A stretch of 53,618 nt of DNA, counting the filler, from Jimgerdemannia flammicorona (taxonomy: Eukaryota): assembly GCA_003990765.1 (NCBI GenBank). It is 3 parts of 3 records of this genome, joined end to end, with 100 filler letters (N's around TTAATTAATTAA, not from the genome) between each part and the next. Parts side by side here need not be neighbours in the genome. Positions count along the whole stretch, not along the records: positions 17,908 to 35,713 come from RBNJ01002399.1; 2 more parts are not named here. The stretch is one strand, 5' to 3'. Positions within the stretch are counted from its first letter, which is position 1. Each line of letters begins with the position of its first letter. The notes below the pieces were generated by a model. That model was not told the origin of the DNA. It made no database searches and was given only the letters and a program-made list of their open reading frames with translations. The translations under genes were made by a program, and so were the position numbers. Below, piece after piece: positions 1 through 53,618 of this stretch.

Positions 1-1530
1 TTTTTTACTCTCTCTTGGTATCACTGGCCTCCTGGTATCCAGCATTGTGATATTGGCCCCTATACTTGCAGTCTCATTCCATCTCTCCTCTGGAATATCC
101 ACTAGCTCATTCTCACCAACTACTACCATCTATCTCTCTTTCACCATATCAGGAACTCCAAAGTATACTTGCTGGACACTATGCATCAGCACATCCTCTA
201 CTATCTTGCTCCATCCAGCTAGATCTCTCCTGACAAGAGAAGGAGTGTCATCCAATTCCTCTTCCCAGACCTCAAATATACCATCAGCATAAGGATCATT
301 TCATAGCATCTTCCTGGCCCCATCCAGGCCCTCCTTCCTATTTTCTCCTTCCTTACTAGCCCAGATACTTGCTTTGGTCTCTCCAGACTCTTCAGCTCTA
401 CTAGCATTCTTCTTCACCCCTCTATCCATGCTCACCAACAACTCCCTCTGTCTCTTACACCCTTGAGCCATCTCCCACTGCCTCTTGTCTGTGTGAATAT
501 ACTTTCCATCTATAATTTCCAAATGTATAGCCTCTATATATATCTTCCAGGTCTTTGTTCTCTACTCTACTGCTTCACTTATCTTCTCTAGAGCCTTTAG
601 CAGATTCTCCTCCTCCTCCTTACTCCCCTTCATCCTTGATACCTTACAGATGAAGGCCCCCCACAACATTACTAAAGGCCAGTTACTCATCTTCTCTATA
701 GTCTCTCTCTCTGCTAGTCTAATTCTGACATCAACATCTCCAGTTCTAAAAGTGGTCTCCTCCTACATCTGGAATTCAATATTGACTATATTGCCATACT
801 CTGCTATCACCTCCTCCACCCTCCTCCTAGTCTCAACCTTTGTCACCATAGGTATCCCCTTTACTAACAACTGAACCACCCTGGGGTTCCACCTTAAACA
901 TTGTACCATAGGGACTACTACTTCTCCTACTACCACTCTAGTCTTCAAAGCTTCCTCCAGTAGACCTGCCTCCTCAAAACCTATCTCAACTCCCTCCAGT
1001 CCCTTCAGAAACTTCACCAAGACAGCTTCCATTACTTACTTCAAGATAATCTCCAGAACCATTCTCACCATTATAGCTAAGCCCTGGAAGCACAAGGTCA
1101 CTGCAAACTTCAAGATCAACTTCTTGAGTAATAGTGCCACTACCAGCCCTGTCACACCATCTACCAGATCTTCTTTCCTCTTTGGGCCCATCTGCTCAGC
1201 TCTGCCATAAACAGTCACATATGGATTTTTTTTTTCTGATTCTCAGTTATACTACTATCAGCAGTCCTCCCTCTACTTCCAGCTGCTGCTCTATCAGTCC
1301 TTTCACCCACCAGCTGAGGTTCAGTACCTCTCACTTCTCCTTCCCTCTACTTTTCCTTCCCTTCTACCTGCTTGCTATAAGTACCAGTAGGCCATCCTTT
1401 AGTTTTCAGTATATCCACAAAGCTCCTCTCTCTCTACCCTCCTACCTCTTCTCCAGTGCCACTACTACTACCAGAACTGCCTTGTCCACTCAGACCACCA
1501 AAAGACTTTATCTCTAGTCTATACCCTCAT
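1..1530 (-). mobile_element. Degraded L1/Tx1-like LINE, 5'/ORF1 region (runs off the window edge)
   Basis: Minus-strand peptides (VTGLVVALLLKKLILKFAVTLCFQGLA; AVLVKFLKGLEGVEIGFEEAGLLEEALK; DKRQWEMAQGCKRQRELL) match the ORF1 peptides at 44628-45635, which precede an APE endonuclease. Many stops, CpG absent. Right boundary approximate. Confidence 0.75.
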
Positions 1531-1599
1531 CTGATATATTGCCAGTCAAAGGCTCTAGATCTACCTAATCTAGTATATACATCAGCTTGCTTATTAGTT

Positions 1600-3945
1600 G
1601 CTATAACTCTAGTATCTTTCTCTAATAAATGGTTTAAAAGTGTGTTTCAAAGTTTGTGTTATGTGAATAATAGTGTATACCTTAGATTGCTCATCAGTTA
1701 CCATATTGCTAGTATCTTTTCTCCAAAAATGAAGTCTTGAGTATTGTTAGAAGTTTATATAATCTGAATATTACTGGAAAAAGATACTAATAGAGTCATT
1801 CTCATATATCTTAAAATTCAATGTAACTGGGATTATATTATCTTCATTCTCCTCTTCATTTTTTATATCTCTCACAGTTGTACTGAAGTCAGTAAGAGAA
1901 TCTGGGAATGAGAAAAGGAAGTTGTTGATATTATCTTCTAATAAAATAAGTAGGTGACTATTATTCTCCAAGTTGTCTGAGAGAGTGATATCATCAAGGA
2001 GTATAAGGTCATTCTGCTCTTGAGGTCTCCAGTCAATAGTGAGGCTATCTACAAAGTAGAAAACATCTGTAAAGTTCTGGGAGTAGCAGACTCTCAATAA
2101 AGGGCCTTGAAATAGTACAATCAGATCATAAATGAATTGGTCTGAATTGTTCTCTAGAATGGAGATTCTAAAGGTCTTGAACCTCATCACTCTTAACTGT
2201 GATAGTAGATTGGACCTCTTCTGCAACTATTTTCTTGAGGTAGTCTGCATGGCAGCTTATCAATTCTTAGATATTAGAGACTTTGACATATTCTAGATTG
2301 AGAATGGTCCAGAGTGTAAGTCTGAAGATCTGGTAAAATCTTTTGGTCAGTTTTTATTCATATCTGTCTATATATATAATATCTACAATTTCTTGAGAGC
2401 TGGCTTATGTGAACTCTTGATAAAAATGATGTCTCAGCTTATATTCTTGTTATATCCAAAGATACTCAGCAGTGGTGGTAATTCTTATCTCCATTTCTTA
2501 GTAGTTGAGAATATAGTAGTAAGGGTCCCTTATAGAGGTTCAGACTAGGAGTCCTTCTTATATGCAGCCTCATTGTTCTCTTGATATTAGTAAATATCTA
2601 TTCTTGAACTGATAGATCTGGATAGCTTCTTAATCTGGTAGTTTAGTAGATAGTAGGTATTTTGTTTTATAGTAAGTCTTTTATTTATAGTTGATACTTT
2701 ATATTTTTTTCTCTTAATGCTTCTTTTATATCTTGAAGGTCTTCTCCTTTAGTCCAGAGAGTAGAGTTATCTGACTAGTGGTAGTATATTACTAAGGTTA
2801 TTATGAGTTATTATGAGTTCAGATACAGATCATCTTATGATCAAGATAAGTTATAGTTGAGTCACAATTTGTAACTAGTAGCTTTACAAAGTCAAAGCAG
2901 TCTTCTAAATTCTGATATCACTGGTTTTGAAGGTATTATTATATCTACTACTTGCAAAATTAGAGCTATTCTTGGCAGTAGTAGTTATATAGAAATAGTA
3001 GATATTGGTTTTCTTTTTTTTTAGACTATTGGTATATTTGTGAGAACTAGCTATTCTTGTCTAAGACAAGGGCTCCCATTGTCATAGCTGGGGGTTTGAA
3101 CCTCTTGGAAATAGATTTTTCTATAATCTGAAACAATTTCTAATAGTAATATCTATTATATAAATAGACTTGAGATTGGTTTCAATATTGTCAGCTTTCT
3201 TGAGTTCTATATGAAGTATCTGTCATTCTCTAATAGAGATAATACAAATAGAGTGAACAGAGTTGTTTAAATACATTTTACTTCTACTGAGTAGTAAGGT
3301 CTTATATGGTTGTAATGTATCTTAGTCTTGAGTATTACTCTATCTAGGGTCTTGAGTTGATAAGTATAGTTCATGAACTTTTGATAAATAAGATAGGGTT
3401 CTTTCTATTTCAGTTTGAGTTTGGTACTCCAGTTTTCTTTTATGATAGTATAGTATACTAAGACTTATTGTCTAATAAACAGGAGTTCAAGATCTGCTTT
3501 ATAGTTATAGTACTTCTTTTGTTACTCTTATACTTTTACAATAAAACTTTATACTTGTTGACATACTTTATATAACTGAGTGATCTCTTTAGTGACTCAT
3601 TTTGCCAAATCTAGCCAGATTGGTTTAGCAGTATCTTGTACTTCTTAGCTATATATTAAATAGAAAGAAGTCTATTAGGTAACAGTTACTTTTGAAGTAT
3701 AGATACTAAATAAGATTACTAGAAGATAGATGTCCTAATTCAATTGATCTCTGGTCTTGCTGAGGCCTCACTTGATGGTCTAGTTAATTTGTTCAGTAAG
3801 TTCATTTACTTATAGGTGATAGACTATTATTGGGTGCAGTTTGATCTTAAAGTTGGCTGCAAAGATCTTTATGATTTTATTGATAAATTCTTAATCTTAG
3901 TCTGTCATGATTTTCTTGAGGATACTATAATGGCTAAAAATTTTA
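1600..3945 (-). mobile_element. Degraded Ty3/Gypsy 3' part (integrase C-terminal half plus accessory ORF), related to the element at 47.8-53.2 kb
   Basis: 3061 'ctaagacaagggctcccattgtcatagctgggggtttgaacc' aligns with about 50244 'ctagggtgagggctcccatagtcgtggctgggggttcgaacc'; 3790-3940 aligns with integrase at 50980-51130; 2300-2470 translates to QEYKLRHHFYQE...FYQIFRLTLWTILNLEYV (accessory ORF). Boundaries approximate. Confidence 0.75.
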
Positions 3946-3949
3946 CCAT

Positions 3950-6900
3950 ATAAGTCAAATAGTGGTTCTAATTATCTTACTTATAAAAAATATAGTTTCT
4001 GAGTATTTGCTCTAAGGTTTTATTCATATACTCAATTTTTTTATCAGTTTATAGATAAAAGGCAGTAGAGATGGCTAATTAGGTTCTTAGAGTCTTGAAG
4101 AGAGTTTGCTAGAAGTAACTAGTAAACTTAGAATCATAGTTACTGACAATTACTTATAATAGACCATAGTTATGAAAGATGAACTTGAAGAAGATTCTTG
4201 TAATCTTAGATATAGTAGTATTAATAGTAGTAGATTTAGCAACCATAGCCTTAGTTAGGTAGTTAATAAATATAATAATAGCATCAGCACCAGATTGAGT
4301 TCATAGTAGTTAAGTTACAAAGTCCATTGTAACTTACTCAAATTTCTTAGTTGTGATTGACAGTAGTTATAGCAATTAGCTAGAACTTAGTTGGTAGGCT
4401 TGTTATACTGATAGAGATTATATAATATAGTTCTTGATTTTCTTAACTATATTTAGTCAATAGTAGTGGTATTGAATATTCTTAACAGTTTTCTTAATTC
4501 TAAAGTAACCAGTAAGTAGGGAGTCATAGTGTTCTTGTAGTATCTTATAGTATAAATTCATATTGTCAGATAGATAGACTTTGTCTTGATGGTAGATCAG
4601 ATTGTTCTCAATAGTATATATATTCTTGAGCTTATTTGAGAAAACTCTAGTAGTAATAGTATTTTCTATATAAGCTTGTCAGATTTGGTTTAAAAATTCT
4701 GATACCAGGATAACTTGTATAATTGTAGTGAGGTCTAGGTATCTAGATAAGATATCTGATACTATAAGTATTTTGCCAGACTTGTAAATAATTGTCAGAT
4801 TGAAAGTTTGAAGATTTGAGCTCTACTTAGCTTATAGATATAACAGAGTAATTAAGTATTGATATACTTGAGTGATTGATAGTCAGTAATAATATTAAAC
4901 TTAATACTTTCTAGATATCATTATTAGTAATCTAGTATATATATTATTGCCAGTAGCTCTTTTTTATGAGTGGCTAGCTTTTGTTCAGCTAGAGATAACT
5001 TGTGAGACTCAAAGGCAATAGAGTAATATTCTTTACTATCATCTTATAATAGGACTGCTCTAATGGTAAACTTTGATACATCAGTAATAATATTGAATTT
5101 CAAACTTAAATCTATATTATATAAGACTAAAGTATAGGTTAAATGGTTCTTAAGTTCTTAAAAGGCTTATTGACAAAAGAGGTCTCAGATGTAGAATATA
5201 TAGTAATCAGAGTTAGGGGTCTTTCTCATGAGATTAGTCAGTAGCTCAGCAATATCAGAGAAATTTCTGACAAAATAATAGTAGTAGCCAGTTAGACCAA
5301 GAAAGGACCAGAATTCTATGAGATTTGATAGAATGGACTATTCTTGAATTGCCTCTATCTTATATAGATCTACTTGAATTTCTTATATAGAGACAATGTG
5401 GCCAAGATATTCAACTTGTTCTTTAAATAATTCATACTTTTTAAGCTTTATATATAGTTTATATTTTTGTAAAATCTCTAGAACTATTCAAATATATTTG
5501 AGATATTCTTCTTTAGTTATACTAAAGATCAGGATATCATCAAGATATGTATATTAATAAGAAGATAAATAGTTGGTTCTTAAATATCTTATTCATGAGA
5601 GTCTAAAATATAGTAGGTATATTAGTAAAATCAAATACTAAGACTAGAAATTTATAGAGTCTAAAGAGAGTTATAAATACAGTTTTGGAAATATCTTCTA
5701 GCTTGATTCAGATTTGGTGGTAATCCAATATGAGGTCCAGCTTAGTGAAGTACTTGGTATTCTTGAGAGTATTGAAAATTTGATCAATTAAGAGTAGTAG
5801 ATATTGGATCTTGACTATAAGTTTGTTAAGTATATAGTAGTCTATATATATTTATAAAGTACTATCTTTCTTTTTGATAAATAGGACTGGCAAACCAGAG
5901 GGGAATTTGCTTGGTTAAATGGCTCTTTATATAAGTAACTCTTTTAGTTCTTTCTGACTACTTCAATTTCAAGAGATGATATATAATATATATATTTCTT
6001 GAGTGGTATAGCTCTTGAAAATCAGTTCAATTTCATTAGTACTCTAAATAAGTCAATTTAATCTGGGTTAGATTTAGATTGGATTCAGATTAAATCTCAT
6101 CTGGATTAACTCAGATGAGATTTGAATCTCATCTGAATTAATTTAAATCAACTATTATTTTGATTTCCAAATTAAACAATTAAATGTTTACATTAATAAC
6201 TCAATGAATAATCATCCAATTTTGATGATATTAGTGTCATTTGAAAGCTCTTAATAAGGTCTTTCTAATAATATCAAGTATATTGAAATTAGATCATATG
6301 TTGCTAAATTATCAAGAAAAACATCTGACTCACCAATTTTGAAAATTATTCAACTTACTGATTTTGGAAATTTCTTCAAAAGAATATTTTTCTTAATAGC
6401 TCAGCAATATATAATCTGATTTTAATATTCTTAGTATCATTAGAAAGGCCTTATTAAGGACTTTCAAATGATATTAAGATTATCAAAATTGGATGATTAT
6501 TTATTGAGTTATTAATATAAATATTTAATTGTCTAATTTAGAAATCAAAACAATAGTTAATTTGAATTGATTTAGATAGGATTCAAATCTCATCCAAGTT
6601 GATCAGGATGGGATTTGAATCTGATCTGGATTAGCTCATTTGGAGTACTAAATTTTATAATTGACTTCTTATATAGAGGATAAATCAGATAGCTTGTCTG
6701 AGAAGATATTCTTGAATTATTCAAGCAATAACTTAATACTTTCATTAATTGATAGCTTTTTGTCTTACTTCTTGAGACAGACTATTGCAATAAAGACATA
6801 TACTATCTTCTTGAGTACTTTCTTATATTATATTGTTGATAGTATTATAATCTGGATTTTTTTCATAGACTTGTCTGTCTTAATAATAATATTAACTCTT

Positions 6901-8900
6901 TCTTGAAGTAGAGTAACTTCATTCTTGTACTAATCAATATTTGGATTATATTTGGTAAGCTAGGATTTTTCTAAGATCAGATCATAATCTCTTAGTAATA
7001 TAACTTCTCATTTTCAATATTTCTAAATCTTAATAGATAGTTTAATAATAATTGACTTAATAAAATATAGTATACTATCATAGTAATTATACTATTATTC
7101 TTGGATACTAGTTTGATAAGGATCTTGAGGTTTTTATAAGATTCTAATTGATGAAGTTTCTTGTAGCTCTACTATCTATAAGTATTTGAACTTCTTTTCC
7201 TTTAACTAGATTTTTGAAAATGAGTATAGCTTGAGCTTAGTTTTCAGTAAGACTTGCTACTTGATTAGTACTATTAGTTTCACTTAGTTTCAAATAGTTT
7301 TTAGACTTCTGTAACCTTAGGTTGACTGACTTTTTCTAGGATTATTTATATAACTTAGTCTCCTTTATTAACTATATAGTCTTAATTTTTCTAATTGATG
7401 AGTAAGATTTAAACTTATTCTCAATAGTCCGAGTTAATAATATTAATATCAATATCTAAATAATATTTGATACTGAGTTCTGATTATAGTATAATCTTAA
7501 CATAATATTCTTTAGGATATTAGATTATAATTCCTGTAAGCACTAGAGTTTGGCCTTTAGCTGGAATAGTGACTTATTTGATGGAGTATAGGTCAAGGCC
7601 AATAATCTCTTCTGATTGATATTAAGAGATCTGGACCTTCAGATAAAGCTTTTTAATTTTAATTTTAGGTTGACTAATAGTAAAGCTAATAGATATATCC
7701 TTGAACAATATAGTAACTGGTCTTGAGAGTTCACTGATCTTTTTAGGATATTTGGTTGAAATTTATCCAATTTGATAACAGAAGAAGTAAGCTTCAGATT
7801 TCTTTAGATGATCTTTTTCTTCTGAAATAAACTTGGTATTTTTCTTATTCATAGTATCTAAATCTATTAGTGTTGGGCTAACTACTTTGGGTTGGTTCTT
7901 CTGATGGTTCTCAAAGTAATTCTTCTTATAGTACTCTGGTTTAAAACAGTTACTAAAGATGATGATATCAAACCTATTAGCAATTTTCATAGCTTTATTG
8001 AGAGTCTATAACTTCTTCAGCTTGATCTTAACTTGTATATTTCCTTTCAGATCTCAGATATAGTGATCTATCTTTTCATCTTCAGCTATTACTAGTAGTT
8101 TGAGTAGAATTGACAGAAATTATACATTATAACTTTATATAGACTTAAGTTACTTAATATTTACTAGCTTATATCTAGCTAGTATAATAGCATTAATAGA
8201 CTTAAACTACTTATAGAGAGTCTTCTTAAAAGATATCTAATCTTGAATTCTTATATCTAAGTAGATAGTAGTTATTATGATATAATTGTACTACTAAATA
8301 GCTGTATTTTCTTAAAGAAGTGTAGTGACAAATTAGACTTATATATCTTCTTTTATTCTTGTAAGTTCAAAGTATTGGTCCAACTGAAAGATCTATATAT
8401 ATATCTGTAGTCAGTTCTCCTTAGTAACTATTAAAGATATCTGGCTTTAGCAGCTTAAAGCTAACTGATATAGTAGTAGAATATGATATAGTTATAGTTC
8501 TTATTTTCTGATATTTTACTTATACTTAAAGTAGTCAGATCTGATAGACCATAGAGATAATCATTTTCTCTAAGTTGACTTATAGTTCTATCATCTGCTT
8601 CTTCTATAATAGGGGAGTTTAAACAGTAAGCTGGTTCTCTATAATTTATTTAGACTTATGTAACTAGTTGTGACTAATTTCTTAATAAGATAAAATATAA
8701 TAATACTACTACTATCAAGTATAATAGTTTTAGTTTCTTTAAGAGAAAGTAGTTAAATCTAATAGTTTTGATGGGCCTAAAGTAGCTCAAAGAGATACTT
8801 ATAGATTTAAGTATTCTTGAAGGAGTTTTGAGAGAAAATATTCTAAGCTTTATTTAGATAGAAAATAATAATATTTATATAAAATCTAAAAGAAAGATCT
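3950..8900 (-). mobile_element. Heavily mutated Ty3/Gypsy gag-pol (different family from the neighbouring element)
   Basis: Minus-strand remnants in RT-RNaseH-integrase order: YLDDILI (about 5525-5550), FNLTIIYKSGKILIVSDILSR (about 4745-4805), VTMDFVT (about 4315-4335), IVSNYDSKFTS (about 4120-4150). Riddled with TAA/TAG stops. Boundaries approximate. Confidence 0.75.
6037..6650. mobile_element. Foldback/MITE-like element with about 290-bp inverted arms, inserted in the Gypsy pol
   Basis: Starts ta-gtactctaaataag and ends ctcatttggagtac-ta. Internal arms are reverse complements (e.g. 'aataatcatccaattttgat' about 6207 vs 'atcaaaattggatgattatt' about 6482; 'catttgaaag' vs 'ctttcaaatg'). TA on both sides; no ORF. 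Confidence 0.8.
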
Positions 8901-9843
8901 AGAAGAATCTCAGAAAAAAAAAAAAAAAAATTAAGAAATAAGTTCTTGGCAAAGATGATTAATAGAATTCTATAATATTCCAAAAGGTTCTATAACTAGA
9001 TATTTAATACTGCTTAATACTAAGAAAAGACAAAAAATATTCTAGTAATATCAAAAGATTTTTAGATATTTGAAAAATACTAGAACATAGTAGAATATTC
9101 AAGAAAAAATAAGAAAAGATAAGAAAAGATAGCAAAAGATGTGAAAAGGTATTAAGACTAAAATATAACTATAAAATTATTACAATTTAGCTTCATAATT
9201 ACTCTAAAAGTAGAAATTATTCTCATTTTTTAAAAACAATCAGACTATATATAACTTTTACAATAAATGATATCATAATAGATAGACTTAAATTTCAAAT
9301 ATTTATATATATTAAAACTAATCTGTTTTTGATTTATTTTTAATTTATTTTTAATCTTTTTTTAAATATGAATTATTTTCTTATTTATCTTTAGATCTAA
9401 TATATTTTAAACTCAATATATTTTTATTATTTTTAATATAATAATATAAAAGATAAAAGATAAATTAATAAATTATCAATTATATATAAATAGATTATAA
9501 AATTAAATGTAAAAATAAATTATATAAACTAATTATTCTTTTAATAATAGAATTAAATTTGATTTAACAATTTTTTTTTTATATTTAAATAATCCAATAG
9601 ATATTAGAAAGATTAATGTTTTCTTACAACTATAAAAATCAGATCTCTTGGAAAAATAGTAATACATCCTTACTGTCAGCTCTTGTACAGCTTTCTGGCT
9701 CTTTTATGCAGCCTTATGCAGCCTTCACTGCATAGTGTATACACAAAAGGGCGTAGTGAGAAATAATCGCGTGGACTTACAGTCACAACATGTTCGCTTC
9801 TGGTTAAGTCTGTAGCAACAAGACCCATTCCAATCTCAGCACC

Positions 9844-12800
9844 ATGCTTCGCGTGATCTCGCTTCTTCCCTCCGCTGCGGAGATCATCTGCCTTGTTGCT
9901 GGTCCGGAGGTCCTCGTCGGTCGTTCCCACGAAGGCATGTCAAGCCACATTGTTTTACGAAACGCCCCTTCACGTTCGATTCTGATCGCGCTTGCAGCTA
10001 ACGTCGCGTCCATTTCACTTCTTTATTAGACGACTTCCCCATGAGCATTACCCACCTTCCCGTCCTCACACGTGCAAAAACTGTCTTTACAAATTCTGAG
10101 GATGTCAACCGACAAGTTTCGGAATCATTGGCACAAGGGAACAGCTTGTATGAATTGGACGTGGAGCTACTAAAGGCATTAAAGCCCGACGTTATCGTTA
10201 CCCAGGTAGGTGGATCTTCTGGCGAACTTTGTGGCCTTTATTCATGGACGGAGAAACAGATTCAACACGATTTGAAGCCTTGCTTTCCATCTTTATTTTT
10301 CTTTTAATAATATGCACTATACTCACTTGTGTTTCGCTTGCACCATTAAATCGCCAGGATCTTTGCGATGTCTGTTCCATCGACCTCGTCACTGTCGAAC
10401 GAGTGGTGAAAGATATGTCCCCAGGTAATTGGCAATCTCGCCATTTGTGGCGATATATTCGTTTCATTGGGATGTAATCCAAATAACGACTGCCGCGGTG
10501 GCAATACCTCTGCGACGGGAAAGCCTCGCTTTTCATAATACTAACCTCTTTGACTTTAATTTCATATCGCGCCGCCGTTCTTTCTCTTCAACACAGCTCC
10601 TAAAGTCGTCACTCTCAACCCCCAGTCCCTCTCCGACGTCCTTGAAAGCGTCACTCTTGTCGGTTCGGCTCTGTCGCTCGACGAAGCCGCAGCCCGAGTC
10701 CGCGCCGAATTGCAAGGCAGGATTGACGCGGCCACACGGGTTGCCTCCGAGGGCTTGTTCAAGCGCGGCGGCAAGAGACCGGCTGTGGCGTTCGCGGAAT
10801 GGATCGATCCATTCTTTGTGGGAGGGCATTGGTATGTTGCAAAAGGAGGAGAGTATTTCCTGAAAATATGCTAAGAGGAATTGGGAGTGGGGACGGAGAT
10901 ATCGTTTTGGGTTGATGGAGCTCTGGAGAATTTTGTGTATGTATCCATCTTGTGAATCCACCGCTGATCATCAACTACGCAGGACTCCTCAAATCATTGA
11001 GCTCGCTGGAGGTGCGCATCCGCTCAATCCCTCTAAAGACCAATCGGGTGCCGGCAAATCGTGAGTAACTCTCGGTTCATATTCACATACTATCACTGTT
11101 CCTGATCTCTTCTTCTATATCATCATCGATTATTCACGCGACATTTTCTCTCCATAACCCGGACGCTTTCGCCCTTGTTTTCCGAGGCAGCTTTGCCATT
11201 CCCCCCTCCCGTGTCCTCGCTCAGCCCACCGACATCCTGATAATCTGTCCCTGCGGCTTGGACATTCCGACCGTGGAGCGTGAGCTGGACGTGCTGACGA
11301 CAAAGGCGCGCGACAAAGGCGAACCGAATTGGTGGGAGGTGATGAGAGAAGAGTGCAAGGTGGCGATCGTTGATGGGAATCAGGTGGGTGAGATAATTTG
11401 TGGGGTTTGATAGAGAAAGGGAGAAAGAGAGACGGAACTTAGGCTGGATCTAATACCAAGCAAGTGAAACAGAAATTGTGCAGTGTCCGTGGCAGAATTC
11501 ATAAGAACTTGTCTGCGGACATTTATTTGCGACTTTTTCCTTTTGGTTCTAAAACCTCATGTATATTGTTTTACTATAGATGTTTAACCGACCCGGTCCC
11601 CGTAAGTATGCATAGTTCTGACCCCCTCCCAAAATTATATTATTATTTCACTAATCGTATGATGATCACAATTGTTTTTCATAAATTATATAAATGTTTT
11701 TTCCTCCCATCGCTGCATATCAAACTTGTTTAGGTCTTGTCGACGCTCTCGAATGGCTTACCGGCTTGTTCAATGACGTCCCCGAGATCATCCCGCGTGA
11801 TTTCCCATACAAGCTTACGGGAGAGAATGCAAAGGATGAGAGCGCGGTGTTGGCGAGGGAAATGAAGTCGTTGGTACGCGAATAAAAAATTGTTTGAATG
11901 AGTGAAGCTCGAAATGTTCGAAGGCGCGGTATATGACCGGGCGTGAAGACAAGAGTTGTTCGTAACTATCGCTGTATATATCTGTAGGATGCCGAGCTTG
12001 CATGGTTGCTGACCGTTGATTTACCGCCGACGCTGGCGAATATATGTACGGAACTTACTGTGAGTTTTGAAGGCATTCCTTTTAAGCAATCGAATATGCA
12101 TGGTGGAATCATACTGTGAGTATCTCAAATCTCATGAACTGTACACGCCATCCCGTATAGCGATGTGTCAAAGCTTCGGCTTCGGGAGCACAAGGTATTA
12201 TATTCGTTCGAGACAAAAGGAATGATTGAAAGTATGACGTCTTCGGTTGTATGAATTTATTCGTATGGACTATTCACTTTATTTTCTCGACTCTCAGATC
12301 CGAATACTAAGCCGGGCACGCTCGCACTGTCTTCTGTCAAGTATGTTTAATTGGGAACATTTATGTTTTTCGGCATCATTTGGTGGGCGTTATCAGGACA
12401 TGTATGTGCTGACTGACTGCTCATCATTCTGTTTATTTGTCAGTAACGATTCCTTGAAAGGGTATATCACCATCAACGGCAGCCAGATCGTGAAAGGAGT
12501 CCGTTTTCAATTGTGTTTGTACCTTGGGATGACTCCTCCCATTAATTATAACATTGTCATTCTGAGCGTTATTTGATTCCCGCTCCACTTTTTTTTTTTT
12601 TTTTTTTTTTTTTGTAACTTCAGGAGCTTACGATCAAGCTACCAAATTACAACCGCGGTAATCCGTTTAAAACGAACCTTGTGGCGTCAAAACCATATCC
12701 CTTGGATCAGGTTGGGATATTTATAGTATGCTCTGATCTCATGAATGTGGAGGAAGCTCATTTCTTTTATTGAGATTTGATTTGCTGGATGCAAAACGTA

Positions 12801-13705
12801 GGCGCAACATGCCAAGAATTATACTCTATTGGCGTTGAAGGCACTGGAGTCGTATACTCAGCCGTACTCGAAGCAAGATGCAGTTGAGGTTTGTTCGCAT
12901 TTCGATTCCTATTTGTTATTAAGGGTGGGGGATGAACAGGCTGGTGTTTGTAGGACCAGAGGTGATGGAAAGACTAAAGGAATATTGTTTGTTTTTGTTT
13001 TGTTTTTTGTTTCCCAATATTTTGTGTATATCATACAGGCCACCGATATTCTCCTCAAATACGTAAACTGGGCCCGATCGGCGCTGACCCACGCCAGCGT
13101 AGAAAAGCTCTTCCCTTACAAAGTCTGCGACTCCAGCGTATGGCAACAATTACTATCGCCATTGCAACTGAAGCGAAGAATCAATACGTATTCTAATCCC
13201 GCCTTCTATTTTTACACAGCTCTTCACCCCCGAGCTCCCCGACGACCTCGTCGTCGAGTTCTTCATCTCCGATGCCTTCGTCGTTTGCTCTATCTCCGCG
13301 CTGCAATACCACGCGAGCATGCCCACCACGTCGGCTGTGGCCAAATTGTTGGGTGGCCCCAAGCCGGTGAACAAAGTGGTGTATCCTTTTTGGGCGCGGG
13401 ATGAGTTAGGAATTTAGTGAGGCACGAAAATTTGAATGGGTGATGATGGAAAATGACGGCTCCACCCACAGAAATAATTACAGTAATGCCTCCTTGACAG
13501 AACTACCTCCATCGTGGAGTTTCTCCACTATTCTCTCCAATTATCCTCATCCCGAAACAGCAAATACAAAGACAAGTACGTGGTCATCGTCGACGAGATC
13601 GTGATTGACTCGAAATCTCCCACGCTGGTGGATATGCTTGCGGCTCTGAAATCGGTAGAAGATGCATGCCGACAGTTCCGGACCAAATTGAGTCTGTTTT
13701 TGTGA
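9844..13705 (+). CDS. RAV2: 17-exon gene: N-terminal BtuF/TroA-like (Fe/B12 periplasmic-binding) domain fused to C-terminal Rogdi/Rav2 domain, about 594 aa
   Basis: Hand-spliced exons: 9844-9934, 10030-10205, 10358-10424, 10597-10831, 10983-11060, 11191-11383, 11580-11601, 11734-11873, 11988-12059, 12161-12194, 12298-12340, 12444-12498, 12624-12710, 12802-12888, 13039-13137, 13220-13380, 13561-13705 (1785 nt, in frame). BtuF-like motifs: RVISLLPSAAEI, LVGRSHE, LKPDVIVTQDLCDVCSID, EWIDPFFVGGHWTP, ICPCGLD, DGNQMFNRPGPRLVDALEW. Rogdi motifs: ELAWLL, LKGYITINGSQIVKG, FTPELPDDLVVEFFI, DEIVIDSKSPTL. The two domain calls are firmer than the fusion itself. Confidence 0.8.
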
Positions 13706-13985
13706 GAGTAATAAACAAAGCGTTGATAATTTCCAATTCGGATCCGGGATCGTCTTTGATTAAATAGATGCGTTGTCGCGGAAATCTCAAAACGGTTGAA
13801 TGTTACACCTCCGCGAAGCTGATAGTCTATGGTCGTCCATAGTGATCACGGAAGATCTTGCCTTTCTTGACGGGGCTTGGAATTCGCTGGATAACGCCCC
13901 CTTTTTCCGCCCAAATCGCCACGACATATGCGAAGAGAAACAATAGACTTTTAGTCGGGTCTCGTTGACACTACTGACGTGCGAA

Positions 13986-15191
13986 ATGCGACTCAGGCTA
14001 TCTCCGACACTATCCCTCCTTGCTGCTCTCATCTGGCCTGCGCCACTTACGGTCGCGCAGCTCGCTCCGGGAGCGGCGCGCCTTGTTTCCCCAACGTCGG
14101 GCCAAATCGTTCCCGTTGGTAGTATATTGCCGATAGGAATTGCATTTCCGGGGCCGGGTAATGTTAGCGGTAAGTATGTCCTCTTCAAATTTTTGTCGTT
14201 ATACTCGGTAGCAAATCCGAACGTCCTAAAATACTTCCTGCACGGATCGTTTAGTGGTCAGGATGGACGTATACCTGATTGGAGTGAACCAGAGCGTCAT
14301 CACCCAGGCCTCGGGTTTCAACATCAGTATTGCTATCGCCGTGAACGCTTCCAACTCACGTTTCGTCAACTGCCCGTCTACCAGCACAAGCCAGGTGGTG
14401 GTGGCAGACACTATGACGGCGGTGAGCACGACGACGGTGAGCATGACAGAGGTGAGCACGATGACGGTGAGCACGACAGAAGTGAGCACAACGGCGGCGA
14501 GCACGAACGACAGCACGGCGTTGAATCACATCCACGCCCGCAGGTGGCGTCACACTCGGAAGCCTCATCACGTTCCTTATTCGCAGACCCATATGGCTAC
14601 TGCGTCCATGCCTTCGACCGTCTCCCATTCCACCTCACTCATTACAATCACTACTACGCAGTCCACCGTAACCGGTCCCGTCTCCACCTCCATCTCTGTG
14701 CCATTATCCTCTTCCCTTGCCTCCGCCACCTCTACGGCCGTGGTGGCAATACCGGTGCTGTGCGGGGTATACCTTCGCTGGGTAAACTGGACGGTACCGT
14801 TTCGAATGACACCGGGGATCTACAACGTATGATTTCTAGTCGATTTCTGAATTGATGACTTTGTGTTTCGACGTCCCCGTGGGTCAATTCATGGCATTGC
14901 ATCCTACATTCCATTTTCCTTCCTCAGTTGACATTCGGAGAAACCGATTCTACGGGCCCAGGAAACCTAACCAGCTTCTACATCTGGGGCGTCACCATAA
15001 ACATCACTCAGATGACAACCAACTTCTACCCTTCCGGAATCATATCTGTTTCTGGAGCCATCGCCACGGCGACAAACTCCGAGGCGTCGAGGAGGATTTC
15101 GCGGCACATATGGGGCTTGGAGGACATTGTATTGCAGGTCTTGCCTTTGATGATGGCGGGCATGTTGGTTAGGGTTCAAGGCACTAGGTGA
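13986..15191 (+). CDS. Secreted Ser/Thr-rich cell-surface protein, possibly GPI- or membrane-anchored, 3 exons
   Basis: Exons 13986-14169, 14255-14826, 14928-15191 joined by GT-AG introns in frame. Signal-peptide-like MRLRLSPTLSLLAALIWPAPLTVAQ, 15-nt repeats encoding VSTTT/VSMTE/VSTMT, several N-x-S/T sequons, hydrophobic C-terminus IVLQVLPLMMAGMLV. Confidence 0.75.
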
Positions 15192-15530
15192 TGATTAGTA
15201 TGAGGGGTGGGACGGAAGGTCCACCATCGCACACACATTATCCGCCTCCGTCTTCCGTCGGAGAGAGGAAGGGGGGGGTGTTGCTAGTGGTGGATGTGCT
15301 TGTATATATTTTACTACCATAATAGGCACAAACAATGAATGTGAATGGTGACGGTCAGCATTTACACAGTTCATGCTTGTGTGCTCTTGTGAATCAGGAT
15401 TGGTGTGCAACGAAGCGCGGTGTTATTATATTATAATGACGATGGTGTTGTTGTCTTTGCAGATTTCTTGAATAAATCGCCGGCGCCAATGGAATAGCGC
15501 CTGTGGTTTCCAATGGTGGGTAATTCTTCC

Positions 15531-15585
15531 GGTGTTGACGTATCAATGACTTGCATTGGTGTTGACGTTATCAATTACTTGCATG
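15531..15585. repeat. Two tandem 27-28 bp copies, each with a TTGA-N4/5-TCAA palindrome
   Basis: ggtgttgacgtatcaatgacttgcatt followed by ggtgttgacgttatcaattacttgcatg. Confidence 0.8.
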
Positions 15586-16086
15586 GGTTGAGAGGGTAAC
15601 ATCAGTAATGTTACTATAGCTCATAGCTGTGGTGGTGGTGGATGTTCAGAGAGCGTGAATTTTTTTTTTTAATTTTCCATTCTGTTATATAAGTGGAGTG
15701 TTGACGAGGTTTACGTATTAGGGGTGTGAAACTTAGAACAATCCATTGGGCATGGGGTGTAGGCGTGGGATTTTCCTCTAACCAGCATGATAGCGGCGGC
15801 GTATAATAAATTCGGGCAACAGTTCGGGCTCCCAATTCGGATAAATTCAGAGGCGAGCGGTCGGGGTAAGTGGATAGAGCGTGGGCAAACAGGGGTTGAA
15901 GTTGGTGTAGGTATTTTGGTTGGGTTAGATCCATGTGGATGACAAGTGGGGGAGTGAAAGGGGGGGTGGGGGGGTTGGGGGGGGGGTGTGGGGCGAGGTG
16001 CGGGTAGAACCGGTTAATTGCAATTGTGTGCATGCAGGGATCCAAGAATAAGAATGAGTGGCCTATAATCATACGCACCGGACTCG

Positions 16087-16094
16087 TGACGTCA
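16087..16094. promoter_or_regulatory. Perfect CRE/ATF (bZIP) motif TGACGTCA about 110 bp upstream of the ATG at 16201
   Basis: Exact consensus match in a proximal promoter position; function is inference. Confidence 0.35.
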
Positions 16095-16200
16095 TTATCA
16101 GTTCGTGCGATAGGATATGCAGCAAAAATGCCCCTTGTCTTGTGACTCCGGTTGCTCCACTTTTGCCGTTGTGAAGCACCAAAAGTTTCGTAAATAAACC

Positions 16201-17792
16201 ATGTCGCAGGACCTACTTCTCCAGCTCGCAATCATATCACAGATGCCTCAACAGCAGCAACACCCGCTCGGCCTCCACAACTTGCACCAGATGCCCCAGC
16301 ACCCCCACCCCCACCCCCACCCCCACCCGCACTCGCACTTGCACCGCGCCCACCAGCAACAGCAGCAGCAACACCAACAGCACCAGCAACAGCAGCAACA
16401 GCAACAGCAACAACAGCAACAGCAGCAACAGCAGCAGCAGCAGCAGCAACAGCACCACCAGCAGCAACACCACCAACAGCAGCAGCAGCAGGCGTGTGCC
16501 CTGAAGATTAGGAAGAACGCTTGCCTCGTCTGCTCTGTGTGCTTCACCTGCACTAGGGTGGGTATATATATACCGCTGACCATCATCTCAGACCCCCCAT
16601 GTTCCGTATTACCTATGACCCTTAAATGTCTAATTATTCGCCACATTCGCCTACTCCGCCCGTACCCGAACCCCTCTAGATCTATGGCAAGGACTGCATG
16701 TGCACAGAGGTACAGCCCCGTCGTGGCCGCAACCTTCCCCCCAACTCACTCGACTCCCGCGCAAAGAAGCTCAACCCGCAAGACCGCGACGATTACGACT
16801 TCTCCCAGCGATGGTTGGCTGAGAATGCGAATGACGCATACAAGGACCCCAACTCCGGCCTAGTCCTGGGCCTCACCACCATGACTGAGGTCTCGCTCTG
16901 CAAGGCCCACAGCTCTGCCCTGTACCGTGCTAAAAAGAAGCACGACAACATCAACAACCCCTCTCCACCGCCATCTCCATCAGGATCTAATGAGGTGCTG
17001 AGCCATCACCCAGGCAACAGTCCAAACGTCTGCGCCCACGACTTTGTGCCGACCCCTTCAACCTCGTCCCCCTTAATGATGAGCCACTCGCCCCTAAGTA
17101 TGAATGGGGCCGACCCTCAACCCTCTTCGTCCATGTCCACATCCATCCTACCTAGCTCCACCAACTCCGCTACCCTCACCCCGGCGAAACGTAAGCGCGG
17201 CAGGCCCGCAGGATCCATGTCAACCCAACTTCCCACTTCAGCCTCCAAACTGAATAATCCAATCTCCTCGGCGTCATCCCACCTCGCCTCCCTGAGCCTT
17301 GCCAGTAGGGCCAGTAATACTTTTGGCACCGGTGGCCACAACAGCAACAGCAACGCCATGCACATTACCTCACCCACTCTCCTCTCTCGAGCCATCCCCT
17401 CCCTACAGCCTCTCCAACCACTTCAGCCGCGGATGAACTCCCAGCAACACGCTACCAATCTCGCAGCCTCCAACATTTCCGCCTCGGCCTCTATCGTCGA
17501 GACCATCTCGCTCCGCGCCCCCATACAGCCGCACCAAGCCCCGCAATATTTTTTGCGTAATCTCGCCATCACCAATAATTTCACCTTCCGCGACTGCCTG
17601 CGCGAGATCGATCAACTGCCCCCGCCGCCCCTCGGAAAGAAAATCGTCATCCACAGCGCAGACGGCGATCGCACTTACCCCATGGACACCCCCATTCGTG
17701 GCGTCATCCCGGCAGGCCTCTCGGGCGGACCCCACGTCGAGCTGGTGCTGGCCTTGGTGGATGTGGCCAAAGTGGATTGGACTCGGATCTGA
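16201..17792 (+). CDS. PolyQ/His-rich protein with Cys-rich (zinc-binding-like) domain and AT-hook-like motif; putative transcriptional regulator, 2 exons
   Basis: Exon 1 16201-16557, intron 16558-16679 (gtgggt...ctctag), exon 2 16680-17792. Splicing gives CLVCSVCFTCTRIYGKDCMC, then CKAH, KRKRGRP, a Ser/Pro-rich linker and a compact C-terminal domain. Confidence 0.8.
16354..16491 (+). repeat. CAG/CAA(CAC) trinucleotide tract encoding polyglutamine
   Basis: Seen directly, in frame within exon 1. Confidence 0.95.
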
Positions 17793-17807
17793 AGCGAGAG
17801 AAGGAAA

Positions 17808-17907
17808 NNNNNNNNNNNNNNNNNNNNNNNNNNNNNNNNNNNNNNNNNNNNTTAATTAATTAANNNNNNNNNNNNNNNNNNNNNNNNNNNNNNNNNNNNN
17901 NNNNNNN
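17808..17907. other. Scaffold gap (Ns with TTAATTAATTAA spacer)
   Basis: 100 nt of N interrupted by a stop-in-all-frames linker; identical format at 35714-35813. Assembly artefact; true length unknown. Confidence 0.97.
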
Positions 17908-18051
17908 TTCGAAAAGTAGGTGGTAGGGTGGTGCTTGGGCGAGGGGAGGTTGAGGGAGGGGGGTTGGGCCCCCAGGGCATTGGTTGAGGGGGTGGGTGAC
18001 ATTATATTATTAACACTATAGACTTCGGTAATAAAGGGCAGTCCAAGAGAC

Positions 18052-18083
<32 letters not shown>
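17908..18083 (+). mobile_element. 3' end of a LINE with polyA tail
   Basis: 'gacttcggtaataaagggcagtccaagagactat-An' resembles the LINE tail at about 47497-47542 'gactggtaataaatgacagagtccaagtaactat-An'. Confidence 0.65.
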
Positions 18084-18084
<1 letters not shown>

Positions 18085-18085
<1 letters not shown>

Positions 18086-20400
18086 GGAACCTAAGACCAA
18101 CCTCCAGAATGCTACCAACTTAGTTCAGGAATATAATTCCCTAAATAACTGAAACCTGAATACTCTAACACCTATCAGTATATACTATATATTACCTTCT
18201 GAATAGTATAATTATTATGAACCAAATCAAGAACTCAGTAAGTTAAGACAAAAGAATACTGACCTTCTAGAAAAATAGCAAAACTGAAAGCCAGCCTATT
18301 CTCCCCATACCACTGGTGGGAAATGAGATATAGACATTTAAGAAGATTCCTTAGAGGAAATTCTTCAGCAGTGAATGACATCAGGATCACTTCCAGCATA
18401 CAGCATTGAATACATGACCCTTTAATATGTGAATCCAATATGTTAGGCAACTGTACTATGAGCATACCACTTTCTGAGAAAAATAGACTTCACCAGACTT
18501 TTGATCTCCCAAATGGTATAATAACACTAGAACAAAATTAGAAGGTCCTGACAAGGATGTCAAAAGCTAAGAAGGGGAGAGTTGTAAGCATACAACCTCC
18601 AAGCCACAGAAATCACATGTCACCCTCTGAACAAGCCACTAAAATCATATGCAACCTCTGAACAAATCTGGAAATCACCTGCATGATCATGAAGCTGAGT
18701 CAAACCAAAGTCACAATACACAAAGCTGAGTCAATATGAAGTCACAGAATATAAGATTCACACAAACAGAATCTTACTAATCAGGACCAAATATATATAT
18801 ACTGAGTACCAAGATACATTGAAACAGAGAACCAAAACAAACAATAATCACAACTTCTAAACATATATAAACATGACCACCGAGATCTATAACCACATCC
18901 GCACTGACATTTGAAATACCATTATCAACCAAGCTATACCCTCTCTACCCCTCATGAATATCCATAGCCTAGCACCCCTCTACTTTGTGGAAGCCTGATG
19001 GAATGCCCTGAATATGCTTAGCAAGGCCCACTGAATTGGACAAATCTCAAGCTACTACTAGATCAGCCACCTCCTGGAAGATATGGTTGAACACCCAGAT
19101 ATTACCCAGATGTCCCAATACCAGAAACTCATTGCCTGCAAATATTGAGAACTCTTCTACAAGTATAGTACTGTTATTCTTCACCTCCAAGTTACTACTG
19201 CTGAAATAGTTGCTACTCTGTCCTATGGCCAAATTGATGACATGATACAAGAACTCAACCACAAGTACCTTGAGTATGTTGAGACCACAGACAGAATCTT
19301 CCCATACCCCAACAACCATATTCTGCAAATGCCTCAAGTTGAATATACCATAAAAGACATCTACAATATAATTTAGTTTGATAAAGATGAAGCAGAAGAC
19401 AATGATCCCTCCGACACTGACATGACCTCAAGCCAAGGATCCCTGCCAACTCTGATCACACCACCAACCTTGCTAATGAACTTACAACAGTTCATAACCA
19501 CCTATAAGACCTACTGGGACAATGACTACTGATATAAATATCAATCTGCATTCACTCTCAATTACTTCAACTACAATGAAGAGACTGAAGAACACAACCT
19601 ATATCTTTAGACAACCCTCGAGATCAAACCAACAACTCCACTACCTGAGTACAAGCAATATGAACCACAGCTGCCAGCTTACTACAACTCGTGACTCATA
19701 GTACTATAACCTATAGAAGATATGCAGACAGCAAATCTGATAAAAGCAAAGATGATGCACTACTCTTTCACCCCCAACACCTTATCCAGCATATAAGACA
19801 GATGATGCTATCCTGTGGGATAGTGACAAAGTCCCAATATATTACTATCTCAGTAAACAAAGAGAAGTAATTTGCAAACCACTCTTCCTGGATGACTACT
19901 TCATCAGAGATGATGTCATTGATAGTGATGTCATTGAAGACTACCCAGACAGCATCTAAATCTATAAATAGCCTAACAGTTATAGTATAGTTAGATTAGC
20001 CTTATAGGATGTGACTGTGAACTGACTCAGCAGTCAGATAATCTCTTGACATATCAGATCACACTTGTACTATGTGACTGCATTCTGACATAGCAAAGTA
20101 CTAAGTACTATATCTATATTGAGCATAATCCAGATAGCCCCTCACTAGTATAAATACCCCCTCCCCCAGACCTCAGAATCTCAGACCTGAACAATCCAAA
20201 CACAACCCTGAGCACTTCTCTACAATATCCCTTTATACAACTACTCTTAGTATAACAATATTATAAATAGCAAATAAACCTATTTAATAACCTACAAACT
20301 ACTCTTAAATAAATTCACTTCCTATTAGGTCCCACTTCTAACCCCATCATGAAATTTCCTAATTAGGTATTGTCTGCAGCGATATACCAATTCAACTAAG
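18085..20400 (+). mobile_element. Degraded LTR-retrotransposon 3' fragment with a divergent copy of the accessory ORF (from 18873) and an LTR-like end
   Basis: The frame from ATG 18873 reads MTTEIYNHIRTDI*...SYY*ISHLLED...ELFYKYSTVILHLQVTTAEIVATLS plus an acidic tail, colinear with ORF 49920-48973. TATA-like motifs near 19962 and 20149. Boundaries approximate. Confidence 0.5.
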
Positions 20401-20637
20401 CTGGTCTTAGTTTCTTGAACTTCTTGAAATATGGAAAATCCTAAATATCCAGAACTAGTTCAAAAAAGGACTTTGGTTGAGATGTCAATCCAATCTTGAA
20501 ATCAATAAGTGTAGAGGGTGTACTCCATATGAAATTGATCTTGACCATAAGAAAATGGTCTTTCAGAATATCCAGAACTTCCAGAAAACTCTTCCAGAAC
20601 TACATAACAGTTACCCTAAAAAAGCAATTCTCTTACA

Positions 20638-21386
20638 GTTGGGATAGGAAGAGAGATGGCTGTCACAGATAGGAGAAAGGGTGATAACAGTGAATTAGTA
20701 TGGTGTTAGGCTGGGGGTGGTCATCAAGGCTGGGGCAGATACTGCTTCAGTGGGGCCTTTTGATTGATACATCACAGTTAGGTAGTAGGTATCACTCTTG
20801 GCTTCTTTTGGCGATTCAGTGAATTGGGCCCTAGTTGTCAGGGGGGGTCGGGGGGCCCAAGGCTACCTATTTCAGATATCTTGACTATACTCAACTGGAA
20901 CTGAGAGCTGACATAGCAATGTGATTGAGGCCTATAGGCTTGAGTAGTGGGGTATTGGGGGTCTTCTCCCACCTCATGTATAAGTCCTTTACTTACCTCA
21001 ACTGGGAGAACTAGGCCCTACCCACTATGTTGTACTTTGATGAGAGATTTTCTTTATCTGTTATTCTCTTTAGAGTGGCAGAGGCTATTCTATTCAGCTC
21101 AGGCATGACCTTGTATATATGTTGGGTTCTTGGGCATGTGCTTTTGGTCATTTACATATGGCTGAGTTTTCCCTGGTAGTAGAGAGAGCATGGTGTGCAG
21201 AATGAGGTGCAGGCTGTCATTGGGCCTGCTGCATCTAGTATAGTCAAGCTGCTAGACAATAACTAGCCTAGATTAATAGAAGGGCAGTGCTTGATGGGTG
21301 GTGGGGGAGGGTTTTGGCCTATATAGTCTAGGTTACCTTCCAATAAAAATCCGCGGGACATGAGTCCGTAAAACAAAAAAAAAAAA
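20638..21386 (+). mobile_element. About 750-bp non-coding polyA retroposon (SINE-like), copy 1
   Basis: Colinear over its whole length with the reverse complement of 43094-43867. Ends aataaa...ggacatgagtcc...An. No ORF. Confidence 0.75.
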
Positions 21387-24300
21387 GATAAGAAGTTAGG
21401 AAACTGTTGGAAATGAGGAAAACAAGAATAAACAACAGTTTGAAAAGAAGAAAGAGAAATGGAAAGGTTCAAAAAAGAAATACTAGTCATACCACACATC
21501 TAAGTAATAAAATGATGGGGAGGGTAGATACTATAGAACACACTAGGGATATCAATGTCAGCAACAGCAAGAACAATAAAGTCATTGATATATCAGCAAA
21601 AGAAGATATCCCTAGTCCAGAATGCAATAGAAAGAGGTGATGAAGGATCACATATCATATGAAGTTCATGGGCCAGGCCAACAAGGTTGGTAAGGATGAG
21701 GGTATAATTCATTCTCATGACAATACCAGAAGTCTGATGAAAGGAGCCAAGGACTGACTCAAAATAATTAGAGCCACAGATGAGGAGTGTAAGCTCAACA
21801 ATAGAAGCCCACAAGACTGGGGAATCTAAAGGAAAGATAATGAAACTCAAGAAGCAAAGATAATTATCAATTTCATCAAAGCAAATAGCAGTGTAGAAGG
21901 AGGAAAAATCACCAGAGGCCAAATGGGAAAAATGGTGAACAGGTACAATGGTGGAGCAGAGAAGGGTGAGCTCCTGAGTATCATGAAGAATAGTATACTC
22001 AGGCCCAAGATGGTGTTGTAGAAGAGCCATCCAGGAGAGAAAGAAGTGGGATAACCACTTGGAAATCTCAGTGATAGGGGAGCTAAAAGTAGCTGTAATG
22101 GGATGCCAAGCCAAAGTAGGCTTATGGACTTTAGGAAGAGTATAGAAAATTGAAAGATAAATGTCAACTGAGGACAAAGAGTCCTGGAAGAAGTTAAAAA
22201 TGGGGTTCACAAAAGGAGAATCTGAAAGTAGTCTAGTATGAGCCAGAGAGACCTGAAGGAGAGTGAGAACCTCATCCAATCCAAGAGCACTAGGCTTGTA
22301 AGCCATGGTTCAAAGGAGAGCAGAAAGGCCATCAAGATAGAGTGACTTAGAAATAAGTACAAAACCCTGATTCTTATAGCAAGTATATAGGCAATTGCTT
22401 GACCGATTTAAGTACAATATGTATGGCACAGTCCAAAATCAAGCAAGAGTGAGTATGTCCAGGAATGGACAGCATGTAAGCCATGTCAAGGAATATGCAG
22501 TGTGAAGAGATATTGGGAGGGGGGGCCCAATCACTAGGAATAAAATAGTAAGAGAGCATCTCACTATGATTTTTGAAGAAAATGGTAAGGTTAAGAGCAC
22601 AATGAAAATATATGAGACAAGCCAGATCAGTAAAGGAGAATTGTGAGAGAGTTGTAGGAAAAATAAAGTGAGGACCCAAGGATAAGGTAAAGACTTGAAG
22701 AGGAGAAAGGAGGCAGTCAGGTATAGAAAAAGAAGGAGACAAAAGTATTCCAAAAGAAGAATAAACCCAAAAATTCAAGACAAGCAACTGGGAAAGATGA
22801 AAGGGGAACAATATGAGGAATCACTTAGGACACACCAGAAGTGATGATAGAATCTGAGAAGAAATGGGGACACCAGGGAAGAACTATGCTGGGGGTAAGT
22901 TTAAGAGCAGGAGGCCTTCCCCTTCTCTCTGACTTTTTTTGAAGATGGTGAACCCAACAAATGGAAGCACTCCCCATCAGAGTGCCAGATCTTATAGCTA
23001 TAGGCTTTTGTGCAGCCCTTACATTTAGAGGCATAGATAGAGAAGGCAGAGAAGGAACCAGCAGAGGAGACAAAGGGAGAGTGAGCAGCCAAAGGAGCAG
23101 CAGTGCAAGGGACACCACCATGGGGGCAGATGGACTTGGATAGGTACCAGTAGGCATGGTGGAGGTGACCAGGGCAGATGGCACAAGACCAGGCCCTGAT
23201 GGGGTGAGAACCAAGTTAGTGGCCATACTTAGGGGCAGGGGAACAGAGGAGGAGGCCTTGGTGGAGAAGGGGGACTGGGAAGAGGCCAACAAAGCCTGGT
23301 TGGACTTAGTGGGAGTCTTGGCAGGAACCTTGGCTGTGGCAACAGCAAAGGAACATATCTTAGCATGGGCAGTGATATGAGTCTTAGTATGGATGGCCTC
23401 AGAGACTAAAATCTCAGAGGAGATAGGCAGGGGAGTAGTGGTGGTGGCATGAGTAGTGGCAGCAGCATGTGACATTTCCTGCTCATAAAGACAAGTGACA
23501 AAAGAAGTGCCAGCAAGAAGGAAATGATGAATAGTATTGATATTGGCAGCAGAAGAGGGAATATCTTAGACAATAAAGCTATAGAAAGGGATAGTATCTG
23601 TAAGACAAGAGGAGGTGAAGGCCATAAAAGTGGTACAGGTATAGTAGAAGAAGATGAAAGTGGCAGCAGCAGAAGTAGCAGTGGCATCAGCAGTAGCAAG
23701 CTTAGTGGTAGCAGTGGTGGTGCAAACCTCTTTAGAGAGGGCTTGACAGCAGGCCTCAGAAAGAATAGAGTAGCAGATGGCAGACAGAGCAATGATGTTG
23801 ACTTTATGGTGGAGACAAGCCTTCTTGGTAGAGAGGGCAAGAACTGACCAGAACTGAGAGAGGAGCAGATGACCAGAAGGATGAAGGTCCAGGGGGAGGA
23901 AGAGGATGGCAGATGAGATATAGGTCTCAAACAAGATAGTGGTAGAGACAAAAGCAGAGGGAGGAGGAGAAAGAATCTTGTCCATAATCTCATCAATGAG
24001 AACAGAGGCCCCAAGGGCAGACAGTATAGCAGAGGAGGAGGAAGGCCCAGTGGGAACCATGGGAGCAAACCCAGAGGCAGTGTCAAAGTGAATAGAAGAC
24101 ATGTGAAAGAGTATATATAAGGGAGACAAATAAAGAATATAACCAAAAATGCATCAGCCATTTAATACCATATAAAAATGTGGTCCTTATATATAAAATA
24201 TAATGTCTTAAAAGAGAGGACATACCACAACTCAGAGTGAACTGAATTAGAAACTACATGATTACTAGAGATAAGCAGAGATAAAGAGGGAGCCAATCCC

Positions 24301-24532
24301 AGTTGCAGGATAAAAATCACAAACAAACACAAACAAAACAAATTCAAATCAAGATTAAAAAACATCCACAGACCCCAGAGGGGTGAGCACAAGTGAGGGG
24401 TGAGGCTGAAATAGAGTGAGCCATAGTAAGCTCAAGCAAAGTGAGGGGCCAAAGACAGCAGAGGGGAGTGGAGTAAGGCCAAGATCCCAGAGTGAGTACA
24501 AGACCCCAGAGAGAGCAAGAATATTTTTTAAT
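21387..24532 (-). mobile_element. Penelope-like retroelement (PLE), copy A, 3'-truncated and degraded
   Basis: ORF 21593-22306 has PLE RT motifs FYTLPKVHKP..W(R)PI, GDFSSFYT, NYF...FHQTSGI(AMG), L(A)NL, then *YINDF. KNQGFVLI (DKG-like motif) lies upstream. Upstream ORF remnants include CKGC-x8-H-x4-C. Confidence 0.85.
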
Positions 24533-27500
24533 CTCAATTTGGATTTGTTTTGTTTGTATTTGTTTGTAATTTCTATCCTATAACTGGGATTGGCTCTCTC
24601 TTTATCTTCACTTATCTCTGGCAATCATGTGGTTTCTAATTTAGTTTACCCTGAGTTGTGGCATATTCTCCCTTTTGGAATGTTGTATTTTGTATATAAG
24701 GATTGTATTTTTATGTGGTAATGAATAGCTGATATATTTTCAGTTATATTCTTTATTTATCTCCCTTATATATACTCTTCTACATATCTTCTATTTGCTT
24801 TGACACTGGTTCTGGGTTTGCTCCCATAGCTCCCACTGGACCTTCCTCCTCCTCTGCTGTACTACCTGCCCTTGGGGCCTCTATTCTCATTGATGAGATC
24901 ATGGATGAGGTTCTTCCTCCTCCTTCCTCTGCTTTTATCCCTACCACTGTCTCATTTGAGACCTATGTCTTGTCTGTCATCCTCTCTCTCCCCCTAGACC
25001 TTTGTCCTTCTGGTTGTCTGCTCCTCTCTCAGTTCTGGTTGGTTCTTGCTCTCTTTGCTAAGGAGGCTTGTCTCTGCCATGACATCAACATCACTACTTT
25101 GTCTACTGTCTACTACTCTGTTCTCTCTGAGGCCTGCCACCAAGCCCTCTCTGAAGATTTTTGTGCTACCACTGCTGCCACCAAGCTTGACACTGTTGAT
25201 GCTGCTGCTACTTCCACCACTGCCACTTCTGCCTCCTTCTACTGTACCTGTGCTACTTTTGTAGTCTTTGCCTCCTCTCATCTTATAGATACTACTCCTT
25301 TCTGTAGCTTTGTCATCTAAGATGTTCTCTCTTCTACCACTAACATCAATACTATTCATTATTTCCTTCTTACTGGCACTTCTTTTGTTACTCATCTTCA
25401 TGAGTAGGAAATATCACATACTACTGCCACTGCTTGTACTACCACCACTGCTCCCCTGTCTGCCTCTCCTGAGATTTCAGTCTCTGAGGCCATCTGTGCT
25501 GAGGCTTGTACCACTGCCCATGCTGAGGTATATTCCTTTGCTGCTCTATGGCCAAGGCCCCTGCCAAGACTCCTGCCAAGCCCAACCAGACTTTGTCAGC
25601 CTCTTCCTGGTCCCCCTTCCCAGCCAAGGCCTCCTCCTCTATTACCCCTGCCCCTAAGTATGGCTGCCAACTTGGTTCTCACCCCATCAGGGCCTGGCCT
25701 TGTGCTGTCTGCTCTGGTCACCTCCACCATGCCTACTGATACCCAGCCAAGTCCATCTGCTCCCATAGTAGTGTCTCTTATGCTGCTGCCCCTTCAGCTG
25801 CTCACTCTCCCTCTGTCTCCTCTGCTGATTCCTCCTCTGCCTCCTCTATCTGTGCCCCTAAATGTAAGGGCTGCACAAAAGCCTGTGACCATAAGGTCTG
25901 GCACTCTGATAGAGTGTGCTCTCATTCATCAGGTTCACCACCTTCAAAAAAAGTCAGAAGAAAGGGGAAGGTCTCCTGTTCTTAAACTTCCTCTCAGCAT
26001 AGTTCTCCCCCAGTATCCCCATCCCTTCTCAGATTCCATTGTCACTTCTGGTGTACCCTGAGTGGTTCCTCATATTGTCTCTCCTTTGTCTTTCCCAGTT
26101 ACTTGTCTCAAATTTTTGGGTTTATTCTTCTTTTGGAATACTTTTATCTCTTTCTTTTTCTTTAGCTGACTGTCCCCTTTCTCCTCTTCAAGTCTTTGCC
26201 TTATCTTTGGATCCTCACTTTGTTTTTCCTGTGACTTCCTCACAATTCTCCTTCACTGATCTGGCTCATCTCACATATTTTTGTCATATTCTTGATCTTG
26301 TTATTTTCTTTGAGAATCATAGTAAGATGTCCTCTTGCTATTTTATTTCTAGTGATTGAGCCCTCCCTCCCAATGTCTCTTCACACTGCATATTTCTTGA
26401 CATAGCTTATACACTGTCCATTCCTGGATGTACTCACTCTTGCTTGGTTTCTAACTATACCATATATACTGTACTTAAATTGGTCAAGCAATTGCCCATA
26501 TACTTGCTCACAGTTACTAATAAGAATCAGGGTTTTACACTTATTCCTAAGTCACTCTATCTTGATGGCCTTTCTGCCCTCCTTCAAACTGTGGCTTATG
26601 AGTCTAGTACTCTTGAATTGGATGAGATTCTCCCTCTCTTTCAGGTCTCTCTGGCTCATGCCAGATTACTTTCAGATTCTCCTTTTGTAAACCCCATTTT
26701 TAACTTCTTTCAGGACTCTTTGTCCTCAGTTGACATTTATCTTTTGATTTTCTATACTCTTCCTAAAGTCCATAAGCCTACTTTGGCTTAGCATCCTATT
26801 ATAGCTACTTTTAGCTCCTCTATCACTAAGATTTCCAAGTAGTTATCCTGCTTCTTTCTCTCCTAGATGGCTCTCCTACAACACCATCTTGAGTCTGAGT
26901 ATACTATTCTTCATAATACTTAGAAGCTCACCCTTCTCTGCTCCACTATTGTACCTGTTCACCATTTTTCCTATTTGGCCTCTGGTGATTTTTCCTCCTT
27001 CTACACTACTATTCACTTTGATGAGATTGATGATTGTCTTTACTTCTTAGATTCCATTGTCTTTCCTTTGGATTTCCCAGTCTTGTTGGCTTCCATTGTT
27101 GAGCTTATGCTCCTTGTCTATAGCTCTAAATATTTTTAGTCAGCTCTTGGCTCCTTTTACCAGACTTCTGATATTGTCATGGGAATGAATTATACCCCTA
27201 TCCTTGCCAACTTTGTTGGCCTGGCCCATGAACTTCATGTAATATGTAATCCTTCTTCACCTCTTTCTATCACATTCTAGGCTGGGGATATCTTCTTTTG
27301 CCAATACATTGATGACTTTATTGTTCTTGCTGTTACTGGTATTGATATTCCTAGTATGTTCTATAGTATCTATTCTCTCTATTATTCTATTACTTAGGTA
27401 TGCAGTATAACTAGTATTCCTTTTTTGGACCTTTTTATTTCTCTTTCTTCTTTTTGAACTATTGTTTATTCTTATTTCCCTTATTCCCAATAGTTCTCTG

Positions 27501-27998
27501 ACTTCTTGTCTAATCATCCTCATTACACTCTTCTTGAATATATTTATAGTAAGGCTCATCATCTTGCATTATACTGCTCCCATCATTCCAATTAGATATC
27601 TGCTGTTTGGGTCCTTGACAACTTCATGGTCTATCATCATACCTATCCAATTTTTATTATTTATAATCTACTTGCTTCTGTTAAATAGTTTGTTGTTCAC
27701 TCTTTCCTCCTCTCTCCCTATTACCCCCCCTTCTCTCCCTCTCTCCCCCCTTACCCTCTCTATACCCCCTCTTCATTCCTACCTCCAATTCTCATCATAT
27801 TATTTGATCATACTCATTGGATTGATTAATGCTCTGACACTGTCCTGCACTCTTCTCTTTCATGCCATAGACTTTTGTCACTTTCTTAATACTCTCTAAT
27901 TACTCATTCACATCTTTCTTCTGTTTCTTCTTTAATTCATCACTCTTGTTTTGCATTTTTGTTACCTTCTGGTACCTCCAGCTCTGCTAGAGAGAATT
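24519..27998 (+). mobile_element. Penelope-like retroelement, copy B, inverted relative to copy A; complete RT, no endonuclease seen
   Basis: 24519-27510 is the reverse complement of 21387-24367. The RT frame includes TNKNQGFTLI, FYTLPKVHKP, GDFSSFYT, QYIDDFIV, IPFLDL and SNHP, and ends near 27998 with no GIY-YIG motif. Confidence 0.85.
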
Positions 27999-28502
27999 AA
28001 AAAATATCTTTACCCCCTCTGGGGTCCTGCACTCACTCTGGGGTCTCAGCCTTACTCTGTTCTCCTCTGCTGCCTTCGGCCTCTCACTTTGCTCAGACTT
28101 GCTGTGACTTGCTCCATTTCAGTCTCACTCCTCACTTGCACTTACCCCTCCAAGGTCTGTGGATGTTTTTTAATCTCGATTTGGATTTGTTTTGTTTGTG
28201 TTTATTTGTGGTTTTTATGCTATAACTAGGATTGGCTCCCCCTTTATCTCTACTTATCTCCAGTAATCATGTGGTTCCTAATTTGGTTCACCCTGAGTTG
28301 TAACATATCCTCTCTTTTGGAATGTTGTATTTTGTATATAAAGACTACATTTTTATGTGGTAATAAATGGCTGATGCATTTTCAGTTACATTCTTTATTC
28401 ATCCCCCTTATATATATATGCTCTTCTACATATCTTCTGTTCACTTTGACACTGGCTCTGGATTTACTCCTATGGCTTCTGCTGGGCCTTCCTCCTCCTC
28501 TG
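27996..28502 (+). repeat. Pseudo-LTR of the PLE (direct repeat of the element's 5' 500 bp)
   Basis: 27996-28174 matches the reverse complement of 24354-24532, and 28161-28502 matches 24519-24856. Partial terminal repeats are an established PLE feature. Confidence 0.85.
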
Positions 28503-28509
28503 GTATATC

Positions 28510-30050
28510 TTTTAGACTAACTATAAGTTTGTTATAAGTAAGTTCTTATTGGAGTACCTTCTTAAGATCTTATAGTTCTCAAACTTTTTATCTTTAAACT
28601 ATCTTATTATCTCTTAGATTGCTTGTATAGAATTGAGTATAAGTGAACTGAGGAAACTGACTTTATTTTAAAAAGAAAATGAGAGGAGTATTTATACAAA
28701 ATATAATTCAATGGTTACTAAGATATAAAGCTAAATATAAATTCTAATAACTAAATAAAATATTGGAATATTGAAAACTTCAGTTATAAGTACAAATTTA
28801 AGTATCTATATAAATAGTTACATATGTTCAGAATGCTGATAGATTTCAGTACTATAAGAAAAGGATACTAGAAGATTCAGATATTATAAAAAACTTAGAG
28901 CAGAATATTCAGGACCCTAGGTGCTTCATCTTTATCACTATCATTAAGATTAGAGATTGGAGACAGAATGTCTTGAAAGGAGATGAGGTCAGTGAATGTT
29001 TTATCTATCTTACATATTTTACATATGTTGCCAATTAGCAGAATGATATTATCACTGATGATGTCATTGTGGATGACATCATTATATTCAGTGACAGAGA
29101 AGATATTAAGGAGATCTGGGGCTCTCTAATCTATGACATTCTCTTCTACAAAATAATGGACAAATGTGGGGTCTTGGGGGGATCTAATCTGGATGCTGGG
29201 GCCTTGAAATACTGAGATCAATTCTTATAGGAATTGATCAGAATTGTCCTTAAGGATAAGATTCCAGAACTCTCCTATCTCATTACTATTAAGAGTAATG
29301 GTAGGTTGGACTTCTGTAGCAACTATAGCTTTCAGTGCATTGATATAGTAGGCTGACAATTCCTTGAAGTCTGAGACTTTAGTATACTCTAAGTTGAAGA
29401 TAAACTATAGTATATGTCTGAAGATCTGATGAATCTTCTTTACTATCCTTATTTCATATGCATCTATAGAAGTAGCATCTTGAATCTCTTGGGGACTGGT
29501 CTGAGGGAATTCCTGGCAGAGGAGATTTCCTATTTCATATTTCTGCTACATCTAGAGACATTTAGTAGCAATGGTAATCCTTGTTTCCATTTTATAAGAG
29601 TAGAGAATAAAGTGATAAGGGTCACAAGTACTTAGGTTGAGACTAGGAGTTCTTGTGTGAGTCCTCATGGCTCTTCTGATATCTTGGAACATTCTTTCTT
29701 AGACTGAGAATCCATGGCAATTCTTGGATCTTGAGGTTTGGTAAGCAGTAGGTATTTTATTTATAGTAAGTCTTTGAACTATTTTAGAGTTTTATATATC
29801 TTATTTGAGTTACTACTACTATAATTCCTTAGTCTTTCTTTTATATTCCTTGAGATATCTATCTTGTGGTCATGATGACTTATGATTGGTCATTATTACT
29901 CATCTTATAGCCTGGGTGAGTCATGTTATATGATTTTTTTGTGCTCTGATCTGGTGGCTTATAAGAAAAGACTATCTTCTATAATGATGTCACTATTCTG
30001 AGATCACTGTTACAATATGTTGAGTCAATCCTGAGGCAGATTTGCACTTT
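28510..30050 (-). mobile_element. Degraded Ty3/Gypsy 3' fragment carrying the accessory ORF
   Basis: The minus frame at about 29730-29300 reads RMFQDIRRAM...QKYEIGNLLCQE...KKIHQIFRHIL*FIFNLEY. Nucleotide similarity to 2100-2690. Boundaries approximate. Confidence 0.7.
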
Positions 30051-30487
30051 AGGTTGTAGTATAAGTAAGAAAGCTTTATATTTATATTAGATTTGAAAAG
30101 TAGAGAAGAATTTGAAGTATAATATTTTGAGTTTATAAATTTTAACAGTAAGTTTATTGGTAAGTTTATGAATATGAAATATACTGATCTAATATAGAAT
30201 TCTTTATCTGATTAGCTTTACACTTTTGTACTTATATATATAATATACTTATACATAGCACTTATGCTTACTTAATATACTTGTACTTGCTTAATGTACT
30301 TGTGCTTACTTAATATACTTATATATCATCATATTAACCAAATATAAGTAAGCAAGCTTTATATTCACTTATTAAACTTTCTGATATATATATATTCATT
30401 ATAAATATTACAGATACAAAAAGAGATCTTTATCTAGAAAAATTGTATCTTTTCTTATTTCTCCCCTTACTATAATCTCTTTATGCC

Positions 30488-31325
30488 GTTGACCTCAAGG
30501 ACCTGTTGGAACGTACCCTGCCCGCCACCACGACCCCCTCCGCCGCCAAACCGACTGCCCTACCCTCTCCCGACTACTACACCACCCTTCTCTCCGAGCT
30601 TGAATCCATTGGCTGGCATCGCGTCCACGACATTGACCCCTCGCTCGCCGAGTTTTCCATCCACATCACCGACACCTCCCGCCGCACGCACAAGTTGCAC
30701 GTGCGCCTCCCGGCCACGTACCCGTTCTCTGCACCTGCTATCACGGCCGACCTACCCGTTGCCGCCGCGGGGGCCGAGGGCAAGGGGAAGAGGCTGGCAG
30801 CGCTGGTAGAGCATTTCACGGGCGAGGTCAAGCGGTATGCTGATCTGTGGGATTGTCTGGACGATCTGGATGGGCAGACCTGGAGACTTGAGCCTGAGAA
30901 GCCCACGAGGGCAGAGGCATGGAGAAGGCTCGCATTGGGTGGGTTGCAACCACTGCTCTCTCCAGCTCGACCTAGACCCGACGGATCCAGTGCGGTCCCT
31001 ACGACCCACCTCTTCGGCCCAGAGCCGCGTATTGCGCCCCTTCGCGAAGCCATGGCGCGTAACCTGCACCTATGGTCTCGCGACCAGACCCCCCGGGCGA
31101 ATCTGGAACGCGTGCTGGGCATAACATTCCCCATGGGGAGTCTGCGGCGGGCGGGGCTGGAGCGGACGTTGAGTGCGGCATTTGCTACGCGTACAGGGAC
31201 TCCATCGCAAGTGCTTATTTGAGTGGCTTCGCGCGATCCCGTCAACACGCCAGAGTTTCAACATGCTGTTTGGCAACTGCCCATACTGCAATGAGGCGAT
31301 GACGACGACAATGGTTGATCGGTAG
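30488..31325 (+). pseudogene. FANCL: FANCL (Fanconi anaemia E3 ubiquitin ligase) homolog, 5'-truncated and frameshifted
   Basis: DLKDLLER, YYTTLLSELESIGW, LWDCLDDLDGQTWRLEPEKPTR, NLERVLGITFP, ECGICYAYR, HRKCLFEWLRAIPSTRQSFNMLFGNCPYC are spread over different frames. Shifts near 30945, 31010, 31135 and 31200; part of the RING and the N-terminal domain are missing. Confidence 0.85.
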
Positions 31326-31336
31326 CATGGGACGGT

Positions 31337-31380
31337 AGTGGTGGTGGTTGGTGGTGGTGGTGGTTGGTGGTGGTGGCGGC
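31337..31380. repeat. Imperfect (GGT)n microsatellite
   Basis: Seen directly, just after the FANCL stop codon. Confidence 0.85.
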
Positions 31381-33343
31381 GGGCGGAAGTGGTGGCGGGG
31401 TAAGTGATGGAATACGGATAGAGTGGTGGCAAACTGTATTGACTGAGTGTATAGTTTCAATTGTGTGCAATGCGTTTATCGATAATCTTACTGAGATTGA
31501 GAGCGTCTTGAAAACGAGTTCTCAATCAGAATCTACCAAAAAAAAAAAAAAAAAATCTTCCGTGATAAGGCGCGCCTTAGTTCCTCTCGACAGTGCATTT
31601 ACCCAATAGCTTTCGGCAGCCTAATGAATCGAAGTGCCTGAGTAGCTGTCACAGAACGGCACACGCATTTCTTTTTCTTCTGGCTTCGTGCTAGCATGGA
31701 TTTTTTCGGCTGCCCTCGTTCAAAAGGGATTGCAAAAAGGTCGGAAAAGGAGAGAAGAGAGGCATTATAGGCTATATCCTATTGACTACCCGTTCGGGAT
31801 GTAGACACTTCAGATCTGCGTTCACATCATGCAGCAGTAAGCAGTCTGCATCCATTTGCAGGGAATTGAGAAATACTACGGCGCGCTTCCCTTTTGCCCA
31901 AGTAGGCTGCCCACTCATATCCCATTGCACACATAGATAGCCCCATTCATCGCAGAGAGATCCAACCAAGAGATTGCCATGACCGCTCACGTCCCTACTG
32001 AGCGCGCCAACGAGGAAGTCGCGATGGTACGCCAACGTATCACCACACTACCGGTACTCCCACTCTCCACTAATCACCACGCTCCGCGCTCGTTCTTGGG
32101 CAAGACCAAGACAACGCCCATCATACCGAGCTGGCACAAGATGCTGGCAAACCAACGCAGGAGTTCGTGGTTGTGACGTTCAACGGGGTGGCGAGGGACA
32201 AGGACGTGGTGGAGCGGAAGAGGCTCAAGGGTAAACCCTGAGAGGAGGCTTGTGCTGGCGAAGTAATTACAACCCGCCGGTGAGTTCTGAGCCCGTAAGC
32301 AAATGGACAATTAAGTCGGGGTTTGGGCCAACGCGCATGCACTTGTCAGAGTCTTGGCCTTCGTAGCCTCTTCTGACTCGGAACCATCTTGCCCAAATGA
32401 CAGACATGGATGGTCGCTTGTGCAAGCGCAAGCGTGGTACTGGACGTGAAACAAATAATGACGCGTTAAACAACTTCTAGTGCATAAATTCCCACTATTT
32501 AGCGGTTACGCAGCATCGCGAAGGCACTCAATAATCAGGATGCCATTGAGGCACATGAAGAGGTATTTTCCGGCCGCACTAAACCAATATAATGAAATGG
32601 CTTTGCACACTTACATAAACACAGGAATCTAGATACAGACAAAATAAGTGTACAGGAACAATTCTCAAACCCCTATATAGTTAACTTTTTGCGGCCCTGT
32701 TTTCCGGTTTCGATAGTGGCTCCAATGCATTCGGCTATTGGCGGAGCAGATATACAAACACTCTTTCCCGTCTTGATCAAGGAAAGGTTTTTCCTGTCGC
32801 TGGAATTCATTCATTCTCACCTGGTCACGCAAATAAGCCCTTTGTAAGTTGCCCTCTAAGTACCCGACATTTCCTTATTGCCAATGGTAATCACCAGGTT
32901 CTTTATTTTAATCGGGTTCAATAGTTGTATATACTTAGACATTCCCGAATCGCCTCAATTGCTGAAACCCTTACCATCTAAAACCGACTCGCCGGGTAAG
33001 TGTCACTGAGCATTATGTACATATTATATTACCAATGTGCGCGAAGGTCAACTCTCGCTTCAATTCGTGAACGCTGAGTGCGGCCGAACGCCGAGGCCTA
33101 GAGAAACGGCGGAGAAGCCACGGTGTATGAGACATACATGTATAGTGTAAAGGTGCATGAAATAGAAAATAAAATCTATAGTGGAACGTATACAGCGTGC
33201 AACAGCATCCCACACGGGACTTAGTTCGTAGTTGTCGGATGGGCAAGGTGGTTTGGTTGGTTTGGTTGCTTATGAAAGCAGAGCTGAAACCGAAAATTAG
33301 GTAAGGGCGAATGGCGTATATACGTTGGGTTGCAGTGAATCAA

Positions 33344-34585
33344 GTGCTGGATTCAATTTCTGCCTCCTAACGTAAATTCCCATAATCCGATGCCACGGGA
33401 TCCCAAACAACTATAGATATAGCGGGGTCTTAGGACGCCCCTTTCTCCGTTTTGTATTTCCATCCCAATATTTGTGTATGCGCTCTAAAGCATCACCGAA
33501 TCAAAATGCCCCTTTGCAGCCTTTCGCCGTATCTTCCCGCCCTTGCAAAGTTTGCAGAATTGCGAATGGATGAGATAATCAAATGCGAAGAATTTACTCA
33601 CCGAATCCACTGATGGAAGATGTGCTAGATTCAATTTCTGCCTTCTGATGTAAACTCTCATATCCCGACGCCATGGGGATCCCCAAATAGCTACAGATAA
33701 AATGGCATCTTCCATATACCACCAGTTGACCTTCTGACGTCCTTTCTCTTTTTCGTATTCCCATCCCAATACGAATGTGTTCGTGTATGCACTCTAAAGC
33801 ACAAAATTGCATCATCAAATCAAAAGGCCTTCGAGGAGGCCTTCGCAGTCCTTTGCCGTCAACGCCGGATCCGCGGAATTGCGAATGGATGTCCGCCAAG
33901 ACGAAGATGTTGAGAGCGAGATTATCCAATGTGAATAATGTACTCGCCGAATCCGCTAATGGATTTTGACAAAGACGTGCAGAACTCCCATAATCCAATG
34001 CCACGGGGTCTGGATAAACTGGGGTCTTCTATATATCACAAATTGGTGTTATGAGCCTCTCTCCCTTTTTTGCATTCCCATCCCAACACGAATATGTTCG
34101 GGTATGCAATCTAAAGCATAAAATATGCGTTTTCGCAGTTCTTAGCCGTTTCTTCTCGGTCCGCGGAATTGCGAATTCTCGTTCATCACCGAATTCGTGG
34201 AATTGCGAATGGATGGCTGGGAAGACGAAGATAAGAATGTACTCGCCGAATCCACTGATGGATTTTGACAAAGGCATTACTGGATTCAATTCCCATAACC
34301 CGACGCCACGGGATTACAAACAGCTACAGACATACTGGGGTCTTTCATATATCACCAGTAGTTGTTTTGGTTCATTTCTCGTTTTGTATTCCCATCCCAA
34401 TACGAATATTTAATGCAGTGTTCGAGGGGCCTTCGCTATTTCTTCTCGGTCTTGGCCGAATACGTAGACCTGCGAATAGATATCCGTGAAGGCGAAGATT
34501 CTGAGAACTAGATTATCCAATGCGAAGAATTTATTCGGCGAATCCACTGACGAAGGCGTGTAGGATTCTGTTGAATCCACTGATA
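33344..34585. repeat. Four diverged tandem units of about 280-355 bp
   Basis: Units start at about 33344, 33621, 33976 and 34278. Recurring blocks: cccataatccgatgccacgggat; att(c/t)ccatcccaa; ctaaagca; gaattgcgaatggat; ccgaatccactgatgga. Confidence 0.85.
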
Positions 34586-34694
34586 AATTCTGGCGAGGAC
34601 GTGATGGTAGATTGTGGCTCTGGTAAATATACTCTTCTCGTTTCCATTCTGCCATACTCCATTTGTCCTTTTCAAATATTCTGATGCAATTGTT

Positions 34695-34726
<32 letters not shown>

Positions 34727-35574
34727 TGATGATAAATGAAAAGTGTACAAATAAGCAGAAAGAAGAGATGGTCTTGAATGAAAGGGAAAGCAAATAAAAT
34801 AAGGAGAGTGTTAGGCTCAGAGATGATTAATAAATGCAGAACCACAATGGAGTGCGGACACAATGTCAGGTAACCGATGACAAGGCCGATTACGACAAAA
34901 AAGAACGCGCCAAAAGGTTATCATGATGCGCCCCATCATCCGATACTAGCAAAAACGAAGTTTGGTACGTCACACCAATTAGAAACAACGAATAATACAT
35001 CATAAACCTATTGCTCCAGGACGATGATGTAAAACGAAGGAAAACTCCAGCAAAGCATGCCACCTGGAGGAGAGAATGAAACCAAGGTACAGCAAGGTGC
35101 ATTTTTTGGCGATCAAACCCTTCCAGTCCACTTCCCCGATAAAGCAAACCACCAGGAAGACAAGGTCAGCATACCAAGAGGGCAAAAACATTGCCAAAAG
35201 CGCATACGACGCAGGAGACATTGAATTCGCTGATGACAAATAAAGAAAGCACCAGCGAGGGACATTCAATTTGCTTTTACGCGCCAAATGGTGGGTACAT
35301 TTGAATTGCTATTATGCGCAATTGGTGCCATACACTACAGTGATCTACCGTTTTTATTTCAAAAAAATGAAGATTTTGCTAGCCAAGGTAGGCCGCTAAT
35401 TTGCTTCAAGTATTCACCAAGCAACTGTGTGGTAGCTTGTCAGGACGGCGCCCATGAACAATGGCAGAATATGACATTGACGCTGGACGAGGCGTGCTTG
35501 GCGACGATAAGGTCCGGGCTCTAGTACCGGACGTGGTTCTGGCAGAGAGAGATGTTTTTCGAGGTGGCGACAAA

Positions 35575-35615
<41 letters not shown>

Positions 35616-35713
35616 TTTTTTTTTTTTGTTTTTTTTTTTTTTTTTTTTTTTTTTTTTCCTACTATATTTATGAATAAACAAACTGTAGCTCTTAATCATA
35701 TATTGGTCAGTCT

Positions 35714-35813
35714 NNNNNNNNNNNNNNNNNNNNNNNNNNNNNNNNNNNNNNNNNNNNTTAATTAATTAANNNNNNNNNNNNNNNNNNNNNNNNNNNNNNN
35801 NNNNNNNNNNNNN
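35714..35813. other. Scaffold gap (Ns with TTAATTAATTAA spacer)
   Basis: Same linker format as the first gap; flanked by polyT and polyA runs. Confidence 0.97.
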
Positions 35814-35834
35814 AAAAAAAAAAAAAAGGAAATA

Positions 35835-36560
35835 ATGGAAGGAATGGGTTGATCGTAAATGATGTGGACGCGTTGATCCGGATTGGGAATTCCCTTGTGA
35901 AGCATTGTCATGACAAAAGTAAGGGTTATCTCCCTATTTAAGTATTGGTAGGGCGGTTGCGGGTCCGGGGGGGGGGGGGTTGTGGTCGGTTTTAAACGGG
36001 GTTCGAAAGTTGTTCACTAAGAGAATATTTACTGGAAGTTTTGTTGACCTCTTAAATCGTCAAGGTGCGCGCTCTAATATCCCGGTTTTAACCTCTATGC
36101 GTTACGGAAGTTACGTAAGCGTGTTGCCTCGTCTGCAAGCACGTCTTTTGTGCTCGCTCTTTAAGTCGTAACGAGTGGTCCGTGGGCGTAGATCGTTTTC
36201 CTAGTTTGTGCTATCAGCGCACAAGCCGTCCATGGGTCGTCCGGATCACACCGAATGAAATAGTGTCTTTTCACAGATCACGCTTGTGACGTGCGCACAG
36301 CACAGGGCAAACTGTAAACGCTCACTTTATAATGAAAAGTAATACGGGGTATTCTTTGGGCCGCACCGCACAAAACGCCGCGTTGAGTAAACCCCTCGCA
36401 CGTCGGGTAAGAACCCCGCACGGAGCACAGCCAACGGGCCCATATCAATGATCAAACGATCACATGCCTTACACATACCTCTGAACCAGTGCTACTTGAC
36501 GATTAGCTGCTGGGTTACGATTAGCTGCTGGGCAGGATAAATGCCCAATGGGAGCAGCTA
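35835..36560 (-). promoter_or_regulatory. Diverged direct duplicate of the P450 upstream region (41772-42480)
   Basis: Shared colinear blocks: atggaaggaat, gtggacgcgttgatccgg, gattgggaattccctt, tctccctatttaagta, tcggttttaaac.gggttcgaaagt, tttactggaagttttgtt, cgtcaaggtgcgcgct, gtcttttgtgctcgctctttaagtc, gatcacgcttgt, gccaacgggc, acgattagctgct. Confidence 0.85.
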
Positions 36561-37855
36561 TTTATCACTCCAGAGGTCAATCACCTCTCTATGCTTTGCC
36601 TCAACCCCTGCCCATACTCTTTGGCTCCAACTTATTTCTTCTCTCTCATTTCTCAAGAATTTTGATATTTATTAAAATTTATTGAAATAATTACATTGAG
36701 TTCTTCTTTATATTATATATTTTTCTAAATCTCTATTATTTACCATATACTTAATAAGTATTTTTTACATTTTGAATAATCTCTTTATCTCTTAAAAGTA
36801 ATTTGAACTACTGATCTTAGAAGTTTTAAACCCTTGATATAAATATTAAGAAATTATAATATTATCAAATTACTTAAATTTTAAAAGAAAGAAGATACTA
36901 AATTTAAAAATTCTGAACTACTTAAAGTACTAATAATAGTTTACTGATACATATATCTAAATTTACAATATATTAAATATTATTATTTAGTATTTTGATT
37001 AACTTTTATCTCATATTTCTTATATAGATATTGACTAGATCTTGGTTAAAAATATCTGTTACTATTTTATTCTCAAGGTCATTTTTGTTAATATATATAT
37101 ATATATATATATAATATATATTAATAATTAACTCTTGTTCATTATCTCATCTATTATAGAATTGAGTATTATAAAAGTTCCTCATTTTTTGAAAAATTAA
37201 CAACTTTTTAATTTAAAAAATAGTAATATATTTCATTTGGATAAGTTAGTAACATTGGAGTAAAAATTCAATATTAAGTATATTTATATAGTAGAGTACA
37301 ATAATATAAGCTGGAAGCAAATAGTATCTTATTTCAATTAGCATATAGTGAAGTTGATGTTTCCTGTAGAGTTGATTTTTCCCAGTGACCCTGAGTATGT
37401 TCAGATGATCAAACTGCTAAAAGGAATCAGTATTTCAATCGTGCTGTGGGTTGATTTTCAGACGCTCCAAAACCCTTTCGCACCAGCACAAAATCACGTT
37501 CTAGCTGCTTGGAAGGTAACCTCATCAGCCATCATACTGAACTGTGCAAGTTCTTTGTTCTTTTGACATATCGTCAACTAGAGATACGAGCTTAGCCAAA
37601 TTTTCGCCTAGGCATACCACCAGAAAAATAATCTAATATGAGGGACACTCTATGTTCGAAAGTAACTCAGAGGCTGGGTTATTACGAGTATAATAATAAT
37701 AATAACAATAAACAGTTGTAAAGGACATTGCTCATAGTTTAGCTTGGAAGAGGATTGAGGCTAGGGACTCAACGTTGTCGGTCATATTTAGCGTCAAACT
37801 GGTTATAGAAATAAAATTCATTAGATGACGCGCTTTCCTGCTCTTCGAGCCACAG

Positions 37856-39092
37856 AATCTTGCGGAGGCGACAAAAGTAGCAACAATACTTTGCGAAAGC
37901 GACAACAGTACCCTGCAGAAGCGACAACATTACCTTGCGGAAGGGATGAAATCTTGCAATCTTTCGAAAGCGACAAAATCTTACGGAAGCGACATCTTGC
38001 GAAAGTGACTCAAGCTTGCGGAAGGACTCAATCTTGCAAAAGCGACTCAATCTTGCGGAAGCGACTCAATCTTGCGGAAGCGACTCAATCTTGCGGAAGC
38101 GACTCAATCTTGCGGAAGCAACAAAATCTTGTGAAAGCGGCAAAATCTTGCGGAAACGACAAAATCTTGCGGAAACGACAAAATCTTGCGGAAGCGACAA
38201 AATCTTGTGAAAGCGGCAAATCTTGCGGAAACGACAAAATCTTGCGGAAGCGACACAATCTTGCGGAAGCAACTCAATCTTGGGGAAGCGACAGAATCTT
38301 GCGGAAGCGAAGCGACTCAATCTTGCGGAAGCGAAGCGACAAAATCTTGCGGAAGCGAAGCGACTCAATCTTGCGGAAGCGAAGCGACCCAACCTTGCGG
38401 AAGCGACAAAATCTTAAGGAAGCGACAAATCTTGCGGAAGCGACAAAATCTTGCGGAAGCGAAGCGACTCGATCTTGCGGAAGCGAAGCGACCCGATCTT
38501 GCGGAAGCGACAAAATCTTGCGAAAGCGAGGCAACTCAATCTTGCGGAAGCGAAGCGACTCAATCTGGAAGCGACAAAATCTTGCGGAAGCGACAAAATC
38601 TTGCGGAAGCGAAGCGACTCAATCTTGCGGAAACGACTCCATCTTGCGGAAACGACTCCATCTTGCGGAAGCGACTCCATCTTGCGGAAGCGACTCCATC
38701 TTGCGGAAGCGACTCCATCTTGTGGAAGCGACTCAATCTTGCGGAAACGACGGAAACGACGCAAGCGACACCCAATCTTGCGGAAGCGACACCCAATCTT
38801 GCGGAAGCGACACCCGATCTTGCCGAAGCGACACTCAATCTTGCGAAAGCACCACTCAATCTTGCGGAAGCGACACTCAATCTTGCGGAAGCGACGCTAT
38901 CTTACGGAAGCGATGTTATCTTGCGGAAGCGACACAACCTTGCGGAAGCGACATCTTGCGAGCGACTCAATCTTGTAGAAGCGACATCTTGCGGAAGCGA
39001 CTCAATCTTGTAGAAGCGACATCTTGCGGAAGCGACTCAATCTTGCGGAAACGACATCTTGCGGAAGCGACACAATCTTACGGAAGCGACAC
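37856..39092. repeat. CpG-rich minisatellite, core unit 19 bp TCTTGCGGAAGCGAC(TC/AA)AA with 16-, 21- and 24-bp variants
   Basis: Seen directly; degenerate at the left end and homogeneous in local blocks. It explains the stack of overlapping ORFs here. Confidence 0.95.
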
Positions 39093-39573
39093 CGAAGTCA
39101 TATACCTGATCATGACGAAATCACGACGGCCACATTCATCGTTTTCTGCATACTAGATATCTGGCACGCCAGGATTGTTTAATTGATCATTGTATGCATG
39201 TGTTCTTCCATATCTCCAAATTTCAGGGCCCTGCAGAAAACAAACTGCGTCAATCCCGTCCACTGATGCTCGGTGCGGTTTGTATCTTGACCGAGCAGTT
39301 GGGCAATCTTACGTTGGGATTGGTTTCCAATTATTCCTTTCTGCTTCTGCGACAAGGGTTCAACTCACAACGTTGGCATGATTCCCTTTACATGAATCCC
39401 GACCTTGATGACACGTATTTGGTAATAATGGATTCGATCATCAAAGAGCTCAATATAATTATATTATACATGCATGCAAGCAAAATATATATATAATGTA
39501 ATGCGACATAGACTAGGATGAACCGAAAAATGGCCCACACAATCCGTCTTCTTAGCCTCGGCGCGGTATTAAT

Positions 39574-41737
39574 TTAATCGTCCCTGCACATGCTCTTCAC
39601 GTCATCGTGCCTAGGGACAAATCTGACCTTGAAATTGGGCATGCCCGGTTGCGTCACGGTTACATCAGGCAGGGGAACCTCGACTGGGTTGCCCTGGGCG
39701 TCGAGCGGGGGCTCTATACGGAAAACTTGCACGATGCGCGAGATCAGTATGAAGACTGACTTCTCCGCCAGGAAGGATCCCGGACATATGCGACGACCAG
39801 CTATGGGGTGAGTAGAGGGAAGGGTGAGTCGGTTGTCATTAAAAAAATATATGGCGAAAGACTGAGAAACGCGAGGCGGAATGAATGTGCATATGCTTAC
39901 CGCCGAACGCATAGTGCTGACGTATGTTACCGACGTCTTCTTCTAGGTGGCGCTCCGGTTTGAACGTGTAGGGGTCTGGGTAAATCTCCGGGTTGAAGTG
40001 TATCGCATAGGAGTTGATGACGTGTGCGGATTTTGCCCTACGTGGCGAATTCAAAAAAAAAAAAAAAATGTCAACTATCAGGATTGTTAACAAAAACATA
40101 CAGGTCCATCTCCCTTTTTGCCATCACACCTATACTTACGGGATATGATACCCCTCGTATTCCTCATCTTTGGTGTTGCTGTGCGGCACGCCTAACCACA
40201 GCGGCGGCCTGAACCTAAGGATCTCGGTGAGGATGGCGCGGGTATAAGGAAGGCGTCCCTCGTCCGTGTCTCTGGGTAGACGGTCAAGACCGATGTTGTC
40301 CTTGATCTCGGCGAAGGCGCGTTCCTGGATGTTGGGATGGCTCGCCAGAATGCTGATGCCGTTCAGAAGGACGATGGACGAGGTATCGATCCCTGGGGAC
40401 AAAAAGGGTGTGAGGGGTGTCGCACTGGTGAAATTAAATATGTGAGGAAGGTGCGAAAACTTACCAGCAAAGATTAATCCACCACAGGAGTTGTAGACTA
40501 GAATAAAGAAAAGTAAATCCGTCATTAGTCACGGAAACCCACCAAGATCATGCACCATACCTTTCCCGTAATAAAAACCAAACTTACTAGCAATGTCTTC
40601 CATAAGTCCGTTCTCGTTATCCGTCTCTTGAGCTTTCAAGTACTCATTGCACGCGCAGTTGCGCTCGTTCCCATCCTTCCTGGCCTGCCTCACCTCCTCG
40701 ACGTACTTCCCAAACACCTTTTGGACTTCGAGCTGTAATAATCTGGCATTATGGACTTGGCTGCGGAGGAACGGGGACAGGAATGGGAAAAGCTCCATGG
40801 TGACATCGCTGAGGAGCTGGAGAAATTCAACCGCTATTTGAATCATTGCTTTGAAATCCGGATCGTCTTTTGTGAAGGTCTTGTTAAATAGTATAGAACT
40901 CATCAAATTGATCTGTACCGGAAGGGAGGAGGTTGAGGATTTACTATGTGACACGACGCTCGGTTCTAACGCGAGATCAACTCCTTAAGCAATCCCGCTC
41001 GACCCTACCTACACTGTAAAGATACATTTCGTCGCTCGGGTTAATTCCTTCGGGTTCGTTTCCTTTCTCAAGCAGGTTGAGCAGCAGCTGCTTTGATTGG
41101 GTGATGAAGACCTGGCTGTACTCCTTCTCAAGCTTCGACTTACTGATGGTGTTGTTGGTGTGCTTGCGCCACATACGTAGGTACGGCCCGTTCTGCGCTA
41201 AACCCCACATGATGCCGTTGGCTGAGGCTGCGTCGAGGACGTCCCACGACATACGGTCTGAATAGGTGGCACCGCGCCGATCCAATATCTCGCGGATTAC
41301 TTCAGGCGAGTTGTGGATAACCTGGCGTGAAGGAGGGGAAGAGTATTTCGTAGGTATACTTCAATGACAAGGGAAACGACCAATCCACCCGCGATGCCAC
41401 TACGATCTCTCCTTCCAAACAAGCACACGCCCCGACAACTCACCCAGGTGCGGGAGGACCCCATTTTGACAGAATAAATAGGCCCCAGGGTCTTACTCCA
41501 TTCAGAAAACTTGATGTGGGGGGACTTGCCTACAGAAAACAGATGGCCGATAATTGGCAGGGCGCCAGGCGGAGACGGGAGCTTGTTGAGCTTCTTGAAC
41601 TTCTCGGCCTCCTTGTCCTCCGGGGTGAGCAAGCGGTTGGCCACGTAGATTCCCGTAGCGGCCGCTGCGGCGGCGACGAGAGCCCCGTTGGCACTGCGCC
41701 AGTCCAGACTGGTGAGGGTATTTAGCGCTTCGGTCAT
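39574..41737 (-). CDS. Cytochrome P450 monooxygenase, 7 exons
   Basis: Exons 41737-41444, 41321-41013, 40912-40588, 40497-40465, 40392-40140, 40037-39901, 39800-39574 with GT-AG introns. N-terminal anchor, PSPPGALPIIGHL hinge, WRKH, AGIDT I-helix, EILR (ExxR), FKPERH and heme motif FGAGRRICPG. Confidence 0.95.
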
Positions 41738-41771
41738 GACAGCTTTGTGCAGGGGAAGTAGGTGGTAATCG

Positions 41772-42480
41772 ATGGAAGGAATAGGATGATCTTAAATAGT
41801 GTGGACGCGTTGATCCGGGTTACGTAACGGATTGGGAATTCCCTTATGCAGTATTGCCATGCTCTCCCTATTTAAGTAATAGTAAAACGACTGCAGATCA
41901 GAGACAATCGGTTTTAAACAGGGTTCGAAAGTTTGGTCACTGAGAGAACATTTTACTGGAAGTTTTGTTAACCGCTTTCATCACCAACAACCATCCCTAT
42001 ACGTTGGTTTGTTGCAGTCTCTTTAATCGTCGTCAAGGTGCGCGCTTTAATGACATCTGAGATCCTGGTTTTAAACTCTATGCGTACGGAACGCCTGCCA
42101 GAGTAGGTCTTTTGTGCTCGCTCTTTAAGTCCCAACTATTGTGTAAGCTAGTTTGTGCTACATTATGTATTGGCTGCCGGCTAGTTGTTATGGCGTGGCA
42201 ACTCTTTCGGTAGGCTCTCGATCACGCTTGTAACGTAAGTATGAACCAAACTGTAAATGCTCTCTTTATAATGCGGGGAGCCGTCAAGGAGCACGGCCAA
42301 CGGGCTGCATCTACGATCACACTTGGAGAGCACAATAGTTAACCGCTGGGTAACAATTAGCCAGGGCGAACAGTTAGCTATAACGATTAGCTGCTAGGTG
42401 ATGACAGCAGCTGGGTAATTATTAACAACGATTAGCCGCTGTGTGACGATTGGCTGCTACCTCCAACGTTACACAGCAGC
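41772..42480 (-). promoter_or_regulatory. Upstream region of the P450 gene, with clustered acgattagc(t/c)gct-like motifs
   Basis: Immediately 5' of ATG 41737; conserved with 35835-36560; the motif recurs at about 42350-42460. Confidence 0.55.
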
Positions 42481-42509
42481 TATTCATACTTTGGGACACA
42501 ATCGCACAA

Positions 42510-43085
42510 AGAACTATCCATAACTATTGGTTGAAATACGTGATGGTTTTAATTATAATTAAATGTGAAGTTATTTTAAATTGCTAATATATTCTTAAAT
42601 TAGCATACATCGTTATTGAGACGAAATTCAGTATTTTGTACTGTAACCACCTACATCTACTAACTTTTGAAGTTAGTGTGGCATACTTTCTGATAATTTA
42701 TGCAAAAAATTCATATCTATCTTATTCCATTCATCATAAATTGCATTTTCAAGTTCATCTAGATTATGAGACAAAGGAGTATGGCAACAAATATAATATT
42801 TCATATAACTCTCAATATTTTTAATTAGATTCATATCAGAACTACTGGCTGGCCATTCAAATATCTTAATTCTATATACAAGAAGTTTATTACTAATGAG
42901 TTCAAATTTGTATACTAGAGCATTATCTTGCATCTATCAATATAGATCATTAAATAATCTATATGTTAACAGAAGCTATAGAAAGATATAAAATTTTAAA
43001 ATCTCAATATACTTAACTTTATCAATATATCTGTCAATATAAATAAGTAGTCCTTTATAATAATAGCTGAAAAATCCAAACATTA
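42510..43085 (-). mobile_element. Tc1/mariner transposase relic (C-terminal DDE region)
   Basis: ORF 42673-42933: MQDNA...WPASSSDMNLIKNI...LDELENAIYDEWNKI...LSESMP, a decayed form of QDNA..H / WP.SPDLNPIENxW. Cut off by the polyT tail of the SINE-like copy. Confidence 0.8.
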
Positions 43086-43093
43086 TAATAGAT

Positions 43094-43867
43094 CTTTCTT
43101 TTTGTTATTTTTATTTTTATTTTATTTTTTTTAACAGACTTAATGTTCCATGGATTTTTATTAGAAGAGAACCTAGACTATATAGACCAAAACTCTCCTC
43201 CACCACCCATCAAGCACTGTCCCCCCATTAACCTAGACTAGCTATTATCCAGCAGCTCAACCATGCTAGGTGCAGTAGAGCCTATATTGATCTGTACCTC
43301 ATTCTGTATACCATGCTCTCCCTATTACTAGAGGGAATCTAGCTATATGCCAATGACTGAAAGTACATGCCCAAGACCCCAATATATATATAAGGCTATG
43401 CTTAAGCCAAATAGAATAGCCTCTGCCACCTCAAGAAGAATGACAGGTAAAGAAAAACTCTCATCAAAGTACATCATAGTGAATAGGACCTGGTTCTCCC
43501 AGTTGAGGTAAGTAAAAGACTTATTATATAAGACAGAAGGAGATCTCCAATACCCTACTACTCAAGTCTGTGGGCCTTGATCACATTATTATATCAGCTC
43601 TCAGTTCTAGTTGAGTATAGCCAAGATATCTAAAATGGGTAGCCTCAGGCCCCCTGACCCCCCTCAACAACTAAGACCCAACTTACCAAATTGCCAAAAG
43701 AAGCTGAGAGTGATACCTACCATCTAACTACTCTGCACCAATCAAAAGACCCCACTAAAGCAGTATCTGCCCCAGCCCTGATGACCACCCCTAGCCTAAT
43801 ACCCTACTAGTTCACTATAATTGCCCTTCTTCCTATCTGTGACAGCCATCTCTCCTTTCATCCTGAC
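43094..43867 (-). mobile_element. About 750-bp non-coding polyA retroposon (SINE-like), copy 2
   Basis: Reverse complement of 20638-21386; T-rich tail at 43094-43132; same 5' start as copy 1. Confidence 0.75.
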
Positions 43868-44169
43868 AATACCTGAAAAACAGTTACCTATATCAGAACT
43901 ATGCTTGCCAGGAAGCTCACTAAAGCCAGAGAGCTCCACCACAGATACTGAGAATCTGCAGGTAACCTATACTGAGCACTTGATGCCTAAGGTCAGCTAA
44001 CTCTCTACATAACCCATGACATACTAAGACAATATCTTATTGGTGACAACAAAAGGAAGAAAGTGTGACACTAAAATAGATATATTCCAGATATATCCAA
44101 AGATACCAGAAACTATGTCCCCTTTCTCAGCTACTATTTATGTTATATACATTTTTATAATATACTTTC

Positions 44170-47100
44170 AAGTCATTTATTGGAGAAAGGTACTAAGGCA
44201 ATGGCAAACAGCAAGCAATCTGAGATGTGTACTGAGTAGAGCAGCCCTAGTGCATTTGACTGGCAGTAGATAGGGAGGGGTCCTGGCCTGGGGGGAGATA
44301 TGTATGAGGGAGTTGTTGGCAGAAGGATGAGGAGGGGGAGAAGGCAGCAGTAGAGGACAGGGGTCTGGGAGGGCGAGCTTTGTAGAGATGGTGAAGGGGA
44401 GGCAGCAGATGACTGGGTTGAAGGATTGGCTGAGAAAAGGCAAGGAGATGGAGAAGACAGCAGTTTGTGGGGGAGTAGCCCTTGGTGGTGAGGGCAGTGG
44501 AGCTGGGGGAGTAGTGGCTGGGGGGAATGTGATGGCTGATGGTGATAGAACTGCCAATCTGAAAAAAAATCCAGATGTGACCACTGATGATATGGCTAAG
44601 CAACTGAGGCTTGAAAGGTAAGGAGATTTGGTAAATAGTGTAATGGGCCTGGTGGTGGCTCCATTACTCAAGAAATCAATCTCAGCATTCATAGTGACAT
44701 TGTGCTTCCAGAGTCTGGCAGTGATGGCAAAAATGGTACTGGGGCTTATCACTAAGCAGATGGCTAGAGCAGTATCTATAAAGTTCCTGAAGGGATTGGA
44801 GAGAGTGGAGGTGGGTTTTGAGGAGACTGAGCCTCTGGAGGAAGCACTGAAGATTGGATTAATAGTTGGGGAGGTGTGTGTCCTGATGGCACACTGTCTG
44901 AAATAGGACCCTAGGGTGGTCCAACTGCTAGTGAAAGGAGTACCTATGGTGATGGTGGTGGAGACAAGAAGAAGAGTTGAGGAGGTCATGGCAGAGTATG
45001 GAGAGGTGGTGGATATTGGGTTCAGAGTCTAGGAAGAGACCTCACTCAGGATGAGAGATATGGATATGAGGATTCGGCTGGTAGAGAAAGAAGCTACCAG
45101 GAAGACAAGGGACTGGCCTTCAGGAATGGTCTGGGGGGTGATCTTGTGCAAGGTGATGAGGGTGAAGAGGAGTGAGGAGAAGGAAGAGGACTTGCTGGAG
45201 GCACTAAAAGAACTGAGTGGAGTAATAGAGTAGCAGACAAAGGCTTGGAAGGCTTTTGAGAAGTCAATATACTTAGAGATAGTAAATGGGAAGCAGATTA
45301 GAGTGGACAAGGGGCAATGGGAAAAAGCTCAGAGATATAAATGTCAGAAGGAGCTACTGGCTAAGATAGAAAGTCAACCACAGAAGGAGACAGATGGAAT
45401 GGTGGAAATGGGGGGTGCCAAAGTAAGTGTCTGGGTTGGCAAGAATAGTAGGAGTGTGGGGAAAGGATCAGGAGAGGACAGGAAAGCAGCCAGTAGTGAC
45501 CTGTATGCTGATGGTATATTCGAGGTCTGGGAAGAGGACTGGGAGGGATTGCCTATCTCTACTCCACTTATCAGGAGAGGTCTGGCTTCCCAGAGCAGGG
45601 TGGGGGAGGATGTGCCTATGAAGGGGGCCCAGTAAGTACAATTTGGAGTTCCAGAGGTAGTGAATGGGGGACAGATAGAGGTGGTTGGAGAGGAGGAACT
45701 AGTGGATATCCCAGAGGTGTGAGATGAGGCTGTGAGTATCAGAACTGATACCATGATGTTGGATGGAGGGAGACCAGCAACCCTAGGAGGGAAGGAGGTA
45801 GAAAATCTACTTTGGATGTACAGAATGATGAATAATCTGGTAGCTGAAGAGTTGGGGGAGGTAGACTTGAGAGTAATGAGTGATGAGCATTGGGTGCAGG
45901 TCCTGCAAGGGGATGGTATGGAGTTGATATTGAAGGCAGAGATCCTTGTGGTGTATCTGGAGGAGGAAGGGTATGAAGTAGATAAGGAGTAGGAGGCAGA
46001 GCTAGTAGGAGTTGCTGGTGAGAGGGCCAAATACTATTGGGCCAAGTAACATGGATTGTAGCTCTGGTAGGAGGCCTGTCTGGAGTACCAAGTGGAGTTT
46101 GAGGAGAAGGCAGATGGGGAGATAAATGAGCTGTTAGCAGGATTGGAGGCTCAGTGAGCTGAAGAGGAGGTGGTGACTACAGAATATAATCTGGATATGG
46201 TACAGGAAGAGATGAACATGGAGCAGTAGAGATGGACTAGATTAATATACTAACTTCATTATGAATAGTACAACTGACATTTTTTCTTTGAACATGAATG
46301 GGTTGCAGAGTGCTTATCAATACAGGAACATTTTTACTTGGCTGAAGGGATTGGAGGCTGATCTCTTTCTCTTGCAAGATGTCAGATGTGAAGATGATTT
46401 GAATAGACTAGAATGGACAAAGAAATGGGGAGGTGAGGCAGTTTGGAAAGGCAAGGTTGGGATTCTGGTACAGAAAGGTGAGGAGAGATAAGAGACATGC
46501 AGAGCTGGGGGGATAGATTGGTCTGGAGTGAGTGAATATATTCAGAATGAGAGCTGGTCACAGTGGGCTCTTGTTACTGCCCTACTGTATAGGGTGAGCA
46601 TGTGGATTAGGTGAAGGGCCTTCAGGAGAGTGGGATTCTCGCAGAGGCTGGGGTAGATATGCTGGGTGGTGACTATAATATGGTCCGAGATGTACTGTTG
46701 GACAGAACAGATAGAGGACAGGGAGCTGAGGGTTGGAGTGGAGGACTGGCAACATGAGAGAAAGTGAAAAGGCTGAGTGCTCTGGTGGATGTGGGTAGGG
46801 AGTGCTGGGGAGATAGGAGGGTATATATGTATTGAGCAGGGGGCTTGGGGACAAGAATTGATTGGATTCTGATGGCCAGCTGCTGGGGCTTAGATGTTTG
46901 GAAGTCACTGAAGGTAGAATAGTGTTCTTGGTCAGATTATTGGGGACTTTTAAGACAGGGGCAATTTGGGAGAAGTGGGGATGGGTCTGGACATTATCAT
47001 CTCAATTCCTCCTTATTAGATGATAAGATCTGGTGAGATGAGTGAACTGCAGACATTTAACTAAGGGTAGAGTATTGGAGACAAAAGGGTGCCCTAGTTG

Positions 47101-47542
47101 GTGTTCAGTGGATATGAATGAAAGAGATGGCTAAGACCTACTGGAGTGAGGCTGGTAAGGAGGCTGGGAAACAGCAGAGGTGATAGGTGAGATAGGCTTC
47201 TAGTAGACTGTCTAGACTCTTGGAGGATTGGGTGAGGCTAGTGATATTAGAGGGAGAGGATTGGGGGTCTAGCTGCTGTGATGGCATAGCCTTATGGAAG
47301 ATACCTTGACAGACTGGTGGCTTGGTTGGAGGTTGTAGAGTGGTCAGAGGCATCGATTGGTAGAGAAAATCTGTAGGCAGAGTGGGGGAAGGGTTAGAGT
47401 AGTGGGTGAGAAGGTGGTCTTTGTTCAGGAGAGAGTGGGGAGAGGCTCTCCTATGGGGATTGGGTAGTGGGAGGAAATACTGTAAACTTATTAATAGACT
47501 GGTAATAAATGACAGAGTCCAAGTAACTATAAAAAAAAAAAA
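44170..47542 (+). mobile_element. L1/Tx1-like LINE: degraded ORF1, APE endonuclease, RT apparently deleted, polyA tail
   Basis: 46261 MNSTTDIFSLNMNGLQ...DLFLLQD...WGG...KVGILV matches the APE start motif (S-N-NG; LQE). WSD(H) near 46930 and HLNSSLLD near 47000. AATAAA plus polyA at 47503-47542 lies only about 1.3 kb after the ORF2 start. Confidence 0.8.
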
Positions 47543-47792
47543 GATACTAGAAACTGCAAAAAAGTAGAGAAGACACTAATTAGATACTAATAAAGGGGCA
47601 ACTTATCACCATTACCTTCCCCCTACTGCCCTGCAACAGGTATAGTAAACTAACCCAAAGTAGAGAGAGTAATAGTTGTGAAAAGTAGACTTAGAAGGTT
47701 GCCTACCAAACTATTATAACTAGTAAGGTAGTAGAGAAAGAGGTTTCTTCTTGTTATTAATAGTTATGAAGCATAGTTACCTTAATATACAT

Positions 47793-50700
47793 TGTGGCAT
47801 CGGTTTTGTATAATGAACTTCGACTGCACGGCTCAATGTGTGCCACTTGGTGAAGTGCGTGATTAATAACTGAAGGCGTTGGTGACATTTGTGGGGTCAA
47901 TGGTCATGTGATTGGTCGTTCGATTCGTGCGATAATAGTGGAAAAAAACAGAGGTTGACAGCTTACTCATCCATCTTGACTTGTTAACTTGAGAGGTTCC
48001 TGATGGTCATTCAGGTCTTTGGCAGCAGTCTTATATCCTTTGGCAGGGTATCTTGGGTTCCGGGTCTTGAATCTCGAATGCGCGGTCCGAATGGCAGTCT
48101 GAGTGCACAGCGGTCGAATTCTTGAATCCTCGGCTGGGTCTCGGGTCTTGAATGGCAGTCGAATGGTGGCAGTCGGGTAATGTTTTCTTTTAAACACAAA
48201 CTGACTGAATGGCGGGCGGTCCATGGTCTTGAATCCTTTTCGTGGCAGCAAAATTGGCAGGTGGTCTGTGGTCTTGAATCCTTGGCTGGGTAACTTGGGT
48301 CTCGAATGGTGGCAGTCGGGTAACGTTTTCTTTCCGTGGCAAGAGAAAATTCTTTAACTCAAACTTCCGAGCAATCCATTGCTCTAGGTTGTCATCTTGT
48401 TCTCAGAATTTATCCAGTCTCTTGGAGGCAGTGGTTATTTCTCAAAACCAGTTAACTGAGGTTTATTCACTCTAAGAATATGGGTTATTTACACAAGTTT
48501 GCTAGCTATGGGCATGGCTAAGGTATACTATATTGTAGTGAACTTTGCTATGCTATTGGCTTGTACGATGCGAGGTGCAGGCTATTGTTTACTATGGATT
48601 GGGTTGTAGGGGATAGCAATGCTGAAAATGGGTGTGACAATTGTTTGCGCCGAATAGGGATAAGATGAGTGCTAGTGCTGGATATGGCTGTTGTGGGTGG
48701 TAATGCTGGATTCGGACTTGCTGACAAAACGCTGAAAACGGTGGTACTGGATAGCAACGCTGGATTCAGATGAGCTGACATGATACAATGATTGTTGCCA
48801 GAAACGGTTATGGAGGGTGGCAACACTGAATTCGGATCTGCTGACAAAATGCTGAAAATGGTGGTACTGGGTAGCAATACTGGAAACAGACTTGCTGATA
48901 AAAGCTGGGTTCTCACAGCTGATGGGCAGTACTCTAGAGGAAATAGTACCCTTCGTCTGTGGTGGGCAAATCTTACTGGGTTGTGATTTCTTCTTCATCA
49001 TATCTCTCCTCAAAGGGGGGAAGCGCTGGCCAAGAGGTGAGGGGGTAGAAAAGTGGCCAATCATCTTCAACAACATTCTCCAACTCTTGAACAGCTTGAA
49101 TGTAGACAGAGGACTGGTAGACTCTTTGTTGCTCCTCTTCTTCTTCTGAAGGCTCGTCAGTTTCAGTGTCAGAGGGGGTTTCTTCAGGGGCAGGGTCTTG
49201 GAGTTCTTGGGTTTCCTCCTTAAAGACAGGGACCTCTTGGGCTTCTTCTTGATTCGGTTCCCAAATGATGAGATGTGAATTGTGGCTGACAGGGTGGTGG
49301 GTGGTAGGGGTAGCTCCAATGGGTGCTTCTATAGTAATGGGTAGTCCTTCAAACATCTCTATAAGGCTCATTAGGTGACCTTGATGGTTGTCTTGGAGTG
49401 GGGTAGTGTGGAAACCTGGTTGAGTAGGTTCGGTTTGTTGACTTCCTACAGCGATGCGGTTGCTGCCAATAGAGTTGGCTACTTCAGATTCTATCCAGTC
49501 AGCATCTTCAGTTGAAAGGTGGGAAAGGCTGCCAGTCGTTACTCCTTGCAAGTGTGCTATAGCCCAGAGAATATGGCGGAAGATTTGGTGGACACGGAGG
49601 GCTCTCTTGATTAGCCAGCTAGTGGTTATCAATTCGGTAATGAGGCCTTCCCGGTCATCTTCTTGAGTTTCATTGCAAAGGCGGTGTCCGATTTCGTAGT
49701 CATGCCAGAGGGTCATTCGTTCAGTAGTGTCTTTGAGCTGTTGGGTCATTATATACTGGTAGTTGGTGAAGTGTCCAAGGTTCTCGGTGTAGAAGTTCAA
49801 GTATTCGGAAGTATCTGGGCACCAAATGGCCTTCTTGATAGCTTCAAAGATCAGGGTCTTTGGGCCAGGCAGAGGGGTAGAGCGGCGGGAGGTCTGGTTG
49901 GTTCGGCGAGTGGGAGGCATTATGTGGTGGATACTTGGTTCTTTGGTACTGATCCCTAAAGTGGGGTATGGTTCCTTAAATAACATGGTCTTTATTTTGG
50001 CTCAGATCATCTTATCTTCTTTGGGATAATCACCTAATGGGTCAGGCTGTCTATTTGATTATCACGCCATTATGTTGTCTGACCTTAGCAGTCACCGATA
50101 CTCCATTGTCAATTGTGTACATCATATCTGCCCCTTGCAAAATTAGAGCCATCCTTAGCGGTGAGGGTTACACAGAGTTGGGTGGTCTTAACTCCAGGGA
50201 TGAGCCAAATACTGGCACATTTGTGAGGACTGGCCATCCTTGTCTAGGGTGAGGGCTCCCATAGTCGTGGCTGGGGGTTCGAACCCATCGGAAATAGTAT
50301 TACTTGTAATCCGAGGCAATTTCTTAGTAACAATGTCTGTCACGTGGATGGGCTTGAGTCTGGTTCCAATGTTGTTGGCTTTCTTGAGTTCCGAGTGAAA
50401 CGTCTGTCGTATCTCCAGTAGAGATGACACAGACAGAGTGAACAGAATTGTTCAAATATGTTTTGCTTCTCTTGAGTAGTAGAGTCTTATGCGGTTGCGA
50501 TGTATCTTGGTCTTGAGTATAACTCCATCCAAGGTCTTGAGTTGATAAGTGTGGTTCAAGAATACTTGGTGTATGAGATAGGGGCCTTCCCATTTTGGTT
50601 CAAGCTTGGCACTCTAATTTCCTTCTATGATGGTACGGTACACCAGAACCTTTCATCCAATGAGCAGGGGTTCAAGGTCGGCTTTGCAGTCATAGTACCT

Positions 50701-53200
50701 CTTTTGGCGTTCTTGTGCCTTGGCAATAAATCCTCGTGCTTGCTGGCATATGTTGTGTAACCGGGTGATCTCTTCTGTGACTCATTTTGACAGATCTAGC
50801 TGGACTGATTCAGTAGGATCTTGTGCTTCTCGGCCATACACCAAATAGAAGGGGGTCTGTTGGGTAGCAGTTGCCTTAGAGGTACGGATACTGAACAGAA
50901 TTGCTGGTAGATAGATATCCTAGTTTAGTTGATCTCCGGTTCTACTGAGACCTCTCTTGATGGTCTGGTTCATTTGTTCAGTGAGTCCATTTGCCTGTGG
51001 GTGGTAGGCTGTTGTTGGTCATAGCTTGATCTTGAAGTTGCTCGCAAAGGTCTTCATAGCTTGGTTGATGAATTCTCGGCCTTGGTCTGTAATGATTTCC
51101 TTGGGCACACTATGGTGGCTGAAAATTTCATCATACAGGATCCCAATAATTGTCTGGGCATTGGCAGTCTCGATGGCAAAGGCTTCGGGCCATTTTGTCA
51201 GGTTATCTTCAATAGTGAGGATGTAGCGTCTTCCTCGGCTGGTTACTGGTAGGGGTCCAATAATGTCTATTCCCAGTCTTTGAAAGGCTCCAGCTGGTGC
51301 TGCGATTGGTATTAATGGTGCTCTGTCGGTAGGCTTTTGTCGGTATCTTTGGCAGGTATCACATTGTTGAATGTGCATTGAAATTTGTTTTCTCATCTTG
51401 GGCCACCAGTATCGCTTCTTGATTCTTGCAATTGTGGCACCAATTCCTTGGTGTGCATTTTGGTCATGATTTGTTGTCAGGATCTTCAATATTTCTTCTT
51501 CTCTTGGAACTCGGGTGTATTGCTCTCCTTCTACTCTCCAAAGTTCGCCATCACCTTCTTGGAATTTCTTGAAATTCCTTTGGATAAACAACTTGTGGGC
51601 TGGTTGGATTCCTTTCTTGAAGCTTCTATGGTGTAGACTCCAGGTGAGGGCGAGGCACAATTCTTGGTTCATTTGGGCAAGCGGGAAGCAGCCTTCTCTC
51701 ATGGGGGCTCCTTCCCTTCTTGTTGGTTTCGCGGGATTCTTGACAGAGTATTGATATTGGAATTCTTAACACCTTTCTTATAGACAATAGTGAACTGATA
51801 TTCTTGCAGAGACATGATCCATCTAGCAAAGATTCCTGAGGGCTCCAGCTTGTTGAACAACCATTGTAGAGCTTGATGGTCAGTGATGAGGGCAAATCTC
51901 TTTCCCAAAAGATAGTGTCGGAAGTGGTCCACAGCCCAAACTACTGCTAGGCATTCCAACTTAGTGGCTCCATAGTTCGCTTGTGTTTCATTCGTGGCCT
52001 TGCTAGCATATTTGATAACATGCTCCCTCTTCTGGTCATCTTGCTGAGACAGAATTGATCCAAGTCCTAAGGCTGAGGCATCAGTTGCCAGGATGAACGG
52101 TTTACCAAAGTCTGGTCGCACCAGGATGGGGGCTTCGGTAAGGGCCTTCTTGAGTAGGTCAAATGACTTTTGTTGTTCTTCTTTCCAGTAGAATGGTTGG
52201 TCCTTCTTGGAGATATCTCGGAGAGGTGTTGCCTTGTCTGCAAACCTTGGGATGAATTATCGATAATAGGATACTAGTATAAGGAAGGATAGGGTCTCCT
52301 TTGCTGAGGTCGGGGTTGGGTAGTTCTCAACTTTCTCCACCTTGTGGGGGTCGGCATGTGTTCCTTGAGCTGAGACAACATATCCCAGATATTCGACTTG
52401 ATGTTTTCCGAAGAAGCACTTCTTGGCATTGAGTCTGAGTCCTGAATTTCGAATGGTATTGAATACTTTGCAGAGGTCTTGCAAATGCTACTTGAATGTC
52501 TCAGAGTAGATGATTACATCATCTATGTACACTAGTACATTTCTTCCAATAAGGTCCCGGTAGACATAGTTCATCATTCGTTGGAATGAGGCAGGTGCAT
52601 TGCAGAGTCCAAAGGGCATTCGTAGGTATTCATACTGTTCTCATCTGGTGATGAAGGCCATCTTGCAGATATCTTCTTTGGCAATGGGTATTACTTGGAA
52701 TCCTTGGAACTGGTCGGTAGTGGTATGTATTTGGCTTTTCCGAGGGCATTGATGAGGTCATCAATTCTTAGCAGTGGGTAGGCATCTTCTGTGGTGACTT
52801 TGTTGAGTTTTCTGAAATCCACGACTAATCTCCATCCTCCTTTCTTTGGTACTATGATTGCTGGTGAGGCCCAGGGGCTTGATGATGGTCTGATGACTCC
52901 ATTTCATAGCATTTCATCTATGTATTGTTGTTCGAATTCAATCAGATGATGTGGTGTTCGGTAGGGTCGTTGTCGGATTGGTCTTGCATCTCCAGTATGT
53001 ATAGGATGTTCTCTATATTGATATGGTGGGAAGTTATCATATGTGGTGGTAAATATATCTTTGTACTCCTCTATCAACTCCTGTATTTGTTGTTGCTGGT
53101 CTTTGGTTAGAGTTGTCTCGATGTCAACAGCTTTGATTGCTGAATTTGCTGAGTCTTCCTCTCTGGTACTGTCAGTCTCACCAGAGAGGGCTTGCCGTTT
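47793..53200 (-). mobile_element. Ty3/Gypsy LTR retrotransposon (RT, RNase H, integrase, accessory ORF, 3' LTR region); relatively young, pol has a few stops
   Basis: [11 protein letters not shown] (about 52505-52535), FILATDASALGLG/LECLAVVWAVDHFRHYL (51699-52121), integrase H..H/CDTC and GIDIIGPLP, ITDQGREF (51019-51702). RT-RH-IN order. Candidate LTR end at TG 47793; inner LTR boundary not determined. Confidence 0.92.
48973..49920 (-). CDS. Intact accessory ORF (about 315 aa) of the Gypsy element, downstream of integrase; function unknown
   Basis: Open from ATG 49920 (MPPTRR...). Apparently helical N-half with YEIGHRLCNE and VHQIFRHILW, acidic C-half. Homologous remnants in three other elements in this window. 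Confidence 0.7.
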   Translation of the reverse strand: MPPTRRTNQTSRRSTPLPGPKTLIFEAIKKAIWCPDTSEYLNFYTENLGHFTNYQYIMTQQLKDTTERMTLWHDYEIGHRLCNETQEDDREGLITELITTSWLIKRALRVHQIFRHILWAIAHLQGVTTGSLSHLSTEDADWIESEVANSIGSNRIAVGSQQTEPTQPGFHTTPLQDNHQGHLMSLIEMFEGLPITIEAPIGATPTTHHPVSHNSHLIIWEPNQEEAQEVPVFKEETQELQDPAPEETPSDTETDEPSEEEEEQQRVYQSSVYIQAVQELENVVEDDWPLFYPLTSWPALPPFEERYDEEEITTQ

Positions 53201-53201
53201 C

Positions 53202-53618
53202 TAGTGCTCCGCAAACCCGACCCGATTAACCCGAAACCCGACCCGTAAAACAGCCAACCCGGAATTAGATGTCACCCGTCTTTAACCCAACCCGGAATTA
53301 TACGTCACCCATCTTTAACCCGACCCAGAATTATACGTCACCCGTCTTTAACCCGACCCAGAATTGTACGTCACCCGTCTTTAACCCGACCCGGAATAAT
53401 ACATCACCCGTCTTTAACCCGACCTGGAAATGTATGTCACCCGACCTGTTATTTACCCTTAACCCAAACCTGAACCCGACCCCTGAACCCGACCCTGAAC
53501 CCGACCCCTGAACCCGACCCTGAACCCGACCCTCTGAACTCTGCTCTGAAAAAATGATTCGGAAAATATTTGGATAATATTCAGAGTAATTGAAAGTGAA
53601 AAATATCTGAAGACCACC
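53202..53618. mobile_element. Insertion interrupting the Gypsy pol: probable DNA-transposon (hAT-like) end with 33-bp and 12-bp subterminal repeats
   Basis: Begins TAGTGCTCCGCAAACCCGACCCG. About five to six 33-bp units (acgtcacccgtctttaacccgacccagaattat) at 53269-53445 and tgaacccgaccc repeats at 53471-53532. The repeats are certain; the hAT assignment is inference. Confidence 0.5.

What the first reader, a model, noticed from the sequence alone, without database searches (positions are those of the whole stretch)
9844..13705. Apparent fusion of a bacterial-type B12/metal-binding protein to Rogdi/Rav2 (V-ATPase assembly factor)
Seen: the BtuF-like frame runs ...LEWLTGLFNDVPEIIPRDFPYKLTGENAKDESAVLAREMKSL with no stop up to a GT donor at 11874 (gtacgc). 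A 114-nt intron with a branch-like cgtaac ends at AG 11987 and continues in phase 0 into DAELAWLLTVDLPPTLANICTELT and a complete Rogdi domain. There is no intergenic space. Known: Rav2/Rogdi is a RAVE/Rabconnectin-3 subunit needed for V-ATPase reassembly; BtuF/TroA-fold proteins bind cobalamin, siderophores or metals in ABC uptake; non-Dikarya fungi retain cobalamin-dependent enzymes; animal B12 handling passes through acidic lysosomes. Inference: a cytosolic ligand-binding domain tethered to RAVE could couple cofactor or metal status to vacuolar acidification. This is my best candidate for an undescribed system here.
Basis: partly seen in the sequence, partly recalled or inferred. Interest (0 to 1): 0.85.

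Follow-up and report, generated by a model that had tools for sequence, protein, structure and literature searches.

The report
Expressed BtuF-like–Rogdi gene fusion
In this root-associated fungus a conserved cytosolic protein shaped like a bacterial vitamin B12/haem-binding protein is joined in one reading frame to Rav2/Rogdi, a factor that helps assemble the vacuolar proton pump, and the join is real but so far seen only in one small fungal family.

Summary
Spliced cDNA contigs from two runs carry one unbroken 594-aa frame from ATG 9844 to TGA 13705, including the 11873/11988 junction. No contig covers intron 11874-11987.

An annotated 557-aa protein of Endogone sp. has the same junction and both Pfam domains. 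Two Jimgerdemannia flammicorona models match the window's protein over 404 aa.

It lies inside exon 8, about 11814-11843. The 114-nt intron is Rogdi's own conserved first intron.

The N-terminal half belongs to a leaderless family of about 310 aa. It is found in non-Dikarya fungi, algae and bacteria and keeps invariant His/Cys motifs. Its fold is closest to haem-binding proteins and BtuF.

6 of 80 bacterial relatives lie near a cobalamin riboswitch; 5 of these sit in or beside riboswitch-preceded TonB-receptor uptake operons.

Among the 120 listed relatives, only 3 Endogonaceae proteins carry the Rogdi fusion.

Coupling of ligand state to V-ATPase assembly is untested. Separate isoforms cannot be excluded.

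Verdict: a real, lineage-restricted new domain architecture of moderate interest.

The parts
9809..9843 (+). 5' UTR, at least from 9809
   Evidence: X1 record 1 starts at 9809. An in-frame stop precedes the frame that opens at 9808, and 9844 is its first ATG.
9844..11813 (+). BtuF-like (Peripla_BP_2) coding part, residues 1-314. Exons 9844-9934, 10030-10205, 10358-10424, 10597-10831, 10983-11060, 11191-11383, 11580-11601, and 11734 onward.
   Evidence: Joints; frame; family alignment and invariant residues. Stand-alone homologues end 3-5 residues after the FPW(K/E) motif.
9935..10029 (+). Intron 1, GC..AG type
   Evidence: Joint 9932/10028 with a 2-nt ambiguity in three runs. Only 9934/10030 keeps the frame.
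11814..11843 (+). Fusion seam inside exon 8 (residues about 315-324). No stop, no start, no intergenic DNA.
   Evidence: The Gigaspora and Paraglomus Rav2 N-termini align from here. Human ROGDI residue 8 aligns to residue 325 of the model.
11844..13705 (+). Rogdi/Rav2 coding part. End of exon 8 to 11873, then exons 11988-12059, 12161-12194, 12298-12340, 12444-12498, 12624-12710, 12802-12888, 13039-13137, 13220-13380, 13561-13705 (TGA 13703-13705).
   Evidence: Joints; frame; identity to P0002; P0002 matches human ROGDI 5xqi at E 6.1e-13 and yeast Rav2 9cop_y at 4.9e-4.
11874..11987 (+). Intron 8 (114 nt, GT..AG, phase 0), Rogdi's ancestral first intron. If retained, it carries an in-frame TAA at 11883-11885 and an AATAAA at 11881-11886.
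   Evidence: Spliced out in X1 and X2 contigs. Same position and phase as in the stand-alone Rogdi of L005. Sequence.
13381..13560 (+). Last intron, spliced in some contigs and retained in others
   Evidence: Joint 13380/13561. X1 record 2 runs unbroken over 13351-13590.
13706..13900 (+). 3' UTR, at least to 13900
   Evidence: X1 record 3 covers 13561-13900 and runs beyond.

Best explanation
This is one gene, made when two complete genes merged end to end in an ancestor of Endogonaceae.

Shown: the mRNA is spliced into a single 594-aa frame. Residues 1-314 are a full member of a leaderless, hence cytosolic, BtuF/PhuT-fold family, with every family-invariant residue kept. Those include sHE, TQxxCxVC, GHWtP, pCG and DGNxxFNRxGPR. 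Residues from about 316 to 594 are a full Rogdi/Rav2, starting at its normal N-terminal helix. The upstream stop codon, the spacer and the Rogdi start codon are gone.

Inferred: the Rogdi half still serves as the Rav2 subunit of the RAVE complex, which reattaches V1 to Vo of the V-ATPase. No other Rogdi was found for these fungi. Rav2's N-terminus lies at the Rav1 propeller-1 interface, so the ligand-binding domain would be held at that foot of RAVE.

Inferred: the N-terminal domain binds a tetrapyrrole-type or metal cofactor, cobalamin being the leading candidate, in a cleft lined by conserved Cys/His.

My reading is a bifunctional fusion that keeps both ancestral jobs. Whether ligand binding modulates RAVE is open.
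For: - **Single transcript.** Single spliced contigs span both halves in X1 and X2, and no contig covers intron 8. The frame is 594 aa.
- **Same fusion in relatives.** The orthologous fusion with the same junction occurs in Endogone sp. (P0001; Rogdi_lz 71.1 bits, Peripla_BP_2 30.9 bits). Identity between the two genera, over aligned ungapped positions, is 85% (262 of 308) in the BtuF-like part, 76% (16 of 21) in the seam and 75% (152 of 202) in Rogdi.
- **Seam position.** The seam aligns to the first residues of stand-alone Rav2 of Gigaspora and Paraglomus and to human ROGDI residue 8. Intron positions match a stand-alone Rogdi.
- **Invariant residues.** All 40 columns conserved at 90% or more across 152 aligned sequences (150 family members, the Endogone N-terminal part and the window's own model) are kept in the window's protein.
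- **Fold.** The AF2 model of P0004, the closest stand-alone homologue listed, has pLDDT 96.9. Its best PDB matches are PhuT, RhuT, BhuT, ShuT and BtuF.
- **Bacterial context.** 6 of 80 bacterial loci hold a cobalamin riboswitch. In L057 the leaderless member sits between a TonB receptor, a PF01902 protein, BtuR, FecCD, an ABC ATPase and a second binding protein that does carry a leader.
- **No second copy found.** No other Endogonaceae BtuF-like protein or Rogdi appeared.
- **Rav2 geometry.** The position of Rav2's N-terminus comes from passages of PMC11648922.
Against: - All runs are held as contigs. They cannot show transcript ends or rare isoforms. An AATAAA directly follows the in-frame TAA in intron 8, so a short stand-alone BtuF-like mRNA is conceivable.
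- No protein-level evidence exists.
- No whole genome was available, so a second Rogdi or BtuF-like gene was excluded only through protein-database searches of limited sensitivity and length range.
- The ligand is not identified. 74 of 80 bacterial relatives show no cobalamin riboswitch in the held flanks, and most neighbourhoods examined are unrelated to B12.
- The fold and Pfam tests were run on orthologues, not on the window's own spliced protein.
- Other one-off fusions of this family exist in gene predictions: asparaginase, PNP_UDP_1, FHA-RING, DUF1764. A single lineage's fusion is therefore weak evidence of a functional link.
Confidence: 0.66

Rival explanations
1. Dual-output locus. Besides the fusion, the locus makes the two proteins separately. 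A BtuF-like protein would end ...KSLVRE through intron-8 retention or intronic polyadenylation at the AATAAA of 11881-11886. A Rogdi would be made from an internal start site using ATG 11862. The fusion would be only one of several isoforms.
For: The in-frame TAA at 11883-11885 and the AATAAA at 11881-11886 lie right behind the donor. The Met of ...REMKSL is kept in Endogone. Intron retention does occur in this gene, at the last intron. Contigs drop rare variants and short tips.
Against: No contig covers intron 8 in X1 or X2, although the retained last intron is seen. A Rogdi started at ATG 11862 would lack about 15 residues that align with the N-terminal helix of stand-alone Rav2 and human ROGDI.
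Confidence: 0.2
2. Ligand-gated RAVE. The tethered binding domain senses cobalamin, haem or metal status and thereby regulates V-ATPase reassembly and vacuolar acidification. By extension, the stand-alone family works with RAVE in other eukaryotes.
For: The fusion has been kept in two genera with both halves conserved. The family has links to B12 uptake operons in some bacteria. Rav2's N-terminus sits at the Rav1 interface, so a fused domain could affect complex formation (passages).
Against: The fusion is seen only in Endogonaceae: 3 of the 120 listed relatives, and 0 of the 28 long family members scanned, carry Rogdi. In Linnemannia gamsii the locus tags of the two genes are far apart. A Paraglomus-like Rogdi has a different upstream neighbour. 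Nothing here tests regulation.
Confidence: 0.12
3. Artefact: a chimeric assembly or annotation, or read-through between two neighbouring genes, with no fused protein.
For: The deposited gene models for this locus are imperfect. P0002 and P0003 start inside intron 4, and P0001 skips two exons.
Against: There is no stop codon and no spacer between the halves in the genome. Spliced cDNA contigs from two studies carry the whole frame. The same junction occurs in a second genus.
Confidence: 0.02

Closest known systems
Rav2 (yeast) / ROGDI (human), subunit of RAVE / Rabconnectin-3
   Same: The C-terminal 270 or so residues align end to end with human ROGDI (5xqi, residues 8-280, E 6.1e-13) and with yeast Rav2 (9cop_y). 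The orthologue passes the Pfam Rogdi_lz cut-off. Introns sit as in a stand-alone fungal Rogdi.
   Different: It carries a 315-residue N-terminal domain fused directly to the first helix. Stand-alone Rogdi of Gigaspora (279 aa) and Paraglomus (247 aa) has none. No paper in the held library mentions Rogdi together with 'periplasmic binding protein'.
BtuF and the haem-binding proteins PhuT/ShuT/BhuT/RhuT (class III periplasmic binding proteins of ABC importers)
   Same: Same two-lobe fold with a long backbone helix. Foldseek gives E 1e-12 to 1e-10 and TM up to 0.84 when normalised to the target. The orthologue passes the Pfam Peripla_BP_2 cut-off. Some bacterial family members lie in riboswitch-controlled B12 uptake operons.
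   Different: Only 14-19% identity, and no PDB hit by sequence. There is no signal peptide; the chain starts at the first strand. The invariant Cys/His motifs define the family alignment here; I did not compare them with the BtuF sequence. In L057 and L061 a separate binding protein with a leader is present beside it. It occurs in a eukaryotic cytosol, where no BtuCD partner is known.
Leaderless Peripla_BP_2 proteins fused to DUF5522 and Diphthami_syn_2 (uncharacterised)
   Same: Same family as the N-terminal half, at 40-55% identity. 22 of the 28 long members scanned carry DUF5522, and 7 carry PF01902.
   Different: The fungal members, this one included, lack DUF5522 and PF01902. Here the partner is Rogdi. 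No paper in the held library mentions DUF5522.
CBA1, algal cobalamin acquisition protein 1
   Same: It is a eukaryotic protein whose predicted structure resembles BtuF and which is tied to B12 use. CBA1-like hits are reported in some non-Dikarya fungi (PMC10828217, section 10 read).
   Different: By that paper CBA1 is about 490 aa, is ER-targeted, and its listed conserved residues include no Cys or His. The family here is about 310 aa, leaderless and Cys/His-marked. Identity or non-identity was not tested, because the paper's supplement could not be read and no CBA1 sequence was at hand.

Membership tests
Rogdi/Rav2 (Pfam PF10259) | Profile match above the curated cut-off | tested here: met
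   The Endogone orthologue P0001 scores 71.1 bits against a 29.4 cut-off. P0002, identical to the window over 404 aa, carries a precomputed PF10259 hit. The window's single exons score only 19-20 bits each.
Rogdi/Rav2 (Pfam PF10259) | Full-length homology to solved ROGDI and Rav2, including the N-terminal helix | tested here: met
   P0002 residues 158-426 align to 5xqi residues 8-280 at E 6.1e-13, and to 9cop_y at E 4.9e-4.
Rogdi/Rav2 (Pfam PF10259) | Binds Rav1/DMXL and supports V-ATPase assembly | not testable with these tools
   No genome or Rav1 sequence of this organism was available.
Peripla_BP_2 / class III binding-protein fold | Profile match above the curated cut-off | tested here: met
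   P0001 scores 30.9 bits against 27.5, which is marginal. Stand-alone relatives carry PF01497. The window's exons score 14-16 bits each.
Peripla_BP_2 / class III binding-protein fold | Two alpha/beta lobes joined by a long helix | tested here: met
   The AF2 model of homologue P0004 has pLDDT 96.9 and a helix at 139-166 between the lobes. 173 PDB matches reach E <= 0.001, all listed ones of this fold. This was tested on a homologue, not on the window's own chain.
BtuF (periplasmic B12-binding protein of BtuCD-F) | Export signal and periplasmic location | tested here: not met
   The protein and 18 inspected relatives start at or within about 25 residues of the first strand, and I saw no hydrophobic leader. 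This was read by eye; no signal-peptide predictor was run.
BtuF (periplasmic B12-binding protein of BtuCD-F) | Cobalamin binding and the B12-contacting residues | not tested
   Identity to BtuF is 14-16%. No residue-level superposition or binding assay was possible.
BtuF (periplasmic B12-binding protein of BtuCD-F) | Genomic link to B12 uptake genes or a cobalamin riboswitch | tested here: inconclusive
   6 of 80 bacterial relatives have a cobalamin riboswitch in the held flanks (745 kb in all). 5 of those 6 lie in or beside riboswitch-preceded TonB-receptor uptake operons. The other 74 have none.

The most novel reading that the evidence does not exclude
The fusion is a Rosetta stone. On this reading the leaderless BtuF-like family is an unrecognised cytosolic cobalamin (or other tetrapyrrole) carrier. 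It would be present in B12-using eukaryotes such as non-Dikarya fungi and algae, and in bacterial B12 operons. It would act at the vacuole/lysosome surface together with RAVE. In Endogonaceae the two partners have become one chain, tying release or handling of the cofactor from acidic compartments to V-ATPase assembly.
Probability: 0.1. Interest if true: 0.85.

Novelty: new variant of a known kind. Interest (0 to 1): 0.5.

Why it matters
The molecular role of Rav2/Rogdi in V-ATPase reassembly is still called unclear in the RAVE structure paper (PMC11648922, passages). A natural variant that carries a ligand-binding domain on its N-terminus is a ready-made probe of what that end of RAVE tolerates or senses.

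Separately, the N-terminal half points to a conserved, uncharacterised family. It is leaderless, carries invariant Cys/His motifs and occurs in non-Dikarya fungi and algae. Among the named rows there are no members from Dikarya, Mucorales, animals or land plants. In some marine bacteria it sits in riboswitch-controlled B12 uptake operons next to a normal periplasmic binding protein.

That makes the family a testable candidate for an intracellular B12-handling step. If the fusion is merely tolerated, it remains a tidy case of two genes merging seamlessly.

Tried and rejected
- **Complex prediction**. Gigaspora Rav2 (P0121) was folded with the G. rosea BtuF-like protein (P0061). The score was 0.00 and the verdict 'no answer'. 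The alignments were not used by the tool. This is no evidence either way.
- **Whole genome.** None is held, so a genome-wide search for a second Rogdi or BtuF-like copy or for Rav1 was impossible. Within the 53.6-kb window there is no second copy.
- **Metagenome scan for Rogdi relatives**. It returned 7 short loci, none with BtuF-like sequence. The contigs are too short to say much. L005 was useful only for intron positions and the upstream neighbour.
- **Sequence search of P0004 against PDB.** No hit at E <= 0.001. NCBIfam gave only a far sub-threshold hit.
- **DUF6580 neighbour in L022.** I suspected it was BtuM-like. There was no PDB sequence hit, so no such claim is made.
- **CBA1 identity.** Not resolvable, because the supplement was too large to read.
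- **Earlier scan notes.** None for this place.
- **X3 run.** It holds only a 0.06 share of the sampled words. Its support for the key junction is a 9-nt loose end, counted as weak.
- **Greedy ORF calling** in GC-rich bacterial loci gave spurious antisense ORFs. Only 40 same-strand adjacent ORFs, two ORFs flanking the match in L066 and L071, and a few checked operon ORFs were scanned. Neighbourhood counts are therefore partial.
Full report
**1. The observation**

These are the donor gtacgc at 11874, the in-frame TAA at 11883-11885, cgtaac ahead of the AG at 11986-11987, exon 9 from 11988 in phase 0, and an ATG at 11862-11864.

Laying three public runs on 9700-13900 gave spliced cDNA contigs.
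- X1 record 1 is 1675 nt. That equals 35 nt of leader from 9809 plus exons 1-16, summed from the exon list.
- X2 record 5 is 1377 nt and comes from another study.
- Both run as one contig through the BtuF-like exons, across 11873/11988 (skip 114, GT..AG), and on to 13380.
- One search lists fifteen joints. The sixteenth, 12498/12624, lies at a T-run that the tool skipped. It follows from the contig length and from the identity to a deposited protein.
- X3, a root metatranscriptome, supports several other joints but supports the key one only by a 9-nt loose end.
- Depth over 11815-11955 equals exon cover alone, so no contig retains intron 8. A retained last intron (13381-13560) is seen.

Joining the exons gives one 594-aa frame from ATG 9844 to TGA 13703-13705. 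Intron 1 is of the GC..AG type.

**2. Whose gene it is, and what is deposited**

One exon query found a 557-aa annotated protein of Endogone sp. FLAS-F59071 (P0001). It passes both Pfam cut-offs, with Rogdi_lz at 71.1 bits and Peripla_BP_2 at 30.9 bits, and it has the same junction.

Two models named Jimgerdemannia flammicorona BC938DRAFT_476512 (P0002, P0003) also turned up. The last 404 residues of P0002 are identical to the window's model. The window is therefore that species or a near-identical one, going by the source's name for the protein.

All three deposited models are flawed. P0002 and P0003 start in intron 4, and P0001 skips two Rogdi exons. All three nonetheless include the junction. 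The fusion thus exists in two genera.

Identity between the two genera, over aligned ungapped positions:

| Region | Identical / aligned | Identity |
|---|---|---|
| BtuF-like part | 262 / 308 | 85% |
| Seam | 16 / 21 | 76% |
| Rogdi part | 152 / 202 | 75% |

**3. Where the seam is**

Stand-alone homologues of the N-terminal half end 3-5 residues after an FPW(K/E) motif. In the fusion that motif is FPYK, at residues 311-314.

Stand-alone Rav2 of Gigaspora margarita (279 aa) and Paraglomus (247 aa) align from their first residues to the fusion's residues from about 316 onward. Human ROGDI residue 8 aligns to the model's residue 325.

A metagenome contig (L005) with a Paraglomus-like stand-alone Rogdi has its first intron two codons before the ELxWLL motif and its second intron 24 codons later. 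These are the same positions and phases as the window's introns 11874-11987 and 12060-12160.

The two genes therefore merged inside what is now exon 8, at about 11814-11843. The merger removed the stop codon, the spacer, the leader and the start codon. The 114-nt intron is Rogdi's own.

**4. The Rogdi half**

P0002 matches human ROGDI (5xqi) at E 6.1e-13 over residues 8-280, and yeast Rav2 in the RAVE structure (9cop_y) at E 4.9e-4.

No other Rogdi of Endogone or Jimgerdemannia appeared among proteins of 234-748 aa (8 hits in all, and the search has limited sensitivity).

Passages of the RAVE structure paper (PMC11648922) state three relevant things. Rav2's N and C termini contact blades 3-4 of Rav1's first propeller. 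Its first 21 residues are unresolved. Rav2's molecular role remains unclear.

**5. The N-terminal half**

It belongs to a large family (3139 hits at E <= 0.001, of which 120 are listed).

The named rows are stand-alone proteins of 307-336 aa. They come from Mortierellomycota, Umbelopsis, Bifiguratus, Calcarisporiella, Glomeromycota, chytrids, Blastocladiomycota, Chlorella, Parachlorella and Emiliania. No named row is from Dikarya, Mucorales, animals or land plants. Only the three Endogonaceae rows carry Rogdi.

Members begin at the first strand, with no leader.

Forty columns are conserved at 90% or more across 152 aligned sequences (150 family members, the Endogone N-terminal part and the window's own model). 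They include sHE, TQxxCxVC, EWxxP, GHWtP, pCG and DGNxxFNRxGPR. The window's protein keeps all forty.

P0004, the closest stand-alone homologue listed, has no PDB match by sequence. Its AF2 model has pLDDT 96.9 and pTM 0.94. The model is most like the haem-binding proteins PhuT, RhuT, BhuT and ShuT and like BtuF, at 14-19% identity.

Of 28 longer family members scanned:
- 22 carry DUF5522, a CCGxxCRHCPYGH-type motif;
- 7 also carry Diphthami_syn_2;
- 4 have one-off partners (asparaginase, PNP_UDP_1, FHA-RING, DUF1764) and 2 carry no further Pfam domain;
- none has Rogdi.

No paper in the held library mentions DUF5522.

**6. Is it B12-related?**

At least 595 bacterial loci encode relatives. 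The best 80 were kept, with identity up to 46%, and Phycisphaerales rank first.

Rfam scans of all 80 loci (745 kb) found a cobalamin riboswitch in six.

| Locus | Arrangement |
|---|---|
| L057 | riboswitch, TonB receptor, PF01902 protein, the leaderless member, BtuR-type adenosyltransferase, FecCD, ABC ATPase, then a second Peripla_BP_2 whose domain starts at residue 52 |
| L022, L063 | riboswitch, TonB receptor, DUF6580, member |
| L048 | riboswitch, TonB receptor, member |
| L061 | member abuts a riboswitch-controlled operon of receptor, binding protein with room for a leader, FecCD and ABC ATPase |
| L023 | the riboswitch faces another operon |

The other 74 loci have none, and most neighbours scanned are unrelated.

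By my recollection, not measured here, bacterial genomes hold a few such riboswitches per several megabases. One per 124 kb would then be an enrichment.

Non-Dikarya fungi, Endogonales included, keep B12-dependent enzymes (PMC8085122, passages).

Together these results make cobalamin the leading candidate ligand. They do not prove it. The Cys/His motifs would fit a metal or another tetrapyrrole equally well.

Algal CBA1 is a different-looking BtuF-like protein (PMC10828217, section 10). Whether the two families are related could not be tested, because the supplement was unreadable.

**7. How it most likely works**

Shown: one spliced mRNA, one frame, two complete and conserved domains, and the same fusion in two genera.

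Inferred: the product is the cell's Rav2 and sits on Rav1's first propeller, with the binding domain attached at Rav2's N-terminal helix. Both ancestral functions are probably retained.

Nothing here tests whether ligand state changes RAVE activity.

Points against a general partnership:
- The fusion is confined to Endogonaceae.
- In Linnemannia gamsii the two genes' locus tags are far apart.
- The Paraglomus-like Rogdi has a different upstream neighbour.

**8. Open rival**

An AATAAA at 11881-11886 directly follows the in-frame TAA in intron 8. The Met at 11862 is kept in Endogone. Separate short products therefore cannot be excluded from contig data. A Rogdi started at that Met would lack about 15 conserved N-terminal residues.

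**9. Novelty**

The proteins are deposited as hypothetical proteins. The held library has no paper joining Rogdi with 'periplasmic binding protein'.

This is a new domain architecture built from known families, real and expressed but narrow in range. The more general lead is the leaderless BtuF-like family itself.

Noticed in passing
L057 (2020-9299), L022, L063, L048, L061: In marine gammaproteobacterial MAGs a leaderless BtuF-like protein sits inside cobalamin-riboswitch operons. Its neighbours are a TonB receptor, a PF01902 ('diphthamide synthase'-type) or DUF6580 protein, BtuR and BtuCD. In L057 and L061 a second binding protein whose domain starts far enough in to leave room for a leader (residue 52 and 26) sits beside it. 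This suggests an undescribed cytoplasmic B12-handling step.
   Followed up: partly
proteins P0066, P0133, P0164, P0192, P0239 and others: Recurrent three-part architecture of Peripla_BP_2, DUF5522 (a Cys-rich CCGxxCRHCPYGH motif) and Diphthami_syn_2 in protist and metagenome proteins. No paper in the held library mentions DUF5522.
   Followed up: partly
window 9935-10029: Intron 1 of the gene is a GC..AG intron. The joint is seen in all three runs.
   Followed up: yes
window 13351-13590: The last intron is both spliced and retained in cDNA contigs. X2 also holds a variant contig here with 7 substitutions and three indels, which suggests a second allele or nucleus type.
   Followed up: no
window 2001-10000: About 8 kb of very AT-rich DNA (GC 0.26-0.31) lies directly upstream of the gene. 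The genic stretches have GC 0.45-0.54. No long ORFs are present.
   Followed up: no
window 51022-51765 (-): An ORF with Integrase_H2C2 and rve domains, which is a retrotransposon integrase fragment.
   Followed up: no
window 30476-31219 (+): An ORF with FANCL UBC-like domains 2 and 3, which is a FANCL-type ubiquitin ligase gene.
   Followed up: no
window 12589-12613: A run of about 25 T inside intron 12. The read-laying tool skipped it as a repeat, which hid the 12498/12624 joint.
   Followed up: yes
proteins P0001, P0002, P0003: The deposited gene models of this locus are faulty. Two start inside intron 4 with a spurious N-terminus. One uses a different junction (KSL-LEMFEGA-DAEL). The Endogone model retains an intron piece and skips two Rogdi exons.
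   Followed up: yes

Follow-up and report, generated by a model that had tools for sequence, protein, structure and literature searches.

Organization of the locus

How two copies of one retroelement come to stand head to head on either side of a single leader is the question raised by the block at 21386-28507, a single locus in the 53.6-kb stretch of DNA analysed here (the window), which comes from the fungus Jimgerdemannia flammicorona. By blastn, 21386-24365 and 27511-24521 are inverted copies of each other (2,993 columns, 84.6% identity), and repeat finding splits this match into pieces of 992, 864, 97 and 1,023 nt at 82-88%, with the inner ends 155 nt apart. The arms of about 3 kb around a loop of about 150 bp described in the initial annotation were recovered in this way, with coordinates that had been right within 1-2 nt. 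A third partial copy at 27996-28507 aligns in reverse complement with 24025-24532, including the whole spacer (512 columns, 82.6%, blastn), and also matches 24521-24856 in direct orientation (85.3%, blastn). Since the third copy covers the spacer, the spacer belongs to the left copy (minus strand) as its 5' leader, and the right copy starts at the inner repeat. The order of outer repeat, loop, inner repeat and body given earlier for the pseudo-LTR copy agrees with this third copy, which carries the 14-mers at both places. The presence of a head-to-head dimer, with a pseudo-LTR copy after it, is confirmed. The features of the locus are as follows, L and R being the left and right copies, T the downstream pseudo-LTR and X a neighbouring retroposon.

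20106..21386, plus strand: unrelated retroposon X, with an AATAAA signal and an A-rich tail (21370-21386) abutting the outer truncated end of L
21386..24532, minus strand: left copy L, with a full pseudo-LTR including the leader, an ORF1-like region and reverse transcriptase up to the thumb
24354..24367, minus strand: inner repeat (IR') of the left copy, an exact match to the 14-mer
24368..24518, minus strand, oriented as the left copy: leader of 151 nt, the 'loop' of the dimer, aligning with 28010-28160 of the third copy
24519..24532: junction 14-mer, on the minus strand the outer repeat (IR) opening L, on the plus strand the inner repeat (IR') opening R
24521..24861, plus strand: upstream pseudo-LTR of the right copy, without leader, a direct repeat with 28163-28507
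24890..26158, plus strand: ORF1-like region, rich in Ser, Thr, Ala and Pro
26159..27990, plus strand: reverse transcriptase ORF, decayed, in the right copy R, with N-terminal motifs, RT core, thumb and C-terminal end
27512..27995, plus strand: 3' part of the ORF, present only in R (the inverted repeat stops at 27511) and homologous to the C-terminal part of the relative P0001
27996..28507, plus strand: downstream pseudo-LTR T, consisting of outer repeat (27996-28009), leader, inner repeat (28161-28174) and then 333 nt

The end of T (28507) is the right boundary of the insertion. The right arm has 996 nt absent from the left, namely 484 nt of ORF and the 512-nt pseudo-LTR, and L is 3'-truncated and decayed by stops, frameshifts and an 11-nt deletion. 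No homologue was found for the ORF1-like region (24890..26158), and since the strand is 67% pyrimidine, open frames in it do not speak for coding.

Relatives and identity of the element

A total of 53 matches at E ≤ 1e-3 were obtained by phmmer with the 238-aa ORF of L, and a Pfam scan of 43 of these 53 gave 28 with RVT_1, two with RVT_1 and GIY-YIG, one bacterial false hit and 14 without a family. By tblastn, residues 1-251 of P0001 align to L at 22138-21386 (E 3e-56) and residues 1-369 to R at 26759-27862 (E 7e-74), and the matches of P0006 and P0004 on R begin at 26159 and 26201, respectively. The thumb and the C-terminal end of R align with P0001. At the position of the DKNxG consensus in the alignment of relatives, R has NKN and L the 11-nt deletion. 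The DKN/DKG motif and the thumb are named as typical of Penelope-like elements (PLEs) in a section of PMC13159263, and pseudo-LTRs in partial tandem with an inverted 5' copy, also typical of PLEs, are present. Direct Pfam analysis of the arm ORFs gave nothing relevant; RVT_1 was missed by the ORFs of the window and by P0001 too. It is through its relatives, by the RVT_1 matches and the alignment of P0001 to R, that the element is identified from sequence as Penelope-like, as initially annotated. The nearest named relatives are from Gigaspora margarita and Racocetra fulgida. A homologue search with the decayed ORF at longer lengths gave no match, and nothing more specific than generic reverse transcriptases came from the PDB by profile search (best E 1e-6). 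The ESM Atlas contained animal clusters without names, of which some had HTH_animal or RVT_1; these are taken as a lead only.

No Pfam match to GIY-YIG was found in the arm ORFs, the endonuclease parts of P0016 and P0019 had no tblastn match, and PF01541 is listed in none of 13 near-length and none of nine longer relatives. The ORF of R stops at the pseudo-LTR, and this is also where P0006, P0007, P0010 and P0013, which are complete relatives, end. Judged by its own ORF and these relatives, the element is one without endonuclease, a point missed in the initial annotation, and as such it would have to use existing DNA ends. For the hammerhead ribozyme, which in PLEs belongs to the pseudo-LTR, searching with Rfam gave no match of any kind at gathering scores in the whole window and none at E ≤ 5 in 21000-29000, a search that a decayed motif could escape because the copies are hypermutated.

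Chromosomal setting

The element lies at an internal, gene-bearing chromosome site, with a FANCL-like gene 2 kb to its right and a P450 gene at 40-42 kb. In the window no (CCCTAA)3, the only type of telomere repeat tried, was found with up to 3 mismatches. No long target duplication was found in the flanks (137 and 145 in coded local alignment, against 192 and 197 in shuffles), and a short one is unreadable at the outer end of L, which is truncated against X. A second copy of X is located at 43108-44394 on the minus strand; 20651-21394 matches 43854-43108 at 81.6% (blastn), and by purine/pyrimidine-coded local alignment this match reaches back to about 20106. On its outer side L does not end at a canonical start site; it meets X where the sense strand of the element has a T|AA step, which fits a later LINE-type insertion of X into a longer L.

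The 14-nt repeat at the strand switch

The sequence GGATGTTTTTTAAT, with up to two mismatches, is present at four sites in the window, 24354-24367 (minus), 24519-24532 (plus), 27996-28009 (minus) and 28161-28174 (plus), all of which are the positions predicted from the element. In shuffled sequence 0.81 sites are expected, and one of 100 shuffles reached four. The junction is a 14-nt overlap at the sole site of the unit that is complementary to the start of the leader, and the strand switch, placed by the initial annotation exactly at a 14-bp inverted repeat, indeed falls within this overlap at the repeat bracketing the leader. A chance join at that spot in the 3.6-kb unit is estimated at about 1 in 3,600. 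Because the overlap lies at the only complementary site, the joining of the copies by base pairing is well supported. The repeat closes the leader in the predicted minimum-energy and centroid folds, and folding of the whole leader was not better than that of shuffles (z -1.48 and -0.77). The junction 14-mer can be derived by only 1-2 G>A changes from the outer as well as from the inner repeat.

Divergence of the copies

Between the arms 450 of 2,979 sites differ, of which 432 are transitions and 18 transversions (96% transitions). L, R and T are equidistant, at 84.2, 85.3 and 85.9% pairwise with 2-4 transversions per 341 nt, and the leader together with the outer 14-mer (167 nt) is 79% identical to the third copy, with 35 transitions and no transversion. 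In the unrelated pair of X copies, whose transition load resembles that of the arms, there are 18 transversions within just 744 nt; against this pair the few transversions of the arms indicate that these were near-identical at birth. Descent of the arms from different subfamilies, considered at the outset, is contradicted by the three even identities and by the low number of transversions, and the comparison supports sister copies. The predominance of transitions, which had been expected to tell of a common age, cannot be read in that way, for it is a property of the entire CpG-free repeat block and reflects hypermutation across it. RIP in the strict sense was rejected as the cause of the transitions: in both arms TpG is in excess (observed/expected 1.41-1.44), CpA is not depleted (1.05-1.16) and TpA is not raised (0.87-0.96). 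Polarizing the mutations with the third copy by majority rule gave 41 C>T/G>A versus 31 T>C/A>G and failed, probably because of parallel hits at hot sites.

Origin of the joined copies

The explanation that we place first, though tentatively, is that the whole block 21386-28507 arose from a single retrotransposition event at a chromosomal break, by two cDNAs that primed each other. Two facing DNA 3' ends would each prime a cDNA, so that the copies point outward with their 3' ends, and the inner 3' ends of both cDNAs would be complementary wherever the element has an inverted repeat. Of these ends, the one that complements the first 14 nt of the leader would pair with the inner-repeat complement, 150 nt downstream on the other cDNA, and each paired end would be extended on the other strand, such cross-priming serving as second-strand synthesis and leaving the two arms with one leader between them. 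In the right copy the full 3' end, with the end of the ORF and the downstream pseudo-LTR, would be kept; the left copy would have been cut back later, probably on the insertion of X, and C-to-T hypermutation would then have separated the three copies by about 15%. Extension of both target strands in vitro has been observed for a purified Penelope-like enzyme, from a lizard element that bears an endonuclease (PMC11167929). We infer that the copies were joined as cDNA, with two cDNAs taking part instead of one: the additional 996 nt of R are allowed by two separate cDNAs, but not by copying on L as template unless L was later cut.

The second candidate, which we regard as possible but rather doubtful, is the folding back of one first-strand cDNA that has reached the 5' end of the RNA: its 3' end, complementary to the outer repeat, would fold onto the inner-repeat complement 150 nt behind and prime the second strand on itself, the resulting hairpin being opened and copied. 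The plus strand indeed reads as a hairpin strand, in the order of antisense arm, inner-repeat complement, leader complement, junction 14-mer and sense arm; the predicted stem closing the leader and the near-identity of the arms at birth also agree, and a case for self-priming was made by Arkhipova et al. 2013 on the basis of the palindromes at inverted Penelope junctions (section of PMC3846280). The idea of self-priming put forward for this locus is therefore not new. A copy made in this manner cannot exceed its template, yet R extends 996 nt beyond L, so that a later loss of about 1 kb from L is needed. The joint of L with X at its T|AA step allows L to have once been longer, and if X did insert into a longer L, the argument from arm asymmetry is removed; no remnant of the missing 1 kb was found left of L. 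The model also calls for extra steps, in which the RNA is removed, a 3-kb hairpin is opened and the second DNA end is captured, and the stem is A/T-rich with a fold energy no better than that of shuffles. Of the fold-back self-priming initially proposed, the base-paired join at the repeat stands, but at least three routes, of which the folding of one cDNA is just one, lead to such a product. The product of cross-priming is identical to that of one-cDNA fold-back, and taken together these two are the probable source of the block.

The third route is at the DNA level. Fold-back palindrome formation in DNA is known from yeast and ciliates, and after an ordinary insertion a resected break near the leader could fold at the 14-nt repeat, host polymerases copying the arm and the duplication then being broken and healed. 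The geometry of the junction would be the same, and unequal arms joined to the foreign X at 21386 are what the breaking of such a duplication would be expected to leave. This route needs a chromosome-scale rearrangement, however, yet the FANCL-like host gene stands nearby, and head-to-head layouts are a trait of the Penelope-like family (parts of PMC8557442 and PMC3846280); we consider it improbable. One locus cannot separate fold-back, converging cDNAs and later palindrome formation in DNA.

Two independent insertions abutting by chance are very improbable: Penelope-like elements do prefer A/T-rich targets and their own pseudo-LTRs (PMC11167929), but the 14-nt overlap falls exactly at the only complementary site, and the three copies are equally diverged with very few transversions. 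An assembly artefact is hardly credible, even though tandem and inverted Penelope structures are said to trouble assemblies (PMC8557442), since the 450 differences in 2,979 arm sites place every read uniquely, a 14-nt imperfect overlap cannot make a false join, and arms about 15% apart exclude a collapsed repeat or a perfect-palindrome chimeric read. Altogether these observations agree with a priming of DNA copies on themselves or on one another, but do not prove it.

Comparison with known systems

In LINE-1 twin priming both target 3' ends prime and two cDNAs are joined by microhomology, leading to an inversion. Both primers of LINE-1 act on one RNA, and within a single copy the 5' segment comes out inverted, whereas here two near-complete copies are joined at a dedicated repeat. 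In classical cDNA cloning the 3' end of a cDNA snaps back and primes on itself; such hairpin-primed second-strand synthesis is an in vitro side reaction and, to our knowledge, is not known as a route of integration.

The head-to-head layout joined at an inverted junction is known from animal Penelope elements, as described in portions of PMC3846280 and PMC8557442. In these portions the canonical endonuclease-bearing unit, for example Pen2a_Av of Adineta vaga, resembles the present locus in the direct pseudo-LTRs around the ORF, the inverted copy abutting the upstream pseudo-LTR, one inner pseudo-LTR being shorter and the 3' boundary near the ORF start, and the overlap at the inverted junction is 15 bp in Pen2a_Av against 14 nt here. 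The present locus differs in having no GIY-YIG endonuclease, no hammerhead match and a fungal host, in an inverted copy of about 3.1 kb where the canonical unit has only a pseudo-LTR, and in repeat halves 150 nt apart, which give a unique spacer instead of a local palindrome. The canonical groups (Penelope/Poseidon, Neptune, Nematis and Naiad/Chlamys) are characterized by a GIY-YIG endonuclease at the C- or N-terminal side, by a short target-site duplication and by a 'tail' of 30-40 bp.

With Coprina and Athena, according to the sections cited (PMC8557442; PMC13159263), the element shares the absence of endonuclease, a DKN-type motif, the RT core, the thumb and a possible upstream ORF1, and with Coprina also the fungal host, direct repeats being reported in Coprina-1_Alen. 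According to the same sections, Coprina and Athena occupy telomeric or subtelomeric sites and carry hammerheads as well as telomere repeats in reverse complement, the latter at the 3' end, unlike the present element, which has host genes nearby and neither telomere repeats nor a hammerhead match. Fungal elements without endonuclease are said, in a part of Arkhipova et al. 2013 (PMC3846280), not to share the direct and inverted repeat organization.

What is new at this locus is the combination of a fungal element without endonuclease, an internal site and the canonical tandem and inverted layout. It is conceivable, though on balance unlikely, that a lineage of endonuclease-less PLEs in fungi of the arbuscular-mycorrhiza type enters internal sites by using the two ends of a break as primers, with the 14-nt repeat as a built-in device for priming the second strand on the same or a partner cDNA. 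If so, the tandem and inverted Penelope architecture would stem from the reverse transcriptase and its RNA and not from the GIY-YIG endonuclease. Craig et al. 2021 ascribe the complex PLE structures to "unique EN cleavage properties" (PMC8557442). The matter bears on second-strand synthesis of PLEs and on the reason for their tandem and inverted integration. A single decayed locus by itself adds an example, not a mechanism; if the junction recurs, the architecture is to be ascribed to the enzyme and RNA side, and the 14-nt repeat becomes a concrete sequence to mutate in vitro.

Search for further copies

No copy of the same family was detected by scanning viral contigs with P0001 or by looking up other stretches of DNA by DNA, protein and place. 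A metagenome scan with the alignment of relatives gave 10 loci, at only 24-31% identity and none of the same family. Among these distant metagenome sequences, the contigs L002, L006 and L008 end in direct repeats that are 99.6-100% identical, and the contig L005 contains an inverted repeat of 470 nt.

Layout of the insertion

By blastn, an inverted repeat was identified between 21386-24365 and 27511-24521 (84.6% identity over 2,993 columns), and the repeat search recovered the same structure as four collinear pieces with inner ends 155 nt apart. The coordinates of the dimer in the initial annotation proved accurate within 1-2 nt. T, a third and partial copy (27996-28507), matched the reverse complement of 24025-24532, the entire spacer included (82.6%, blastn), and 24521-24856 in direct orientation (85.3%, blastn). 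Since T matches across the whole spacer, the spacer is not neutral sequence but belongs to the left copy, L, as its 5' leader. The right copy, R, starts with the inner repeat. In plus-strand reading order, the insertion is composed of:

21386-24532, minus strand: L, inverted, with the body cut at 21386, followed by a full pseudo-LTR with leader
24519-24532: 14-nt overlap between L and R
24521-27995, plus strand: R, in which a pseudo-LTR without leader (24521-24861) is followed by an ORF1-like stretch and the reverse transcriptase ORF
27996-28507, plus strand: T, a full pseudo-LTR, ending at 28507, 28 nt short of the first-ATG position in the upstream copies

This block layout corresponds to the canonical Penelope insertion unit of animal elements, in which, in the excerpts of two reports (PMC3846280, PMC8557442), the inverted copy adjoins the upstream pseudo-LTR; the same excerpts describe a 15-bp overlap at the inverted junction in Pen2a_Av, and palindromes at the 5' ends of pseudo-LTRs in general.

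With up to two mismatches, the 14-mer GGATGTTTTTTAAT was found at four sites in the window, all at the predicted places (0.81 sites expected from shuffles; four reached in 1 of 100 shuffles). The junction 14-mer belongs to both copies: on the strand of L it is the outer repeat of that copy, and on the opposite strand it opens R as the inner repeat. The strand switch at a 14-bp inverted repeat, as initially described, is confirmed. When G or C was assumed wherever any copy retains one, the repeat halves would in their original state have agreed at 13 or all 14 of the 14 positions, and in the tandem context the predicted stem gains about four further pairs beyond a bulge.

Identity of the element

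The ORFs of the arms gave no Pfam match. When the 238-aa ORF of L served as query in an exhaustive phmmer search, 53 proteins were detected at E<=1e-3, of which 43 were scanned with Pfam, the ten below 330 aa being left out: RVT_1 was found in 28, RVT_1 plus GIY-YIG in two, no family in 14, and one was a bacterial false hit. The best match, P0001, is an intact 406-aa metagenome fragment, of which residues 1-369 align with R at 26759-27862 (E 7e-74) and residues 1-251 with L at 22138-21386. Named near relatives are from Racocetra fulgida and Gigaspora margarita. The alignment of relatives contains a DKN-type motif, an RT core and a thumb, all given as typical of Penelope-like elements in PMC13159263; in translated R, the DKN position reads NKN. 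The 484 nt that R has past the arm end (27512-27995) are the true ORF end. Homology to P0001 extends up to about 130 nt from the pseudo-LTR, and in the alignment the complete relatives (611-654 aa) end where this ORF ends.

The element carries no endonuclease. No GIY-YIG domain is listed in any of 13 near-length or nine longer relatives, and the endonuclease parts of the two endonuclease-bearing matches found no counterpart in the window. A hammerhead was not found by Rfam search, either in the whole window at gathering scores or, at E<=5, in 21000-29000. Among the metagenome contigs with distant relatives, Pfam detected GIY-YIG in L004 only. The ends of three of these contigs (L002, L006, L008) are direct repeats of 126, 233 and 93 nt, 99.6-100% identical, a signature of tandem or pseudo-LTR arrangement. 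Two others, L003 and L010, appear to overlap, their ORF ends beginning with the same residues; joined, they would give ORF-A, RT ORF and ORF-A head to tail.

On the element sense strand (21386-28507), pyrimidines make up 66-68% of the pseudo-LTR, the ORF1-like region and the RT region, so that spurious long ORFs arise in each of the three sense frames. Transitions cannot produce such a skew, and it must therefore be older than the hypermutation. Comparable strand skews were observed in other repeat blocks (1-2000, 44001-47000).

Mutation pattern and age of the copies

Of the 2,979 sites aligned between L and R, 450 are different, through 432 transitions and 18 transversions, and the two arms retain one and zero CpG. 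In 1-kb bins, CpG frequency across the window is sharply bimodal, and the change from one level to the other takes place within 1 kb: observed/expected is about 0 at 1-9, 18-30 and 43-47 kb, and 0.7-1.5, mostly near 1, in the gene-bearing blocks (9-18 and 30-43 kb). Values at 47-53 kb are intermediate (0.26-0.6). The repeats of the window look fully methylated and deaminated, and the genes untouched. Classical RIP was rejected as the mutation source, as TpG exceeds expectation without any rise in TpA, a pattern in keeping with the decay of methylated cytosines instead. The segment 2000-9000 (25-33% G+C, a single CpG) holds decayed repeats. The copies at 3027-3950, in a block with almost no CpG, and 50210-51135 (45% G+C, 20 CpG) are 74.6% identical, with 204 transitions and 31 transversions, and were mutated to very unequal degrees.

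A predominance of transitions between the arms had been proposed as a sign of same-age origin. Transitions do predominate, but also between the copies of X, an unrelated retroposon of at least 1.28 kb with an AATAAA signal and A-rich tail (20106-21386, plus; 43108-44394, minus; about 81% identity; 124 transitions versus 18 transversions). As this bias is shared by CpG-free repeats outside the dimer, it says nothing on shared age. The pairwise identities of L, R and T are nearly equal (84.2, 85.3 and 85.9%), and transversions per site are four times rarer among them than between the X copies, whose load of transitions is similar; the three therefore scarcely differed at their origin. As judged from these distances, they are sister copies; arms of different subfamilies, which would have spoken against a common origin of the dimer, were not found.

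Mechanism of the head-to-head join

The join is the sole site in the 3.6-kb unit complementary to the leader start, indicating that base pairing, rather than blunt end joining, produced it. The same product is given by three routes: cross-priming of two cDNAs, snap-back of one cDNA, and fold-back at the DNA level. Cross-priming is slightly preferred, if tentatively, because an element without endonuclease must use existing DNA ends and because in vitro extension of both strands has been shown for a Penelope enzyme (PMC11167929). Two cDNAs, primed from both DNA ends of a break, would prime on each other; with both at full length, no flap removal would be required, and one leader would remain, in either orientation, once the central mismatch is resolved.

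Snap-back of a single cDNA on itself is possible but somewhat more doubtful. The fold-back priming initially proposed holds as to base pairing at the repeat, and is weakened as to snap-back, which demands that R be no longer than L; R is longer by 996 nt. The outer end of L adjoins the A-rich tail of X, with AATAAA 22 nt upstream of the tail and the break in the element sense strand at a T|AA step, as a later LINE-type insertion into a once-longer L would leave it. No remnant of the missing part was detected to the left of L, nor any long target duplication around the insertion. As L was possibly longer before X inserted, the length asymmetry lowers the likelihood of snap-back only in part. 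Fold-back of broken DNA at the 14-nt repeat would give the same join and is unlikely; independent insertions are very improbable, and misassembly hardly credible.

Self-priming is treated in the consulted sections of Arkhipova et al. 2013 (PMC3846280) as priming on an antisense template, and its cDNA snap-back form was not met in those sections (PMC3846280).

Genomic context

No CCCTAA-type repeats were found in the window. The nearest host gene on the right, 2 kb from the element, is FANCL-like (30476-31219, plus; UBC domains 2 and 3, E 3e-18 and 6e-15), followed by a cytochrome P450 gene of at least three exons (40139-41791, minus). No paper on Penelope-like elements in Glomeromycota or Mucoromycota was found by title or abstract. 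What is new is the full layout in a fungal element that lacks an endonuclease and sits at an internal site, against the view of Craig et al. 2021 that the complex structures are determined by the cleavage properties of the endonuclease (PMC8557442).

A 19-nt tandem array (37957-39092; 58 copies, 79% matches, CpG observed/expected 1.55) is contained in a 443-codon open frame (37825-39156, plus). The fillers at 17808-17907 and 35714-35813 each consist of a pair of 44-N runs with 12 bases between, the latter preceded by a 79-nt T run at 35579-35657.
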